Assembly (NCBI GenBank): GCA_016204355.1
Contig: JACQKT010000016.1
Location: forward strand, 1 to 45,268
Reading direction: 5' to 3'
Length of the DNA: 45,268 bases
DNA from: Candidatus Liptonbacteria bacterium
GTDB lineage: Bacteria; Patescibacteriota; Minisyncoccia; UBA6257; 2-01-FULL-56-20
This document shows, piece after piece, positions 1 to 45,268 of this stretch. Numbering within the stretch: position 1 is the first letter of the stretch; the number at the start of each line of letters is the position of its first letter. The position numbers and the translations under genes were made by a program. Under the pieces are notes generated by a model. It saw nothing but the letters and a program-made list of their open reading frames with translations, had not been told where the DNA came from and ran no database searches.

Positions 1-26
1 GCTCGATCATCGCCTGACCTCCTTCG

Positions 27-212
27 TCACGGCCTGTGAGTTCCTGGCGCTGGACCAGCCGGGGATATAGGCCGAAAACGCGCCCGCCCGCCCGCCCGCC
101 GGGGTCTTATTTTCAATATGCCGGCGTCGACAAAAGATATCCTTCCGTTATTTTTTTTAACGACGCCGTAGCCGATTCGCGATGTTCCGGGGTCGATTCC
201 TAATATCGTCAT
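27..212 (-). pseudogene. ruvC: RuvC Holliday-junction resolvase; only the N-terminal ~35 aa is recognisable, then the frame runs into GC-rich non-RuvC sequence at the window edge
   Basis: MTILGIDPGTSRIGYGVV...GIL matches the RuvC N-terminal ILGIDPG catalytic-Asp motif. From about nt 107 leftwards the translation is RPRRAGGRARF... across a (GCCC)4 run, with a stop at 27. Confidence 0.5.
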
Positions 213-265
213 AGTTATCGGTTTTGGTTGTGGGCGCCGGTTCTACTGGTTGCCAAAACTAAACC
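213..265. repeat. Imperfect long-hairpin intergenic element, copy 1 (paralog at 5519-5601)
   Basis: AGTTATCGGTTTTGGTTGTGGGCGCCGG (213-240) differs from 5519-5546 at 3 of 28 positions. The distal arm TACTGGTTGCCAAAACTAAACC resembles 5579-5601 and is partly complementary to the first arm. Confidence 0.6.
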
Positions 266-798
266 TGAGCCCCTTTTGCATTCGTATAAATTTCCTGCAC
301 GTCGCTGTGTTCGTCCAGTTTTTCTATCAGGGAACCGAGCTTTTTCCCGTCGCCCTCGCCGAGTTCCTGAGGAAACTTCGGTTCGAACCCCTCACCCTTT
401 TCTTCGAAGGCCCATCGCACGCTTCCCGGTTCGGCCCATTTCGCGCCGCCGTCGCTCAGAATTTTTTTTATTTCCGCGATAGTCCTATTCTTGCTGTCGG
501 TTACCGCTTCTATCAAAATCGCCGCGCCGCCAGGTCCATAGGCTTCCATTATCAATTCTTCAAACGCCACACTGGGATCCAACGCCTTTTTGATTGCGCG
601 CTCGATGTTGTCGGCTGGAACTTTTGCATCCTTGGCTTTCTGAACGGCGGTGCGCAGCCGCGGATTGAAGTCCGGATTCGGCTCGCCGCGGGCGGCCGCC
701 GTTACCGCGGTCAGAAGCTTGGAAAAAATCTTCCCGCGCTTTTGGTCTGTGATTTCCTTTTTGTGTTTTATTCCCGCCCAATGCGAATGTCCTGACAT
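259..798 (-). CDS. yebC: YebC/PmpR-family transcriptional regulator (short form, 180 aa)
   Basis: MSGHSHWAGIKHKKEITDQKRGKIFSKL... is the canonical YebC N-terminus. The start was moved to the ATG at 798 because the upstream part of the ORF-track frame translates a tandem repeat. Confidence 0.85.
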   Translation of the reverse strand: MSGHSHWAGIKHKKEITDQKRGKIFSKLLTAVTAAARGEPNPDFNPRLRTAVQKAKDAKVPADNIERAIKKALDPSVAFEELIMEAYGPGGAAILIEAVTDSKNRTIAEIKKILSDGGAKWAEPGSVRWAFEEKGEGFEPKFPQELGEGDGKKLGSLIEKLDEHSDVQEIYTNAKGAQV

Positions 799-805
799 AT
801 TTGTT

Positions 806-868
806 GGAATAATGAATAACGAATTATGAATAATGGTGAATAGAGAATTATGAATAAAGAATAATGGA
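806..868. repeat. GAAT/ATTC-rich tandem repeat directly upstream of yebC
   Basis: GAATTATGAATAATGGTGAATAGA / GAATTATGAATAAAGAATAATGGA form two ~24-nt units. On the minus strand this is a run of ATTCAT/ATTCAC hexamers ending about 8 nt before the yebC ATG. Confidence 0.6.
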
Positions 869-876
869 CTACAATT

Positions 877-907
877 TTTTATCAAATCAGACTTTTATCA
901 AATCAGA
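877..907. repeat. 15-bp direct repeat TTTTATCAAATCAGA x2 (1-nt spacer)
   Basis: Exact copies at 877-891 and 893-907. Confidence 0.8.
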
Positions 908-936
908 ATTATGTCAACCGGCAAAAATTCGACTGT

Positions 937-972
937 TATGCTATAGCATAGCACTGTGATGCATCACAGTGC
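937..972. repeat. Two abutting perfect palindromes (14 bp and 22 bp)
   Basis: TATGCTATAGCATA (937-950) and GCACTGTGATGCATCACAGTGC (951-972) each equal their own reverse complement. Confidence 0.85.
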
Positions 973-997
973 CTACCAAAAATGGCCTTAATCGAAT

Positions 998-1044
998 AAA
1001 AAAATTCCCCGGAAGACACAAGCACTGCGCTTGGCCTCCGGGGC
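998..1044 (-). terminator. Rho-independent terminator of the lipoprotein operon
   Basis: Minus strand: CCCCGGAGG ... CTTCCGGGG stem followed by AATTTTTTT, lying 27 nt after the stop at 1071. Confidence 0.65.
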
Positions 1045-1070
1045 ATTACTTGAAGTTACTAGCCGGTCGG

Positions 1071-1730
1071 CTAGTAACCGCTACCTATACCTACGTTGAT
1101 GATCTGCCAGCCGCCGTTCCCTCTGATACTGACGGAGAACGTGACGACCCTGACCGTCTGCAGTCCGCCGAAGTTCGATGTCGGCTGTTCCCTCGTTACT
1201 TTCACGGAGTACTCGCCAGGGAAGAAGGCGATGTCAGCACTGGACTGATATGGCAGCAAACGGATTTCCGGTTGACCTCTTATTTGAATCCGTACCACAT
1301 TCGGCGATTCGTTTACGAATGTGACAACAGTCGGGTCATTGGCCAACCCATAATCCATTCCGCTCGCCGCCGCGACATAAGTCCGTCCCGGGGATGGGAC
1401 TGCAGCGGGAGAATCCGCTTGAGGCGGGAGCGCTCCGGGTGGCGAAGGCGGCGTTCCGGGCGGCGTCGGTGCCGGTTGTGTGCGGTAATTATAGTTGTGA
1501 ACCGTGACAACGGAACCGAATGCCGGCACAGGCCGACCTTCCTTGTCTTTCTCGCTCTCGAAGCCGAGCCACGGTTTCCCTTCATACGTTATCGTCCCCG
1601 CGCATCCGCCCAGCATTATCATGATGGCCGCGGCGAGCGAGAACGTGGCGGTTCGGATTCGCATTCCCTCATTGAAGTCGAACAGCCATGCACCAATCCT
1701 CGGGAGATAGAAAAGCAGAAGTTTGTCCAT
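1071..1730 (-). CDS. Hypothetical lipoprotein (Pro-rich linker, beta-rich C-terminal domain)
   Basis: AAGGAG SD 4-5 nt before the ATG at 1730. It has a signal-like segment and lipobox ...AAAIMIMLGGC-AGT, and a PAPTPPGTPPSPPGALPP linker. No family recognised. Confidence 0.6.
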   Translation of the reverse strand: MDKLLLFYLPRIGAWLFDFNEGMRIRTATFSLAAAIMIMLGGCAGTITYEGKPWLGFESEKDKEGRPVPAFGSVVTVHNYNYRTQPAPTPPGTPPSPPGALPPQADSPAAVPSPGRTYVAAASGMDYGLANDPTVVTFVNESPNVVRIQIRGQPEIRLLPYQSSADIAFFPGEYSVKVTREQPTSNFGGLQTVRVVTFSVSIRGNGGWQIINVGIGSGY

Positions 1731-1743
1731 AACTCTCCTTTCG

Positions 1744-2364
1744 TCAGAACGGTAATTGAATCTGAATCAGTGGCAGCACCGCGTCGGGAATGTTCACTCC
1801 GGTTTGCAGCAACCACCCCCAATGGCGCCCGCTGTACCAGTAAGAAGTCGGGTTGTTGCCGAGGCAAATGGAAGCCGTCTGGCTCGGCAAATCCACGCGA
1901 TACTGTCCGTACAGCAGATGCCAGGCTTTGTAGAACGGGTATATTTCAACCCGATAACATTGCCCCACTTCCGGCATCGTCCGTATCCAGTACTGCGGGT
2001 AAGGCTGTCCGTTTGCCGACAGCAAATGCCTGTCGGCGCCGTTGATGTAAACCTGTTCGACAAGACGGTTCGCCTTGTCGTAGATGAACAGGTTCATTGG
2101 GGCGGTCCCGGTATTAATGACTAACCCGACACGCGGGTCCTGATTCCGCAGAGGAAACTCCTCCGCGGCCGTCCGCGGCTTGGCCGGGTCGGACAAACCG
2201 GCGCAGCCAGTCATTCCCCCCAAGACAAATGCGGCGACAACGATAACCATCCCGACTTTTTCCCCCCATTTCGAAAACCAGTTCCAAAAAGCCGGAATGA
2301 ATACGGTGCCCATGACACCGCTTATTGCGACTAGTGCGAACAACGGAAAATTGAAGCGAATCAT
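1744..2364 (-). CDS. Hypothetical membrane-anchored/lipoprotein-like protein
   Basis: AAGGAG SD before the ATG at 2364. An N-terminal TM is followed by a second hydrophobic segment with lipobox-like VLGGMTGC-AG. It lies 13 nt upstream of the next gene, so it is read as an operon. Confidence 0.6.
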   Translation of the reverse strand: MIRFNFPLFALVAISGVMGTVFIPAFWNWFSKWGEKVGMVIVVAAFVLGGMTGCAGLSDPAKPRTAAEEFPLRNQDPRVGLVINTGTAPMNLFIYDKANRLVEQVYINGADRHLLSANGQPYPQYWIRTMPEVGQCYRVEIYPFYKAWHLLYGQYRVDLPSQTASICLGNNPTSYWYSGRHWGWLLQTGVNIPDAVLPLIQIQLPF

Positions 2365-2447
2365 AGCATCTCCTTCCCTCGCCTATGGCGAGACAACCAG
2401 TTATTAAACCCCGTTTTTCAACGGGAACGTGTAAATTTCCTGCCCAA

Positions 2448-2476
2448 ATTATATATTTTATTGATTAATTTGTCAA
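2448..2476 (-). promoter_or_regulatory. Consensus sigma70-type promoter for the lipoprotein operon
   Basis: Minus strand reads TTGACA-17 nt-TATAAT exactly (plus-strand tgtcaa 2471-2476, attata 2448-2453). An ~80-nt leader contains CCCGTTGAAAAACGGG and CTCGCCATAGGCGAG hairpins. Confidence 0.7.
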
Positions 2477-2531
2477 TCCATGGGCAAAAAATGCCTTGTA
2501 AACGAATACCCCCCGTCATAAACTGCCTTTA

Positions 2532-4217
2532 ATGTTCGGAGCCAAGCAGCAGGACGCTCTCCAGAAGAAGCTGGGTGACATGCGCCGCGAAGCGGAGGAA
2601 CGCGCCGCGGAACGCCTCGCCGGGAAGCTTAATCTTCAATATATAGATCTGAGAATCACGCCCGTCAGCATAGACGCCTTGAAACCGATACCGGAAGAGC
2701 TGGCAAAGGACGCCATGGCCGTGGCGGTCGAAACCAAAAAAAATCATGTGGCCGTTGCCGCCACAGACCCCGGCTCGCCGCAAACCGGGAAAATAATCGA
2801 AAAACTCAAGGCAGCCGGATTCGAAACAAGGGTGTTCACCGCATCAAGAAGCGGAATCGAAAAAATTTTGGAATCGTACGCTTTCGTCCCAAAGGAGAGC
2901 AAAGAAATAACCGGCAAAGTGGAAATTTCTCCGGAGCGCCTCGAAGAACTCGCCAAGCGTCTGACCACGATTCAGGAAGTCAGCAAAGAAATGGGCAGCG
3001 TCGATTTCGACGACGTGAATACGACTCTGCTTCTCGAAATAGTTCTTGCTGGCGGTTTGGCCGTGGGCGCGTCCGATATACATTTCGAGGCGGAAGAACA
3101 GAAGGCGAAAATAAGATTTCGTCTGGACGGAATTCTTCACGACATTTTCGGAAAACTTCCTCTTCGCAATTACGAACATCTTGTTTCGAGAATAAAACTG
3201 CTCTCCAATCTTAAAATGAACGTGCACGACCAGGCGCAGGATGGGAGGTTCACCATAGAAATGACAAAAAAAGAGGTAGAGGTAAGGGTATCAACCATTC
3301 CTTCCGAATTCGGGGAGACAATAGTCATGCGTTTGCTCGACCCGGACGCGACGACTGTTCAGCTGGGCGAGCTGGGCCTGCGCGAAGACGACCTGGAAGT
3401 AGTAGCGCGCCAATTGAAAATGCCGAATGGTCTTATCCTGAATACGGGACCGACGGGCTCCGGCAAAACGACGACCCTCTACGCCTTTTTGAGGAAAGTC
3501 GCCAAGCCGGAGGTGAAAATAATAACCATCGAAGACCCGATAGAATATCGCGTCGAGGGGATAGAACAAACACAGGTTGACCCGGAAGCCGGGTACGATT
3601 TCGCGGATGGGCTGCGTTCGATAATGAGGCAGGACCCCGACATAATTCTCGTCGGAGAAATACGCGACCGCGATACCGCGGACATCGCTCTGCAGGCGGC
3701 ACTGACGGGACATCTCGTTTTCTCGACGCTTCATGCCAATGACGCGGTGGGCGCGGTGCCGCGCCTTGTCGATCTCGGGGTAAAAACCAGCGCTATAGGT
3801 TCCGCGATAACGCTGGTTATCGCGCAGCGGCTTGTAAGGAAACTTTGCCAATATTGCAAAGTCGAATCGAAAATACCGCCGGAACTGATACAAAAGATAA
3901 AAAAATTATTGGACAGACTTCCGCCTAACGCAGACAAGGGAAAATACAATAAGACTGTTATTTACGAACCCACGGGCTGTTCAAAGTGCAACAATTTCGG
4001 ATACAAAGGTCGCGTGGGAATTTTCGAGTTTATGGAAAACGGTCCGGATTTTGAAGAAGCAATTTCAAAAGACGCTTCGAGAACCACACTCAGAGAACTG
4101 GCGAAGAAACAGGGCATGATAACGATGCAGGAAGACGGAATCCTTAAAGTTCTCGAGGGACTTACGAGCTTCCGCGAGGTGGAAGACGTAACCGGGTCGT
4201 TGGAGTCGGAAAAGTAA
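2532..4217 (+). CDS. pilB: GspE/PilB-family type II/IV secretion (type IV pilus assembly) ATPase
   Basis: Walker A GPTGSGKTTT, the MRQDPDIILVGEIRD box, LTGHLVFSTLH and the C-terminal CxxC...CxxC tetracysteine motif. Confidence 0.9.
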   Translation: MFGAKQQDALQKKLGDMRREAEERAAERLAGKLNLQYIDLRITPVSIDALKPIPEELAKDAMAVAVETKKNHVAVAATDPGSPQTGKIIEKLKAAGFETRVFTASRSGIEKILESYAFVPKESKEITGKVEISPERLEELAKRLTTIQEVSKEMGSVDFDDVNTTLLLEIVLAGGLAVGASDIHFEAEEQKAKIRFRLDGILHDIFGKLPLRNYEHLVSRIKLLSNLKMNVHDQAQDGRFTIEMTKKEVEVRVSTIPSEFGETIVMRLLDPDATTVQLGELGLREDDLEVVARQLKMPNGLILNTGPTGSGKTTTLYAFLRKVAKPEVKIITIEDPIEYRVEGIEQTQVDPEAGYDFADGLRSIMRQDPDIILVGEIRDRDTADIALQAALTGHLVFSTLHANDAVGAVPRLVDLGVKTSAIGSAITLVIAQRLVRKLCQYCKVESKIPPELIQKIKKLLDRLPPNADKGKYNKTVIYEPTGCSKCNNFGYKGRVGIFEFMENGPDFEEAISKDASRTTLRELAKKQGMITMQEDGILKVLEGLTSFREVEDVTGSLESEK

Positions 4218-4233
4218 TTTAAAAAACAAAAAT

Positions 4234-4381
4234 CGCCTCAGATCTGGGGGCTTTCCCTTGGAAGGGATTGGATAGACTCTTTTAATAAAATTAAAAGAGG
4301 TTAGAATTACCCACGAGGATAGGCCTCGCCGAGACCAGGCCGTCCTATCGTAAAATAATTCGCGCCCCCAGGTCTGAGGCG
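4234..4381 (+). ncRNA. Candidate structured RNA (or MITE-like element) closed by a 17-bp helix
   Basis: CGCCTCAGATCTGGGGG (4234-4250) pairs with CCCCCAGGTCTGAGGCG (4365-4381). The single non-Watson-Crick position is U-G on the plus-strand RNA but C-A on the minus strand. The interior contains a perfect 10-bp hairpin, CTCTTTTAAT-AAA-ATTAAAAGAG (4277-4299), plus further stems. Confidence 0.35.
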
Positions 4382-4514
4382 GCTTACATCAACGGGTTGC
4401 AAAATCGTCGATTTAAGTCCTGACATGTTAGCACAAGATTTTTGTTTTGTCAAGCCTAAGATTTTAACACTGCTTTGAGCGTTTTTATAAACCTTTTTCT
4501 TCATGAAATAAAAA

Positions 4515-5516
4515 ATGAGCGACAACAATCCGACTTTTTCAAAAGAAGATATTACCATAGACCAAGCTTTGCGACCCCTGCGCTGGGAGGAATATTTCGG
4601 ACAGGATAAAATAAAAAATAATCTGCGGATAATCATTGAAGCCGCGCTGAAGAGAAAGGACTCTATGGATCATATTCTTCTTTGCGGACAGGCCGGTCTT
4701 GGCAAAACGACGCTTGCCTATCTTGTTGGCAAGGAGCTGGGCTCCAACGTAAAAACCACTTCCGGTCCGGCTCTGGAAAAACTCGGAGATATGGCGGCGA
4801 TTTTATCCAACCTCGAATCGGGAGAAATACTTTTCATAGATGAAGCCCACCGCATCAACCGGCTCATAGAAGAAGTTTTATATCCGGCGATGGAAAGCAG
4901 GAAACTGCATCTGGTGGTTGGAAAAGGCCCGACCGCGCGGAGTTTCAGCATAGACCTACCGCCGTTTACCCTTATTGCCGCGACAACAAGGGAAAACCTC
5001 TTGTCCCAGCCGCTACGCTCGAGATTCGGAGCGATATTCCGTTTGGATTATTACAATCTCGGCGACATAAAAGCCATACTCAAACGCTCCGCCGAAATTT
5101 TGGGAATAAAAATAACGCCGGAAGCAATCGAGGTTTTGTCCAAAGCTTCGAGAGCGACGCCGCGAGTAGTTAACCGCCTTTTGAAACGCGCGCGTGATTA
5201 CTCGGAAGTGCATGGTCAGGCAATTGTAGACGAAAAAATAGCGAAAAAAACGCTTGAAATGATAGATATAGACGAAGCGGGACTCGAACCGCAGGACAAG
5301 CGTCTTTTGGAAGTCATAATCAACAAATTCGGCGGCGGCCCGGTCGGCGTCGGAACTTTGGCAGCTGCGCTTAACGAAGACAAGGGCGCTATCGAAGACA
5401 TTTACGAACCATATCTTATGACACTCGGTTTTCTGAAGCGTACTCCCGGCGGGAGAATAGCCCTGCCGGCCGCTTACGATCATCTCGGGATAAAAAGAAA
5501 AGGAGAATTGCTTTGA
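4515..5516 (+). CDS. ruvB: Holliday junction branch-migration helicase RuvB
   Basis: LRPLRWEEYFGQDKIK, Walker A GQAGLGKTTLA, Walker B LFIDEAHR, sensor TTRENLLSQPLRSRFG. Confidence 0.95.
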   Translation: MSDNNPTFSKEDITIDQALRPLRWEEYFGQDKIKNNLRIIIEAALKRKDSMDHILLCGQAGLGKTTLAYLVGKELGSNVKTTSGPALEKLGDMAAILSNLESGEILFIDEAHRINRLIEEVLYPAMESRKLHLVVGKGPTARSFSIDLPPFTLIAATTRENLLSQPLRSRFGAIFRLDYYNLGDIKAILKRSAEILGIKITPEAIEVLSKASRATPRVVNRLLKRARDYSEVHGQAIVDEKIAKKTLEMIDIDEAGLEPQDKRLLEVIINKFGGGPVGVGTLAAALNEDKGAIEDIYEPYLMTLGFLKRTPGGRIALPAAYDHLGIKRKGELL

Positions 5517-5518
5517 AC

Positions 5519-5601
5519 AGTTATTGGTTTTAGTTATGGGCGCCGGATAGGTTAAAACCGAAAGGTAAATACCAACAATACTGGCGGCCAAACCCAAAAC
5601 C
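5519..5601. repeat. Imperfect long-hairpin intergenic element, copy 2 (paralog at 213-265)
   Basis: AGTTATTGGTTTTAGTTATGGGCGCCGG ... TACTGGCGGCCAAACCCAAAACC. The arms are mutually complementary with mismatches, and the loop is about 30 nt longer than in copy 1. Confidence 0.6.
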
Positions 5602-5615
5602 AAAGACCAATTAAA

Positions 5616-6176
5616 ATGATCTATATCAACGAGTGGCTTCCGAATCCGACAGGCGCCGATAGTAACGGCGAATGGATTGAGCTTTTCAATTCCGGCAACG
5701 AGACAGCCAGTTTGGATAAATGGCATCTTGTCGCTGGCAACGGGAAAAAGTTCGTTTTGGGCGGGAAAAGCATCGGAGCAAAAGACTATCTCCTTTTGAA
5801 TAGGACGGAAACCAAACTGACACTGAGAAACCAAAACGACTCTCTTTTTCTTTACGACGGCAGCGGAAAGCTCGCCGACCAATCGTCGTTTATGGGCAGC
5901 GCTCCGGAAGGAAAAAGTTTTGCCAGAAGCGGGTATGAAACCGGAGAAGCAACGAGTTTTGTTTTTACCGCGCCGACGCCAGGCGCAGAGAACAAAATCG
6001 TCAAAGAATTTTTGGCTGCGGAAACCTACGCGTTCGGCAGGCCATTGAACGAAATTTTCGGCAACGCCGACGTTTTCTGGCTGGCGCTATTCGTCGGCCT
6101 GATTTATCCTTTTCTAATACTTGCGATAATAAAGAAAAATGAGTACCTATCTGAGCTCTTCTTTGGCCGCGACTGA
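5616..6176 (+). CDS. Lamin-tail-domain (LTD) protein with C-terminal TM anchor
   Basis: INEWLPNPTGADSNGEWIELFNSG...L..W.L is the LTD signature. C-terminal hydrophobic stretch FWLALFVGLIYPFLILAII. Confidence 0.75.
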   Translation: MIYINEWLPNPTGADSNGEWIELFNSGNETASLDKWHLVAGNGKKFVLGGKSIGAKDYLLLNRTETKLTLRNQNDSLFLYDGSGKLADQSSFMGSAPEGKSFARSGYETGEATSFVFTAPTPGAENKIVKEFLAAETYAFGRPLNEIFGNADVFWLALFVGLIYPFLILAIIKKNEYLSELFFGRD

Positions 6177-6591
6177 AAAATTCGCGAGAGGTCTCGCCGA
6201 AAAAATATCAGGGAAAAAACCCGGCAAAAAAGCGGTTATCGTAGCGCTTGCCGGGGAACTCGGCGCCGGCAAAACCGCCTTTGCAAAAGGATTCGCTTCA
6301 GGCCTGGGGGTGAATGGAAGGATATTCAGCCCGACTTTCATTTTGATGAGGAAAGCGGGAGTAAAAAACAAAAAATTCAGGGATTTTTTTCACATCGACG
6401 CTTATCGTGCTACCGACAAAAACTTCCTGAAACTCGGCATCCGCGAAATAGCAGAGGACCCGAGAAACATAATCCTCATAGAATGGGCTGACAAACTAAA
6501 AAGGATATTGCCCAAGTCTGCGATATGGATAAAGTTTGAGCACGGCAAAGGAGAGAACGAGAGAATTGTTACAGTGAATAAAGAATTATGA
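6139..6591 (+). CDS. tsaE: tRNA t6A37 biosynthesis ATPase TsaE
   Basis: GELGAGKTAFAKGFASGLG ... SPTFILM ... HIDAYR matches the TsaE P-loop and downstream motifs. The start is uncertain because it overlaps the previous ORF by 38 nt. Confidence 0.8.
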   Translation: MSTYLSSSLAATEKFARGLAEKISGKKPGKKAVIVALAGELGAGKTAFAKGFASGLGVNGRIFSPTFILMRKAGVKNKKFRDFFHIDAYRATDKNFLKLGIREIAEDPRNIILIEWADKLKRILPKSAIWIKFEHGKGENERIVTVNKEL

Positions 6592-8414
6592 ATAATGAAT
6601 CAAAAATTTGCCAGAACTGTAAACAGAACTTCGTAATCGAACCCGAGGACTTCGATTTCTACAAAAAAATCGACGTGCCGCCGCCGACATGGTGCCCGGA
6701 GTGCCGCCTGCAAAGGCGTCTTCTTTTTATGAATGAGCGGACTTTTTATAAGCGCGACTGCGACAAGTGCGGCAAAAACGTTATCTCGATGTTCCCCGCC
6801 GGCAGCCACAAAAAAGTTTATTGCTCGCCCTGCTGGTGGTCTGATGACTGGGGCGCGGAAGAATACGCCCACGACTACGATTTTTCAAAGACTTTTTTTC
6901 GGCAATTCGCGGAGCTCTACGCCGAAGTCCCGGAAATGGCTAGAATAGTGAACGAAAGCTCTCTGGTCAGAAGTGATTATTCCAATATTTCCGGATACCT
7001 AAAGGACTGTTACTTGGTTCTGAATTCCGACTACTGTGAAGAGTGTTCATACTGCGAATTCCTGGAGCAAAGCAAATCATGTTTGGACGTCACACACGCC
7101 CTTTCCTGCGAAAAGTGCTATAACGCCATAAATTGTTACAAATGTTACGGGAGCACGAACCTGTTCAACTGCGACGAGTGCGTCAACGTTCACTTCTCAC
7201 GCGGTTTGAGCGGGTGCTCCGATTGTTTCGGATGCATCGGGCTTAAAGGAAAAAAGTACTATTTTTTCAACGAACCGCTTACCGAAGAAGAATACAAAAA
7301 GAAGTTCGCCGAATGGAACGAAGGTTCTTATTCGCGCCGCGTAGAAATTGAAAAAAAATTGGCGGAAACCGCGCTGAATTACCCTTACAGATACATGACC
7401 CAATCAAGGAACTCGAATGTCACCGGAGATTTCATTTTTTGGTCAAAAAACGTTTTTAACAGTTACGAAGTTATAAGCACGGAAGATTCCAGGTTTTGCC
7501 ACTTCCTGACGTTTCCGGTTAAAACGGCGGATTCGTACGACTTCACGATGTGGGGCGGCGGAGTCGAAAGAACATACGAATGTATGGCAACCGGGGGCGG
7601 CCAGCGCGATGTCAGATTTTGTTTTATGTCGTGGTCGCAGTCTCTAAATTTGGAGTACTGCTGGTATGTCAGCAATACGAGAAACGCCAATCTTTTCGGC
7701 TGCGTCGGTCTCCGCAACAAGGAATACTGTATATTGAATAAGCAATACACAAAGGAAGAATATGAAAAATTAGTGCCTCGCATCATAGAGCATATGAATT
7801 CCATGCCTTACACCGACGCGAAGGGGAGAATATACAAGTACGGAGAATTTTTCCCTCCCGAACTCTCGCCTTTTTCTTACAACGAAGCGTTTGTCCAAGG
7901 ATATTTTCCTTTGACAAAAAAACAAGCCGAAGAATGCGGGTATAAGTGGAAAGAACCTGAACTAAGGAACTATCGGATAACGGTCACAGCCGACCAGCTA
8001 CCCAACGGCATAAAGGATGTTAAAGACGATATTCTGGAGCAAGTAATAGGCTGTTTGCATGAGAGAAAATGCGACGAACAGTGCACCGAGGCGTTCAAGA
8101 TAATTCCGAGCGAACTGGAGTTTTATCGCGCGATGAAAATTCCCTTGCCGCGTCTGTGCCCTAATTGCAGGCACCGCCAAAGGATAAAGAAAAGAAATCC
8201 AATAAAGCTTTGGCATGGTAAATGCCAATGCGTCGGCAGCACGCAGACCAACACGGACTCCACGCGGAATAACGCAGACACGCCGCGCTATCGCAATGCC
8301 ACACCGCATTTCCATGGCGACAATCCTTGCCCCAATGAATTCGAAACATCATACTCGCCGGAACGATCTGAAATAATTTACTGCGAGCAGTGCTACAATA
8401 GTGAAGTTGCGTAA
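6588..8414 (+). CDS. Large Cys-rich zinc-ribbon protein (608 aa), function unknown
   Basis: The N-terminal module CQNC...FYKKIDVPPPTWCPECRLQRR is echoed near the C-terminus (FYRAMKIPLPRLCPNCRHRQR ... YCEQCY). The central region is packed with Cys pairs (CEECSYCEF, CEKCYNAINCYKCYG, CDECVNV, CSDCFGCIG). Confidence 0.7.
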   Translation: MNNESKICQNCKQNFVIEPEDFDFYKKIDVPPPTWCPECRLQRRLLFMNERTFYKRDCDKCGKNVISMFPAGSHKKVYCSPCWWSDDWGAEEYAHDYDFSKTFFRQFAELYAEVPEMARIVNESSLVRSDYSNISGYLKDCYLVLNSDYCEECSYCEFLEQSKSCLDVTHALSCEKCYNAINCYKCYGSTNLFNCDECVNVHFSRGLSGCSDCFGCIGLKGKKYYFFNEPLTEEEYKKKFAEWNEGSYSRRVEIEKKLAETALNYPYRYMTQSRNSNVTGDFIFWSKNVFNSYEVISTEDSRFCHFLTFPVKTADSYDFTMWGGGVERTYECMATGGGQRDVRFCFMSWSQSLNLEYCWYVSNTRNANLFGCVGLRNKEYCILNKQYTKEEYEKLVPRIIEHMNSMPYTDAKGRIYKYGEFFPPELSPFSYNEAFVQGYFPLTKKQAEECGYKWKEPELRNYRITVTADQLPNGIKDVKDDILEQVIGCLHERKCDEQCTEAFKIIPSELEFYRAMKIPLPRLCPNCRHRQRIKKRNPIKLWHGKCQCVGSTQTNTDSTRNNADTPRYRNATPHFHGDNPCPNEFETSYSPERSEIIYCEQCYNSEVA

Positions 8415-8420
8415 TACGAA

Positions 8421-9320
8421 ATGAAGACCCTCCTTTTAATAGACGCCAATTCCATAATCCACCGCTGTTTTCACGCCTTGCCGAAATTCACGACTCCCGA
8501 CGGCAAGCCGAGCGGCGCGCTTTACGGCCTGGCGAGCGTACTTCTTAAAATTTTCCGCGAGGACAAGCCGGATTACGCCGCAGCTCTTTTCGACAGGCCC
8601 GAGCCGACATTCCGCGACAAAATATACAAAGAGTACAAAGCCCAGCGTCCGCCGACAGAGGACATTTTAATTTCCCAGCTCATCGAGGCGCCGAAACTTT
8701 TTGAAAAATTCGGGGTAAAGCCGCTGGACAAAGCCGGCTTCGAGGCGGATGACCTTATCGCCACGCTCGCGGAGAAGTTCAAAAATGACGCCAAAGTAAT
8801 AATAATGACCGGCGATATGGACACGCTCCAAATGGTAAGCGACGGGAAAATAACGGTGCGGGCTTTCAAAAAGGGAATCAGCGAAACAATCGATTACGAC
8901 GAAGCCGCCGTAAAAAACAAATACGGTCTCGAACCAAGCCAACTTGTCGATTACAAGGCCCTGGTCGGCGACAACTCCGACAACATCAAAGGCGTTCCGG
9001 GAATCGGCCCGAAAACAGCCGTCGGCATAATTCATAAATTCGGGCGGCTTGAAAAAGCGTACGATGACCTCGAAGTTTTGCCGGAAAAAGTAAGGGGAAA
9101 GTTGGCCGCATCGAAAGAACAAGCCGAGCTTTCAAAAAAACTGGTGACGCTCGACAGGAATGTGCCGGTCGGGGAAGTGACGCTACAAGATTTATCTGCC
9201 GAGATGAAGCAGGATGAGCTCGCGGATTATTTCGGGAAAATGGGATTCAGAACTCTTTCTAAAAGACTGGATAACGACAACGATCTCGCCCGCGCCGGCT
9301 CGCAGGGAGAAATTTTTTAA
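8421..9320 (+). CDS. Stand-alone 5'-3' exonuclease / flap endonuclease (Pol I N-terminal domain homolog)
   Basis: LLLIDANSIIHRCFHA, EYKAQRPP, FEADDLIATLA, LVGDNSDNIKGVPGIGPKTA (H3TH motif). There is no polymerase domain. Confidence 0.9.
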   Translation: MKTLLLIDANSIIHRCFHALPKFTTPDGKPSGALYGLASVLLKIFREDKPDYAAALFDRPEPTFRDKIYKEYKAQRPPTEDILISQLIEAPKLFEKFGVKPLDKAGFEADDLIATLAEKFKNDAKVIIMTGDMDTLQMVSDGKITVRAFKKGISETIDYDEAAVKNKYGLEPSQLVDYKALVGDNSDNIKGVPGIGPKTAVGIIHKFGRLEKAYDDLEVLPEKVRGKLAASKEQAELSKKLVTLDRNVPVGEVTLQDLSAEMKQDELADYFGKMGFRTLSKRLDNDNDLARAGSQGEIF

Positions 9321-9332
9321 ATTCTTCACCGG

Positions 9333-9341
9333 TGGTATAAT
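9333..9341 (+). promoter_or_regulatory. Extended -10 element (TGgTATAAT) upstream of the histidine kinase
   Basis: tggtataat lies 27 nt before the ATG at 9369, with a GAGG SD in between. Confidence 0.5.
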
Positions 9342-9368
9342 TTCACGGAGTAATTTCGAGGTTAATCA

Positions 9369-10670
9369 ATGCCAAATCTGAAATTTTTTCTTCTTTCCTT
9401 CCTCCCCGCGGCGGGCGCGATTCTGATATCTTTTTTCTTTTTGCCGCCGGTATGGTTCGTCACTGCAACAATTCTAATCGTCATTTTACTCGGACTTTCA
9501 TTTGCCCCGACAGTGCTTTCCGGAATGCAAAAAGCGGAACTTCCCGTTGATGAGCAGACAGGAGATGTAGAATTGCAATCCATTCTCAACAATTTCGGCG
9601 ACGCGCTTCTGATATACGACGAAAATTTCAAAGTAATTTTTTTCAACATCGCGGCCGAGAAACTTTTCTCGGTGCCGTCGGAGCTGGCTATCGGGATAAC
9701 AATCCGCCCGGAATTCGTCGACGATCCCAAATTGAAAGTTCTTACACGGGTGGTCTTCCCAACTCTTTCGCCCATAATGATCCCGCGTTCTCCAGCGGGA
9801 ACGTGGCCGCAGATAGTAGACCTGTCTTTTTCGGAACCACAACTGGATCTCCGCGTTAGCACGTCGCAGCTCGCTAGGGAATCAGGGGGCCCGACAAGAT
9901 TTCTGAAAATCATCCAAAATAGGACGCACGAGGTGGAGCTTCTCAAGATAAAGAGCGATTTCGTGACGGTCGCTTCCCATCAGCTGAAAACTCCCCTGAC
10001 AAACATAAACTGGGCGCTGGAATCGTTAAAAAAAGATAATACACTGAATAATTCGGACAAAGAAATAGTTGAGAGCGCTTTTGAGGCAAGCAAATTTTTG
10101 TCGGAGATAGTGGAAAGCCTGCTTAATATCGCAAAAATCGAAGAGGGCCGTTTCGGCTATGATTTTCAAAGAGCCGACATAGTCGAATTCCTTAATAGAA
10201 TTCTCGGGCAGGCCTTGACGCAGGCAAATAAAGCCGGCGTCAGGATTTATTTCGACAAGCCCAAAACGGCACTGCCGCCCGTCTTCATCGACGAAAAAAG
10301 ACTGACGCTTGCTGTCGCGAATATACTGGATAATGCGATACGTTATAACGTTAAAAACGGAGAAGTCATAGTAAAAGCAGCACCGGCCGACGGAAAGCCG
10401 TTCGTCGAAGTAAGCATAAAGGACACGGGCATAGGAATTCCGCAAGAAGAGATGAGCAAGCTTTTCAGCAAATTTTTCAGGGCGGAAAACGCGATAAAAT
10501 TCCAGACGGAAGGAACCGGCCTTGGTTTGTACATATCCAAAAATATAGTGGAGGCGCACGGAGGGGAAATACGCGTCGAATCCGAGATAAATCGCGGCAC
10601 GACTTTCTATTTCACTCTGCCAACGGACGAATCGCTCGTTCCCAAAAAAGAAATTCCCCAGGAAGGATAA
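9369..10670 (+). CDS. Sensor histidine kinase (2 TM, PAS-like, HisKA, HATPase_c); no response regulator in the window
   Basis: H-box FVTVASHQLKTPLT, N-box NILDNAIRYN, G-boxes IKDTGIGIP and GTGLGLYISK. Confidence 0.9.
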   Translation: MPNLKFFLLSFLPAAGAILISFFFLPPVWFVTATILIVILLGLSFAPTVLSGMQKAELPVDEQTGDVELQSILNNFGDALLIYDENFKVIFFNIAAEKLFSVPSELAIGITIRPEFVDDPKLKVLTRVVFPTLSPIMIPRSPAGTWPQIVDLSFSEPQLDLRVSTSQLARESGGPTRFLKIIQNRTHEVELLKIKSDFVTVASHQLKTPLTNINWALESLKKDNTLNNSDKEIVESAFEASKFLSEIVESLLNIAKIEEGRFGYDFQRADIVEFLNRILGQALTQANKAGVRIYFDKPKTALPPVFIDEKRLTLAVANILDNAIRYNVKNGEVIVKAAPADGKPFVEVSIKDTGIGIPQEEMSKLFSKFFRAENAIKFQTEGTGLGLYISKNIVEAHGGEIRVESEINRGTTFYFTLPTDESLVPKKEIPQEG

Positions 10671-11455
10671 TGCCCGAGTTGCCGGAGGTGGAAACAATTA
10701 TACGTGAGCTCAGAGCTAAAATTTCCGGTAAAGAGCTAAGGGAACTTTTTATTTTCGACAAACGCATCGGCCGTTTGCGCGTGTCACTGCCGCTGAAAAT
10801 AACAGGCGTCGATCGCCATGGGAAATTTATCGTTATCCACTCGTCGCGCGGAAAAATTTTGCTGCACTTGCGGATGAGTGGGAGGTTGCAATTTTCGGAG
10901 AAGGGAAAATCTAAGAGATCTCATAAAAGCGAGAGAGCGATTTTCGTTTTTGGCGACGGTTCGGTTTTGAAATTTTTCGACCCGCGCAGGTTCGGGACAA
11001 TCGAATGGCGTAAAGGTAAATTGCCGGAACTGGGTTTGAATCCGCTCGGTCCGGAATTCACTTACAAAAATTTCCGGGATATCCTCCATTCGCGCTCGCG
11101 CACAATAAAAAACCTGCTTTTGGACCAGAAAATCGTCGCAGGCTTGGGAAACATATACGTCGACGAAAGCTTGTGGTTCGCAAAAATAAACCCCCGGCGC
11201 AAGAGCGATTCGTTTTCCGATATGGAAATTAAACGACTAAGAACGGCCATTGTTCAAGTTTTGAAAGAAGCCATAAGGCGGGGAGGATTTACCCTGCGTG
11301 ACTACAAGAAAACGACCGGAAAGAAAGGGAGCTACCAACTGTTCAGAAAAGCGTATAGCCGCGAGGGGTTGCCTTGTTCCCGTTGTCGGAGCAGAATAAA
11401 GAGGATAAAAATCGGAGGACGAGGCACCTATTTTTGTCCGAAATGCCAAGCATGA
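10670..11455 (+). CDS. mutM: Formamidopyrimidine-DNA glycosylase (Fpg/MutM)
   Basis: MPELPEVETI N-terminus and C-terminal zinc finger CSRCRSRIKRIKIGGRGTYFCPKCQ. Confidence 0.95.
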   Translation: MPELPEVETIIRELRAKISGKELRELFIFDKRIGRLRVSLPLKITGVDRHGKFIVIHSSRGKILLHLRMSGRLQFSEKGKSKRSHKSERAIFVFGDGSVLKFFDPRRFGTIEWRKGKLPELGLNPLGPEFTYKNFRDILHSRSRTIKNLLLDQKIVAGLGNIYVDESLWFAKINPRRKSDSFSDMEIKRLRTAIVQVLKEAIRRGGFTLRDYKKTTGKKGSYQLFRKAYSREGLPCSRCRSRIKRIKIGGRGTYFCPKCQA

Positions 11456-13119
11456 AACATAAAACCGAATATATCTTTGTAGTCGGCGGAGTCATGTCCG
11501 GAGTAGGCAAGGGCATCACTGCCGCATCGATAGCGAAAATAATCCAATCGCGAGGAATCGAAACGACCTCCGTAAAGATCGACCCGTACGTGAACGTAGA
11601 CGCAGGCACGATGAATCCGACCGAGCACGGCGAAGTTTTCGTTCTCGATGACGGAACCGAATGCGACCAGGATATGGGCAATTACGAAAGGTTTTTGAAC
11701 AGAAGTCTGACAAAAACGAATTACATGACGACGGGAAGCGTTTATCTTTCGGTGATACAAAAAGAGCGTAACTTGGAATACGGCGGCAGGCAGGTCGAAG
11801 TGGTGCCGAGAATTCCTCTGGAAGTTCTGGACCGTTTGGAAAGAGCCGCAGCGAAAAACAAAGCGCAGGTCGTTGTGACAGAGATCGGCGGAACTGTGGG
11901 CGAATACGAAAACATTCTTTTTTTGGAAGCGGTCCGCATGCTGAAACTTAAAAATCCCGACGATGTCGCGCTGGTTCTCGTAAGTTTCGTTCCCGCGCTC
12001 GGCGCCGGCGGAACGGAATTGAAAACGAAGCCGACACAACACGCGGTTAGGAGTTTGAATTCCGTCGGACTCCATCCCGATTTCATAATGGCACGCGCAC
12101 ACATGCCTCTCGACAAGAAACGGAAAGAGAAACTGGAATTTATGTGCAGCATCGATAAAGGGAACGTTATTTCCGCTCCCAACGTGGCGAACCTCTACGA
12201 TGTTCCGATAAGTTTCGAAAAAGACAAATTGGGAGAGAAAATTTTGAGCAAACTGAAAATGAAGCCGAGATCGCGGGACATGAAAGAGTGGAAAAAACTT
12301 TCGGAGGCGGCGAAACGAAGCAAGGAAGAGGTCAAAATAGGTATTGTCGGAAAATATTTTGGCAGCGGCGACTTTACGCTTACAGACTCTTATATTTCGG
12401 TGATAGAAGCCGTAAAGCACGCCGCTTATGCGCTTAAGAAAAGGGTTCTTATAGAATGGCTGGATTCGCATGAATTCGAGAAATCCCCTAAATCTCTTAA
12501 AAAACTATCGGATTACGGCGGCGTGATAGTCCCCGGGGGATTTGGCAGCCGCGGCATCGAAGGGAAAATCTCGGCTATACGCTACTGCCGTGAGAATAAA
12601 GTTCCATATTTCGGGCTTTGCTACGGAATGCAGCTCGCCATAGTCGAGTTCGCCCGCGACGTGGTCAAAATGGGAAAGGCGAACACGACAGAAATAAATC
12701 CGAGAACTCCTTTTCCCGTAGTCGATATTTTGGCTGAACAGAAAAAGAACGTGGAAACCAAAAACTACGGCGGCACAATGCGGCTCGGCGCATATCCAGC
12801 GCTTTTGAAAAAGGGAACTATTGCAGAAAAAGCGTACGGTTGCGGCAAAATCTCCGAACGCCACCGCCATCGCTACGAAGTGAACCCCAAATACATCGAA
12901 CGGATGGAGAAAAAAGGACTCGTGTTCTCCGGGATTTCTCCCGACAGGCGCCTGATGGAGATAGCGGAACTGCCGAAATCGACACATCCTTTTTTCCTCG
13001 GAACACAATTCCATCCGGAATTCAAATCCCGCCCGCTTCAGCCGCATCCGCTTTTCGTGGAATTTATAAAGTGTGCTTCATTGCAGAAAAAAACTACGAA
13101 GAACAGGAAAGCCAGATGA
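11452..13119 (+). CDS. pyrG: CTP synthase
   Basis: KYIFVVGGVMSGVGKGI, the glutaminase region GLCYGMQL, and the HRHRYEVN motif. The start was set at MKHKTEY (ATGA overlap with the mutM stop). Confidence 0.95.
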   Translation: MKHKTEYIFVVGGVMSGVGKGITAASIAKIIQSRGIETTSVKIDPYVNVDAGTMNPTEHGEVFVLDDGTECDQDMGNYERFLNRSLTKTNYMTTGSVYLSVIQKERNLEYGGRQVEVVPRIPLEVLDRLERAAAKNKAQVVVTEIGGTVGEYENILFLEAVRMLKLKNPDDVALVLVSFVPALGAGGTELKTKPTQHAVRSLNSVGLHPDFIMARAHMPLDKKRKEKLEFMCSIDKGNVISAPNVANLYDVPISFEKDKLGEKILSKLKMKPRSRDMKEWKKLSEAAKRSKEEVKIGIVGKYFGSGDFTLTDSYISVIEAVKHAAYALKKRVLIEWLDSHEFEKSPKSLKKLSDYGGVIVPGGFGSRGIEGKISAIRYCRENKVPYFGLCYGMQLAIVEFARDVVKMGKANTTEINPRTPFPVVDILAEQKKNVETKNYGGTMRLGAYPALLKKGTIAEKAYGCGKISERHRHRYEVNPKYIERMEKKGLVFSGISPDRRLMEIAELPKSTHPFFLGTQFHPEFKSRPLQPHPLFVEFIKCASLQKKTTKNRKAR

Positions 13120-13457
13120 AAAAAATCAAAACAATCAAAGAAGCGCAGAAATTTCTTAAGGATTTCGCGAAAAACAACGGCTGGAAAGACGAGCCGAATA
13201 TCGACAAGTTCGACCATCTCCACGAGGAATTGATAGAACTGTCGCAACTCCTTCGCTACAAAAGCAGGAAAGAAATGCGAAAAACAATAAAGCAAAACAA
13301 GGCAGAATTCGTTGACGGAGTTGGAGACCTGCTTTTCGGCATTTGCCGTCTCGCCAATCAACTTGGCGTGGACCTTGAGTCGGCATTCAATATCGCCAGC
13401 GAAGATATCGCCAGGCGCTACAAGGGCAGTAAGTCCGAGATAAAACCCAACAAATGA
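13116..13457 (+). CDS. MazG-like nucleotide pyrophosphohydrolase (small all-alpha NTP-PPase)
   Basis: HLHEELIELSQ ... FVDGVGDLLFGICRLANQLGVDLE pattern (EExxE...D). ATGA overlap with the pyrG stop. Confidence 0.65.
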   Translation: MKKIKTIKEAQKFLKDFAKNNGWKDEPNIDKFDHLHEELIELSQLLRYKSRKEMRKTIKQNKAEFVDGVGDLLFGICRLANQLGVDLESAFNIASEDIARRYKGSKSEIKPNK

Positions 13458-14263
13458 TAATTTTCCTTTACGGGCCGGATGAATACAGACGGCTCCAAAA
13501 AAAGAACGAAATAATCGCCGAGTTCCGCAAAAAACACGCCGGAATGGGGCTCGATTATTTCGACGCGGCAGGCAAAGACAGTTTTGCGCGCTTCAGGGAA
13601 TTCGCCGCGAACCAGTCGCTTTTCGACCCGAAAAAACTGGCCGTCCTCGAAAATGTTTTCGAGAGTTCCGAAAAAGAATTGACCGCCGTGCTCAAAGACG
13701 CCGCAAAAGACAAAAATTTGTCCGTTCTGATATCCGAAAAAAACAAATCGAGTGAAAACATTTCTTTTCTCTCGAGAAAATCGACGAGTATAAAATCGCA
13801 GAAATTCGAGTATCTCGGCGGAGCGGAGTGGGCGAAATTCATAAACGACCTGGCAAAAGAAAACGGCCTGTCCATCGAGCCGCTGGCTATAAAGTTTCTC
13901 TCGGCGGCCTATCAGAACGACACATGGCGGCTTGTGACGGAAGTACAGAAGCTCGCAACGCTTCGAAGCCCTGAGCTTGTCGAAGGGCCGAAAAAAAATA
14001 TCGGAACTAAAGACCTTGAAGCGTTGGGATTGGAAATAGGCGAGGATTTTTTCGGAGTTTTGAGAAATCTCAAGAATTACGGGCTCGAAGGTAGGATGGC
14101 GTCGCTCGAAAAGCTTTTTTCCATGAACGAGCCAATGCCGAAAATTTTCAATGTTTTGGCATACCAATTGCCGGATAAGCTGCCCCAGCTCGCGAAATAC
14201 GACATTCTGGTTAAATCGGGAAAACTCGATTACGAGGAAGTTCTGGTGGATTTGGTTATTTGA
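13454..14263 (+). CDS. holA: DNA polymerase III delta subunit (short form)
   Basis: MIIFLYGPDEYRRLQK... is a typical HolA N-terminus, and length and helical C-terminus are consistent. ATGA overlap with the upstream gene. Confidence 0.7.
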   Translation: MIIFLYGPDEYRRLQKKNEIIAEFRKKHAGMGLDYFDAAGKDSFARFREFAANQSLFDPKKLAVLENVFESSEKELTAVLKDAAKDKNLSVLISEKNKSSENISFLSRKSTSIKSQKFEYLGGAEWAKFINDLAKENGLSIEPLAIKFLSAAYQNDTWRLVTEVQKLATLRSPELVEGPKKNIGTKDLEALGLEIGEDFFGVLRNLKNYGLEGRMASLEKLFSMNEPMPKIFNVLAYQLPDKLPQLAKYDILVKSGKLDYEEVLVDLVI

Positions 14264-14285
14264 CCCCCCTTTTTGTTTCAATGAA

Positions 14286-14342
14286 ATCCACAAAATTTAT
14301 TAACAAACCTGACGATCGTCATGTTTGTTAACAAATGTGGAT
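14286..14342. promoter_or_regulatory. 57-bp nested palindrome between holA and a small orphan ORF
   Basis: ATCCACA..TTAACAAAC-C-TGACGATCGTCA-T-GTTTGTTAA..TGTGGAT. The TGACGATCGTCA core is a perfect palindrome, and the 9-bp and 7-bp outer arms are complementary. Confidence 0.7.
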
Positions 14343-14417
14343 TTCTCGGATTTTCCGGAGTGATAAAATTAATCTGTAGGTCGCAACTTGACTCGATATC
14401 ACGGAAAGGAGAGCGCC

Positions 14418-14675
14418 ATGCCTCAACAACCCATGCATCAATACGTGTTGGATTTGCGGGAAGGATACAGGGGCAGGACCGAGCCGGAATCGGTTGTTTT
14501 CGTTCTCAGGGACGACGATACCGCCTTCAAGCTGATTGCCGAATCTTTCGGCGCCGAGCTGATTGACGGAAAACTCAGCGAAGAAGATTTCCGCGCTTTC
14601 GGAGCAAAGCAGCTGACCAGGGACGGCAAAGTAATATTCCCGCCGCCAGCTCCAGCGAAAGCCACGATGCACTGA
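14418..14675 (+). CDS. Hypothetical small protein (85 aa)
   Basis: GGAAAGGAG SD before the ATG at 14418. TGaTAAAAT extended -10 at 14361-14369. Followed by a hairpin (14716-14753) and a bidirectional terminator. No family recognised. Confidence 0.55.
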   Translation: MPQQPMHQYVLDLREGYRGRTEPESVVFVLRDDDTAFKLIAESFGAELIDGKLSEEDFRAFGAKQLTRDGKVIFPPPAPAKATMH

Positions 14676-14755
14676 CAACGAGGGCGCGCAGCAGTTTTCA
14701 CCGCTGTGCCGCCCCTCACCTAAGTTCGGTATCAGATAGTGGATTCAGGTGAGAC

Positions 14756-14792
14756 AAAACAAAAACGGCATTTAATGCCGTTTTTGTTTTTT
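14756..14792. terminator. Bidirectional rho-independent terminator (orphan ORF / rpsT)
   Basis: AAAACAAAAA-CGGCAT-TTA-ATGCCG-TTTTTGTTTTTT, with A-run and T-run flanks on both sides. Confidence 0.8.
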
Positions 14793-14802
14793 GAAGACCG
14801 GA

Positions 14803-15075
14803 TTATTTTTTTAGTGCTTTGGCGAGACGGGATTTAATGCGGGCCGCTTTGTTTGCTTTAATCGCTCCTGTTTTCGCAGCTTTGTCGAGCGCCTTGTAGG
14901 CAGCGGCGAGTTTCGCTCTTGCCTCGCCTGCCTGCGCAGGCAGGTCCATTTTGGCGGCAACAAGTTTTTTGTATGTTTTGACAGCGCTCTTGTAGGCGTC
15001 TCTCTGTTCCACGTTTTTAACTTTCCGGCGGACACTCTGTCTCAGGGCTTTTTTGGCGCTTCTTGTGATTGGCAT
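14803..15075 (-). CDS. rpsT: 30S ribosomal protein S20
   Basis: MPITRSAKKALRQSVRRKVKN... is the S20 N-terminus. The start was set at the ATG at 15075; the ORF track begins at an upstream TTG. Confidence 0.9.
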   Translation of the reverse strand: MPITRSAKKALRQSVRRKVKNVEQRDAYKSAVKTYKKLVAAKMDLPAQAGEARAKLAAAYKALDKAAKTGAIKANKAARIKSRLAKALKK

Positions 15076-15087
15076 TTTTGTCAAAGG

Positions 15088-15116
15088 ATTTTAGCAGTTA
15101 GTTTTGGTATTTGCAA
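15088..15116 (-). promoter_or_regulatory. rpsT promoter
   Basis: Minus strand reads TTGCAA-17 nt-TAAAAT with TGc immediately before the -10 (extended -10). The -10 box ends 12 nt before the ATG. Confidence 0.65.
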
Positions 15117-15143
15117 GAAATAACCAGAACCTTATCAGCTCAG

Positions 15144-15175
15144 TGTCAATTCTTCGCCGAGGCGAAGAATTGACA
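15144..15175. promoter_or_regulatory. Perfect inverted repeat (15-bp arms, 2-nt spacer), operator-like
   Basis: TGTCAATTCTTCGCC-GA-GGCGAAGAATTGACA. Each arm ends in a TTGACA hexamer, one per strand. It sits between rpsT and the 15265 ORF. Confidence 0.7.
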
Positions 15176-15264
15176 ACAAACAGCCCGGCATTTAACCTTT
15201 TAAAAGTAAAAGGCTTCCTCCACGCCTCAAGTGGACAAACCAAGTCAAGAACGGAGATTGTTTC

Positions 15265-15573
15265 ATGAAGGTCACCAATAGGGCTTCTCACGATGTAGTT
15301 GCATTCTGGTGGGACAGCAAGAAGGGTTACGGGGATGATGTCCTTGTTCCCGCCGGGCAGACCGTAGAAATTGACGGTCCCGCAATCTCGACAAAGGAGA
15401 TTGTTTGTCACGAGGGGCATGACAGCAAGCGCGAATTCCGCATCAGAAAAGGAGTTCAGCTTGTCGTTGGCAGCAGGTGCGGCGTTATCATTCGCCATCA
15501 CGCCGACAAGCCGGAACATTACGTCACACTTTGGCGGAGCAGACAAAAATCTCTCCTGCACAGGGTGTCATAA
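15265..15573 (+). CDS. Hypothetical small protein (102 aa)
   Basis: A GGAG SD lies 8 nt before the ATG and a plus-strand terminator follows. This frame was preferred over the overlapping minus ORF 15091..15561, which lacks an SD and would contain the 15144 palindrome. Confidence 0.5.
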   Translation: MKVTNRASHDVVAFWWDSKKGYGDDVLVPAGQTVEIDGPAISTKEIVCHEGHDSKREFRIRKGVQLVVGSRCGVIIRHHADKPEHYVTLWRSRQKSLLHRVS

Positions 15574-15603
15574 AAACAAGGAAGCGCGAGGCATTCCCGA
15601 ATC

Positions 15604-15642
15604 GCCCCCAGGCATATCCATTTGCCGGGGGCATTGTTTTTA
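15604..15642 (+). terminator. Rho-independent terminator after the 15265 ORF (convergent with the uvrB stop)
   Basis: GCCCCCAGGCA ... TGCCGGGGGC followed by ATTGTTTTTA. Confidence 0.65.
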
Positions 15643-17484
15643 TAAAGTCTCGGGACTTAGAAGTTCTTCGGCGTTAAAATCTTCCGGGCTTTCCAGCCCG
15701 GCGATTTCGAGAAGATTGGCCACTGTAATTGACCTGCTGGTCGTTTGCGGCGTGACGCCGAATTTTTTGTTGAAAGCCGACTGGATTTTCCTGCGGCGGT
15801 TCGTTTCGGCAACCGCTTTCCTTATCGAATCGGTGAGCTGGTCGGCGTAGAGAATAACCTGGCCGTTTATCGAGCGTGCCGCCCGGCCCGCCATCTGCAT
15901 CAGACTGCGGTGGTTCCGCAAAAATCCTTCGCGGTCGGCGTTCAATATCGCTATCAAACTAACTTCCGGCAAATCGAGGCCTTCGCGGAGCAGATTTATC
16001 CCTACGAGCACATCAACGTCGCCATTTCTCAAACGATGCAATATTTTCGGCCTCTGCAATGTTTTTATTTCCGAATGTATGTATTCCGCTTTTATCCCCT
16101 TCGCCAGTAAAAATTCCGTCAGGTCTTCCGATTGTCTTTTTGTCAGGGTCAGCGCCAGAACGCGTTCGTTCCTCGCCGAACGCTTTTTTATCTCGGAAAG
16201 CAAGCTCTCTATCTGCCTTTCGGCCGGCCTGGTTATTATTTCCGGGTCGATGACGCCGGTCGGACGGATTATCTGCTCGACGACCGAGCCCGATTCCTTC
16301 GCGCGTTCCATTTCGTAATTTCCCGGAGTCGCGGAAACATAAACTGTCTGGCCTATTTTTTTCTTGAATTCCTCGAAACGGAGCGGCCTGTTGTCCAGGG
16401 CTGACGGCAGGCGGAAACCGTGGTCTATCAACGTCTGTTTCCTGCGGCGGTCGCCTTCGTACATCCCGCCGATCTGCGGAACACCTATGTGCGATTCGTC
16501 TACGACGAGCAGGAATGGCTTCGGCAAATAATCGAGAATTGTCATCGGCGGTTCGCCCTGCTGGCGGAATGCGAGATGTCTCGAATAGTTTTCGATGCCG
16601 TTGACGTAGCCGTCTTTGACGAGGCGTTCCATGTCGAAAGAGACGCGCTTTTCGAGCCGGTCGGCTTCGGCGAACTTGTTCGCCGCCTGCAAATCTTCGA
16701 CGCGCTCTGCAAGCTCTTTTTTTATGTTCGAAATCGCTATCCGCAATCTGTCGCGCGGCGTTACCCAGAACTTCGACGGGAATATTTTTATCGCCGTCCG
16801 GATTTCTTTTCTCGACAAATCGTGTATGGATTCTATTTTTCTGTCCTTAAATTCTACCAAAAGTTTTTCTCCGGTGATAAGAATTATCTGGAGATCGTTT
16901 TTGCCGAGCCGGAACTGCCCAGCCAGCTTCGGTTCTTTTTCGACGCGTTCGTACCGCAGAAAATTCAGATGCCGCCCAATGTCCGCGAGGCTTATTTTTT
17001 GCCCTACTTCGACATCCAGGCCGACGCGTTCGTATTCTGCCGGGTCGCCTACGCCGTAAATGCAGGAAACGGAAGAAACGATTATCAGGTCTTTCCGCTC
17101 AAGCGCGGCTTGTAGCGCAGCGTGGCGGAGTTTGTCTATGTCTTTATTTATCCTCGCGTCTTTGGCGATATAGGTTTCGGTCGCGGGCATGTACGCTTCC
17201 GGCTGGTAGTAGTCATAATAGGAGACGAAATAATGCACCGCGTTTTCGGGGAAGAAACTTTTGAATTCCTGATAAAGCTGCGCGGCGAGGATTTTGTTCG
17301 GGGAAATCACTAATGTCGACAAGCCCGTTTTTTCTATGACATTCGCCATCGTAAAAGTTTTTCCGCTTCCAGTTACGCCCAAAAGCACCTGGTCTTTGAG
17401 GCCTTTGCGTATGCCCTCGGTCAATTTTTCTATGGCGACGGGCTGGTCGCCCTGTGGCTTGAAATCTGAAACTAATTTAAACAT
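15640..17484 (-). CDS. uvrB: Excinuclease ABC subunit B
   Basis: Walker A GVTGSGKTFT, the YYDYYQPEAY beta-hairpin region, DESH box (VVDESHIGVPQ), helicase motif VI QMAGRAAR. Confidence 0.95.
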   Translation of the reverse strand: MFKLVSDFKPQGDQPVAIEKLTEGIRKGLKDQVLLGVTGSGKTFTMANVIEKTGLSTLVISPNKILAAQLYQEFKSFFPENAVHYFVSYYDYYQPEAYMPATETYIAKDARINKDIDKLRHAALQAALERKDLIIVSSVSCIYGVGDPAEYERVGLDVEVGQKISLADIGRHLNFLRYERVEKEPKLAGQFRLGKNDLQIILITGEKLLVEFKDRKIESIHDLSRKEIRTAIKIFPSKFWVTPRDRLRIAISNIKKELAERVEDLQAANKFAEADRLEKRVSFDMERLVKDGYVNGIENYSRHLAFRQQGEPPMTILDYLPKPFLLVVDESHIGVPQIGGMYEGDRRRKQTLIDHGFRLPSALDNRPLRFEEFKKKIGQTVYVSATPGNYEMERAKESGSVVEQIIRPTGVIDPEIITRPAERQIESLLSEIKKRSARNERVLALTLTKRQSEDLTEFLLAKGIKAEYIHSEIKTLQRPKILHRLRNGDVDVLVGINLLREGLDLPEVSLIAILNADREGFLRNHRSLMQMAGRAARSINGQVILYADQLTDSIRKAVAETNRRRKIQSAFNKKFGVTPQTTSRSITVANLLEIAGLESPEDFNAEELLSPETL

Positions 17485-17494
17485 TGTTTACATA

Positions 17495-17531
17495 ATGCAA
17501 ATGACGCGAATTTTATGCGAATGTCGCGAAT
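17495..17531 (-). repeat. Array of four ATTYGC hexamers in the uvrB leader (paralogous array at 38973-39008)
   Basis: Minus strand: ATTCGCG-AC-ATTCGCAT-AAA-ATTCGCG-TC-ATTTGCAT-TATGT. A TATAAT (plus-strand attata, 17536-17541) lies 4 nt upstream of the first hexamer. Confidence 0.75.
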
Positions 17532-17537
17532 CCGTAT

Positions 17538-17543
17538 TATAAT
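17538..17543 (+). promoter_or_regulatory. -10 box for ruvA, 7 nt before its ATG (leaderless geometry)
   Basis: TATAAT-atgaaga-ATG(17551). It overlaps the minus-strand TATAAT that serves uvrB. Confidence 0.5.
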
Positions 17544-17550
17544 ATGAAGA

Positions 17551-18129
17551 ATGGTTTACAGCGTTTCCGGGAAACTTGCGGCAAAACGTGATTCTTTCGC
17601 GGTCGTTGAAGTATCCGGAGTCGGCATAAAAATCATCACTCATAAGAGAGCGCTCTCAAGTTTGCCATCTGTCGGCAGCGAGGTCAAATTATTTTCGCAT
17701 CTTCACGTACGCGAGGACATACTCGACCTTTATGGATTCGTGAGCGAGGAAGAACTCGGCTTTTTTGAGCTTTTGATATCTGTTTCCGGCGTCGGGCCGA
17801 AGTCGGCGCTATCGATACTCGAAATATCGGAACTCAAGGAACTCTCGGCCGCCATTCAGGAAAACAGGCCGGATTTGCTGACTCGCGCATCGGGCATCGG
17901 CAGAAAAACCGCCGAAAGGATAATCATCGACCTTAAAAACAGGGTTAAAACGGAGAAATCCGAAGAGGCTGTGAAGAGAATGGAATCCGATGCCGACATC
18001 GTGGAAACGCTCGTCGGGCTTGGGTACAGGAGAGACGATGCCAAAACCGCACTCCAGAAAGTCGACAAGTCGGTTGCCGGGCTGGAACAGCGGCTGAAGA
18101 CAGCGCTGAAGATTTTAGGAAAAAAATAA
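17551..18129 (+). CDS. ruvA: Holliday junction DNA helicase subunit RuvA
   Basis: G.L......FAVVEVSGVGIKI, HVREDILDLYGF, LISVSGVGPKSALSIL and IGRKTAERII (the two HhH motifs). Confidence 0.9.
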   Translation: MVYSVSGKLAAKRDSFAVVEVSGVGIKIITHKRALSSLPSVGSEVKLFSHLHVREDILDLYGFVSEEELGFFELLISVSGVGPKSALSILEISELKELSAAIQENRPDLLTRASGIGRKTAERIIIDLKNRVKTEKSEEAVKRMESDADIVETLVGLGYRRDDAKTALQKVDKSVAGLEQRLKTALKILGKK

Positions 18130-18173
18130 AATGCTAGGCAGTGAAAATCCAACCACAACTTTCCAAAAGCCGT

Positions 18174-18208
18174 ACTACTATGACATGTCATAGTAGTCGT
18201 TTATTTTT
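18174..18208 (+). terminator. Palindromic hairpin plus T-run after ruvA
   Basis: ACTACTATGACA/TGTCATAGTAGT is a perfect 24-bp palindrome, followed by CGTTTATTTTT. Confidence 0.6.
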
Positions 18209-18265
18209 CAGAATTGCAACAATTGTGTAAAATCTTATGGTCAAGTCGAATTTCTACTACCTGGA

Positions 18266-19612
18266 ATGAAAATAACTTTTCACGGCGGAGCGAAATCCGT
18301 CACAGGGTCCAATTATCTTCTGGAATTGAACGGCAAGAAAATTTTGATAGATTGCGGGATGAACCAAGGAACCCATTTCGCCGAACGGCAGAATTTCGAA
18401 CCGTTCAAATACAACCCTTCCGAGATCGAGGCGGTTTTCATAACCCATGCGCATATAGACCACATCGGCCGCCTACCGAAACTTTTGAAAGAGGGTTTCA
18501 AGGGCAAAGTTTATTCGACTCCGGCAACAAAAGATTTCGCCGAACTGATGCTCCTCGATTCCGAACACATTTTGGACAAGGAAGCGGAACGCGAAGGGAA
18601 ACAACCCCTCTACAACGCCGAAGATGTCAATAATCTCGTGAAAACGTGGGAAGGAGTCGAATACCACCGGTCAATCGACATAAAAGGTTTCAGGGTGGAA
18701 TTTTTTGACGCCGGGCACATTCTCGGTTCCGCGATAATTCGCGTGGAAACGGAGGGCAATACTGTAGTGTTTTCGGGGGATTTGGGAAATTCTCCTGCTC
18801 CGATAATACAGCCGACCGAGAAACTGGCGGAAGCCGATTATTGTCTCATCGAATCGACATACGGCAACCGTATTCATGAAGCGATTGGCAGACGACAGGA
18901 AGAGCTCGAGGACGTCATCGAGGAAACCGTCAATACGGGCGGCACGCTCATGATTCCCGCTTTTGCACTGGAGCGGACTCAGGAACTGCTTTTCCATTTC
19001 CATCAGCTTTTCGAAAGCGGCAGGATACCAAAAGTTCCGGTTTTCATAGACAGCCCCCTTGCAATAAAGCTGACGTCCGTCTATCAAAAATACGAAAAAA
19101 ATTTCAACAATAGAGTTTTGAAAATGGAACACGACGGCGAGGATATCTTCAATTTTCCGGGACTGCGATTTACCCTTACAACCGAACAATCGAAGGAGAT
19201 AAACGACGTGCCAGCTCCGAAAATAATAATAGCCGGGTCCGGCATGTCGAACGGCGGAAGGATACTTCACCACGAACAAAGATATCTTTCCGACCCGAAA
19301 AGCACGATACTTTTCGTCGGCTACCAGACAGTCGGCTCGCTCGGAAGAAGAATTCTCGGCGGCGAAAAAACGGTGAGAATTTTTGGCGAAGAAGTTCAGA
19401 TACACTGCCGCATAAAAGAGATAAGCGCGTACTCGGCGCACGCCGACCAGGCACAGTTGCTGGACTGGATAAAACCGATGCGGCTTTCTTTGAAAAAAGT
19501 TTTTGTTGTCCAGGGCGAAGAAGGTTCGAGCGAAGTCTTGGCGCAGAAAATCCGCGATAACTATGCAGTGAACGCAGTGGTTCCCGAGCCGGGAGATGAA
19601 GCCATGCTATAA
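18266..19612 (+). CDS. MBL-fold beta-CASP metallo-hydrolase (RNA-processing nuclease family)
   Basis: HxHxDH motif ITHAHIDHIG, FFDAGHILGSA, the ESTYG motif, and C-terminal SAHADQAQL (beta-CASP motif C). Confidence 0.85.
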   Translation: MKITFHGGAKSVTGSNYLLELNGKKILIDCGMNQGTHFAERQNFEPFKYNPSEIEAVFITHAHIDHIGRLPKLLKEGFKGKVYSTPATKDFAELMLLDSEHILDKEAEREGKQPLYNAEDVNNLVKTWEGVEYHRSIDIKGFRVEFFDAGHILGSAIIRVETEGNTVVFSGDLGNSPAPIIQPTEKLAEADYCLIESTYGNRIHEAIGRRQEELEDVIEETVNTGGTLMIPAFALERTQELLFHFHQLFESGRIPKVPVFIDSPLAIKLTSVYQKYEKNFNNRVLKMEHDGEDIFNFPGLRFTLTTEQSKEINDVPAPKIIIAGSGMSNGGRILHHEQRYLSDPKSTILFVGYQTVGSLGRRILGGEKTVRIFGEEVQIHCRIKEISAYSAHADQAQLLDWIKPMRLSLKKVFVVQGEEGSSEVLAQKIRDNYAVNAVVPEPGDEAML

Positions 19613-19620
19613 TTAAAGAC

Positions 19621-20223
19621 ATGCCGAACGGAAAAAACCGTAACCATAACCACGACCCGAAACTTTATCACCTCAAATATAAAATATGCGTTTCGGGAGC
19701 TGCGGACACTTCGAATTGCGGTCCCGACGAAATGCAAAGAACCGAAGAAATCGGACGGCTTGTCGCGCAAAGAGGATTCGTTCTGGTTACAGGAGCGACT
19801 ACAGGCGCGCCTTATTGGGCTGCAAAGGGAGCAAAAGAGGCGGGAGGCTTCGTCATTGGGGTTTCACCGGCGTATTCCAAAATACAGCACGTTAAATCGT
19901 ATCGCCTGCCGGTCGACTACCACGACCTGATAATTTACACCGGATTCGGATATTCGGGGCGCAATCTTCTTTTAACGAGAGCTTCGGACGCGGTTATAAC
20001 GGTTTGCGGACGCATAGGAACGCTCAACGAATTTACAGACGCATTCGAAGACGGAAAACCGCAGGGTATTTTGCTCGGGGGCGGCGGGACTACGGAGATG
20101 ATACCCGAAATAATCGAGCGCGCGGGGCGCGGGTCAGGCAAGGCAGTTTTCGATAAAGACCCCGCCAAACTTCTGGATAAAGTTGTCGAAATGATTGTGG
20201 ACGAGGAAAAGGAAATAGAGTAA
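19621..20223 (+). CDS. TIGR00725/LOG-like Rossmann-fold nucleotide-binding protein
   Basis: ICVSGAA ... VLVTGATTGAPYWAAKGAKEAGG.VIGVSP ... GGGGTTEM pattern. Confidence 0.7.
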   Translation: MPNGKNRNHNHDPKLYHLKYKICVSGAADTSNCGPDEMQRTEEIGRLVAQRGFVLVTGATTGAPYWAAKGAKEAGGFVIGVSPAYSKIQHVKSYRLPVDYHDLIIYTGFGYSGRNLLLTRASDAVITVCGRIGTLNEFTDAFEDGKPQGILLGGGGTTEMIPEIIERAGRGSGKAVFDKDPAKLLDKVVEMIVDEEKEIE

Positions 20224-20259
20224 CTTTTTTCAACACAAAGGTCGTGCATTTTAGCGATC

Positions 20260-20523
20260 ATGTCCGTCAAAACTAAAAAAGAAAAACCAATAGGCGCCGT
20301 TACTCATTTTTACGGTCATCTTGGCGTTGCGATAGTAAAATTCAACAAACCATTCAAAGTCGGGGAGAAAATTCATTTTAAAGGCGCAACCACCGATTTT
20401 GATGAAACCGTGAAATCGATGCAGTATGACCACAAGCCAGTCGAAGCCGCCAAAAAAGGACAGGAAGTGGGTATCAAAGTCGGCGATAAAGTAAGGGAAG
20501 GGGACGAAGTGTACGAGGCATAA
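20260..20523 (+). CDS. Small EF-Tu-domain-2-like beta-barrel protein (translation elongation factor-like)
   Basis: IGAVTHFYGHLGVAIVKFNKPFKVGEKIHFKG...GQEVGIKV.DKVREGDEVY resembles stand-alone EF-Tu domain II-like proteins. Confidence 0.55.
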   Translation: MSVKTKKEKPIGAVTHFYGHLGVAIVKFNKPFKVGEKIHFKGATTDFDETVKSMQYDHKPVEAAKKGQEVGIKVGDKVREGDEVYEA

Positions 20524-20625
20524 ATTTATTGTCTCGAAAACACGCTATCAAATTCCCAGCGAGAAATTTGCGCTCGCCCTCGGCCTGCGGGACGTTTTTC
20601 TTAACAATAAATTTATGCGTCCGGT

Positions 20626-21735
20626 TTGTTAATTATGGGAAATTCGAAATCTTTTTGGGGCGGTGTGGGCTTTATCGCAGCCACAACCATTGGGGCGGGA
20701 ATGTTTTCCCTACCCTATATATTTCACGAATCTGGCTGGCTTACCGGAGTTTTTTATTTAATCGTATTAAGTACAGTGACTATTTTCGTTCATCGGCTTT
20801 ACTGGCTCGCGTTGGAAAAAGCGAATAACGGAAGCAGTCTTCTCGGACTGGTCAGGGAACATCTGGGCAAATACGCTTTTTACGCGTCTTCCGTTTCGGT
20901 TATTGCCGGCCTTTTTTTGATTCTCTTGATTTACCTTATTCTGTCCGAAAGTTTCGCGCGTCTTGTTTTGCCAAGCGCGTCAGCAAATTATGGCGCGGTT
21001 TTGTTTTGGGTAGCGGCATCCATTCCGCTTCTTTTTAAACTACCCCGCGTAGTTGGTGCGGAATTTTTGGGGACAGTTCTTATGTTCCTGATAGTTTTTT
21101 TAATTTTTTTGACGGGACAAACCGGATTTTCCGGAATTCCCGTTGTAAGCATAGACAACATTCTCCTGCCTTTCGGGGCAATACTCTTCTCGCTGACCGG
21201 CTGGACGGCCATAGAGCCGATGTTCCGCTGGGAGAAGAAAAACGGCGATCCGAATTACATGCCGAAGCTTATTTGGGGCACTTTTGTGTCGGCAATTATT
21301 TATTTTCTTTTTGTGCTGGGAATTTTAGGGTCGGCAGATTTTGTTTCTCCCGATGCGTTATCAGGGCTTTCATCATGGCCTTTATGGAAAATCCAGCTGC
21401 TCGGCTTGTTGGGAATTTTTGCGATGTGGACTTCTTACGTTCCCATAATTTTGGAAATAAAAAACGAGTTGAAAGAAGATTTACATCTGCCCCCACTCTT
21501 TAGTTACGCGGCGGCTCTTTTTCTCCCGTTAATTCTTTTCTTCTCGGGATTCTTCAACTTTCTGGGGGCGATAAGCCTGGTAGGCGGAGTTTTTCTCGTG
21601 CTTCAGTATATTTTTATAATTCTGGTCAGTAAAAAAATTCTGACGCTTTCCGGCTCGACTAAATTTTTTTCCGATCTGCTGATACTGGTTTTTCTGGCAG
21701 CGGCGGTTTACGAAATTTATTATTTTGCGGTATGA
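20626..21735 (+). CDS. Amino-acid permease-like polytopic membrane transporter
   Basis: About 10-11 hydrophobic helices. The N-terminal GFIAATTIGAGMFSLPY is typical of the aromatic/hydroxy amino-acid permease (Trp_Tyr_perm-like) family. Confidence 0.65.
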   Translation: MLIMGNSKSFWGGVGFIAATTIGAGMFSLPYIFHESGWLTGVFYLIVLSTVTIFVHRLYWLALEKANNGSSLLGLVREHLGKYAFYASSVSVIAGLFLILLIYLILSESFARLVLPSASANYGAVLFWVAASIPLLFKLPRVVGAEFLGTVLMFLIVFLIFLTGQTGFSGIPVVSIDNILLPFGAILFSLTGWTAIEPMFRWEKKNGDPNYMPKLIWGTFVSAIIYFLFVLGILGSADFVSPDALSGLSSWPLWKIQLLGLLGIFAMWTSYVPIILEIKNELKEDLHLPPLFSYAAALFLPLILFFSGFFNFLGAISLVGGVFLVLQYIFIILVSKKILTLSGSTKFFSDLLILVFLAAAVYEIYYFAV

Positions 21736-21861
21736 AACTTCGTTTCATCAATCGGTTCGCTCGGATAAAATGAAAATAATTTTCAATTTTACTCCTCACT
21801 GCCGATTGTAGGATAATATTGGCGAAATTGTGTGAATTTGGAGTAAGATAACGAATGGTAA

Positions 21862-21933
21862 GCTCTCGTAGTTCAACGGATAGAATATCTCTCTCCGAAG
21901 GAGGTGATGCTGGTTCGATTCCAGCCGAGAGCA
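21862..21933 (+). tRNA. tRNA-Arg (anticodon CCG), CCA not encoded
   Basis: Hand-folded cloverleaf: acceptor GCTCTCG/CGAGAGC, D arm GTTC-AACGGATA-GAAT, anticodon arm TCTCT-CTCCGAA-GGAGG, variable loop TGAT, T arm GCTGG-TTCGATT-CCAGC, discriminator A. Confidence 0.85.
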
Positions 21934-21943
21934 CAACATTTGT

Positions 21944-21952
21944 TGTTATAAT
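21944..21952 (+). promoter_or_regulatory. Extended -10 (TGtTATAAT) 6 nt before the UDG ATG (leaderless geometry)
   Basis: tgttataat-gtgttt-ATG(21959), with no SD. Confidence 0.55.
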
Positions 21953-21958
21953 GTGTTT

Positions 21959-22582
21959 ATGGATAAAGCCGAAGAATTGAAAAATCTTGAGGCGGAAATG
22001 GCCGCCGACAACATGCTCCCGCTCCGGGAATCGAATCTCGTTTTCGGCGAAGGAAGCCCCGACAGTAAAGTTATGTTTATCGGCGAAGCGCCGGGATTCA
22101 ACGAGGACCGGGAAAAACGGCCTTTTGTCGGGAGAGCAGGCCAGCTTTTGAGAAAAAATTTACGCGAGATGGGCTGGAAAGAAAACGACGTTTACATAAC
22201 GAACATCGTAAAACGGCGTCCACCGGAAAACCGCGACCCGTTGCCGAACGAGATAGCCGCATACCAGCCGTATCTGGAAAAGCAGATAAAAATAATAAAT
22301 CCCAAAATCATAGCGGCGTTGGGCAGATTTTCGATGAATTATTTTTTGCCGGAAGCAAAGATAAGCCGCGACCAGGGGAAAGTTTTCCGTTTCAAGAATT
22401 TCCTCCTCGTTCCTATTTACCATCCCGCGGCGGCCTTGCGTTCGACCGAAGTTCTTGGGGAAATGCAAAAAAGCATGAAACAACTCCCGAAAATTCTTGA
22501 AAAAGCGGACGAATTTCTGGCTCAATCCAGGCCGGAACAGCCGGAAAAGAAAGAACAAACCGTACAAAAAAAGCTGTTTTAA
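21959..22582 (+). CDS. Uracil-DNA glycosylase, family 4
   Basis: GEGSPDSKVMFIGEAPGFNEDREKRPFVGRAGQLL and HPAAALR motifs. Confidence 0.9.
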   Translation: MDKAEELKNLEAEMAADNMLPLRESNLVFGEGSPDSKVMFIGEAPGFNEDREKRPFVGRAGQLLRKNLREMGWKENDVYITNIVKRRPPENRDPLPNEIAAYQPYLEKQIKIINPKIIAALGRFSMNYFLPEAKISRDQGKVFRFKNFLLVPIYHPAAALRSTEVLGEMQKSMKQLPKILEKADEFLAQSRPEQPEKKEQTVQKKLF

Positions 22583-22615
22583 GAAAGCCGACGCGGGACA
22601 TAAACGGAGTCCCGG

Positions 22616-22624
22616 TGATATAAT
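22616..22624 (+). promoter_or_regulatory. Extended -10 (TGaTATAAT) 7 nt before the ATG at 22632 (leaderless geometry)
   Basis: tgatataat-aagacca-ATG. Preceded by the CGGGAC...GTCCCG hairpin that follows UDG. Confidence 0.55.
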
Positions 22625-22631
22625 AAGACCA

Positions 22632-22979
22632 ATGAACTTTTCGCTGGCCTATCTTGCAGGCAGGTTTGTGTATCGTATTTCCGATTTTTTTCACCATTGG
22701 TACACAGACGCATCCAGGGTGTTTTTCCACAAATTCGTTTCTTTTCTGGAACGCGTTGACCGCACCGTTGCGCTGAGGGTCACGCTGAAATTTTTCTTTC
22801 AGCCGCTTTACAAGGACTACACGGTCATTGGGCGGATTTTAGGCGTCGTCTTCCGGACGGGAAGACTGATTGTCGGCGTTGCGGTATACGCCCTGATATC
22901 GGCAATTTTCATCTTCATTTATGTTTTATGGCTGGCCGTGCCGGTCATTTTGATACTTTATGTTCTCGGAGCCAGATAA
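22632..22979 (+). CDS. Hypothetical small membrane protein upstream of the ClpC-like gene
   Basis: The start was chosen from the promoter geometry. C-terminal TM stretch VGVAVYALISAIFIFIYVLWLAVPVILILYVL. Confidence 0.5.
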   Translation: MNFSLAYLAGRFVYRISDFFHHWYTDASRVFFHKFVSFLERVDRTVALRVTLKFFFQPLYKDYTVIGRILGVVFRTGRLIVGVAVYALISAIFIFIYVLWLAVPVILILYVLGAR

Positions 22980-25500
22980 AAAAGAAATAATCGTTTCGGG
23001 AGGCCAAAGGGAGTTCTATTTCAGCGAGCCGAGACTCTTCATGACGCTGGGCGGCAGGGTTTTGGTAAGAACAGTAAGTTATGTCTCTTACATAGTCTTT
23101 TTGGTCGCGGGGTTCGCGCTTGTTTTGTCCGACATTACGCAGCTGCGTGCCCTGGGGATTCTTATACTGCTTTTTTTCGCTGACATAGCATTTCATTTAG
23201 GAGAGGGAGACAAGCCCTTTTCCGAAATGCCCCAGGGAAGAATAAATCTCGCAGGATACGTCTCTCCCTCGGCCTATTCGGCGCTCGAAAAAAGCTTCGA
23301 CAAAAGCGTCATTTCAAAGAGAAATTTTTTTCTTGGAACCGCGAAAGAACTTCTGGAAAGAAAAGAGATAAAAGAAGGCCTGCTGCGTCTGGATCTGAGG
23401 CCCGACGAAATGGAGCAAAAATTAGACTCGCTGATTTCTTCCGACGAAGGCATCCATTTGGATAAAAAAGCAATTTTACGGATGGCCGGGGAGCTTGTGA
23501 TAAACGCCGGAGCAAGAAGCATTGCGAACAACAGAAAGTTCGTAGAAACAACAGACCTTTTTTCGGGGCTTTTCTTCGTTAATGACGAGAAAACGAAGAG
23601 GTTTTTCAATACCTTTTCCGTTAGCGCTGACGACCTTGAGCTGACTCTCCTTTTGAGTTCTCTCAAAAGAAAATCGTGGAGATTTTCTTTTCCCTCAAGT
23701 TTAAGCAGTTTGAGCTTCGAAACCCAGCGCAAATTGCGTCATCGGGTTGTGAACAGGGCATGGACCAGCAGGCCTACCCCGACACTCGATATGTTCAGTT
23801 CGGATTTGACCGATTTGGCTAGAGACAGCAGTGTGGGATTCCTAATCGGACATGACGCGGAGTACAAAATGCTCGTTGAAACACTTTCGAGGCCGATAAA
23901 TCCGAACGCTCTTTTGGTGGGAGAAGAAGGCATCGGAAAGGAAACGATAGTCATGCATCTTGCGAGGCAAGTAACCAAGGATGAAGTCCCTGGCGAGCTT
24001 TTCGACAAGCGGCTTGTCGGCCTGGAAATAGCGAGCCTTGTCGCCGGCGCATCGCCGGACGAGCTTCAGGCGAGATTGAAAAAAATAGTCGAGGAAATAC
24101 TGATTGCGGGAAACGTTATCTTGTACGTTCCCGATTTTCATAATCTCGTAAAGACTTCTGGCAGCTATTATTTGTCCGCCGCAGACGCGCTTACGCCTGT
24201 GATAAAAAACAACACCTTCCCGATAATAGGGGCGACGTATCCGAGAGAATTCAAGGAGTTCGTGGAGCCGAGAAGCGACATAGCTGGAATTTTCGAAATC
24301 ATAAGAGTGAACGAAATAAGCGCCGCGGACGCTAGAAAATTTCTTGTTTACGAAAGTCTGATCTTGGAGAGGAAGACGGGATTGGTCGTAAGTTTCGGAG
24401 CCATAAAAACATCCGTCGATCTGGCGAAAAAATATATCACCGGAAAATTCCTTCCTTCAAGCGCGGACGAACTGCTGAAGAGCGCCCTGGTTGCCGCGAG
24501 ACGCGAGGGGAAAAAATACGTGACGCACGACGAAGTCGTAAAAGCGGCGGAAGAAAAGGTTAATGTGCCGATTCACGAAGCGGGAGCCGAAGAAGCGAGA
24601 GAACTTCTTAATCTCGAGGAAACTATCCACAAGCGCATAGTCGGCCAGGATGAGGCGGTTAAAGCCGTCAGTACGGCCCTCCGAGAATACCGAAGCGGAT
24701 TAAGCAGGCCGGGTGGGACCATAGCGAATTTCCTTTTTGTGGGACCGACCGGAGTAGGGAAAACGGAGCTCGCCAAGATTCTTGCGAAAATACAATTCGG
24801 CTCAGAATCGGCGATGATAAGGTTCGACATGACGGAATATCAGGACAAGGAAAGCTTTTATCGCTTCATCGGCTCGCCGGACGGGAAGATAACAGGAGCG
24901 CTCACCGAAGCCGTTCTAAAAAAACCTTACAGTCTTATTCTTCTCGACGAATTCGAGAAGGCGTTCCCTGATATTCTCGGACTTTTCCTGCAGGTTTTCG
25001 ACGACGGCCGGCTGACCGATAATCTGGGGCGCACTGCTTCTTTCCAGAACACCATAATCATAGCCACGTCCAACGCGCATTCGGACATAATTAACGAATC
25101 GCTTTCCAAAGGACAAAACATGGAAAACATCGCGGAATATTTGAAAAAGAAATTGACTGATGTTTTCAGGCCGGAGCTTCTGAACAGGTTCTCAAAAGTA
25201 ATCGTCTTCAGGGATCTTTCACCGAAGAACGTGGAAACTATAGCAAGGATGAACCTGTCCGATTTGTCCGAGACGCTGATCGGCCAGGGAATAAAACTGG
25301 AATTCGACGATTCCGCAGTGAAACAGATAGCCAGGCTCGGATACGACCCGGCTTTCGGAGCCCGACCGCTGAGACGCGCGATAGAAGAAAATCTCCGCGC
25401 GCCGCTGGCTGAAAAAATCCTTAAAAAGGAAATAGTCCGCGGGGAGAACGTTGTAGTTTCGTTTGCGGAGGGGAACTTCAAATTCGAGGAGAAAGTTTAA
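22960..25500 (+). CDS. ClpC/ClpB-like AAA+ protein with N-terminal TM segments and a degenerate first nucleotide-binding domain
   Basis: NBD2 is canonical (FVGPTGVGKTELAK, LILLDEFEKA, sensor-2 GARPLRR). NBD1 reads GEEGIGKE (no T/S after GK) with Walker B VILYVPDFHNL (no DE). The start is uncertain. Confidence 0.85.
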   Translation: MFSEPDKKEIIVSGGQREFYFSEPRLFMTLGGRVLVRTVSYVSYIVFLVAGFALVLSDITQLRALGILILLFFADIAFHLGEGDKPFSEMPQGRINLAGYVSPSAYSALEKSFDKSVISKRNFFLGTAKELLERKEIKEGLLRLDLRPDEMEQKLDSLISSDEGIHLDKKAILRMAGELVINAGARSIANNRKFVETTDLFSGLFFVNDEKTKRFFNTFSVSADDLELTLLLSSLKRKSWRFSFPSSLSSLSFETQRKLRHRVVNRAWTSRPTPTLDMFSSDLTDLARDSSVGFLIGHDAEYKMLVETLSRPINPNALLVGEEGIGKETIVMHLARQVTKDEVPGELFDKRLVGLEIASLVAGASPDELQARLKKIVEEILIAGNVILYVPDFHNLVKTSGSYYLSAADALTPVIKNNTFPIIGATYPREFKEFVEPRSDIAGIFEIIRVNEISAADARKFLVYESLILERKTGLVVSFGAIKTSVDLAKKYITGKFLPSSADELLKSALVAARREGKKYVTHDEVVKAAEEKVNVPIHEAGAEEARELLNLEETIHKRIVGQDEAVKAVSTALREYRSGLSRPGGTIANFLFVGPTGVGKTELAKILAKIQFGSESAMIRFDMTEYQDKESFYRFIGSPDGKITGALTEAVLKKPYSLILLDEFEKAFPDILGLFLQVFDDGRLTDNLGRTASFQNTIIIATSNAHSDIINESLSKGQNMENIAEYLKKKLTDVFRPELLNRFSKVIVFRDLSPKNVETIARMNLSDLSETLIGQGIKLEFDDSAVKQIARLGYDPAFGARPLRRAIEENLRAPLAEKILKKEIVRGENVVVSFAEGNFKFEEKV

Positions 25501-25508
25501 TAGCAATA

Positions 25509-26156
25509 ATGAAAATAAAAGTAAGCACAGACCTCAAAGTCGGACGCCTCGTGCGCAATTTCGTTTTTATCGACCTGTTTCTTTTCGGAGGATGGGGTTT
25601 TCTTGCACCTGTTTTTCCGGTTTTTATAATAGACAAAATCGAAGGGGCGACTTTGACAACTGTCGGAATTGCGGCGGCGATTTATCTCATAATAAAATCC
25701 CTTCTTCAGCTGCCCGTCGCTAATTACATCGACAGGAATCAGGGTTATCACGATGATTTTTTCATACTGGTCTCGGGGCTGCTCCTCGCTTCTTTTTCGG
25801 CTTTCGCCTTCATTCTCGTGAGCAATGTGTGGCAGCTTTATCTGGTGGAAGCGCTTCACGGAATAGCTTTTTCCCTTTACATACCGGCGTGGTCGGGAAT
25901 TTTTTCGAGACATCTGGATAAAAACCGGGTTTCGTTCGACTGGTCTTTGGACAGCAGCACGGTCGGGATTTCCGCGGGAATAACAGGGTTTCTGGGCAGC
26001 GTTATGGCCGAGCAGGTCGGTTTTTACTCGGTTTTCGTCGCTGCTTCCGTTTTCTCGATGCTTTCCGTTCTTATCCTGGTCATTTCGCCCGACGTGGTTT
26101 TTCCGAGAAGCACGGTTGCCGAGCCGGCAGTCAAAGATCATCGCAACCCGCTTTAA
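25509..26156 (+). CDS. MFS-like transporter, half-size (~6 TM)
   Basis: Six hydrophobic helices in 215 aa, with an MFS-like loop DR-rich motif (ANYIDRNQG). Confidence 0.5.
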   Translation: MKIKVSTDLKVGRLVRNFVFIDLFLFGGWGFLAPVFPVFIIDKIEGATLTTVGIAAAIYLIIKSLLQLPVANYIDRNQGYHDDFFILVSGLLLASFSAFAFILVSNVWQLYLVEALHGIAFSLYIPAWSGIFSRHLDKNRVSFDWSLDSSTVGISAGITGFLGSVMAEQVGFYSVFVAASVFSMLSVLILVISPDVVFPRSTVAEPAVKDHRNPL

Positions 26157-26157
26157 A

Positions 26158-27894
26158 ATGCCATCCAACTTCGAGATATCGAAAATACTCCGCGAAATAG
26201 GGGAATATCTTGAAATGCAGAATGTCCCCTTCAAGCCGCGAGCCTACGAAAAGGCGGCGCTTGCCGTTCAGGAACTCGACGAGGAAACTACGGATCTCTA
26301 CAAGGAAGGCGGACTCAAAGCGCTCGAGGAAATTCCCGGCGTGGGCGCTTCGATTGCCGAAAAAATAGAAGAACTTTTGAAAACGGGCAGGCTGAAATAC
26401 TACGAAGGGCTGAAGAAAAAAGCCCCAGTCGATTTGTCGTCGCTCACTTCTGTGGAGGGGCTCGGACCAAAATCGATAAGCAGACTTTATCAAAAGCTGG
26501 GGATAAAAAATCTGGCGGACCTCGAGAAAGCCGCGCGAGCCGGGAAAATAAGAAAACTGGAGGGGTTCGGAGAAAAAAGCGAAACAAAAATACTCGCCGG
26601 CATAGAATTTCAAAAAAAGTCCGGCGGGCGTTTTCTTTTGGGCGACGTTTTGTTTTTAGGGAGAGGCATAGAAGAACGCCTCGAAAGACTCCCCGAGGTG
26701 GAAAAAGCTATGGTCGCCGGCTCGATACGGAGGAGAAAGGAAACGATAGGAGACGTCGACATACTCGTAATTTCCAAAAAATCGAAAAAAGTCATGGACT
26801 ATTTCAAAAATATGACGGAGGTCGCGATGATTATCGCTTCCGGCGAAACAAAATCATCCGTAAAACTTCATTCCGGACTGAACGTGGATTTGCGCGTGGT
26901 TCCTCCGGAATCATATGGGGCGGCGCTGAATTATTTCACGGGTTCTAAGGACCATAATGTCGCGTTGCGGAAGATAGCGATAGAAAAAAAACTTAAACTT
27001 AACGAATACGGATTATTCAAAGTGGGGAAGGGAGGAAAAGAAACGATGATTGCCGGAAAAACCGAGGAAGAGATTTACCGCGCTCTCGGCATGGATTACA
27101 TAGAACCGGAGATGCGCGAGAACACGGGCGAGATAAATTTTTCCCTGAAACATAAACTGCCAAAAATCGTCGGATACGGTGATTTAGAGGGAGATTTGCA
27201 AACGCAGACCGAATGGACGGACGGCTCGGACTCGATAGAAGACATGGCAAAAGCCGGAATAAAGGCGGGCTTGAAATATATCGCGATCACCGACCACACC
27301 AAGCGTCTGGCGATGACCGGCGGACTGGGCGAAAAAATGGTTCTCAAGCAGATGGTGGAGATAGACAGGGTCAATAAAAAACTCGGCGGGAAGATAAAAA
27401 TATTGAAAGGCACCGAATGCGATATTCTCAAAGACGGCAGCATGGATTTGCCAGACAGCATTTTGTCGAAACTGGACGTCGTCGGAGCTTCGGTCCATTC
27501 GCTTTTCAATCTTTCGGAGGCGGACCAGACGGCACGCATAAAAAAGGCAATGGTCAATCCCAATGTGGACATAATTTTCCACCCGACCGGACGTCTTATA
27601 AACAGAAGGGAAGCATATAAAGTGGACATCGAGGAAATCGTGAAATTCGCCAAAAAAACCGGAACGGTCCTGGAGGCGAACGCCGATACCAACCGCCTTG
27701 ACCTGAAAGACGAATACATAAAGAAGTGCGTGGAAGCCGGAGTGAAAATAAGCGTAGATTCGGACGCGCACTCTGCCGGGCAAGTCGGTTTTCTGGAGCT
27801 CGGTATAGCCCAGGCGCGGAGAGGATGGGCGACAAAACATGATATCATTAATGCCTGGCCGCCGGATAAAATGAAAAGTTTTCTTAAAAAGTGA
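26158..27894 (+). CDS. polX: DNA polymerase X with C-terminal PHP domain
   Basis: N-terminal HhH repeats (IPGVGASIAEKI, VEGLGPKSISRL), the GSIRRRKETIGDVDILV nucleotidyltransferase motif, PHP AITDHT...H...D..H. The start was set at MPSNFEISKIL. Confidence 0.9.
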   Translation: MPSNFEISKILREIGEYLEMQNVPFKPRAYEKAALAVQELDEETTDLYKEGGLKALEEIPGVGASIAEKIEELLKTGRLKYYEGLKKKAPVDLSSLTSVEGLGPKSISRLYQKLGIKNLADLEKAARAGKIRKLEGFGEKSETKILAGIEFQKKSGGRFLLGDVLFLGRGIEERLERLPEVEKAMVAGSIRRRKETIGDVDILVISKKSKKVMDYFKNMTEVAMIIASGETKSSVKLHSGLNVDLRVVPPESYGAALNYFTGSKDHNVALRKIAIEKKLKLNEYGLFKVGKGGKETMIAGKTEEEIYRALGMDYIEPEMRENTGEINFSLKHKLPKIVGYGDLEGDLQTQTEWTDGSDSIEDMAKAGIKAGLKYIAITDHTKRLAMTGGLGEKMVLKQMVEIDRVNKKLGGKIKILKGTECDILKDGSMDLPDSILSKLDVVGASVHSLFNLSEADQTARIKKAMVNPNVDIIFHPTGRLINRREAYKVDIEEIVKFAKKTGTVLEANADTNRLDLKDEYIKKCVEAGVKISVDSDAHSAGQVGFLELGIAQARRGWATKHDIINAWPPDKMKSFLKK

Positions 27895-28439
27895 CGGAAA
27901 AGAAGGAAATAAAAAAATTCAAAAGAGAAATATCAGCCGGGTTCATAATTTTCAGGCGAACAAGCGAAGGATTGAAATTTCTGGTTTTGTATCACGGACA
28001 CAACTACTGGAATTTCCCGAAGGGAAAAATAGAATCGGAGGAAAAATCTCTCGCCGCCGCGTTCAGGGAGACAAAGGAAGAAGCGGGATTGGGAAAGCAG
28101 GATTTGAGAGTTTTGGAAAGATTCAAGGTATATCAGAAGTTTTCTTTCCGGCGCGGCAGATATCACGGCAGGTCGCGTTCCGCCGGCGCGCAGCAGAAGG
28201 AAGAATTGCAAAACATTTTTAAAATAGTCATTTTCTATCTTGCCGAGACGAAAAATCCCGTAATAAAAATATCGCACGAGCATCAGGGATACGCCTGGCT
28301 TTCTTTCGGAGAAGGGATGAAGATTATGAACAGGTATCGCGGAAACCAAAAAATACTCAAAGAAGCATATGACTTCATTCGCCACGAAAGTTCTCGCCGC
28401 CGTGAGGAAAATACGGCGAGGCAGAACCGCAACATATAA
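27891..28439 (+). CDS. Nudix hydrolase
   Basis: Nudix box GKIESEEKSLAAAFRETKEEAGL. GTG start overlaps the polX stop (GTGA). Confidence 0.85.
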   Translation: MTEKKEIKKFKREISAGFIIFRRTSEGLKFLVLYHGHNYWNFPKGKIESEEKSLAAAFRETKEEAGLGKQDLRVLERFKVYQKFSFRRGRYHGRSRSAGAQQKEELQNIFKIVIFYLAETKNPVIKISHEHQGYAWLSFGEGMKIMNRYRGNQKILKEAYDFIRHESSRRREENTARQNRNI

Positions 28440-28620
28440 GGAAATCGCCCAGCTGGCCGGGAATCCACGCGCCTACCGCGCCGTCGGGAACATTTTGAAT
28501 AAAAACCGCGACCCGAAAGTGCCGTGCCACAGGGTTATCAGAAGCGACCTGAACCCCGGGGGATATAACCGGGGCGTTGACAAGAAAGTAAAATTGCTTA
28601 AAAAAGAAAAAGCGATATAA
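28369..28620 (+). CDS. ogt: Methylated-DNA--protein-cysteine methyltransferase (DNA-binding/active-site domain only)
   Basis: TYKEIAQLAGNPRAYRAVGNILNKN...PCHRVI contains the PCHRV active site. It overlaps the Nudix ORF by 71 nt. Confidence 0.85.
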   Translation: MTSFATKVLAAVRKIRRGRTATYKEIAQLAGNPRAYRAVGNILNKNRDPKVPCHRVIRSDLNPGGYNRGVDKKVKLLKKEKAI

Positions 28621-28723
28621 CCGTTTGTCGGGAAACGTTTGAATATATTTCCGAGATGAGTTCTAATTATTACATAGGTTTCGGGTAAATTTTTCGACGT
28701 ATTTGACAAGAGAGGAGAGGGCG

Positions 28724-28936
28724 ATGGGAACGACGCAGCATCATCGAAATACCGAAAGGCCAAGGAAAGGAAAGGGATGCGATCCGCAGCCGAAGAGAAA
28801 TCCGTTCGAACACGCGAAGGGGCCGTCGAAGTCCTTCGTCGAGCCTATCGGCGATGAGGACTTCGGTGATTTCACCGACGACGAACGGGTTATCAGCCAG
28901 CTCATAGATGTTCCCGAGCAGACAGAAGGAGAATGA
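28724..28936 (+). CDS. Hypothetical small protein (70 aa, acidic C-terminus)
   Basis: GAGGAGAGGG SD before the ATG at 28724. ATGA overlap with the next ORF. The sequence is low-complexity or disordered-looking. Confidence 0.4.
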   Translation: MGTTQHHRNTERPRKGKGCDPQPKRNPFEHAKGPSKSFVEPIGDEDFGDFTDDERVISQLIDVPEQTEGE

Positions 28937-29103
28937 CCATGACGGCCGTGAGAAAAGGGCAGCATCAAGGCGGGAGCGGTACGAATTTCAGCCGGCAGGG
29001 AAGTCGCGAAAACAGGAAAAAGAGAAGAAAAGACGAAGCCGTTACCAAACGCCACCAGGACAAAAGGAATTGCGCCAGATTTATTTATGCGCAAGGCTGG
29101 TAA
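28933..29103 (+). CDS. Hypothetical small, very basic protein (56 aa)
   Basis: MTMTAVRKGQHQGG...RENRKKRRKDEAVTKRHQDKR...; start overlaps the previous stop, and a bidirectional terminator follows. Confidence 0.3.
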   Translation: MTMTAVRKGQHQGGSGTNFSRQGSRENRKKRRKDEAVTKRHQDKRNCARFIYAQGW

Positions 29104-29122
29104 GAACATGCGCGAGGAGAAG

Positions 29123-29156
29123 CAAAAAAGCCGCGGGTTCACGCCTGCGGCTTTTC
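29123..29156. terminator. Bidirectional terminator (small ORF pair / rplT)
   Basis: AAAAAAGCCGCGGG-TTCAC-GCCTGCGGCTTTT with flanking A- and T-runs. Confidence 0.7.
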
Positions 29157-29176
29157 AAATTTCAACCCGGCCCGGT

Positions 29177-29524
29177 TTATTTTTGGGCGAATTCCACTAC
29201 TTTGGAAAAAACTTTCGGTTCGTTTTTCGCGAGGTCGGCGAGTATTTTCCTGTCGAGCTTTATATTTTTCTTTTTCAAAACGCCCATCAGTTTGCTATAA
29301 GTCATTTCGTTGGCCCGGCTGGCGGCGTTTATCCTTACGTTCCAGAGCTTGCGGAACACGCGATTCTTTTCTTTTCTGCCGCGGAAAGACCTTGACCAGG
29401 CGTGAAGCAGCGCTTCTTTCGCAGCCCTTTCTTTCGATTTTCTTCCCCAGCGGAAACCCTTTGTGTGTTTCAGCAAAGCGCGGCGTTTCTTTGTCTGTAT
29501 TTTCCCTCTTTTGACTCTTGGCAT
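29177..29524 (-). CDS. rplT: 50S ribosomal protein L20
   Basis: MPRVKRGKIQTKKRRALLKHTKGFRWGR... is the canonical L20 sequence. Confidence 0.95.
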   Translation of the reverse strand: MPRVKRGKIQTKKRRALLKHTKGFRWGRKSKERAAKEALLHAWSRSFRGRKEKNRVFRKLWNVRINAASRANEMTYSKLMGVLKKKNIKLDRKILADLAKNEPKVFSKVVEFAQK

Positions 29525-29556
29525 GACTTTGTAACTTATGACTAATGACTGATAAC

Positions 29557-29739
29557 TTAAAGTACTGCGGCTGCGTAGTCGAGAAGTTTTTTAGCCGGAT
29601 AATCCAGTTGCAGTCTTTTTCGCTTGTCCCTCAAATTCTTTGTGGATTTTCGGGTGCGGAAATGATTGACCGACATGGGCCGACGCATGAACTTTCCTCT
29701 TTTGGTCAGCTTTATTCTTTTTATGAAGCTTTTTTGCAT
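29557..29739 (-). CDS. rpmI: 50S ribosomal protein L35
   Basis: KRIKLTKRGKFMRR...HFRTRKSTKNLRDKRK basic L35 pattern, in the infC-rpmI-rplT gene order. Confidence 0.85.
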   Translation of the reverse strand: MQKSFIKRIKLTKRGKFMRRPMSVNHFRTRKSTKNLRDKRKRLQLDYPAKKLLDYAAAVL

Positions 29740-29743
29740 TTTT

Positions 29744-30382
29744 TTATTTTTTCGAAACCGGCGCTATTGGCATTATCATTCCTCTGCCTCCGAACTTCGG
29801 CTCGCCTAGCCTTTTGTGCTCGACGGTGGTCATTTTTATGAATTCCTCGAGTTTTTGGAGCGCTCTCGGTCTGTTATACTTTTCGGCTCCCCTCAACCTC
29901 ATCATTATGTCGACGTTGTGGCCTTCCTCCAGGAACTTGTCCATCTGTCTGGCCTTTATCAGAAGATCGTTTTTGGCGGCCCGCACGCTTATTTGAACCT
30001 GTTTCAGCCCGACTGTTTTTTGGGCCTGCTTGGCTTTCTTCTCCGCCTTCTCCTGCATGTACCGGAACTTGTCGAAACTCATCAGGCGGGCAACGGGCGG
30101 CTTAGCGGTCGGGGATATTTCGATAAGGTCTATTCCTTCTCCCGGCTTTACCAATGCCAAGGCCTTCTCCCTCGGCATTACGCCGAGATTTTCTCCCTGG
30201 GCGCCGATGACCCGAAGTTCGGGCGCGGTTATTTCGTTGTTGATTCTTGGCTTTATAGGTTTATTGAAAACTTTTTCCTGTTTTGAGCGCCACGATATGT
30301 TAATTGTTGCCGGTGACTTTGTCAATCGAGCATATAAATTTTTTATGTGCTCGATTGATACTGAGCAGGGTCGAAGTATCAA
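29744..30382 (-). CDS. infC: Translation initiation factor IF-3 (true start probably an internal AUU/AUA codon)
   Basis: INNEITAPELRVIGAQGENLGVM..., and the IF3 C-domain VQISVRAAKNDLLIKARQMDKFLEEGHNVDIMMRLRG. The first ~25 codons of the track ORF cover a leader hairpin (30329-30362). Confidence 0.9.
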   Translation of the reverse strand: MILRPCSVSIEHIKNLYARLTKSPATINISWRSKQEKVFNKPIKPRINNEITAPELRVIGAQGENLGVMPREKALALVKPGEGIDLIEISPTAKPPVARLMSFDKFRYMQEKAEKKAKQAQKTVGLKQVQISVRAAKNDLLIKARQMDKFLEEGHNVDIMMRLRGAEKYNRPRALQKLEEFIKMTTVEHKRLGEPKFGGRGMIMPIAPVSKK

Positions 30383-30406
30383 AGTCCATAAATTAAGCGT
30401 ATTTAT

Positions 30407-30441
30407 AAAAAAATTGCCCCGAACAAATTACATGTCCGGGG
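30407..30441 (-). terminator. Rho-independent terminator of module B
   Basis: Minus strand: CCCCGGAC-ATGTAATTT-GTTCGGGG then CAATTTTTTT. The plus-strand block ATAAAAAAATTGCCCCGAAC matches the module A terminator at 18 of 20 positions. Confidence 0.75.
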
Positions 30442-30472
30442 ACTTGGTACTGCTAGGAGACGACCGAATGCT

Positions 30473-30694
30473 TCATGCTGCTTTCTTTGGCAGGAGGCCG
30501 GCTGCTTCCGCCGCTTCTCGCGCCGAATTCTTAGCGAACTGATACTCGTTATCCGTCAGGTATGCCTGGCATCCGGAGCCTGTCTTTCCGACGAACACCA
30601 GTCGGCCGCTGTGGCAGCCGAACGTTACTTCGACCGCGCCTACTCGCACGACCACTCTGCCGTTCATTCTGTCGATGGATATGTTATTCGGCAT
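30473..30694 (-). CDS. Module B small soluble protein (73 aa), hypothetical
   Basis: GAGGAGG SD 6 nt before the ATG at 30694. 11-nt overlap (ATGCCGAATAA) with the upstream membrane gene. MPNNISIDRMNGRVVVRVGAVEVTFGCHSGRLVFVGKTGSGC... Confidence 0.6.
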   Translation of the reverse strand: MPNNISIDRMNGRVVVRVGAVEVTFGCHSGRLVFVGKTGSGCQAYLTDNEYQFAKNSAREAAEAAGLLPKKAA

Positions 30695-30956
30695 TGTCAT
30701 CCTCCTCGCCAATCATGCCCTTGAACCAGGGTTCGAGCAGTTCACCCAGCTTCTTTTGGGCGAAGTAGTACGCAAGAACAGTGAGTCCGATACCGAATAC
30801 CAGTCTGACAGCGAGGTCGGCGACATTCGTATGCCAAAACCCGCTGACTGCGAGCGCGATGCCGACAAGCATCAACACGCACTGTATAACTAACTCCACC
30901 CGTTCCTCGAAATCGGGGATTTCGAGGAACCTCTTGCACGATTCAATCACTTTCAT
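30684..30956 (-). CDS. Module B small membrane protein (90 aa, 2 TM), hypothetical
   Basis: AAGGAG SD before the ATG at 30956. TM helices VELVIQCVLMLVGIALAVSGFW and LAVRLVFGIGLTVLAYYFA. Acidic tail EEDDNAE. Confidence 0.6.
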   Translation of the reverse strand: MKVIESCKRFLEIPDFEERVELVIQCVLMLVGIALAVSGFWHTNVADLAVRLVFGIGLTVLAYYFAQKKLGELLEPWFKGMIGEEDDNAE

Positions 30957-31026
30957 TTATTTTCTCCTTAGTTGGCAATATTGAAGCACGCTGTAACGCG
31001 TGCATTGGTAAGTTTCTACGCCCTCA

Positions 31027-31055
31027 AATATGGCAGATTTTAGGCGTTTTGTCAA
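31027..31055 (-). promoter_or_regulatory. Module B promoter
   Basis: Minus strand: TTGACA-17 nt-CATATT with TGc extended -10. It shares the GCAGATTTTA core with the module A promoter. Confidence 0.6.
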
Positions 31056-31082
31056 TACAAGCGCTATTTTCCTTATTTTTAT

Positions 31083-31124
31083 AAAAAAATCACCCCGAAC
31101 CTGTTTTTGCTGTTGGTTCGGGGG
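31083..31124 (-). terminator. Rho-independent terminator of module A
   Basis: Minus strand: CCCCGAACC-loop-GGTTCGGGG then TGATTTTTTT, starting 2 nt after the stop at 31126. Confidence 0.75.
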
Positions 31125-31125
31125 C

Positions 31126-31398
31126 TTACAGAAGCGTGGGCTGCATACGCTTCCGTTCTTCGGCCAGGGCGCGGTTTTTTCTGTGCTCGTCCATTATTTT
31201 GAGCGCCGTTTTGAAGGCCTTTTCATAGGCGGCGCCAGATATCCTCGTGTTGCGCCGTTCGGCGGTGTATTTTTCGACCCGGTGTTCGTTTTCCTTTCCA
31301 GTAAACACGAAAACGACGTAGACGTCCTCGACGAGAATGACTATCCGTCCCACCGGAAGCGGCGCGTGAACATCGATTACTTTGAGTTTAATGTCCAT
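31126..31398 (-). CDS. Module A small soluble protein (90 aa), hypothetical
   Basis: AAGGAGG SD 4 nt before the ATG at 31398. 11-nt overlap (ATGGACATTAA) with the upstream membrane gene. MDIKLKVIDVHAPLPVGRIVILVEDVYVVFVFTGKE..., with a basic helical C-terminal half. Confidence 0.6.
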   Translation of the reverse strand: MDIKLKVIDVHAPLPVGRIVILVEDVYVVFVFTGKENEHRVEKYTAERRNTRISGAAYEKAFKTALKIMDEHRKNRALAEERKRMQPTLL

Positions 31399-31663
31399 CG
31401 CGCCTCCTTCGTCCGCTTATTAAGCCGATGTTTATCAATAACGCGGCGGCGGAGATCACCACAAATGCGATGCCGATGGCGACGTAGGACGAAGTTGCAT
31501 TCCCCGCCAGCCCGAGAGATGCAACTATCAAAAGCACCAGCCCGAGTGAAAGCATCAGCGTCTCGATGCAAAAGTTCGCAAACTGGGATACAGGATGAAC
31601 AGGCTCAATCGGTTCCCGCCAAACCTTGTTTTCGTTGCCCTGCGTTGCGTTCTGCCCTCTCAC
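31388..31663 (-). CDS. Module A small membrane protein (91 aa, 2 TM), hypothetical
   Basis: GTG start with an AGGAAAGGA SD. TM helices TLMLSLGLVLLIVASLGLAG and YVAIGIAFVVISAAALLINIGLI. Basic tail GRRRRDGH. Confidence 0.55.
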   Translation of the reverse strand: MRGQNATQGNENKVWREPIEPVHPVSQFANFCIETLMLSLGLVLLIVASLGLAGNATSSYVAIGIAFVVISAAALLINIGLISGRRRRDGH

Positions 31664-31680
31664 GATTTTCCTTTCCTCAT

Positions 31681-31703
31681 AAAAACCCGCCTAAGCGCGC
31701 GGG
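31681..31703 (-). promoter_or_regulatory. Terminator-like hairpin inside the module A 5' leader (possible attenuator)
   Basis: Minus strand: CCCGC-GCGCTTAG-GCGGG followed by TTTTTAT, located between the predicted -10 and the SD. Confidence 0.45.
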
Positions 31704-31737
31704 ATATTCAAAAAAGTTGCCAAGTTACTGTGCTCTA

Positions 31738-31765
31738 AAAATAGCAGATTTTAAAGATTTAACAA
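31738..31765 (-). promoter_or_regulatory. Module A promoter
   Basis: Minus strand: TTGTTA-16 nt-TATTTT with TGc extended -10. Confidence 0.5.
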
Positions 31766-31777
31766 AAAACCCTCCTG

Positions 31778-31815
31778 TAAGGTCAGCGAGCTCCCTTAAG
31801 GTCAGCGAGCTCCCT
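31778..31815. repeat. Perfect 19-bp tandem direct repeat in a divergent promoter region
   Basis: TAAGGTCAGCGAGCTCCCT at 31778-31796 and again at 31797-31815. Confidence 0.9.
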
Positions 31816-31850
31816 TGTAGATAAATGATGGAAATTTTCCAAACGCAAAA

Positions 31851-31859
31851 TGATATAAT
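31851..31859 (+). promoter_or_regulatory. Extended -10 (TGaTATAAT) 8 nt before the ATG at 31868
   Basis: tgatataat-ttaaccaa-ATG, with no SD. Confidence 0.55.
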
Positions 31860-31867
31860 TTAACCAA

Positions 31868-32128
31868 ATGGACGCGTTAAAGAATAAGGAAGTGATACTC
31901 ATAGTCGTTGCGATAATAATTTTAGTGGTTGGCTATTTCGTTTATGCGTTGTATCCACGCGAGACGGCTCAAACCCCGACCGTACAAAGCCCGGCCGAGC
32001 AAAATCAGGCCGCAGCGGAAAATGTGGGATCAAGCGTGAATGACCAGCCGCTGGAAAACGCGCCGGACCTTAATCCCGTAAACAAAGCCAACCCGTTCAC
32101 GTCGGTCAAAACCAACCCTTTCGAATAA
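31868..32128 (+). CDS. Small N-terminally anchored membrane protein (86 aa)
   Basis: TM helix VILIVVAIIILVVGYFVYALY followed by a Pro/Gln/Asn-rich tail. Its stop lies 1 nt before the next ATG. Confidence 0.55.
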   Translation: MDALKNKEVILIVVAIIILVVGYFVYALYPRETAQTPTVQSPAEQNQAAAENVGSSVNDQPLENAPDLNPVNKANPFTSVKTNPFE

Positions 32129-32129
32129 A

Positions 32130-33596
32130 ATGAAAAAATATTTTCCGTTTTTAGCGCTGGCCCTGTTCGCGAGTGCCTCGACATTGGTAATCGGGCAAGC
32201 CCTTGCCCAGGAGGATAGAATTTCGTTTCCGGTCGCGGAGCTTGGAAATTGCGGGGACAAACAGGAATGCAAGACATATTGCGACGAGCCCGCGAATGCA
32301 GGCGCCTGCTTGGATTTTGCAGAGAAAAACAATCTGATGTCCAGAGAAGAAGCCGCGATGGCGCGCAAAATGATCTCGGGAAGCATAAAAGGACCAGGGG
32401 GATGCACGACGAAAGATAAATGTGAAACATACTGCAACGACATAAATAACATCGAAGAATGCGTCGCTTTCGCGGAACAAAATAATATTATGCCTGCGCA
32501 GGAGCTTGCCGAGGCGAGAAAAATCGCAAGCGCCATAAAGCGCGGAGTTAAGCCTCCCGCCTGTCGGAACAAAGCGGATTGCGACAATTACTGCGGCGCG
32601 CCGGAACACATGGAAGAGTGCATGAATTTCGCGCTCGAAGCCGGATTTATGAGCGAGGAGGAAAGAGCCGACGCCCAGAAAATGCTGACTGCGATAAAGA
32701 GCGGAGTTAAGCCGCCGGCCTGCCGCGGAAAAGAAGAATGTGATGCGTATTGCTCTCAAGACGCGAACATCCAGGAATGCGCCGACTTCGCGGTGGCTGC
32801 AGGATTCATTACGCAGAAAGAATATGAAATGATGAAAAGAACTGGCGGGCGCGGGCCCGGCGGATGCAAAGGCAGGGAAGAATGCGAGGCGTTCTGCAAT
32901 AATTCCGACAATCGGGAGGCGTGCTTCCAGTTCGGGAAAAAACACGGTCTTATCTCCGAAGAAGAGCTTAAAAAAATGGAAGAAGGAACCAGGATGTTCA
33001 TGGAAAATTTGAACAACGCGCCGCCGCAGGTTAAAGAATGCCTCGCCGCGGCGTTCGGAGACCTTTCAAACGTCCAGCCGTCGGAAGAAATAGGGCAGAA
33101 AATGAGAGAGTGTTTCGAAAAAGTCGGACCTTCGATGATGGGCGGACAATCGGGCAGTTCGGGCGTTCCCATGGGCGTTCCGCCGCAAGGTTTTTCGGGA
33201 GGAGCGACTGGCCAATTTACGGGTCCGGGCGGATGTACGACTCCGGAAGAATGCAAAACTTATTGCATGGCGCATCCCGCAGAATGCGGAATTCCTGCGG
33301 GCGGCGGGTTCTATCCTCCGCCTCCGAACATGATAGGCGTTCCTCCTCCCGGCGACTATCCGATGTCTCCGCTGTCCTCGGGAACATACCAAACGTATCC
33401 ATCTCCGGATGCCTACCAAATGCCCCCTTCGTCAGGAACCTATCAAATGCTTCCGCCTCCGGACGGCTACCAGACGTCTTCATATCCCGGCGATTATCAG
33501 GCGCCCCCGCCGTCAGCCGCGACATCCACGCCCACTTCTCTGATAAGTCCCGATTTATTGCTCGGCATTATCCTCAACTGGTGGAGAGTGTTTTGA
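32130..33596 (+). CDS. Secreted Cys-rich repeat protein with Pro/Tyr-rich tail and C-terminal hydrophobic anchor
   Basis: Signal peptide MKKYFPFLALALFASASTLVIGQALA. At least six copies of the module C-x5-C-x3-C-x7/8-C-x2-FA...(M/I)xxEE, then YQ(T/M)xPxP repeats, ending in LLLGIILNWWRVF. Confidence 0.75.
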   Translation: MKKYFPFLALALFASASTLVIGQALAQEDRISFPVAELGNCGDKQECKTYCDEPANAGACLDFAEKNNLMSREEAAMARKMISGSIKGPGGCTTKDKCETYCNDINNIEECVAFAEQNNIMPAQELAEARKIASAIKRGVKPPACRNKADCDNYCGAPEHMEECMNFALEAGFMSEEERADAQKMLTAIKSGVKPPACRGKEECDAYCSQDANIQECADFAVAAGFITQKEYEMMKRTGGRGPGGCKGREECEAFCNNSDNREACFQFGKKHGLISEEELKKMEEGTRMFMENLNNAPPQVKECLAAAFGDLSNVQPSEEIGQKMRECFEKVGPSMMGGQSGSSGVPMGVPPQGFSGGATGQFTGPGGCTTPEECKTYCMAHPAECGIPAGGGFYPPPPNMIGVPPPGDYPMSPLSSGTYQTYPSPDAYQMPPSSGTYQMLPPPDGYQTSSYPGDYQAPPPSAATSTPTSLISPDLLLGIILNWWRVF

Positions 33597-33618
33597 GAAA
33601 GTAAATAACGATTGAAAT

Positions 33619-33648
33619 AAAAATATCCGCAATCTTGCGGATATTTTT
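33619..33648. terminator. Bidirectional terminator between the Cys-rich gene and ssrA
   Basis: AAAAATATCCGCAATCTTGCGGATATTTTT. Confidence 0.8.
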
Positions 33649-33652
33649 ATTC

Positions 33653-33976
33653 TGGTGGAGATGGGCGGAATTGAACCGCCGTCTAAAGATATCGTCACTG
33701 AATCATCTACGAGCGTAGCTCTAATAAATTAGAACAAGTTTGCTCCGCTTAATTTAGCCGATTGTCTCACGAAGCGAAAACATTCGGCGAGTTCCCTAAT
33801 ATAAGACCGGTTATCCGCCCAAGGAACACGAACGGACCGATCCTCCCGGGGTTACGCGTAAGCGAACGCAGGAGCTGCAACTCTTTGGTTGGCAGTTATG
33901 ATTTTTTGCCGATTTAACGTTTCGGCGAAACGGCTCGCCGGTTCAGGATTCATCTTTATCGAAGCCGATCATCCCC
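33653..33976 (-). ncRNA. ssrA: tmRNA (SsrA), CCA encoded
   Basis: Minus strand: the 5' end GGGGATGATCGGCTTCGAT... pairs with the 3' end ...GACGGCGGTTCAATTCCGCCCATCTCCACCA (tRNA-like T arm plus acceptor). The candidate tag reading frame GCC AAC CAA AGA GTT GCA GCT CCT GCG TTC GCT TAC GCG TAA gives ANQRVAAPAFAYA. Confidence 0.85.
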
Positions 33977-34072
33977 GGTCGCATTAAAGTACCACAAAAC
34001 CTGAAAAAAATCAAACGGCATACCCTTTCTGCTTTAATTGAACCATCTGTAAGAATAGGTTATTTTATAGTC

Positions 34073-34429
34073 ATGCATGATTCGCATGGAGACTTGGGAC
34101 ATGAACACGTGGGAGAAAGCGGTTACACAACGGTCGAAATTCAATCTTGGTTCGGCAAAGATGGAGCCGGATGGCAAATCGACCCACACAATCCTTTAAT
34201 TGAAGCCCTGCAAAAACTTGATTTGGGAGAACCGTTTCCGACCCTGTTTTTATATAAGAGCAACGATAAAGAGTCGGAATCATTGGCATCCAAACGCGCG
34301 CATATAGTCAGCTTGTTTTTGGAAGACCCAGAGGTTCAACGTCATATAGAAGAAAAGGACACAAAATCTTTGAGCGGAAAAATTTCCAAACTCAAAAGTG
34401 ATTTAGAAAATGCGGATAGAGAGAGTTAA
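34073..34429 (+). CDS. Hypothetical protein (118 aa)
   Basis: Open frame with protein-like composition, directly upstream of the protease gene. No SD or family recognised. Confidence 0.45.
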   Translation: MHDSHGDLGHEHVGESGYTTVEIQSWFGKDGAGWQIDPHNPLIEALQKLDLGEPFPTLFLYKSNDKESESLASKRAHIVSLFLEDPEVQRHIEEKDTKSLSGKISKLKSDLENADRES

Positions 34430-34438
34430 TCACATCGG

Positions 34439-35629
34439 ATGTTCGATTTCATACGGTCTGTAATAAAAACAGCGATTGCGGTGATTGCTGGAGGAATTGT
34501 CGCCATCGGCGGATTTTTTTCGTATCACGAAACGGAAGGCCCCGTTGCCGGAACGGCGGCGAACACGCCAGCGGTAGTCCATCCGATAGAACTTTCTCCC
34601 GAAGAAGAGATGGCTGCTATTTTCCAGGCAAGTTCGGCTGCGACAGCGGCCAAGCCGGCAGCTCCAGCTCCGAAGCCCAAACCCGCGACAAATCCTGTTC
34701 AGGCGAGTCAACCTGTTGCCGCAACTTCTTCGGCGGCGGCGCAGCAACAAATCCAGCAACCGGTCCAAACAACCAATTCTCTTCCCCCGCAGAACGAAAT
34801 AGACCCCGAAACTTTGGTCGGCATCCTTTGTTATTTCAACGCCCTGATAACAAATCCGATAGACAACTCGGTTTTGGGCGGAGGGGAAGTTCTGACCCGC
34901 GGTTCGGGGGTAATAGTGAACAGCAAGGGATACATTCTCACGAACAGGCATGTTGTCGTTCAGGACAGTTCGAACATTTCCATCGGCGAGATAGGAATAG
35001 CGGGGGTTTTGAAATATTATCTCGACCACTGCGAGGTCGGACAACTGCCGAAAGGCACGCACATCCCGACGATTTCCGAAATAAGGGCGATAAATCCCCT
35101 GACAAGAATACCGGTTCTCGGGTATTCAGCGCAGGCGGTTTACGATTCGTCCGAATTGCATCTCGGCAATTTGGAATCCAGATACGCTGATTTCGCGATT
35201 TTGAAAATTACTGGTGTAAGCAAAGATGGGCCGAGTTTCGGAATAAATTCTCTCCCGGCTTCTTTCCCGTACGCAAAGCTTCTTCCGGTAACCGGATACG
35301 AAATGAAAAGACAGGAAGTCGTCACTTACGGATTTCCAGGCGACGTTACCGTGGGGCAGAAAGAATCTTTTCAAACCATGACGATGACGGGAAGCGTCGG
35401 CAATGTCAGCGGGATAGCTTCCGGCGACGATTATTTTTTGAACATGCCACTTGTCATTTATACGAATATGGAAGTCAGCCAGGGGAGATCCGGTTCGCCG
35501 CTTTTCTGGAGGGGATACGTAATCGGACTGGCTACTTTTTACATCGGAGAAAATAGAACAACTTCCGGTTCCGTTGCGAGCGACGCGATTATAAAAGGGC
35601 TTGGAGTAACGGAATACCTCGGACAATAA
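34439..35629 (+). CDS. Membrane-anchored trypsin-like (S1/HtrA-like) serine protease without PDZ domain
   Basis: N-terminal TM helix AIAVIAGGIVAIGGFF. Catalytic triad contexts ILTNRHVV (His), DFAILKI (Asp) and SQGRSGSPLF (Ser). Confidence 0.8.
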   Translation: MFDFIRSVIKTAIAVIAGGIVAIGGFFSYHETEGPVAGTAANTPAVVHPIELSPEEEMAAIFQASSAATAAKPAAPAPKPKPATNPVQASQPVAATSSAAAQQQIQQPVQTTNSLPPQNEIDPETLVGILCYFNALITNPIDNSVLGGGEVLTRGSGVIVNSKGYILTNRHVVVQDSSNISIGEIGIAGVLKYYLDHCEVGQLPKGTHIPTISEIRAINPLTRIPVLGYSAQAVYDSSELHLGNLESRYADFAILKITGVSKDGPSFGINSLPASFPYAKLLPVTGYEMKRQEVVTYGFPGDVTVGQKESFQTMTMTGSVGNVSGIASGDDYFLNMPLVIYTNMEVSQGRSGSPLFWRGYVIGLATFYIGENRTTSGSVASDAIIKGLGVTEYLGQ

Positions 35630-35634
35630 TTTTT

Positions 35635-35667
35635 AAAAAAAGCCCTGCGGCGGAGAACCGCAGAGGC
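35635..35667 (-). terminator. Rho-independent terminator of the 62-aa ORF
   Basis: Minus strand: GCCTCTGCGG-TTCTCCG-CCGCAGGGC followed by TTTTTTT. Confidence 0.7.
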
Positions 35668-35685
35668 TAAGGGGACGTCCGGCCG

Positions 35686-35874
35686 CTAATCGGCTATGCA
35701 GCCATAAACCCTTTCGTTCGCGACGTCGAGCGCGATGTCCCGAGGATCGCTTGAAGGATGCTCCTCGACCCGCTTGCTAAAGTCGCTGAGTATGCTTCGG
35801 CGCTCAGCGTCGGACAGGAAACTGGCTATATCCCAAAGCCAGTTTCTGGCGGAACACAACACGGCGTTGTTCAT
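35686..35874 (-). CDS. Hypothetical small protein (62 aa)
   Basis: GGAGG-containing SD (AGGAAGGAGG) before the ATG at 35874, and its own terminator. Divergent from the 36090 ORF. Confidence 0.5.
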   Translation of the reverse strand: MNNAVLCSARNWLWDIASFLSDAERRSILSDFSKRVEEHPSSDPRDIALDVANERVYGCIAD

Positions 35875-36089
35875 AGAGGCCTCCTTCCTGCGCGTGCTGG
35901 TTATATTTTATGACTTAACGAGACAAGTTGTGTTCGGAATATGCACAGCATCAAAAAAACAAGGAAATTCAGCTTATTTAAGCGAATTTTATTGACATTA
36001 ATGGATATTTGTATTATTGTTAAGGCAGCATTTGAAAAACCGCATCATAAATCAGCTGTATTAATCCAGGAAATGCAACGGAGGGTGTC

Positions 36090-36908
36090 ATGAAAATATG
36101 GGATGTACCTACTTCGCAGGCGGTGTTTTTGAGAAACCTGCAGAAGATGTTTCCGGCGAATAACGGTGACAACGCGATGGCAATTTTCGTCGAAAACCAC
36201 GGCATGGAGCTCATTGAGGATTTTTTCATTTCCGAAGGGGCGGCGACGAGATTCGAACAATACGCACCGGACGGTCTCTGGCGTGGCGGCGTTGCCTGCA
36301 TCGTTTGTCTCGGGACCCTGACGCTCGCCGTTCCCGACGAACGCAGGCGCTGGTTCAAACCTGTGCCGTCCGGGATGATCTCATACGCCGAAGCCGTCAA
36401 TTTCTGGCAGGGATTTTCACGGGAGTTCCTCGAGGAGCTTTTCATCTACACCACCGACAACGATGGCACGATGTTCAGGGTCGTTCCTCCCGGTCTGTAT
36501 ACGCCACCGAGCGTAAGACCGGCGAAAGTCCTGTGCTCCTCGCGATTTATCGCCAACGAAATTATGCCGGCGGGAAAAATCCTCGGCGACGCCTACAAGT
36601 TCAACGAAGCATGCAAGGCGTTTGAACTCGTCGTCGAATGGGACATGCCGGTCCAGTATTGCCTGGGCGGCATGGGCTCCGGGATTGTTTACGACGATGA
36701 CTTCGCGCGTCATATGCGGGAGATGGGAAAAGACGTACCTGTTCTCCTTCTCAACGCCAAGGAACTCGTCGGGGCATTTCCTTCGGACGGCGGGTTCGTC
36801 CAAAAGGACAAGAAAAACAACTTCGAAGACTACGACGGGTACGGCGTTCATCCGATACTCGCCGAACACTTGGGCGGCGGAGAACAGCTGGTCGCAGACA
36901 TTCGGTAA
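36090..36908 (+). CDS. Hypothetical protein (272 aa), no recognisable family
   Basis: ACGGAGGGTG SD. Upstream TTGACA-17 nt-TATTGT (35992-36020). A terminator follows. The composition is soluble-looking. Confidence 0.6.
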   Translation: MKIWDVPTSQAVFLRNLQKMFPANNGDNAMAIFVENHGMELIEDFFISEGAATRFEQYAPDGLWRGGVACIVCLGTLTLAVPDERRRWFKPVPSGMISYAEAVNFWQGFSREFLEELFIYTTDNDGTMFRVVPPGLYTPPSVRPAKVLCSSRFIANEIMPAGKILGDAYKFNEACKAFELVVEWDMPVQYCLGGMGSGIVYDDDFARHMREMGKDVPVLLLNAKELVGAFPSDGGFVQKDKKNNFEDYDGYGVHPILAEHLGGGEQLVADIR

Positions 36909-36930
36909 GCGTCCGGCAGGACGGAAATAC

Positions 36931-36969
36931 AAGGGTCGCAAATAAAAATAAAAAAGGCGACCCTTTTTG
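36931..36969 (+). terminator. Rho-independent terminator after the 272-aa ORF
   Basis: AAGGGTCGC-(A-rich loop)-GCGACCCTT followed by TTTTG. Confidence 0.65.
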
Positions 36970-36992
36970 TATTATAATTAAATCGACGCTCT

Positions 36993-37304
36993 ATGAATTA
37001 TTCTGAACTTCTGGGATTTTTGGGAACGGCTTTGGCGATAATCGCCTACATGCCGCAGATTATACATTTACTTAAAGTACATTGTTCCGCGGGGATAAGC
37101 CGTTTCGCCTATGCTATGTGGCTCGTTGCTTCGGCTTTTTTACTGATACACGCCTTAATGATCAACGATAAAGTATTTACGGCGCTGATGGGTTTCAATC
37201 TTGCGGCAAATACCCTGATTTTTCTTTATGCTAATATTTACAAAAGAAATTTTTGCGAGTCGCACATGCCGATAAACATGGCTGGAGCGGAGTCGCTCAA
37301 ATAA
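36993..37304 (+). CDS. SemiSWEET / PQ-loop family small transporter (3 TM)
   Basis: Three TM helices in 103 aa, with the PQ motif in TM1 (AIIAYMPQIIHLLK). Confidence 0.7.
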   Translation: MNYSELLGFLGTALAIIAYMPQIIHLLKVHCSAGISRFAYAMWLVASAFLLIHALMINDKVFTALMGFNLAANTLIFLYANIYKRNFCESHMPINMAGAESLK

Positions 37305-37356
37305 AAAAATCCCGTCGTAACCGCGACGGGCCGGGCTTTCGGTAGAAGGCTGGTGG

Positions 37357-37605
37357 CTAGAACCGGAGGGGCAGCTGCTTTTGCTGCAGCGAGAGGAAGT
37401 CCTCAAAAGCTTTCAGGCATATGAAAACCCCGATGACTTGAAGTTGCCATGATGCCAGAAAGACCGCCTGGCATTGAACTCCCGAGATCTCCACTGCGCT
37501 CGATATCTGCTTGTGCGCCGAATTCCAGCGCTCGATGATTTTCTTTTCTCTCCTTTCGGAAAGGTCGATTACCTCTGCGGATTGTCTGCTCGCGACTGTC
37601 GCCAT
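37357..37605 (-). CDS. Hypothetical small protein (82 aa) with one hydrophobic segment
   Basis: GAGGTGAG SD before the ATG at 37605. Minus-strand terminator CCCGTCG..CGACGGG plus a T-run at 37306-37329. Leader hairpin TAACGGT...ACCGTTA at 37640-37668. Confidence 0.5.
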   Translation of the reverse strand: MATVASRQSAEVIDLSERREKKIIERWNSAHKQISSAVEISGVQCQAVFLASWQLQVIGVFICLKAFEDFLSLQQKQLPLRF

Positions 37606-37754
37606 TTTCTCACCTCATAATGGTTGATGTGAAATTGCACTAACGGTCTTGCAAGAGCTAACCGTTAAGAAAATTATACCCAATCCATTTTCATAAAAGT
37701 ACAGGAGTTATTAACTTTTTTTTAATATTTATTCTGCTAAAATTCTTTTTACTC

Positions 37755-38510
37755 ATGCATATAGTGAAACTATCGAAACGCGAGGAAATCGCCGACGGGA
37801 CGGTGTCTTTTTATTTCGAAAAACCGGCGGGGTTTTCGCATAAAGCCGGACAATTTCTCGACATAACGCTGATAAATCCGCCGGAAACGGACGACGAAGG
37901 GAATATCCGTCCTTTTTCCATGGCAAGTGCTCCGCACGAGCCGGAAATAATGATAGCCACCCGAATAAGAGACACTGCTTTCAAAAGAGTTCTTAAAAGC
38001 GCGCCTCTCGGAACGGAGATTCAGATCGAAGGGCCGTTTGGCTCTTTCACTTTACACAATGATTCTTCCAGGCCAGCGGTTTTCCTCATCGGCGGAATAG
38101 GAATAACCCCGATACGTTCTATTGTTTTGGACGTTACGAATAGAAAGCTTCCGCACAAATTATTTTTATTTTATTCCAATCGTCAGCAAAAAGACGCGGC
38201 ATTTTTCAAAGAGCTTGAGGAGCTGGAGTCGAAAAATGACAATTACAAATTCATTTCGACTATGACCGATATCCCCGCCGGAGAAGATTTATTGACGGGC
38301 TCACCCTCCCAAGTTTCGGGCGTCGAAATTTGGGAGGGCGAACGCGGATACATAAACGCGGAGATGCTCAAAAAGCATTTGGGCGGACTCGTCGGGCCGA
38401 TATATTATTCGGCAGGTCCGCAGGCGATGGTCGCCGCAATGAGGAAAACGTTAAATGACGCCGGAGTGGATGACGATTACATAAGGACGGAAGAATTCTC
38501 GGGATACTAA
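37755..38510 (+). CDS. FNR-like FAD/NAD(P)-binding oxidoreductase (ferredoxin reductase-type)
   Basis: RPFSMAS (the RxYS FAD motif), GPFG, and GGIGITP (the NAD(P) motif). TGcTAAAAT extended -10 at 37735-37743. Confidence 0.8.
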   Translation: MHIVKLSKREEIADGTVSFYFEKPAGFSHKAGQFLDITLINPPETDDEGNIRPFSMASAPHEPEIMIATRIRDTAFKRVLKSAPLGTEIQIEGPFGSFTLHNDSSRPAVFLIGGIGITPIRSIVLDVTNRKLPHKLFLFYSNRQQKDAAFFKELEELESKNDNYKFISTMTDIPAGEDLLTGSPSQVSGVEIWEGERGYINAEMLKKHLGGLVGPIYYSAGPQAMVAAMRKTLNDAGVDDDYIRTEEFSGY

Positions 38511-38528
38511 TTTATTTCGAGGCGGCAG

Positions 38529-38972
38529 CTAGGAAAATTCTCTCATCTCGCGGCGGGCGTCGCGCTTTTTTATAATTTCGCGCTTATCGGATTTTTTTCT
38601 GCTTTTGCCGAGACCGAGCTCTATTTTTATGAAGCCCTTTTTGAGATATGCGCGCAAAGGAATCAGGGAAAATGATTTCTGGTTCAGCTTCCCGTAAAGA
38701 GATTTTATTTCGCTTTTGTGCAAAAGCAGGCGGCGTGAACGTTCAGGGTTGTAATCGACCGGGGCGTTTTTCGGCTGATACGGCGAGATCGACGAATTAA
38801 CCAGCCAAAATTCGCCGTTTTTCGGAACGGCGTAGCTTGATGTCAGATTGAAGCGCCCGGCTTTGGCACTTTTCGTTTCTTGTCCGGTAAGCTCTATGCC
38901 GGCCTCGATGGTTTCAATAATGTCGTAGTCGAATCGTGCCCGGCGGTTTTCGGATACATTTTTCATAAACAT
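38529..38972 (-). CDS. smpB: SsrA-binding protein SmpB
   Basis: NRRARFDYDIIETIEAGIELTGQE.KS ... LLLHKSEI ... LIPL.AY.K....K.ELGLGKS.K..DKRE. The start may instead be the second ATG at 38966. Confidence 0.95.
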   Translation of the reverse strand: MFMKNVSENRRARFDYDIIETIEAGIELTGQETKSAKAGRFNLTSSYAVPKNGEFWLVNSSISPYQPKNAPVDYNPERSRRLLLHKSEIKSLYGKLNQKSFSLIPLRAYLKKGFIKIELGLGKSRKKSDKREIIKKRDARREMREFS

Positions 38973-39008
38973 AATGCGAATCCGCGAATGAATGCGAATA
39001 ACGCGAAT
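38973..39008 (-). repeat. Array of four ATTCGC hexamers in the smpB leader (paralog of 17495-17531)
   Basis: Minus strand: ATTCGCG-TT-ATTCGCAT-TC-ATTCGCG-G-ATTCGCAT-TATGT. A TAAAAT box lies 7 nt upstream of the first hexamer. Confidence 0.75.
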
Positions 39009-39117
39009 TTTTTAAATTTTACCTTATAAAAATTAAATTGTCAGAAAGATATTTTTACGCTATGTTTAACGAAAGTATCTACTATATCGTAATTCATAAA
39101 TTCCAAATCTTATTCTT

Positions 39118-40896
39118 ATGCGAAAAAAAATCGGACTGATTTTGAGAAAGGCGATGGGCGGTGACGCGGAGGTATCGATTCCGGAAAACGAAAAATTCGG
39201 ACATTATTCCACCAACGTAGCGATGAAGCTTGCGAGGGGGAAAAAAGCCGCCCCGCGTCAGCGGGGCGAGCCTTGCCCTGCTGGGCGGGGAAATTCGCTG
39301 GAACTCGCCGCGGAACTTGCGGCAAAGATAGAGAAAAGCGCGCCGGCGGGATTTTTCGAAAAAGTGGAAGTTGCCGCCCCTGGTTTCATAAATCTGTGGG
39401 TTTCCAAAAAGATTCTCAGAGACGAGCTTGTTTCGATATTCAGGCAAAAAGAAAGATACGGAAGGAGCGATGTCGGCAGAAAAAAGAAAGTCATTGTCGA
39501 ATATTCCTCGGTGAATGTCGCCAAGCCGATGCATGTAGGCCATTTGCGAAGCACGGTTATAGGAGACGCGCTTGCGAATGTTTTGGAATTCGCCGGATAC
39601 AAAGTCATTCGATGGAATTACGTCGGCGATTGGGGAACCCAGTTTGGAAAACTTATCGCCGCATACAAACGATGGGGGAGGAAATCCGAAGTAGAAAAAT
39701 CTCCGATAGGCGAACTTTTATCGCTTTATGTGAGATTCCATAAAAAAGAGGTGGAGAACCCGATTTTTTTGAAAGAAGGACAGGAAGAATTTATGAAGCT
39801 CGAGGCAGGAGACAAAGAAAACAGGAAACTCTGGCGGTGGTTTAGCAAAGAGTCGATGGAAGAGTTCAAAAAAGTCTACGGCATTTTAGGCGTTAAGTTT
39901 GATGTGGTTTTGGGCGAGTCGTTTTTCGAGCCGTTTCTGAAGCCGCTCGTAGAACGCCTGTATAAAAAGAAAATAGCGACGGAAAGCGAAGGCGCATTGG
40001 TAGTTAATTTTGATAAATTCTCTGCCAAAAAGGGATTGCCGCCGGCGCTGGTACAAAAATCCGATGAATCAAGCCTTTATCTTACGCGCGATATCGCCAA
40101 TCTCGAGTACAGGATAAAAAAATATAAGCCGTCGGGAATAATATATGTTGTCGGCAACGAGCAGGCGCTTCACTTCGAGCAGCTTTTCGCCATTGCCGGA
40201 ATAATCCGTTTGAAAAATACAAAGCTCGCCCATGTTAAATACGGCTTGGTGCTGGGAGAAAAAGGCAAAAAGCTTTCCACGCGCGGCGGAGAAGCCATCC
40301 AGCTCGAAGAATTGTTGCGAAAGAGCGTCGGCCTTGCCGGAAAGATAGTCGAACAGAAAAACCCGAAGTTGAAAGCCAGAGAAAAGAATGCGATAGCCGA
40401 AGCGGTGGGCGTCGGCGCGGTGAAATACAACGATCTGAAGGAAAACAGAATGTCGGACATATATTTCGACTGGGACAAAATGCTCGACTTTTCAGGCGAC
40501 AGCGCGCCCTACATCCAATATACGCACGCGCGATTGAGGAGCATTCTGCGGAAAGCGCATAAAGCGTCAGGTATCCAGTATCCCTCCTTCGCTAAAGCTT
40601 CGGTGGGCAAGCAAGTATCAAGTTTGGATACGGATATCGAGATGGCTCTTATAAGAAAAATCGCGGAATTTCCCGAAACGGTACGCCGGAGCGCCGAAAA
40701 CTTTTTCACCAACAACATAGCCAGATATCTTTACGAGCTTGCGAACTTAGCCAACAAATATTACGAATCAACCCCGATTCTGACCGATAAGAACGTTGAC
40801 CGTCGCAACGTCCGCCTGATGTTGATAAATTCAGTGGCAGTTGTCATAAAAAACGGGCTCGGACTCCTCGGAATAAAGGCACCTGAGAAAATATAG
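39118..40896 (+). CDS. argS: Arginine--tRNA ligase (with a short GC-rich in-frame extra segment near the N-terminus)
   Basis: SSVNVAKPMHVGHLRS (HIGH region), KLSTRGG (the MSTR/KMSK-like region), anticodon-binding C-terminus ...YYES.PIL. Confidence 0.95.
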   Translation: MRKKIGLILRKAMGGDAEVSIPENEKFGHYSTNVAMKLARGKKAAPRQRGEPCPAGRGNSLELAAELAAKIEKSAPAGFFEKVEVAAPGFINLWVSKKILRDELVSIFRQKERYGRSDVGRKKKVIVEYSSVNVAKPMHVGHLRSTVIGDALANVLEFAGYKVIRWNYVGDWGTQFGKLIAAYKRWGRKSEVEKSPIGELLSLYVRFHKKEVENPIFLKEGQEEFMKLEAGDKENRKLWRWFSKESMEEFKKVYGILGVKFDVVLGESFFEPFLKPLVERLYKKKIATESEGALVVNFDKFSAKKGLPPALVQKSDESSLYLTRDIANLEYRIKKYKPSGIIYVVGNEQALHFEQLFAIAGIIRLKNTKLAHVKYGLVLGEKGKKLSTRGGEAIQLEELLRKSVGLAGKIVEQKNPKLKAREKNAIAEAVGVGAVKYNDLKENRMSDIYFDWDKMLDFSGDSAPYIQYTHARLRSILRKAHKASGIQYPSFAKASVGKQVSSLDTDIEMALIRKIAEFPETVRRSAENFFTNNIARYLYELANLANKYYESTPILTDKNVDRRNVRLMLINSVAVVIKNGLGLLGIKAPEKI

Positions 40897-40901
40897 CGGA
40901 A

Positions 40902-41204
40902 ATGAAATACAACAAATTGGTCAGAGATAAAATTCCGAAATACATAAAAAATAAAAGCGGCAAGCCGGTAACTCATATTGCCGGCGATGCGGAATACTGG
41001 GAAAGGCTTAAGGAAAAATTGCTTGAGGAAGCAACGGAATTCAATAAAGAAGAAAGCATCGAAGAATTGGCGGATATTTTGGAGGTAATCGATGCAATTT
41101 CGGATTATAAAAAGTTCAATAAGCGCGAAATAGAAAACGCGAAAAGCAAAAAAGCCGAAGAAAAAGGGAAATTCGAAAAGAGAATAATTTTGGACGAATC
41201 GTAA
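40902..41204 (+). CDS. MazG/PRA-PH-like nucleoside triphosphate pyrophosphohydrolase (100 aa)
   Basis: KLVRDKIP ... KL.EEA.E ... EELADILEVIDA is typical of the small house-cleaning NTP-PPase family. Confidence 0.7.
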   Translation: MKYNKLVRDKIPKYIKNKSGKPVTHIAGDAEYWERLKEKLLEEATEFNKEESIEELADILEVIDAISDYKKFNKREIENAKSKKAEEKGKFEKRIILDES

Positions 41205-41214
41205 TTCAACGCAG

Positions 41215-41673
41215 ATGCGGGATAGAAAGTTCAAACCCAAACCGGGACAAATCGATTATAGCGATGCCAGATGGGCACCGGTGATAAATTGCGTCGTAAA
41301 ATACGGAGACAAAATTCTTATAGTAAAGAGAAGCTCCGAGTTGAGGTTCTATCCCGGTTTGTGGAACGGCCTTGGCGGTTTTCTGGACGACGATAGAGGT
41401 CTGGAAGAAAAAGTCCGGGAAGAACTTCAGGAAGAGATAGGCATCGGTTCAGACGATATTGTTTCCATAAAGTCGGGAGAAATTTTCGACGCCGACGACC
41501 CGGAATTCGGGAAAACATGGATTATTCACCCGATTCTTGTCGAGGTCAGAACCGACAAGGTAGTTCTCGACTGGGAGGCAGAAGAATACCGCTGGATAAA
41601 ACCAGAAGAACTCGCCGATTTCAAAATAGCGGACAGTTTCAAAAAAGTGGTCAAAAACTTTTTTGATTTGTAA
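41215..41673 (+). CDS. Nudix hydrolase
   Basis: Nudix box GGFLDDDRGLEEKVREELQEEIGI. Confidence 0.85.
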   Translation: MRDRKFKPKPGQIDYSDARWAPVINCVVKYGDKILIVKRSSELRFYPGLWNGLGGFLDDDRGLEEKVREELQEEIGIGSDDIVSIKSGEIFDADDPEFGKTWIIHPILVEVRTDKVVLDWEAEEYRWIKPEELADFKIADSFKKVVKNFFDL

Positions 41674-43152
41674 TATAAGGAAATGCCGGAAGAAAAATCG
41701 TTCAATCTGCCGCAGGCTGAGGAAAAAACATTGGATTTTTGGAGGAAAAACAAGATTTTCGAGAAAAGTCTCGCGCTTAGGCAGGCCAGAAATAAGAAAC
41801 CCTTCGTTTTCTACGAGGGACCTCCGTATGCCAACGGCAAGCCTGGCATACACCATGTTTTGGCTAGGATTTACAAGGATATAATCCTTCGCTACAAATC
41901 CATGCGCGGGCATTACGTTCCGCGCCGGGCCGGATGGGACACGCACGGGTTGCCGGTTGAAATTGCCGCCGAAAAAGCGCTGGGTCTGAAATCCAAAAAA
42001 GACATAGAAAAATTCGGCATCGAGCGTTTCAACGAAGAAGCGAGAAAAGCGGTCTGGGTTTATAAGGAAGAATGGGAAAATCTCACGGAGAGAATAGGGT
42101 ATTGGCTCGACCTCAAAAACGCTTACATAACGTGCTCGAACGATTATATAGAAACGCTTTGGTGGATTCTTGCAAAGATTTGGAAGAGAAAACTTCTTTA
42201 TAAGGCGCACAAAGTCGTTCCGTGGTGTCCGCGTTGCGGAACGGCGCTTTCGGCGCACGAACTGGCGCAAGGATACAAGGAAGTCGACGACACGTCGGTA
42301 TACGCAAAATTCAAATTGAAGAAAGGACAAAAGATAGGAAAATTTACGACCGATGATAAGACATATATTCTTTCATGGACTACGACGCCGTGGACTTTGC
42401 CGGGCAACGTGGCACTGGCAGTCGGGGCCGACATAGATTACGCAGAAACCAATATCAACGGAGAAAAGTTAGTAGCTGCAAAAAATCTTTTCGAAAAAAT
42501 CGGTTTGCCTGCAAACGCCGAGAAACAATACAAAGGGAAAAATCTCGTCGGCTTGAAGTATCAGCAGCTCTTTGATGTGCAGAAACTGCAGAACGAAAAA
42601 TCGCACAAAATTTATTCAGCAGATTTCGTTACCACAGAAGACGGAACAGGAGTTGTTCATACAGCGGTCATGTACGGAGAAGATGACTACGAGCTCGGAA
42701 AAAAAGTCGGCCTGCCACAACATCACACGGTTGACGAAGAAGGGAAATTCACCAAAGAGGTAAAAGGATTCGCCGGTTCGCCCGTTAAGGCGAAGGAGAC
42801 GGAAGAAAAAATCATAAATTATCTGAAATCAAAAAACTTTTTGCTGAGAACTGAAAATTATACGCACGAATACCCGTTTTGCTGGCGGTGCGGCTCAGCG
42901 GTGATTTATTACGCGAGGACGTCATGGTTTATCGCAATGGGGAAACTGAGAAACGAATTGCTCAAATCGAACAAGACGATAAACTGGGTGCCGGCGCACG
43001 TAAAAGAAGGCCGTTTCGGAGAATGGCTCAGAGAGAAAAAAGACTGGAATCTGTCGCGTGAACGTTATTGGGGTGCGCCGATGCCAGTATGGGAATGCGC
43101 GAGGTGCGGAAAAACCGAGGTAGTAGAAAGTCTCGGCGAGTTGAAGAAAAAG

Positions 43153-43743
43153 ACCGTACGGAGGAACGAGTTTTTATTTTTGAGGCATGGTGAGGCCGAC
43201 CATAACGTCAAACATATGACCGGGCCGTCGAAAGACGCGAAAAAATACACCTCTCATCTTACTCTTAAAGGGAAAAAAGATATTGCAGACATCGCAAAAA
43301 AAATCACCAAAAGAAAAATAGATATAATCGTTTCTTCGCCTCTCACCAGAGCGCGCGAAACTTCAAAAATAGTTCAGAAAGCGACAAGAGCGAAGGTAAT
43401 CTATCACAAAGGGCTTATAGACATAAATCCCGGCGTATTTATGCTTAAGTCAGCAAAAGAGCACAGTTCTTATTTCAAAAGCGAAATCGACAAATTCGCA
43501 ATGGCGCCGCCCGAGGGAGAAAACAGGAACGAAACAAAGAAAAGAATGGCAAAGGTTTTCTCAGAGGTAAACTCCAAATTCAAAGGCAAAAGAATTTTGA
43601 TTGTCAGTCACGGCGAACCGTTGTGGCTGCTCAGGGGGGCGCTGGAGGGACTTTCCAACGAAAAAATTCTCGAAGCCCTTTATCCAAAGACTGGAGAACT
43701 CTACGAAATAAATACCGGTTCTTTGCCCATAGACGCTTCCGGA
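43153..43743 (+). other. Histidine-phosphatase (PGAM/cobC-like) domain inserted inside IleRS
   Basis: FLFLRHGEADHN (RHG motif, 43183-43191), VSSPLTRARET, and ILIVSHGEP (second catalytic His, 43606-43614). It is flanked by VWECARCGKTEVVESLGEL and NLDLHRPYADRV..CSGC, which are normally adjacent in IleRS. Confidence 0.75.
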
Positions 43744-44268
43744 AATCTCGATTTGCACCGTCCTTATGCCGACCGAGTGACACTGAACTGTTCAGGGTGC
43801 AAAGGAGAAATGAAAAGGATAAAAGAAGTCGCAGACGTCTGGTTCGATTCCGGCGCGATGCCTTTCGCACAAGTTCACTATCCGTTCGAGAATAAGGCGC
43901 TCATCGATAAAAAAACCATGTACCCTGCCGATTACATTTCGGAGGCGATGGACCAAACGCGCGGCTGGTTTTACACGCTCCTTTCTGTTGCTACGGCACT
44001 AGGATACGAAGCCCCATACAAAAACGTCATCTCGCTGGGGTTAATAAACGACAAGTTCGGACAAAAAATGTCGAAATCAAAGGGGAACATAGTCGAGCCG
44101 TGGGAGGTCATCAACAAATACGGAGCGGACGCGGTTCGTTGGTATTTTTATACCGCTACGCCGCCCGGCGAGCCGAAAAATTTCGATGAGAACGAAGTCA
44201 GCAAAGCATACCGCAAATTCCATCTGATTTTCTGGAACTCGGTTATGTTTTATAAGACGTATGCGGGG

Positions 44269-44293
44269 AAAATCAAAAATCAAAAATCAAAAG
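44269..44293 (+). repeat. AAAAATC heptanucleotide tandem repeat at the ileS frame break
   Basis: g-AAAATC-AAAAATC-AAAAATC-AAAAG: two perfect and two partial units. Confidence 0.85.
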
Positions 44294-45194
44294 TAACAAC
44301 ATACTGGACAAATGGATTTTGGCGCGGCTGGGAGAAACCGTAGCCGAAGTTACCGAAAACCTTGAAAAATATCAAGTAAGAGAATCCGCGATTTCTATCG
44401 AAAGACTTTTGGACGATCTGTCCCGTTGGTACATCAGGCGCTCGAGACGGAGATTTTCGGCAGTTTTCAAAGGCGGAGCCGGCGGCGGGAGAGAACACAC
44501 CGAAGCCTCGCAGACACTGGGCATGGTGCTTTCAGAGATGAATAAACTTATGGCCCCTTTCGTGCCGTTTTTGAGCGAAGCTGTTTACAGGGAACTCGGA
44601 GCAAAAAAAGAAGAATCGGTCCATCTGACAAATTGGCCAAGCGTCGGGAAATCGCAAATCATAAATCGCTCATCGCTCATCGATGGCATGGCGGATATCA
44701 GAAGAATAGCAAGTTCGGCGCTGGCGAAGCGCGCGGAGATCGGAATAAAAGTGCGGCAGCCGCTCGCGGAGCTTCGTATAAAGGATCAATCATCAATCAT
44801 CAAGAAAAACAAGGAATTGTTGGAGATTTTGAAAGACGAAGTCAATGTTAAAAAAATAACTTTCGGGGCGAAAATTTCTGGCGACATCGAATTCGACACG
44901 GTTATAACTCCGGAACTTAAAAAAGAGGGAACCATCAGAGAACTCATCAGAACCGTTCAGGAACTTCGCCAGGAGGCCGGGCTGAAGCCCGGAGACAGCA
45001 TAGATTTGATGCTCGATTTGCCTGCGGAAATAAAATCAGCGGTATCGAGTAACGAAAAGTTTTTGAAATCGGAAGTCGGAGCGAAAAGTTTGGCTTACAA
45101 AAAATCAGGAAAATTTTTGGCCGAAGCGGAAACGAAAATCGATAATCTGAAGATTCGGATAGGAGTGAAAAAAGCGAAATAAAAAGTATCTCCA

Positions 45195-45226
45195 CTATTT
45201 TCTTATTCGCGCGAATAAGAAAATAG
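45195..45226. repeat. Perfect 32-bp palindrome downstream of ileS
   Basis: CTATTTTCTTATTCGC/GCGAATAAGAAAATAG. It contains the same TTATTCGCG core as the uvrB and smpB leader arrays. Confidence 0.85.
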
Positions 45227-45268
45227 GGAATTGGAAATAAAAAAACAGAGCAAACCGCACTTGCGTGC

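Follow-up and report, generated by a model that had tools for sequence, protein, structure and literature searches.

Organization of the locus

The window analysed here, a stretch of 45,268 nucleotides from a Candidatus Liptonbacteria genome (GenBank assembly GCA_016204355.1, contig JACQKT010000016.1), contains, in two tandem copies, a genuine operon that is restricted to one lineage and in which a membrane-protein gene comes first and a gene for a soluble protein second. Both units lie on the minus strand as neighbours, share the same architecture and together hold four ORFs, A1/A2 in unit A and B1/B2 in unit B (Table 1). Their neighbours in the window are infC, rpmI, rplT, ssrA and a gene for a Cys-rich secreted protein. 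The initial annotation had placed the four ORFs correctly, and the stop/start overlap that it reported is indeed exactly 11 nt in both units (ATGGACATTAA and ATGCCGAATAA). A survey of all ORF pairs overlapping by 11 nt, in six frames and over the whole window, found just these two combinations of a two-helix (2-TM) protein with a soluble one. The Shine-Dalgarno (SD) sequences were likewise found where they had been proposed, inside the terminal codons of the membrane genes (AAGGAGG at 31403-31409 in A1, GAGGAGG at 30701-30707 in B1), and each unit possesses a promoter, a leader hairpin and a terminator of its own.

Table 1. Features of units A and B, in positions of the window.
Feature	Position	Strand	Description
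A1	31388-31663	-	91 aa, two-helix membrane protein, GTG start; SD for A2 inside its end codons
A2	31126-31398	-	90 aa, soluble, divergent beta4-alpha member; ATG overlaps A1 stop, 11 nt
B1	30684-30956	-	90 aa, two-helix membrane protein, group I
B2	30473-30694	-	73 aa, soluble beta4-alpha protein; ATG overlaps B1 stop, 11 nt
Unit A promoter	31738-31765	-	-35 TTGTTA, 16-nt spacer with AAAATC, TGC-extended -10 TATTTT
Unit B promoter	31027-31055	-	TTGACA, 17-nt spacer, TG-extended CATATT
Unit A leader hairpin	31686-31703	-	CCCGC-GCGCUUAG-GCGGG followed by U5, 22 nt 5' of the GUG start
Unit B leader hairpin	30986-31003	-	GCACGC-GUUACA-GCGUGC, 29 nt 5' of the AUG
Unit A intrinsic terminator	31083-31123	-	9-bp stem CCCCGAACC/GGUUCGGGG, 13-nt loop, U7; has the shared 23-nt block
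Unit B intrinsic terminator	30407-30441	-	9-bp stem followed by a U7 tract
19-nt tandem repeat	31772-31809	-	AGGGAGCTCGCTGACCTTA x2, directly upstream of the unit A promoter

Coding status of the four ORFs

By codon usage, the annotated frame scores best of six for all four ORFs, with +0.13 to +0.37 per codon. The overlapping plus-strand ORF (31030-31824), considered from the outset as the competing frame, has no coding signal, its codon score of -0.29 being like that of off-frame readings. Values of dN/dS of 0.05-0.31 for close pairs indicate that both genes of the module are under purifying selection, and the module genes, A1 included, are called as genes on independent assemblies. The GC richness noted initially is found in the ORFs (52-57% against 48% for reference genes) but is modest and invisible at 1-kb resolution; their GC3 is 62-66%, against 55% for reference genes. 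That the ORFs are chance frames or a shadow of the plus-strand ORF is extremely improbable and already contradicted, for although A1 and A2 have no close orthologues, codon usage backs the annotated frames and rejects the plus-strand one, the family is conserved and its dN/dS stays far below 1, the folds of B2 and A2 are confidently predicted, and each unit has a matching promoter, SD and terminator.

Promoters, leaders and 3' regions

The terminator blocks of the two units were proposed to be paralogous, and they are identical at 21 of 23 positions. A common promoter core was also claimed; it matches at 15 of 17 positions but is mostly ordinary strong-promoter consensus. In unit A this core is an exact match to AAAATCTGCTATTTT. 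Terminator-block and promoter-core motifs each occur at these two places alone in the 45 kb. A generalised version of the core also matches 111 unrelated viral contigs, none of which carries the family, so that the core must be considered mostly generic and the AAAATC spacer its one specific part. The generalised pattern was dropped as a family probe, as it matches any strong promoter. Inside the units no promoter-like site was found on the plus strand, and Rfam returned no match.

The leaders of the modules, 50-75 nt long, contain a GC-rich hairpin that is conserved in structure. It is present in all 13 modules described below and exceeds dinucleotide shuffles in 12 of them, with many different stem sequences. 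The U-rich tract reported behind the hairpin does exist in some modules, but they are a minority, and a role of the leader as transcription attenuator was for this reason not adopted. At the other end of the transcript, the 3'UTR block (GGAGC..GCUCC/CUCCxCCUUAC) includes an anti-Shine-Dalgarno-like element and a conserved hairpin with compensatory changes, for example GGAGC/GCUCC versus GGAGU/ACUCC. The 19-nt tandem repeat upstream of unit A resembles this block, as seen by comparison with the 3'UTRs of L016, L017, L019 and L023, and may be the relic of a lost third module.

A narrowly distributed two-protein family

Word-index searches with A2 or B2 alone returned the queries only; the family was uncovered via syntenic relatives collected through IF3 and a subsequent alignment search. 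Thirteen distinct modules were found, every one of them in a close relative within Paceibacterota; their usual place is between ssrA (tmRNA) and infC. The pairing of membrane and soluble ORF, first suggested from the window, is conserved among them with overlaps of 8-19 nt. An overlap of exactly 11 nt was rejected as a family signature, since relatives have 8, 11, 14 or 19 nt. The module is a previously undescribed two-protein family, "2-TM + beta4-alpha", and both units of the window qualify, each carrying all the family marks: an overlapping 2-TM ORF, an extended -10 with the AAAATC spacer, a leader hairpin and a terminator.

The three species nearest by IF3 (75-90% identity) all carry the module in the slot between ssrA and infC; in eight loci from more distant relatives it is absent from there. 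Gene content beside ssrA varies between relatives, and one locus (L022) harbours a solo unit plus a full module. Divergence can be considerable: against 90% identity in IF3, B2 and its L003 counterpart share 32%. A metagenome scan with the core alignment re-found the L003, L004 and L015 populations and no others, and no module was found on the viral contigs examined. The soluble partner family amounts to ~15 clusters among 15 billion proteins, and the module is limited to a narrow group of ultra-small Patescibacteria. A search of the literature gave no relevant account of such a module in Patescibacteria.

The soluble partner

The soluble members are basic proteins of ~75 residues, all with a net charge of +2 to +6, and their predicted fold consists of a meander of four strands with a helix at the C-terminus. 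The models of B2 (pLDDT 84) and A2 (pLDDT 79.5) display the identical beta4-alpha order. BLASTP detected no similarity between A2 and B2, and A2 is joined to the family through profiles alone. When a leave-one-out family profile was run against the 332 ORFs of the window, B2 came first (E=2e-10) and A2 second (E=0.003), the next ORF standing at 0.5; hhalign of A2 against the core family gave E=7e-4. These comparisons identify B2 as a clear family member and A2 as a distant one, the paralogy of A2 being deduced from the profile, hhalign and the same predicted fold. The VFV..GK motif that the initial annotation saw in both partners does not reflect this relationship: it pairs beta3 of A2 with beta4 of B2, out of register with the family alignment.

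No known family had been recognised at first, and scans of the window proteins and their relatives against Pfam, NCBIfam, PHROG and PADLOC remained without significant match; a clear match to a housekeeping family was looked for and none was found. A profile search of PDB sequences yielded S18 at E=1.1 and nothing else. Foldseek found no match with E<0.01 (B2 against PDB and viral structures, A2 against PDB), the RelE/HigB matches having TM 0.37-0.44 and E>0.3, and no RNA-binding fold was recognised among its matches. The C-terminal residues are -AA in 12 of the 14 soluble members. By analogy with ClpXP degrons, such a terminus could mark the protein for degradation, as on labile antitoxins.

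The membrane proteins

Both A1 and B1 contain two hydrophobic helices, and membrane proteins of the family span 74-125 aa with 2 TM. Summed over 14 of them, K+R residues number 30 in the N-terminus, 11 in the loop and 67 in the C-terminus, a distribution that points to an N-in/C-in topology. The part predicted to face outwards is the loop alone, of 5-24 residues, and it holds acidic motifs that are conserved within each group: HxDN(L/I)xD for group I and (I/V)D(A/S)T for group II. B1 carries the group I motif D-x-A-x-R-x-x-F-G where TM2 begins and is 41% identical to the L003 membrane protein (E=1.5e-10). A1 has weak links to family members and nothing stronger, and BLASTP found no similarity between A1 and B1.

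The tails RRRRDGH and EEDDNAE were taken initially as a divergence in charge. They are the same purine-rich SD, read AGG-AGG in A1 and GAG-GAG in B1, and the difference in charge is thus a by-product of the reading frame. The locus illustrates how an SD embedded in a coding tail dictates the charge of that tail.

Exchange of the membrane gene

Between genomes, the promoter, soluble gene, 3'UTR and flanks can be 80-89% identical while the membrane ORF is of an unrelated type, and blastn similarity ends at the ATG of the soluble gene in three independent pairs. Soluble proteins that are 84-89% identical come with membrane proteins 23-29% identical: 84% and 29% for L004/L015, 89% and 24% for L017/L021. 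The opposite is seen in L021/L023, with 44% identity for the soluble and 70% for the membrane protein. The two identity matrices are accordingly discordant (Spearman rho 0.19). These alignments indicate that the membrane ORF is exchanged in a cassette-like manner among at least two, probably three, unrelated types. An unrelated membrane ORF beside a near-identical soluble gene implies that the partners do not co-evolve.

Functional interpretation

We favour, weakly and with a probability of roughly one in three, a constant cytosolic subunit combined with an exchangeable membrane hairpin in a protective or sensing role. Ribosomes ending the membrane ORF at the membrane would re-initiate on the soluble partner, so that synthesis of the constant subunit would be tied in place and time to that of the hairpin, in a ratio of 1:1 or less. 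The subunit would then dock on the hairpin's cytosolic face in a generic manner, through the juxtamembrane tail or the lipid surface, and the variable hairpin would supply specificity. As an envelope device the pair would be constitutive and non-toxic and would serve in protection, in something like immunity or in sensing; it would not be a poison with its antidote. The bPH_2 genes of the outgroups, treated below, offer an analogy in favour of this model. Non-toxicity is suggested by the near-consensus promoter, by a partner with no recognisable repressor domain and by the dependence of its translation on the membrane gene. Against this, cassette exchange, tandem copies of mixed type, the possible relic, raised GC3 and fast divergence would fit conflict systems as well, toxin-antitoxin and abortive-infection systems among them.

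The initial annotation proposed a duplicated and diverged membrane/soluble system, of which the pairing, the coupling and the duplication stand, and went on to guess at toxin-antitoxin, holin/antiholin or abortive infection, which the present data do not bear out. A classical toxin-antitoxin pair is made less probable by the mosaic, by a locus that stays fixed in the chromosome and by a gene order with the membrane protein first. A membrane effector with its neutraliser, as a toxin-antitoxin, abortive-infection or holin/antiholin-like system, is doubtful, yet the likeliest of the rivals; in it the 2-TM protein, once free, would depolarise or damage the membrane and a possibly unstable soluble partner would restrain it. 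This would account for a compact unit of two overlapping genes under a promoter and terminator of their own, for the side-by-side copies in the window that differ in membrane type and the solo unit beside a full module in L022, for the cassette-like exchange, fast divergence and GC3 above the genome average, and for a position adjoining ssrA, where relatives differ in gene content. The -AA ends of 12 of 14 partners, and a charged cytosolic C-terminal tail resembling that of class II holins, point the same way. However, no toxin-antitoxin, holin, PHROG or PADLOC match was obtained, the best PADLOC matches being at chance level (CBASS 2TM effector, E=0.05; Csx18, E=0.1). The module keeps the same chromosomal slot in all close relatives, occurs on none of the viral contigs examined and forms ~15 clusters worldwide; neither an endolysin nor a prophage context accompanies it. 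Its partners do not co-evolve, the opposite of what a poison/antidote pair would do. In the soluble partner no DNA-binding domain is recognisable, and its gene follows that of the supposed toxin, on whose translation its own depends.

It is unlikely that the constant basic protein, by recognising either the mRNA flanks or some generic feature close to the membrane, controls any of several unrelated two-helix cassettes inserted between those flanks, and that this arrangement replaced the bPH_2 gene which the more distant relatives sampled have upstream of infC. An RNA-directed, type V-like control, with the soluble protein recognising the mRNA flanks (the 5' hairpin or the 3'UTR block) instead of the membrane protein and setting translation or stability of the enclosed cassette, is rather improbable. 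It would explain why the membrane ORF is freely swapped within a conserved frame of promoter/leader, soluble gene and 3'UTR, and it agrees with the basic character of all partners and with the conserved leader and 3'UTR hairpins and their compensatory changes. Yet leader stems differ even where soluble proteins are 84-87% identical, making sequence-specific stem recognition unlikely, and conservation of the 3'UTR could be mere linkage to the soluble gene and terminator. There is no similarity to GhoS or GhoT, neither of which is among the Pfam matches reported up to E=10, and no recognised RNA-binding fold.

Equally improbable is a surface-variation or compatibility locus, in which the outward loop would be selected for recognition of phage, host cell or neighbour in an episymbiont, under balancing selection and with recombination via the flanks. 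Discrete membrane types common to different genetic backgrounds, purifying selection within a type and the placement of the group-specific acidic motifs in the outward loop are all in line with it. A loop of 5-24 residues is nevertheless a very small target, the entire ORF is replaced and not the loop alone, and the need for a coupled soluble partner is left unexplained.

Significance

Genomes of the candidate phyla radiation contain many small unannotated genes, very few of which offer an experimental handle. Here the handles are a two-protein family with a confident fold model, conserved RNA elements and a natural swap experiment, in which one soluble partner is met with unrelated membrane hairpins. 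Should a constant controller with swappable cassettes be at work, it would amount to a plug-in effector/immunity platform specific to episymbiotic Patescibacteria, and such systems could then be organised without co-evolution of the partners. If the pair is instead a benign envelope complex, it would still provide a clade marker beside infC. The general importance is limited by the narrow distribution, of ~15 protein clusters in 15 billion proteins.

Comparison with known systems

Proteins of the bPH_2 family (PF03703) of YdbS/YdbT type resemble the module, having two N-terminal TM helices and a ~78-residue cytosolic beta-rich domain that ends in a helix. In the outgroups L008, L009, L011 and L013, a 2-TM + bPH_2 gene lies directly upstream of infC, and it adjoins ssrA in three of the four. 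In the module, by contrast, two overlapping ORFs on the opposite strand encode the parts separately, the membrane part can be exchanged, and the B2 model has four strands instead of the full PH sandwich of seven strands and a helix. The bPH_2 profile was not hit in hmmscan, hhalign comparisons with bPH_2 proteins of the outgroups stood at E=0.35 and 0.73, and no bPH structure appeared among the Foldseek matches. The idea of a split bPH_2 gene was rejected on these hhalign values, and tblastn found no bPH_2 homologue in the window or in nine other loci without an annotated bPH_2 gene. One report implicates PH-domain proteins of bPH_2 type in the transport of a leaderless bacteriocin (PMC8657885), and ydbS/ydbT are mentioned in work that defined the sigma-W regulon of Bacillus (PMC3498285).

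The type V system GhoT/GhoS also combines a small two-helix membrane protein and a small soluble protein in one operon, and it sets a precedent for a partner acting on mRNA and not on protein (PMC4010927). The gene order of the module is the reverse, homology is absent, the locus is fixed and vertically inherited, and the predicted fold of the partner is neither nuclease nor ferredoxin-like. Compared with typical type I toxins, the membrane proteins of the module (74-125 aa, 2 TM) are larger.

Class II holins and pinholins have 70-100 residues, two helices in N-in/C-in orientation and a charged cytosolic C-terminal tail. Size, two helices, topology and charged tail are common to class II holins and the membrane proteins of the module. 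Unlike holins, the module comes without endolysin, prophage context or Pfam/PHROG holin match, and its charged tail is largely the SD of the next gene. Its partner is a separate soluble protein, whereas an antiholin is an N-terminally extended isoform.

Toxin-first type II operons (HigBA, MqsRA) are, like the module, small, autonomous two-gene units with overlapping genes. The module departs from them in that its partner has no DNA-binding antitoxin domain, its "toxin" would be a membrane hairpin, its partners do not co-evolve, and it is neither mobile nor patchy in distribution; none of the four proteins or their relatives matched type II superfamily domains in Pfam, NCBIfam or PADLOC. The agr and com pherotype regions offer a different parallel. 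No peptide signal, kinase or processing gene is present at the module, and the likeness is one of evolutionary pattern only: hypervariable, discrete types lying between conserved flanks and incongruent with the phylogeny of those flanks.

Organization and coding potential of the two units

Between infC and a divergently transcribed gene pair, coding for a membrane protein of 86 aa and a Cys-rich secreted protein of 488 aa, this Patescibacteria (Paceibacterota-like) chromosome carries four minus-strand ORFs. They form two units, each associating a two-helix (2-TM) membrane protein (A1, B1) with a small soluble protein (A2, B2). In both units the stop of the first gene overlaps the start of the second by 11 nt, and a Shine-Dalgarno site lies inside the final codons of the membrane ORF (AAGGAGG in A1, GAGGAGG in B1). 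Terminators share a 23-nt block (21/23 identical) and promoters a 17-nt block, these motifs each occurring at two sites only within the 45 kb, in units A and B. The layout described in the initial annotation, from ORFs and overlaps to promoters, leader hairpins, terminators and shared non-coding blocks, is confirmed because all signals are present, codon usage favours the annotated frames and the four genes are also called in independent assemblies from this population. The promoter core is indeed common to both units (15/17 identical) but largely corresponds to a generic strong-promoter consensus; its generalised pattern matches 111 viral contigs, all of them lacking the family.

With a codon-usage model trained on 14 confident window genes, the annotated frame of each of the four ORFs outscored the other five (+0.13 to +0.37 per codon; infC +0.42, rpmI +0.06). 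The overlapping 264-aa plus-strand ORF, considered earlier as a competing gene, scored -0.29, a typical off-frame value. Both genes are constrained, with dN/dS in close pairs ranging over 0.05-0.31 (soluble gene) and 0.18-0.24 (membrane gene), and it is hardly conceivable that the four ORFs are not genes. The reported GC enrichment holds for the ORFs (52-57% vs 48%; GC3 62-66% vs 55%) but is modest, none being visible at 1-kb resolution.

Coordinates of the features discussed in the window and in related loci
Feature	Locus	Position	Strand	Details
A1, membrane	window	31388-31663	minus	91 aa, GTG start
A2, soluble	window	31126-31398	minus	90 aa
B1, membrane	window	30684-30956	minus	90 aa
B2, soluble	window	30473-30694	minus	73 aa
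Unit A promoter	window		minus	TTGTTA-16-TGC-TATTTT
Unit B promoter	window		minus	TTGACA-17-TG-CATATT
Unit A leader hairpin	window	31686-31703	minus	
Unit B leader hairpin	window	30986-31003	minus	
Terminators, one per unit	window			9-bp stem then U7
Module 3'UTR	window	30407-30472		
Module 3'UTR	L004	5629-5712		
Module 3'UTR	L017	1420-1508		
Competing ORF	window	31030-31824	plus	264 aa
19-nt tandem repeat	window	31772-31809	minus	AGGGAGCTCGCTGACCTTA x2
Inverted repeat and adjoining hairpin	window	30322-30385	minus	repeat with 17-nt arms
86-aa and 488-aa protein genes	window	31868-33596		
tmRNA gene (ssrA)	window	33653-34014		
LeuRS-like gene	window	41683-44343	plus	886 aa
Solo 2-TM gene	L022	2780-3190		86 aa
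HTH_92 gene	L016	556-1000		
P0019 gene	L024	6001-6332		E=5e-4
2-TM + bPH_2 gene	L008	5275-5877	minus	PF03703
2-TM + bPH_2 gene	L009	5204-5779	minus	PF03703
2-TM + bPH_2 gene	L011	1689-2372	minus	PF03703
2-TM + bPH_2 gene	L013	4070-4717	minus	PF03703

Relationship between the units and distribution of the module

The proposed paralogy of the two units finds no support from BLASTP, which detected no similarity between A1 and B1 or between A2 and B2. When all 332 window ORFs were scored against a profile built without A2 and B2, B2 appeared as a clear member of the soluble family (E=2e-10) and A2 ranked second (E=0.003; next ORF 0.5). A gap-free hhalign alignment joins A2 to the core family (E=7e-4), and the AlphaFold models of B2 (pLDDT 84) and A2 (pLDDT 79.5, built with the family alignment and partly dependent on it) display the same order of four antiparallel strands followed by a C-terminal helix. 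B1 is clearly related to the membrane proteins of loci L003 and L022 (E=1e-12 to 4e-14); A1 has weak links only, to L015 (E=1e-4, 14-sequence database) and to the L017 protein (E=0.008). Given the profile and fold links and the non-coding blocks common to both units, the best reading is that of diverged copies in tandem, which for A1 rests mainly on context. Two supposed traits do not survive: the motif assigned to both soluble proteins pairs β3 of A2 with β4 of B2, which fits the register of neither the profile alignment nor the predicted structures, and the tails of opposite charge (RRRRDGH, EEDDNAE) are one purine-rich Shine-Dalgarno sequence in two frames, giving Arg-Arg from AGG-AGG in A1 and Glu-Glu from GAG-GAG in B1. 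The charge difference is thus a by-product and no adaptation.

As single queries against 5.8 billion proteins, A2 and B2 returned only themselves, and related genomes were therefore gathered through IF3, the infC product. The three nearest species by IF3 identity (L003 90%, L004 83%, L005 75%) each possess one module, which lies between a divergently oriented tmRNA gene and infC and immediately precedes the latter, and the module is absent from the eight more distant loci (IF3 identity 70% or less). An alignment of five soluble proteins used as query retrieved 12 proteins; searching 1.84 billion cluster representatives exhaustively with a profile contributed nothing beyond P0013, P0015 and the weak relative P0019, and a metagenome scan returned known populations only. 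The pairing is kept in related genomes: in every recovered context a small ORF with two hydrophobic helices precedes and overlaps the soluble gene by 8, 11, 14 or 19 nt, usually with infC downstream, for a total of 13 distinct modules. By these searches, the family is real, tiny and clade-restricted. P0019 belongs to a different genus and context and is arranged differently, its gene being followed, with a 4-nt overlap, by that of a 33-aa single-helix peptide, in reversed soluble/membrane order.

A constant soluble gene and an exchangeable membrane cassette

The membrane proteins sort into discrete types, group I (B1, L003, L015, L020, L022), group II (L004, L016, L019, L021, L023, with L005 distant) and possibly a third (A1, L017), which are incongruent with the soluble gene. 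Soluble and membrane identities are 84% and 29% for L004/L015, 89% and 24% for L017/L021, and 44% and 70% for L021/L023 (Spearman rho 0.19 over all pairs). In DNA sequence, L004 and L015 share 81-89% identity over the tmRNA, promoter, soluble gene with its 3'UTR, and infC, with no similarity over the leader and membrane ORF. In three independent pairs similarity restarts exactly at the ATG of the soluble gene, and between L017 and L019 the ORF alone is replaced, the entire leader being conserved. Because types ignore the soluble gene and DNA similarity breaks at the membrane ORF, the soluble gene and its RNA flanks are a constant part, the membrane ORF behaving as an exchangeable cassette. Types are also stacked: in the window B1, a copy from group I, stands in tandem with the divergent A1 type, and L022 carries a solo 2-TM unit with a group I module.

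The solo gene of L022, immediately upstream of the complete B1-like module, is equipped with a promoter, a leader hairpin (GCGC-TTAAAT-GCGC) and a terminator of its own, and its protein resembles the soluble partners in ending in KKKAAA; this unit may derive from a module through loss of most of the soluble gene.

RNA elements and neighbouring sequences

In 13/13 leaders a 5-8-bp GC-rich hairpin precedes the start codon by 19-31 nt, and in 12 of them its stability beats at least 95% of dinucleotide shuffles (mean z = -2.6). Since stems differ widely (CCCGC/GCGGG, GCACGC/GCGUGC, GGCGGU/AUCGCC, GGGCA/UGCCC, others), structure rather than sequence is kept. A conserved attenuator is unlikely, as a U-tract follows the hairpin in a few modules only. 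Most 3'UTRs contain a second hairpin between stop codon and terminator (GGAGC..GCUCC, changed in L020 to the compensatory variant GGAGU/ACUCC), then, before the terminator, a CUCCxCCUUAC / CUCCUCUUCA block resembling the anti-Shine-Dalgarno end of 16S rRNA. Unit B retains the CUCCUAGCAG part only and unit A has no such block.

The tandem repeat that immediately precedes the unit A promoter is similar to the 3'UTR block GGAGCT..ACCTTACGAGGGT conserved in L016, L017, L019 and L023, and may be a relic of a lost third module. In L016, module and infC are separated by an inserted HTH_92 gene, in front of which the module promoter core recurs (ACAAAATCTGCTTATTATAG). Upstream of infC in the window, an inverted repeat overlaps the infC -35 box; in L004 this position is taken by a perfect palindrome with another sequence. 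The inverted repeat of the window adjoins a hairpin, TTGATAC-TTCGACCCTGCTCAG-TATCAA, whose loop motif TTCGACNNTGCTCAG has one occurrence in the window and three in L003, all upstream of infC. These elements may regulate the infC-rpmI-rplT operon.

Relative to L003, L004, L005 and L022, the tmRNA gene of the window is inverted, aligning plus/plus while all flanking blocks align plus/minus. The 86-aa and 488-aa proteins, encoded in the stretch from the ssrA 3' end to unit A, have no significant family match. The content beside this end differs in every relative, which points to a rearrangement or insertion hot spot. Elsewhere in the window, a LeuRS-like class I aminoacyl-tRNA synthetase has a His_Phos_1 histidine-phosphatase domain (residues 498-664, E=1.5e-28) inserted between synthetase segments.

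Possible functions

The anatomy, conservation and mosaic structure of the module are shown; what it does is a matter of inference. The distribution of K+R over 14 membrane proteins (N-terminus 30, loop 11, C-terminus 67) indicates an N-in/C-in topology, leaving outside only a 5-24-residue, mostly acidic loop. Every soluble member has a net charge of +2 to +6, and 12/14 soluble partners (P0002-P0015; exceptions A2 and P0007) end in -AA, as in KKAA, RRAA or RQAA, which may be a degradation or recognition signal.

We tentatively favour, at roughly one chance in three, a constant subunit in the cytosol, made together with a non-toxic membrane hairpin that can be exchanged, in an envelope-protective, immunity-like or sensing role. 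With the membrane-first, coupling-dependent order, the partner would be made at most in equal amount to the membrane protein. This order argues against the classical toxin-antitoxin, abortive-infection or holin system suggested by the initial annotation, as do the fixed and vertically inherited locus, the absence of the module from sequences of mobile or viral origin, a promoter close to consensus, proteins with no recognisable toxin, antitoxin or DNA-binding domain and, weightiest of all, the fact that the partners do not co-evolve. Features that nevertheless fit conflict loci are the exchange of cassettes, the stacking of copies that differ in type, raised GC3, the conserved C-terminal -AA and a very fast divergence, with 32% identity between B2 and its L003 counterpart vs 90% for IF3. 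Weighing these points, we regard a membrane effector with its neutraliser as rather unlikely, and both an RNA-directed, type V-like controller, for which GhoS/GhoT offers a precedent (PMC4010927), and a surface-variation locus as improbable.

The module is a genuine, clade-specific and previously undescribed two-gene system, duplicated in this genome. Its constant partner and swappable membrane cassette form an unusual pattern, of an importance limited by a very narrow distribution; it is experimentally tractable, and the natural swaps offer a clear discriminating test.

Comparison with known families

Pfam, NCBIfam, PHROG and PADLOC models gave no meaningful match to any family member, the profile found no relative among PDB sequences, and Foldseek returned nothing with E<0.01 from PDB or BFVD. 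In four outgroups (L008, L009, L011, L013), a 2-TM + bPH_2 gene lies directly upstream of infC on the opposite strand, with a tmRNA gene nearby in all except L013. Profile-profile comparison with the module family is negative (E=0.35 and 0.73), which speaks against homology, although the make-up is strikingly similar, this gene encoding two helices and about 78 beta-rich residues ending in a helix. The relation between the bPH_2 gene and the module is taken as one of analogy, or possibly of displacement.

What the first reader, a model, noticed from the sequence alone, without database searches (positions are those of the whole stretch)
43153..43743. Complete histidine-phosphatase domain inserted inside isoleucyl-tRNA synthetase
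In IleRS the segment W-E-C-x-x-C-G...(short linker)...DLHRPYxD...C-x-x-C...DVWFDSG is normally contiguous. Here about 197 aa are inserted between VWECARCGKTEVVESLGELKKKT and NLDLHRPYADRVTLNCSGC. The insert carries the full branch-1 histidine phosphatase (PGAM/CobC/SixA-like) signature: LRHGEADHN, SSPLTRARET and VSHGEP. The catalytic residues therefore look intact rather than decayed. There are no intein motifs, and the insert is in frame. I do not recognise this fusion as a described aaRS architecture. Aminoacyl-tRNA synthetases make Ap4A-type dinucleotides and handle phosphorylated intermediates. The inserted domain could hydrolyse a phosphorylated nucleotide or by-product, or a 2'/3'-phosphorylated tRNA end.
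Basis: partly seen in the sequence, partly recalled or inferred. Interest (0 to 1): 0.8.

Follow-up and report, generated by a model that had tools for sequence, protein, structure and literature searches.

The report
Phosphatase domain nested inside isoleucyl-tRNA synthetase
This candidate-phyla bacterium carries a complete, apparently active phosphatase enzyme spliced into a surface loop of the enzyme that loads isoleucine onto tRNA; hundreds of related species share the arrangement, no paper we could find describes it, and it points to an unknown helper activity for tRNA-charging enzymes.

Summary
Window 43156-43737 encodes a ~194-aa branch-1 histidine phosphatase (Pfam His_Phos_1, E 7e-30). 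It sits in frame inside the zinc-binding CP3 subdomain of a type-2 IleRS and replaces a ~6-residue loop.

It is not an assembly artefact. At least 169 species-level Patescibacteria genomes and all 120 best database homologues have the same insert at the same point. The catalytic residues R501, H502, R556 and H643 are invariant in 81 sequences; the proton donor is E or D at 580. AlphaFold models are confident for the insert alone (pLDDT 93) and in context (pTM 0.83).

New context:
- In relatives without the insert, the same phosphatase is a ~190-aa gene directly upstream of ileS, in an operon smpB<-argS->hp->ileS.
- The same subfamily is also inserted at three or more other IleRS positions and in ValRS (four or more copies).
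- It is fused to ArgRS, TsaC and ATP sulfurylase. All of these enzymes form an adenylate and release pyrophosphate (PPi).

The substrate is unknown. My best guess, at low confidence, is a cis-acting hydrolase for a phosphorylated by-product of adenylation, with PPi the most parsimonious candidate. The main rival is removal of a phosphate from the tRNA 3' end.

No paper describing this was found. Separately, the window's ileS has a one-base frame break at about 44266-44293 that no relative has.

The parts
39118..40896 (+). argS (arginyl-tRNA synthetase), the conserved upstream operon partner. smpB lies divergently at 38529-38972 (-).
   Evidence: ORF. argS lies upstream on the same strand in 39 of 51 insert-bearing loci with at least 3 kb of upstream sequence, and in 7 of 8 contexts of the stand-alone phosphatase. 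The smpB match is at 38601-38966.
41683..43155 (+). IleRS N-terminal part: first half of the Rossmann fold, CP core, CP1 editing domain, CP2, and the first half of CP3 up to '...GELKKKT'.
   Evidence: tRNA-synt_1 at aa 16-495; aligned to 1ILE residues 9-481; AF2 model matches IleRS2 structures 8C8W and 1ILE.
41845..41856 (+). Class I signature motif in the non-canonical form G-I-H-H (GXHH) instead of HXGH.
   Evidence: Sequence 'GKPGIHHVLAR'. H57 and H58 are invariant in alignment A2. GXHH IleRS2 is described as mupirocin-hyper-resistant in PMC10485003.
43096..43107 (+). First Cys pair of the CP3 zinc knuckle (C472-A-R-C475).
   Evidence: C472 is present in 71 of 79 and C475 in 64 of 68 relatives. 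The CP3 of T. thermophilus IleRS carries a Zn motif (PMC7191050).
43156..43737 (+). Nested histidine-phosphatase (His_Phos_1, branch 1) domain, aa ~492-685.
   Evidence: Pfam E 7e-30. AF2 pLDDT 92.7 and pTM 0.89. Foldseek rmsd 2.0-2.4 A to PhoE 1H2E, PspA 4IJ5 and Rv2419c 4PZ9. The insert is present at this point in 80 of 80 loci.
43183..43188 (+). R501-H502 of the RHG motif (phosphate-binding Arg and nucleophilic His).
   Evidence: Codons agg cat read. Invariant in 81 of 81 sequences and in 44 stand-alone relatives.
43348..43350 (+). R556, the second catalytic Arg (SSPLTR motif).
   Evidence: Invariant in 81 of 81 sequences.
43420..43422 (+). D580, at the position of the general acid (Glu in most relatives).
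   Evidence: E in 73 and D in 8 of 81 sequences.
43609..43611 (+). H643, the second catalytic His (family motif S-H-G-[DE]-P-L-W).
   Evidence: Codon cac read. Invariant in 81 of 81 sequences.
43738..44292 (+). Remainder of CP3 and the second half of the Rossmann fold. Includes DLHRPY, the second Cys pair C703/C706 at 43789-43800, DVWFDSG, DQTRGWF, and KMSKS at 44065-44079.
   Evidence: Aligned to 1ILE residues 488-658. The motifs are invariant in alignment A2.
44266..44293 (+). Frame break: one base is apparently missing within A-runs of an (AAAATC)3 repeat, inside a variable linker. ORF1 stops at 44343.
   Evidence: Frame 1 reads '...FYKTYAGKIKNQKSK' and frame 0 continues '...SNNILDKWILARL'. 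All relatives are uninterrupted.
44292..45182 (+). IleRS C-terminal part (anticodon-binding domain plus type-2 C-terminal DUF5915), read in the other frame.
   Evidence: Anticodon_1 E 2e-24 and DUF5915 E 4e-21.

Best explanation
Shown. The gene encodes a bifunctional protein: a type-2 (GXHH) isoleucyl-tRNA synthetase whose CP3 zinc-knuckle loop carries a complete, folded histidine phosphatase of the PhoE/PspA/CobC-like kind. It is not a phosphoglycerate mutase. The phosphatase's catalytic core is under strict purifying selection.

Inferred origin. The domain derives from a ~190-aa phosphatase gene (hp). In related Patescibacteria, hp sits immediately upstream of ileS, with spacing of -4 to +20 nt, in the operon smpB<-argS->hp->ileS. 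In this lineage hp was moved into ileS.

Inferred mechanism, low confidence. The phosphatase works in cis with the synthetase and removes a phosphorylated by-product of the ATP -> aminoacyl-AMP + PPi half-reaction. Inorganic pyrophosphate is the most parsimonious candidate, because PPi is the one product shared by every enzyme that has captured this domain (IleRS, ValRS, ArgRS, TsaC, ATP sulfurylase). His502 would attack the phosphate to form a phospho-histidine intermediate. D/E580 would protonate the leaving group, and water would then release Pi. Tethering the domain would fix stoichiometry and local activity at the synthetase.
For: - Domain identity and fold.
- Residue conservation across 81 species-level sequences that average 40% identity: R501, H502, G530, S552, R556, E613, R621 and H643 are invariant, and 580 is E or D. 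The same set is invariant in 44 stand-alone relatives.
- Insert and linkers are modelled confidently within the whole enzyme: pTM 0.83, insert blocks pLDDT 90-97.
- The IleRS motifs are intact (GXHH, KMSKS, DVWFDSG, DQTRGWF).
- Operon origin: hp lies directly upstream of an insert-free ileS in 6 of 8 contexts, and argS lies upstream in 7 of 8.
- No second hp copy lies within +-6 kb of any of the 80 insert-bearing ileS genes.
- Synteny is shared: smpB/argS upstream in the window itself.
- Recurrent capture by adenylate-forming enzymes: a second IleRS site (P0286; P0291, Ca. Peregrinibacteria); a third and a fourth IleRS site (P0185); ValRS with at least four catalytically intact copies (P0178); an ArgRS C-terminal fusion (P0172); TsaC (P0206); ATP sulfurylase (P0237, three members on contigs of 12-114 kb).
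- CP3 follows directly after the CP2-3 linker that lines the tRNA-CCA/reveromycin pocket (PMC7955072).
Against: - There is no biochemical evidence for any substrate.
- I know of no branch-1 histidine phosphatase that acts as an inorganic pyrophosphatase, and the literature search found none.
- A conserved acidic residue follows the second catalytic His (H-G-D/E-P; D in 55 of 81). It is an odd neighbour for a polyanion such as PPi unless a metal is involved.
- PPi diffuses freely, so precise nesting in CP3 gives little obvious kinetic gain.
- I could not establish whether these genomes lack a canonical pyrophosphatase.
- The ValRS, ArgRS, TsaC and ATP-sulfurylase fusions each rest on 1-3 sequences. 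The ArgRS and IleRS links could partly reflect gene adjacency alone.
Confidence: 0.35

Rival explanations
1. tRNA 3'-end repair in cis. The phosphatase removes a 2'- or 3'-phosphate (or pyrophosphate) from the terminal A76 of tRNA bound to the synthetase. Such ends arise from RNase damage or from toxins that phosphorylate the CCA end. Removal would make the tRNA chargeable again.
For: Four of the five partner families act in tRNA charging or modification (IleRS, ValRS, ArgRS, TsaC). The insert lies in CP3, directly after the CP2-3 linker that forms the tRNA-CCA pocket. The cap region is small and PhoE-like, which implies an open active site able to take bulky substrates. The domain is basic, pI ~9.2. 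An acidic residue next to the catalytic His could bind ribose hydroxyls (inference only).
Against: The ATP-sulfurylase fusion has no link to tRNA. TsaC itself does not bind tRNA (background knowledge). Three or four tandem copies in ValRS are hard to rationalise for a single tRNA end. The rest of IleRS is equally basic, pI 9.1, so charge is uninformative. I know of no histidine phosphatase that acts on RNA ends.
Confidence: 0.2
2. Housekeeping phosphatase with no mechanistic coupling. hp is an ordinary small-molecule phosphatase, for example a sugar-phosphate, phosphoserine or short phosphoglycerate-mutase-like enzyme. It happens to be co-transcribed with argS and ileS, and was fused or nested only because that fixes co-expression and CP3 tolerates insertions.
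For: The nearest characterised relatives are metabolic phosphatases: PhoE, PspA, CobC, Rv2419c and archaeal dPGM. Adjacency alone can explain the ArgRS and IleRS fusions. The insert evolves faster than the synthetase core, 40% against 57-62% identity. IleRS in these bacteria also hosts unrelated nested domains, such as the GNAT and Y1-transposase-like domains in P0217, so its loops are permissive.
Against: All five distinct partner families found are ATP-to-adenylate + PPi enzymes, and ValRS, TsaC and ATP sulfurylase are not explained by the argS-hp-ileS adjacency. The domain is inserted at four or more different IleRS positions in different lineages. A simple N-terminal fusion would have been the easy outcome for an upstream gene, yet nested insertion is what is conserved. 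The insert scores below every equivalog cut-off, and the mutase-specific Asn after the second His is absent (HGEP/HGDP).
Confidence: 0.2
3. Self-protecting protein phosphatase. The domain removes inhibitory phosphorylation from the synthetase itself, placed there by HipA-like toxin kinases. It would act like the protein-directed members of this superfamily (SixA, PGAM5, Sts-1).
For: The superfamily includes protein phosphatases (SixA gives a weak match at 27 bits). The domain is tethered to several class I synthetases. From background knowledge, HipA-family kinases are known to target class I synthetases (GltX, TrpS).
Against: There is no evidence for such kinases here. The TsaC and ATP-sulfurylase fusions are unexplained. 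The SixA score is far below its cut-off of 74.5. PADLOC defence models give no match.
Confidence: 0.08
4. Artefact: a chimeric assembly or mis-join created the apparent insertion.
For: None for the insertion itself. The gene does contain an apparent one-base error or mutation further downstream.
Against: The same architecture with the same junctions is found in 169 species-level genomes and in more than 120 independent proteins from four data sources, at 30-76% identity.
Confidence: 0.01

Closest known systems
Type-2 isoleucyl-tRNA synthetase (IleRS2) with the non-canonical GXHH signature (T. thermophilus 1ILE; P. megaterium IleRS2 8C8U-8C8W; PMC10485003)
   Same: The host protein is the same kind. 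TIGR00392 scores above its cut-off. The C-terminus is type 2 (DUF5915). The GIHH motif, KMSKS and a Zn-type CP3 are present. Sequence identity to solved structures is 36-38%, and the best Foldseek match is the GXHH mutant 8C8W.
   Different: None of the solved or described IleRS enzymes has anything in the CP3 loop. Here ~194 aa of a second enzyme replace ~6 residues. A 2026 survey of IleRS domain evolution does not mention it.
NCBIfam NF040702 'isoleucine--tRNA ligase, N-acetyltransferase domain-containing' (IleRS with a nested GNAT)
   Same: It is a curated precedent for an IleRS that carries a whole extra enzyme domain inside its polypeptide.
   Different: The domain is different (GNAT, not a phosphatase) and so is its place. 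The unmatched stretch of that profile, positions ~270-446, falls in the CP1/editing region rather than CP3 (inferred). The window protein scores 309 bits against a cut-off of 1999, so it is not a member.
Stand-alone broad-specificity histidine phosphatases: PhoE/YhfR (1H2E, 1EBB), PspA phosphoserine phosphatase (4IJ5), CobC alpha-ribazole phosphatase (6E4B), Rv2419c (4PZ9)
   Same: Same fold, same R-H...R...E...H catalytic set, similar size (~190-210 aa) and a short cap. Rmsd is 2.0-2.6 A.
   Different: Identity is only ~20%. The insert scores below all equivalog cut-offs. It has its own motifs (N-x-F-x-x-RHGE, SHG[DE]PLW). It is genetically tied to synthetase genes, which none of the characterised enzymes is.
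Rv2228c-type bifunctional RNase H / acid phosphatase (NCBIfam NF005567)
   Same: This is the best-scoring NCBIfam model for the insert (75 bits). It is a precedent for a CobC-like histidine phosphatase fused to an enzyme that handles nucleic acids.
   Different: It is an end-to-end fusion rather than a nested insertion, and the partner is different. The score is far below the cut-off of 326.
ATP sulfurylase fused to inorganic pyrophosphatase in some eukaryotes (recalled from the literature on sulfate-assimilation gene fusions; not checked here)
   Same: An adenylate-forming, PPi-releasing enzyme is physically joined to an enzyme that removes its product. This is the logic proposed here, and P0237 joins this phosphatase family to ATP sulfurylase.
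   Different: The pyrophosphatase in those fusions is a canonical family I enzyme, not a histidine phosphatase. PPi hydrolysis by the present domain is only a hypothesis.

Membership tests
Histidine phosphatase superfamily, branch 1 (Pfam PF00300) | Profile match above the curated gathering score | tested here: met
   104.6 bits against a cut-off of 21.7, E 7e-30, covering profile positions 2-168 of 194.
Histidine phosphatase superfamily, branch 1 (Pfam PF00300) | Catalytic quartet: RHG Arg and nucleophilic His, a second Arg, a second His | tested here: met
   R501, H502, R556 and H643 are present in the window and invariant in 81 of 81 relatives and in 44 stand-alone relatives.
Histidine phosphatase superfamily, branch 1 (Pfam PF00300) | Acidic general acid after the third strand | tested here: met
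   Position 580 is D in the window; across relatives it is E in 73 and D in 8 of 81.
Histidine phosphatase superfamily, branch 1 (Pfam PF00300) | Alpha/beta fold of the superfamily | tested here: met
   AF2 pLDDT 92.7. Foldseek probability 1.00 and rmsd 2.0 A over 187 columns to PhoE 1H2E.
Histidine phosphatase superfamily, branch 1 (Pfam PF00300) | Phosphoryl-transfer activity through a phospho-histidine intermediate | not testable with these tools
   Requires an enzyme assay.
Cofactor-dependent phosphoglycerate mutase (dPGM) | Equivalog or subfamily model above its cut-off | tested here: not met
   TIGR01258 scores 38.8 against 81.7. Archaeal dPGM NF038349 scores 63.9 against 225.
Cofactor-dependent phosphoglycerate mutase (dPGM) | H-G-N motif (Asn after the second catalytic His), from background knowledge of the family | tested here: not met
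   The window has H-G-E-P. Relatives have H-G-D-P in 55 of 81.
Alpha-ribazole phosphatase CobC, phosphoserine phosphatase PspA, and SixA | Equivalog model above its cut-off | tested here: not met
   TIGR03162 scores 67 against 163. NF045917 scores 51 against 350. TIGR00249 scores 27 against 74.5.
Isoleucyl-tRNA synthetase, type 2 | ileS equivalog model above its cut-off | tested here: met
   TIGR00392 scores 764 bits against 621 for ORF1 alone.
Isoleucyl-tRNA synthetase, type 2 | Type-2 C-terminal region (Anticodon_1 plus DUF5915) and similarity to MupA/MupB-like and eukaryote-like IleRS | tested here: met
Isoleucyl-tRNA synthetase, type 2 | Class I signature motifs: HXGH or its GXHH variant, and KMSKS | tested here: met
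   GIHH at aa 55-58 and KMSKS at aa 795-799, both invariant in alignment A2.
Isoleucyl-tRNA synthetase, type 2 | One uninterrupted reading frame | tested here: not met
   The frame changes at ~44266-44293 in this window only. All relatives are intact. It cannot be decided without reads whether this is a sequencing error or a real mutation.
Intein or other self-splicing insert | Hint / splicing-domain or homing-endonuclease motifs in the insert | tested here: not met
   His_Phos_1 is the only Pfam family matching 43153-43743.
NCBIfam NF040702, IleRS with a GNAT domain | Model above its cut-off | tested here: not met
   309 bits against a cut-off of 1999.

The most novel reading that the evidence does not exclude
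Patescibacteria have a previously unrecognised accessory activity for adenylate-forming enzymes. A dedicated histidine phosphatase (hp) works with class Ia aminoacyl-tRNA synthetases, either as a translationally coupled operon partner or nested in their connective peptides. It has been captured independently many times: at four or more IleRS sites, and by ValRS, ArgRS, TsaC and ATP sulfurylase.

Its chemistry would be new for the superfamily. Candidates are PPi hydrolysis, phosphoryl transfer from PPi (for example to AMP, which would recover energy from both by-products of aminoacylation), or cleaning of phosphorylated tRNA 3' ends.
Probability: 0.45. Interest if true: 0.85.

Novelty: new variant of a known kind. 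Interest (0 to 1): 0.72.

Why it matters
Aminoacyl-tRNA synthetases are among the best-studied enzymes. Their extra domains (editing, tRNA-binding, signalling) have repeatedly revealed new biology. A conserved, catalytically intact phosphatase built into the catalytic body of IleRS is not in any textbook architecture. It recurs in ValRS, ArgRS, TsaC and ATP sulfurylase.

If the phosphatase acts on a product of adenylation or on the tRNA end, it would define a new kind of synthetase-coupled reaction. That could explain how ultra-small, energy-limited symbiotic bacteria keep translation running. It would also add a new substrate class to the histidine phosphatase superfamily.

The system is directly testable, because nature provides both forms: the stand-alone phosphatase with an insert-free IleRS, and the nested fusion. 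It is also a clean natural example of an upstream operon gene becoming a domain nested inside its neighbour.

Tried and rejected
- Chimeric assembly is rejected. The same junctions occur in 169 genomes and in 120 of the 120 best hits.
- Intein or mobile-element insert is rejected. No such domain is present.
- True phosphoglycerate mutase, CobC, PspA or SixA orthologue is rejected. All equivalog scores are far below their cut-offs and the mutase HGN motif is absent.
- Anti-phage defence component: PADLOC gave no meaningful match.
- Literature: nine full-text searches found no description of a synthetase-histidine-phosphatase fusion and no branch-1 histidine phosphatase with pyrophosphatase activity. 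They also did not show whether Paceibacteria lack canonical pyrophosphatase.
- MazG-like and NUDIX genes between argS and ileS as general context: they occur only in the closest relatives (L001, L002, L059), so they are not part of the conserved system.
- One insertion or several: a rough neighbour-joining tree of IleRS without the insert interleaves insert-free and basal insert-bearing sequences. Domain BLAST mostly, but not fully, separates stand-alone from nested copies. This remains unresolved, and I do not claim either.
- Geometry of the phosphatase active site relative to the synthetic site or the tRNA could not be obtained, because the tools return no model coordinates.
- dN/dS was not attempted. 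The closest relatives are only ~65% identical in the insert, so synonymous sites are saturated.
Full report
**1. What is in the sequence**

Pfam splits it into tRNA-synt_1 (two stretches) and His_Phos_1 at aa 498-664 (E 1.5e-28). The segment 43153-43743 alone gives His_Phos_1 at E 7e-30 and no other family. NCBIfam identifies the host as ileS: TIGR00392 scores 764 bits against a cut-off of 621. It is closest to MupA/MupB-like type-2 enzymes. The next ORF, 44319-45182, carries Anticodon_1 and DUF5915, which together form the type-2 C-terminus.

Against T. thermophilus IleRS (1ILE), query residues 492 and 689 align with chain residues 481 and 488. About 196 residues therefore replace a six-residue loop. 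The loop lies between the two cysteine pairs (C472/C475 and C703/C706) of the CP3 subdomain. In T. thermophilus IleRS this subdomain carries a zinc motif (PMC7191050). CP3 follows directly after the CP2-3 linker '...SRxRYWG', which lines the tRNA-CCA/reveromycin pocket (PMC7955072). Comparison with an insert-free relative (L087, '...ELREKSGQNLDDLHRPY') puts the insert at aa ~492-685, nt 43156-43737.

**2. Not an artefact and not rare**

A scan of one genome per species found 169 genomes that encode this IleRS segment with the insert. The 80 loci kept are all Patescibacteria/Parcubacteria-type MAGs, with names including Harrison-, Lipton-, Niyogi-, Yanofsky-, Wolfe-, Colwell-, Zambryski-, Campbell-, Wildermuth- and Uhrbacteria and Paceibacterota. 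In every locus not cut by a contig end, the gene is a single ORF of 1130-1245 aa.

All 120 best hits to the full protein, in a collection of 5.8 billion proteins, carry PF00300 alongside the synthetase domains. They are named only 'isoleucine--tRNA ligase' or 'class I tRNA ligase family protein'. The architecture is therefore present in public records, including a GW2011-labelled Parcubacteria MAG, but it is unremarked. Nine full-text searches found no description of it. One of the papers checked was a 2026 preprint devoted to IleRS domain evolution, which mentions neither a phosphatase nor CPR bacteria.

**3. The phosphatase looks active**

I aligned the window with the 80 relatives.
- The insert averages 40% pairwise identity. 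The catalytic body averages 57-62% and the anticodon-binding domain 45%.
- R501, H502, G530, S552, R556, E613, R621 and H643 are nevertheless invariant.
- The general-acid position 580 is E in 73 sequences and D in 8. N508 is present in 67 of 81.
- The same set is invariant in 44 stand-alone relatives.

AlphaFold2 models the insert with its flanks at pLDDT 92.7 and pTM 0.89. Foldseek places it in the superfamily. The tightest superpositions are on phosphatase-type members: PhoE 1H2E at 2.0 A, PspA 4IJ5 at 2.3 A and Rv2419c 4PZ9 at 2.4 A. Fits to mutases are looser, and identity is about 20% throughout.

Every equivalog model (dPGM, CobC, PspA, SixA, GpmB) scores far below its cut-off. The mutase Asn after the second His is replaced, giving H-G-[DE]-P-L-W. 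The domain is thus a member of the superfamily but of no characterised family.

In the model of the whole 886-aa ORF (pLDDT 83.8, pTM 0.83), the insert blocks score 90-97 and the linkers 80-95. This suggests a defined rather than floppy placement. The body superposes on IleRS2 structures. The synthetase motifs are intact.

**4. Where the domain came from**

Close stand-alone relatives (~190 aa, 30-50% identical) are abundant in Patescibacteria. There are 4554 proteins at E<=1e-10, named 'histidine phosphatase family protein' or 'PhoE'. I examined eight genomic contexts.
- The gene lies directly upstream of ileS in six, with spacing from a 4-nt overlap to 20 nt.
- It lies downstream of argS in seven.
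- The four long contigs all read smpB<- argS -> (0-1 gene) -> hp -> ileS (946-966 aa, type 2, no insert) -> small gene -> recO.

The window has the same frame: smpB at 38529-38972 (-), argS at 39118-40896, then two small genes, then ileS. Among insert-bearing loci, argS is upstream on the same strand in 39 of 51 with enough sequence. No second hp copy lies within 6 kb of ileS in any of the 80 loci.

The simplest reading is that an operon partner of ileS was relocated into ileS. A rough neighbour-joining tree does not separate insert-free from basal insert-bearing IleRS. I therefore cannot say whether this happened once or several times.

**5. Recurrent capture by related enzymes**

Among the 150 best 50%-identity representatives of the insert family:
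- 87 are IleRS with the domain at the window's CP3 point.
- About 53 are stand-alone.
- The rest show other arrangements, listed below.

Other arrangements:
- P0286 (complete, 1217 aa) and the Ca. Peregrinibacteria IleRS P0238/P0291 carry the domain between 'HYPFEN' and 'FPADFI'.
- P0185 has one copy after the second Cys pair of CP3, one at the HYPFEN site, and the start of a third in the linker before the anticodon-binding domain.
- P0178 is a ValRS with one copy at the start of CP2 and at least three tandem copies at the CP3-equivalent point. All retain the catalytic residues.
- P0172 is ArgRS with a C-terminal copy.
- P0206 is TsaC (threonylcarbamoyl-AMP synthase) plus the domain.
- P0237 is the domain plus sulfate adenylyltransferase, with three cluster members on contigs of 12-114 kb.

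Every partner converts ATP into an adenylate and PPi.

**6. How it most likely works**

Three things are shown. The domain is a nested, conserved histidine phosphatase that is probably active. It has an orthologous stand-alone form that is translationally coupled to ileS. It has repeated physical linkage to adenylate-forming enzymes.

The rest is inferred. The phosphatase serves the synthetase reaction. Because PPi is the one product common to all partners, PPi (or another phosphorylated by-product of adenylation) is the most parsimonious substrate. Catalysis would proceed through phospho-His502 with D/E580 as the general acid. I give this 0.35. Several points count against it.
- No branch-1 enzyme is known to hydrolyse PPi.
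- A conserved acidic residue sits beside the catalytic His.
- PPi diffuses freely.
- The status of canonical pyrophosphatase in these genomes is unknown.

Rivals, with probabilities:
- tRNA 3'-end dephosphorylation (0.20). It fits CP3's neighbourhood and four of the five partners, but not ATP sulfurylase or the tandem copies.
- A housekeeping phosphatase fused only for co-expression (0.20).
- Reversal of inhibitory phosphorylation of the synthetase (0.08).
- An artefact (about 0.01).

**7. Comparison with known systems and novelty**

The host is an ordinary IleRS2 of the GXHH type. Nested extra enzyme domains in IleRS have a curated precedent (NF040702, with a GNAT domain, apparently within CP1). 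Histidine phosphatases fused to nucleic-acid enzymes also exist (Rv2228c type).

Four things appear to be undescribed: a phosphatase inside CP3; its operon-partner origin; its recurrence across IleRS, ValRS, ArgRS, TsaC and ATP sulfurylase; and the implied synthetase-coupled phosphatase activity. I rate it a new variant of a known kind (multidomain synthetases), with interest 0.72. The structural fact is solid and surprising, and it is directly testable with both natural forms. The function remains open.

**8. Caveat on this particular gene**

The window's ileS changes frame at about 44266-44293, inside an (AAAATC)3 repeat in a variable linker. Restoring one base in an A-run rejoins '...FYKTYAGKIKNQKSK' to '...SNNILDKWILARL'. 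No relative has this break. It is either a homopolymer error in the assembly or a very recent mutation, and only reads can tell which. It does not affect the insertion.

Noticed in passing
window 44266-44343 (and ORF 44319-45182): ileS is split by a one-base frame change inside an (AAAATC)3 / A-run stretch in the variable linker before the anticodon-binding domain. This gives ORFs of 886 aa and 287 aa. All 80 fetched loci and 119 database homologues are uninterrupted. It is probably a homopolymer error in the assembly, but a real recent mutation cannot be excluded.
   Followed up: partly
window 41845-41856: The class I signature motif is G-I-H-H (GXHH) rather than HXGH, and H57/H58 are invariant in relatives. 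PMC10485003 links this swap in IleRS2 to mupirocin hyper-resistance. That paper's sampling does not mention Patescibacteria.
   Followed up: partly
window 40902-41204 and 41215-41673: Two small genes lie between argS and ileS, where relatives carry the stand-alone phosphatase. One is a 100-aa ORF with no Pfam or NCBIfam match; by eye only, its KLVRDKIP... start resembles MazG-type NTP pyrophosphohydrolases. The other is a 152-aa NUDIX hydrolase. Only the closest relatives share them: L002 and L059 have both, and L001 has NUDIX only.
   Followed up: partly
P0217 (relative; 1066 aa, JGI contig of 11 kb): This IleRS carries three foreign domains. An IS200/REP-type Y1 tyrosine-transposase-like domain sits inside the editing region (aa ~326-472). 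The histidine phosphatase sits at the CP3 site. A GNAT acetyltransferase follows 'HFPFEN'. IleRS loops in these bacteria seem to be hot spots for domain capture.
   Followed up: no
P0178 (relative; ValRS fragment, 1161 aa): This ValRS has at least four histidine-phosphatase copies: one at the start of CP2 and three or more in tandem at the CP3-equivalent site. All keep the RHG...R...E...H residues. No explanation considered so far accounts for tandem active copies.
   Followed up: partly
L085:2251-2811: In one context the gene downstream of argS-hp is a REP-associated tyrosine-transposase-like ORF instead of ileS. Together with P0217, this hints that Y1 transposase-like elements are active around this locus and could be involved in moving hp.
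   Followed up: no
L087-L090 compared with L001-L080 (IleRS tree): Insert-free IleRS genes (with stand-alone hp upstream) interleave with basal insert-bearing IleRS genes in a rough neighbour-joining tree. Either the insertion happened more than once at the same loop, or the tree is unreliable at that depth.
   Followed up: partly
window 6139-6591 and 2532-13119: The rest of the window looks like ordinary Patescibacteria housekeeping genes. Examples are a type IV pilus/T2SS ATPase, RuvB, TsaE, a 5'-3' exonuclease, a histidine kinase, Fpg and CTP synthase. The 358-aa ORF at 969-2045 and the 608-aa ORF at 6588-8414 have no Pfam match.
   Followed up: no
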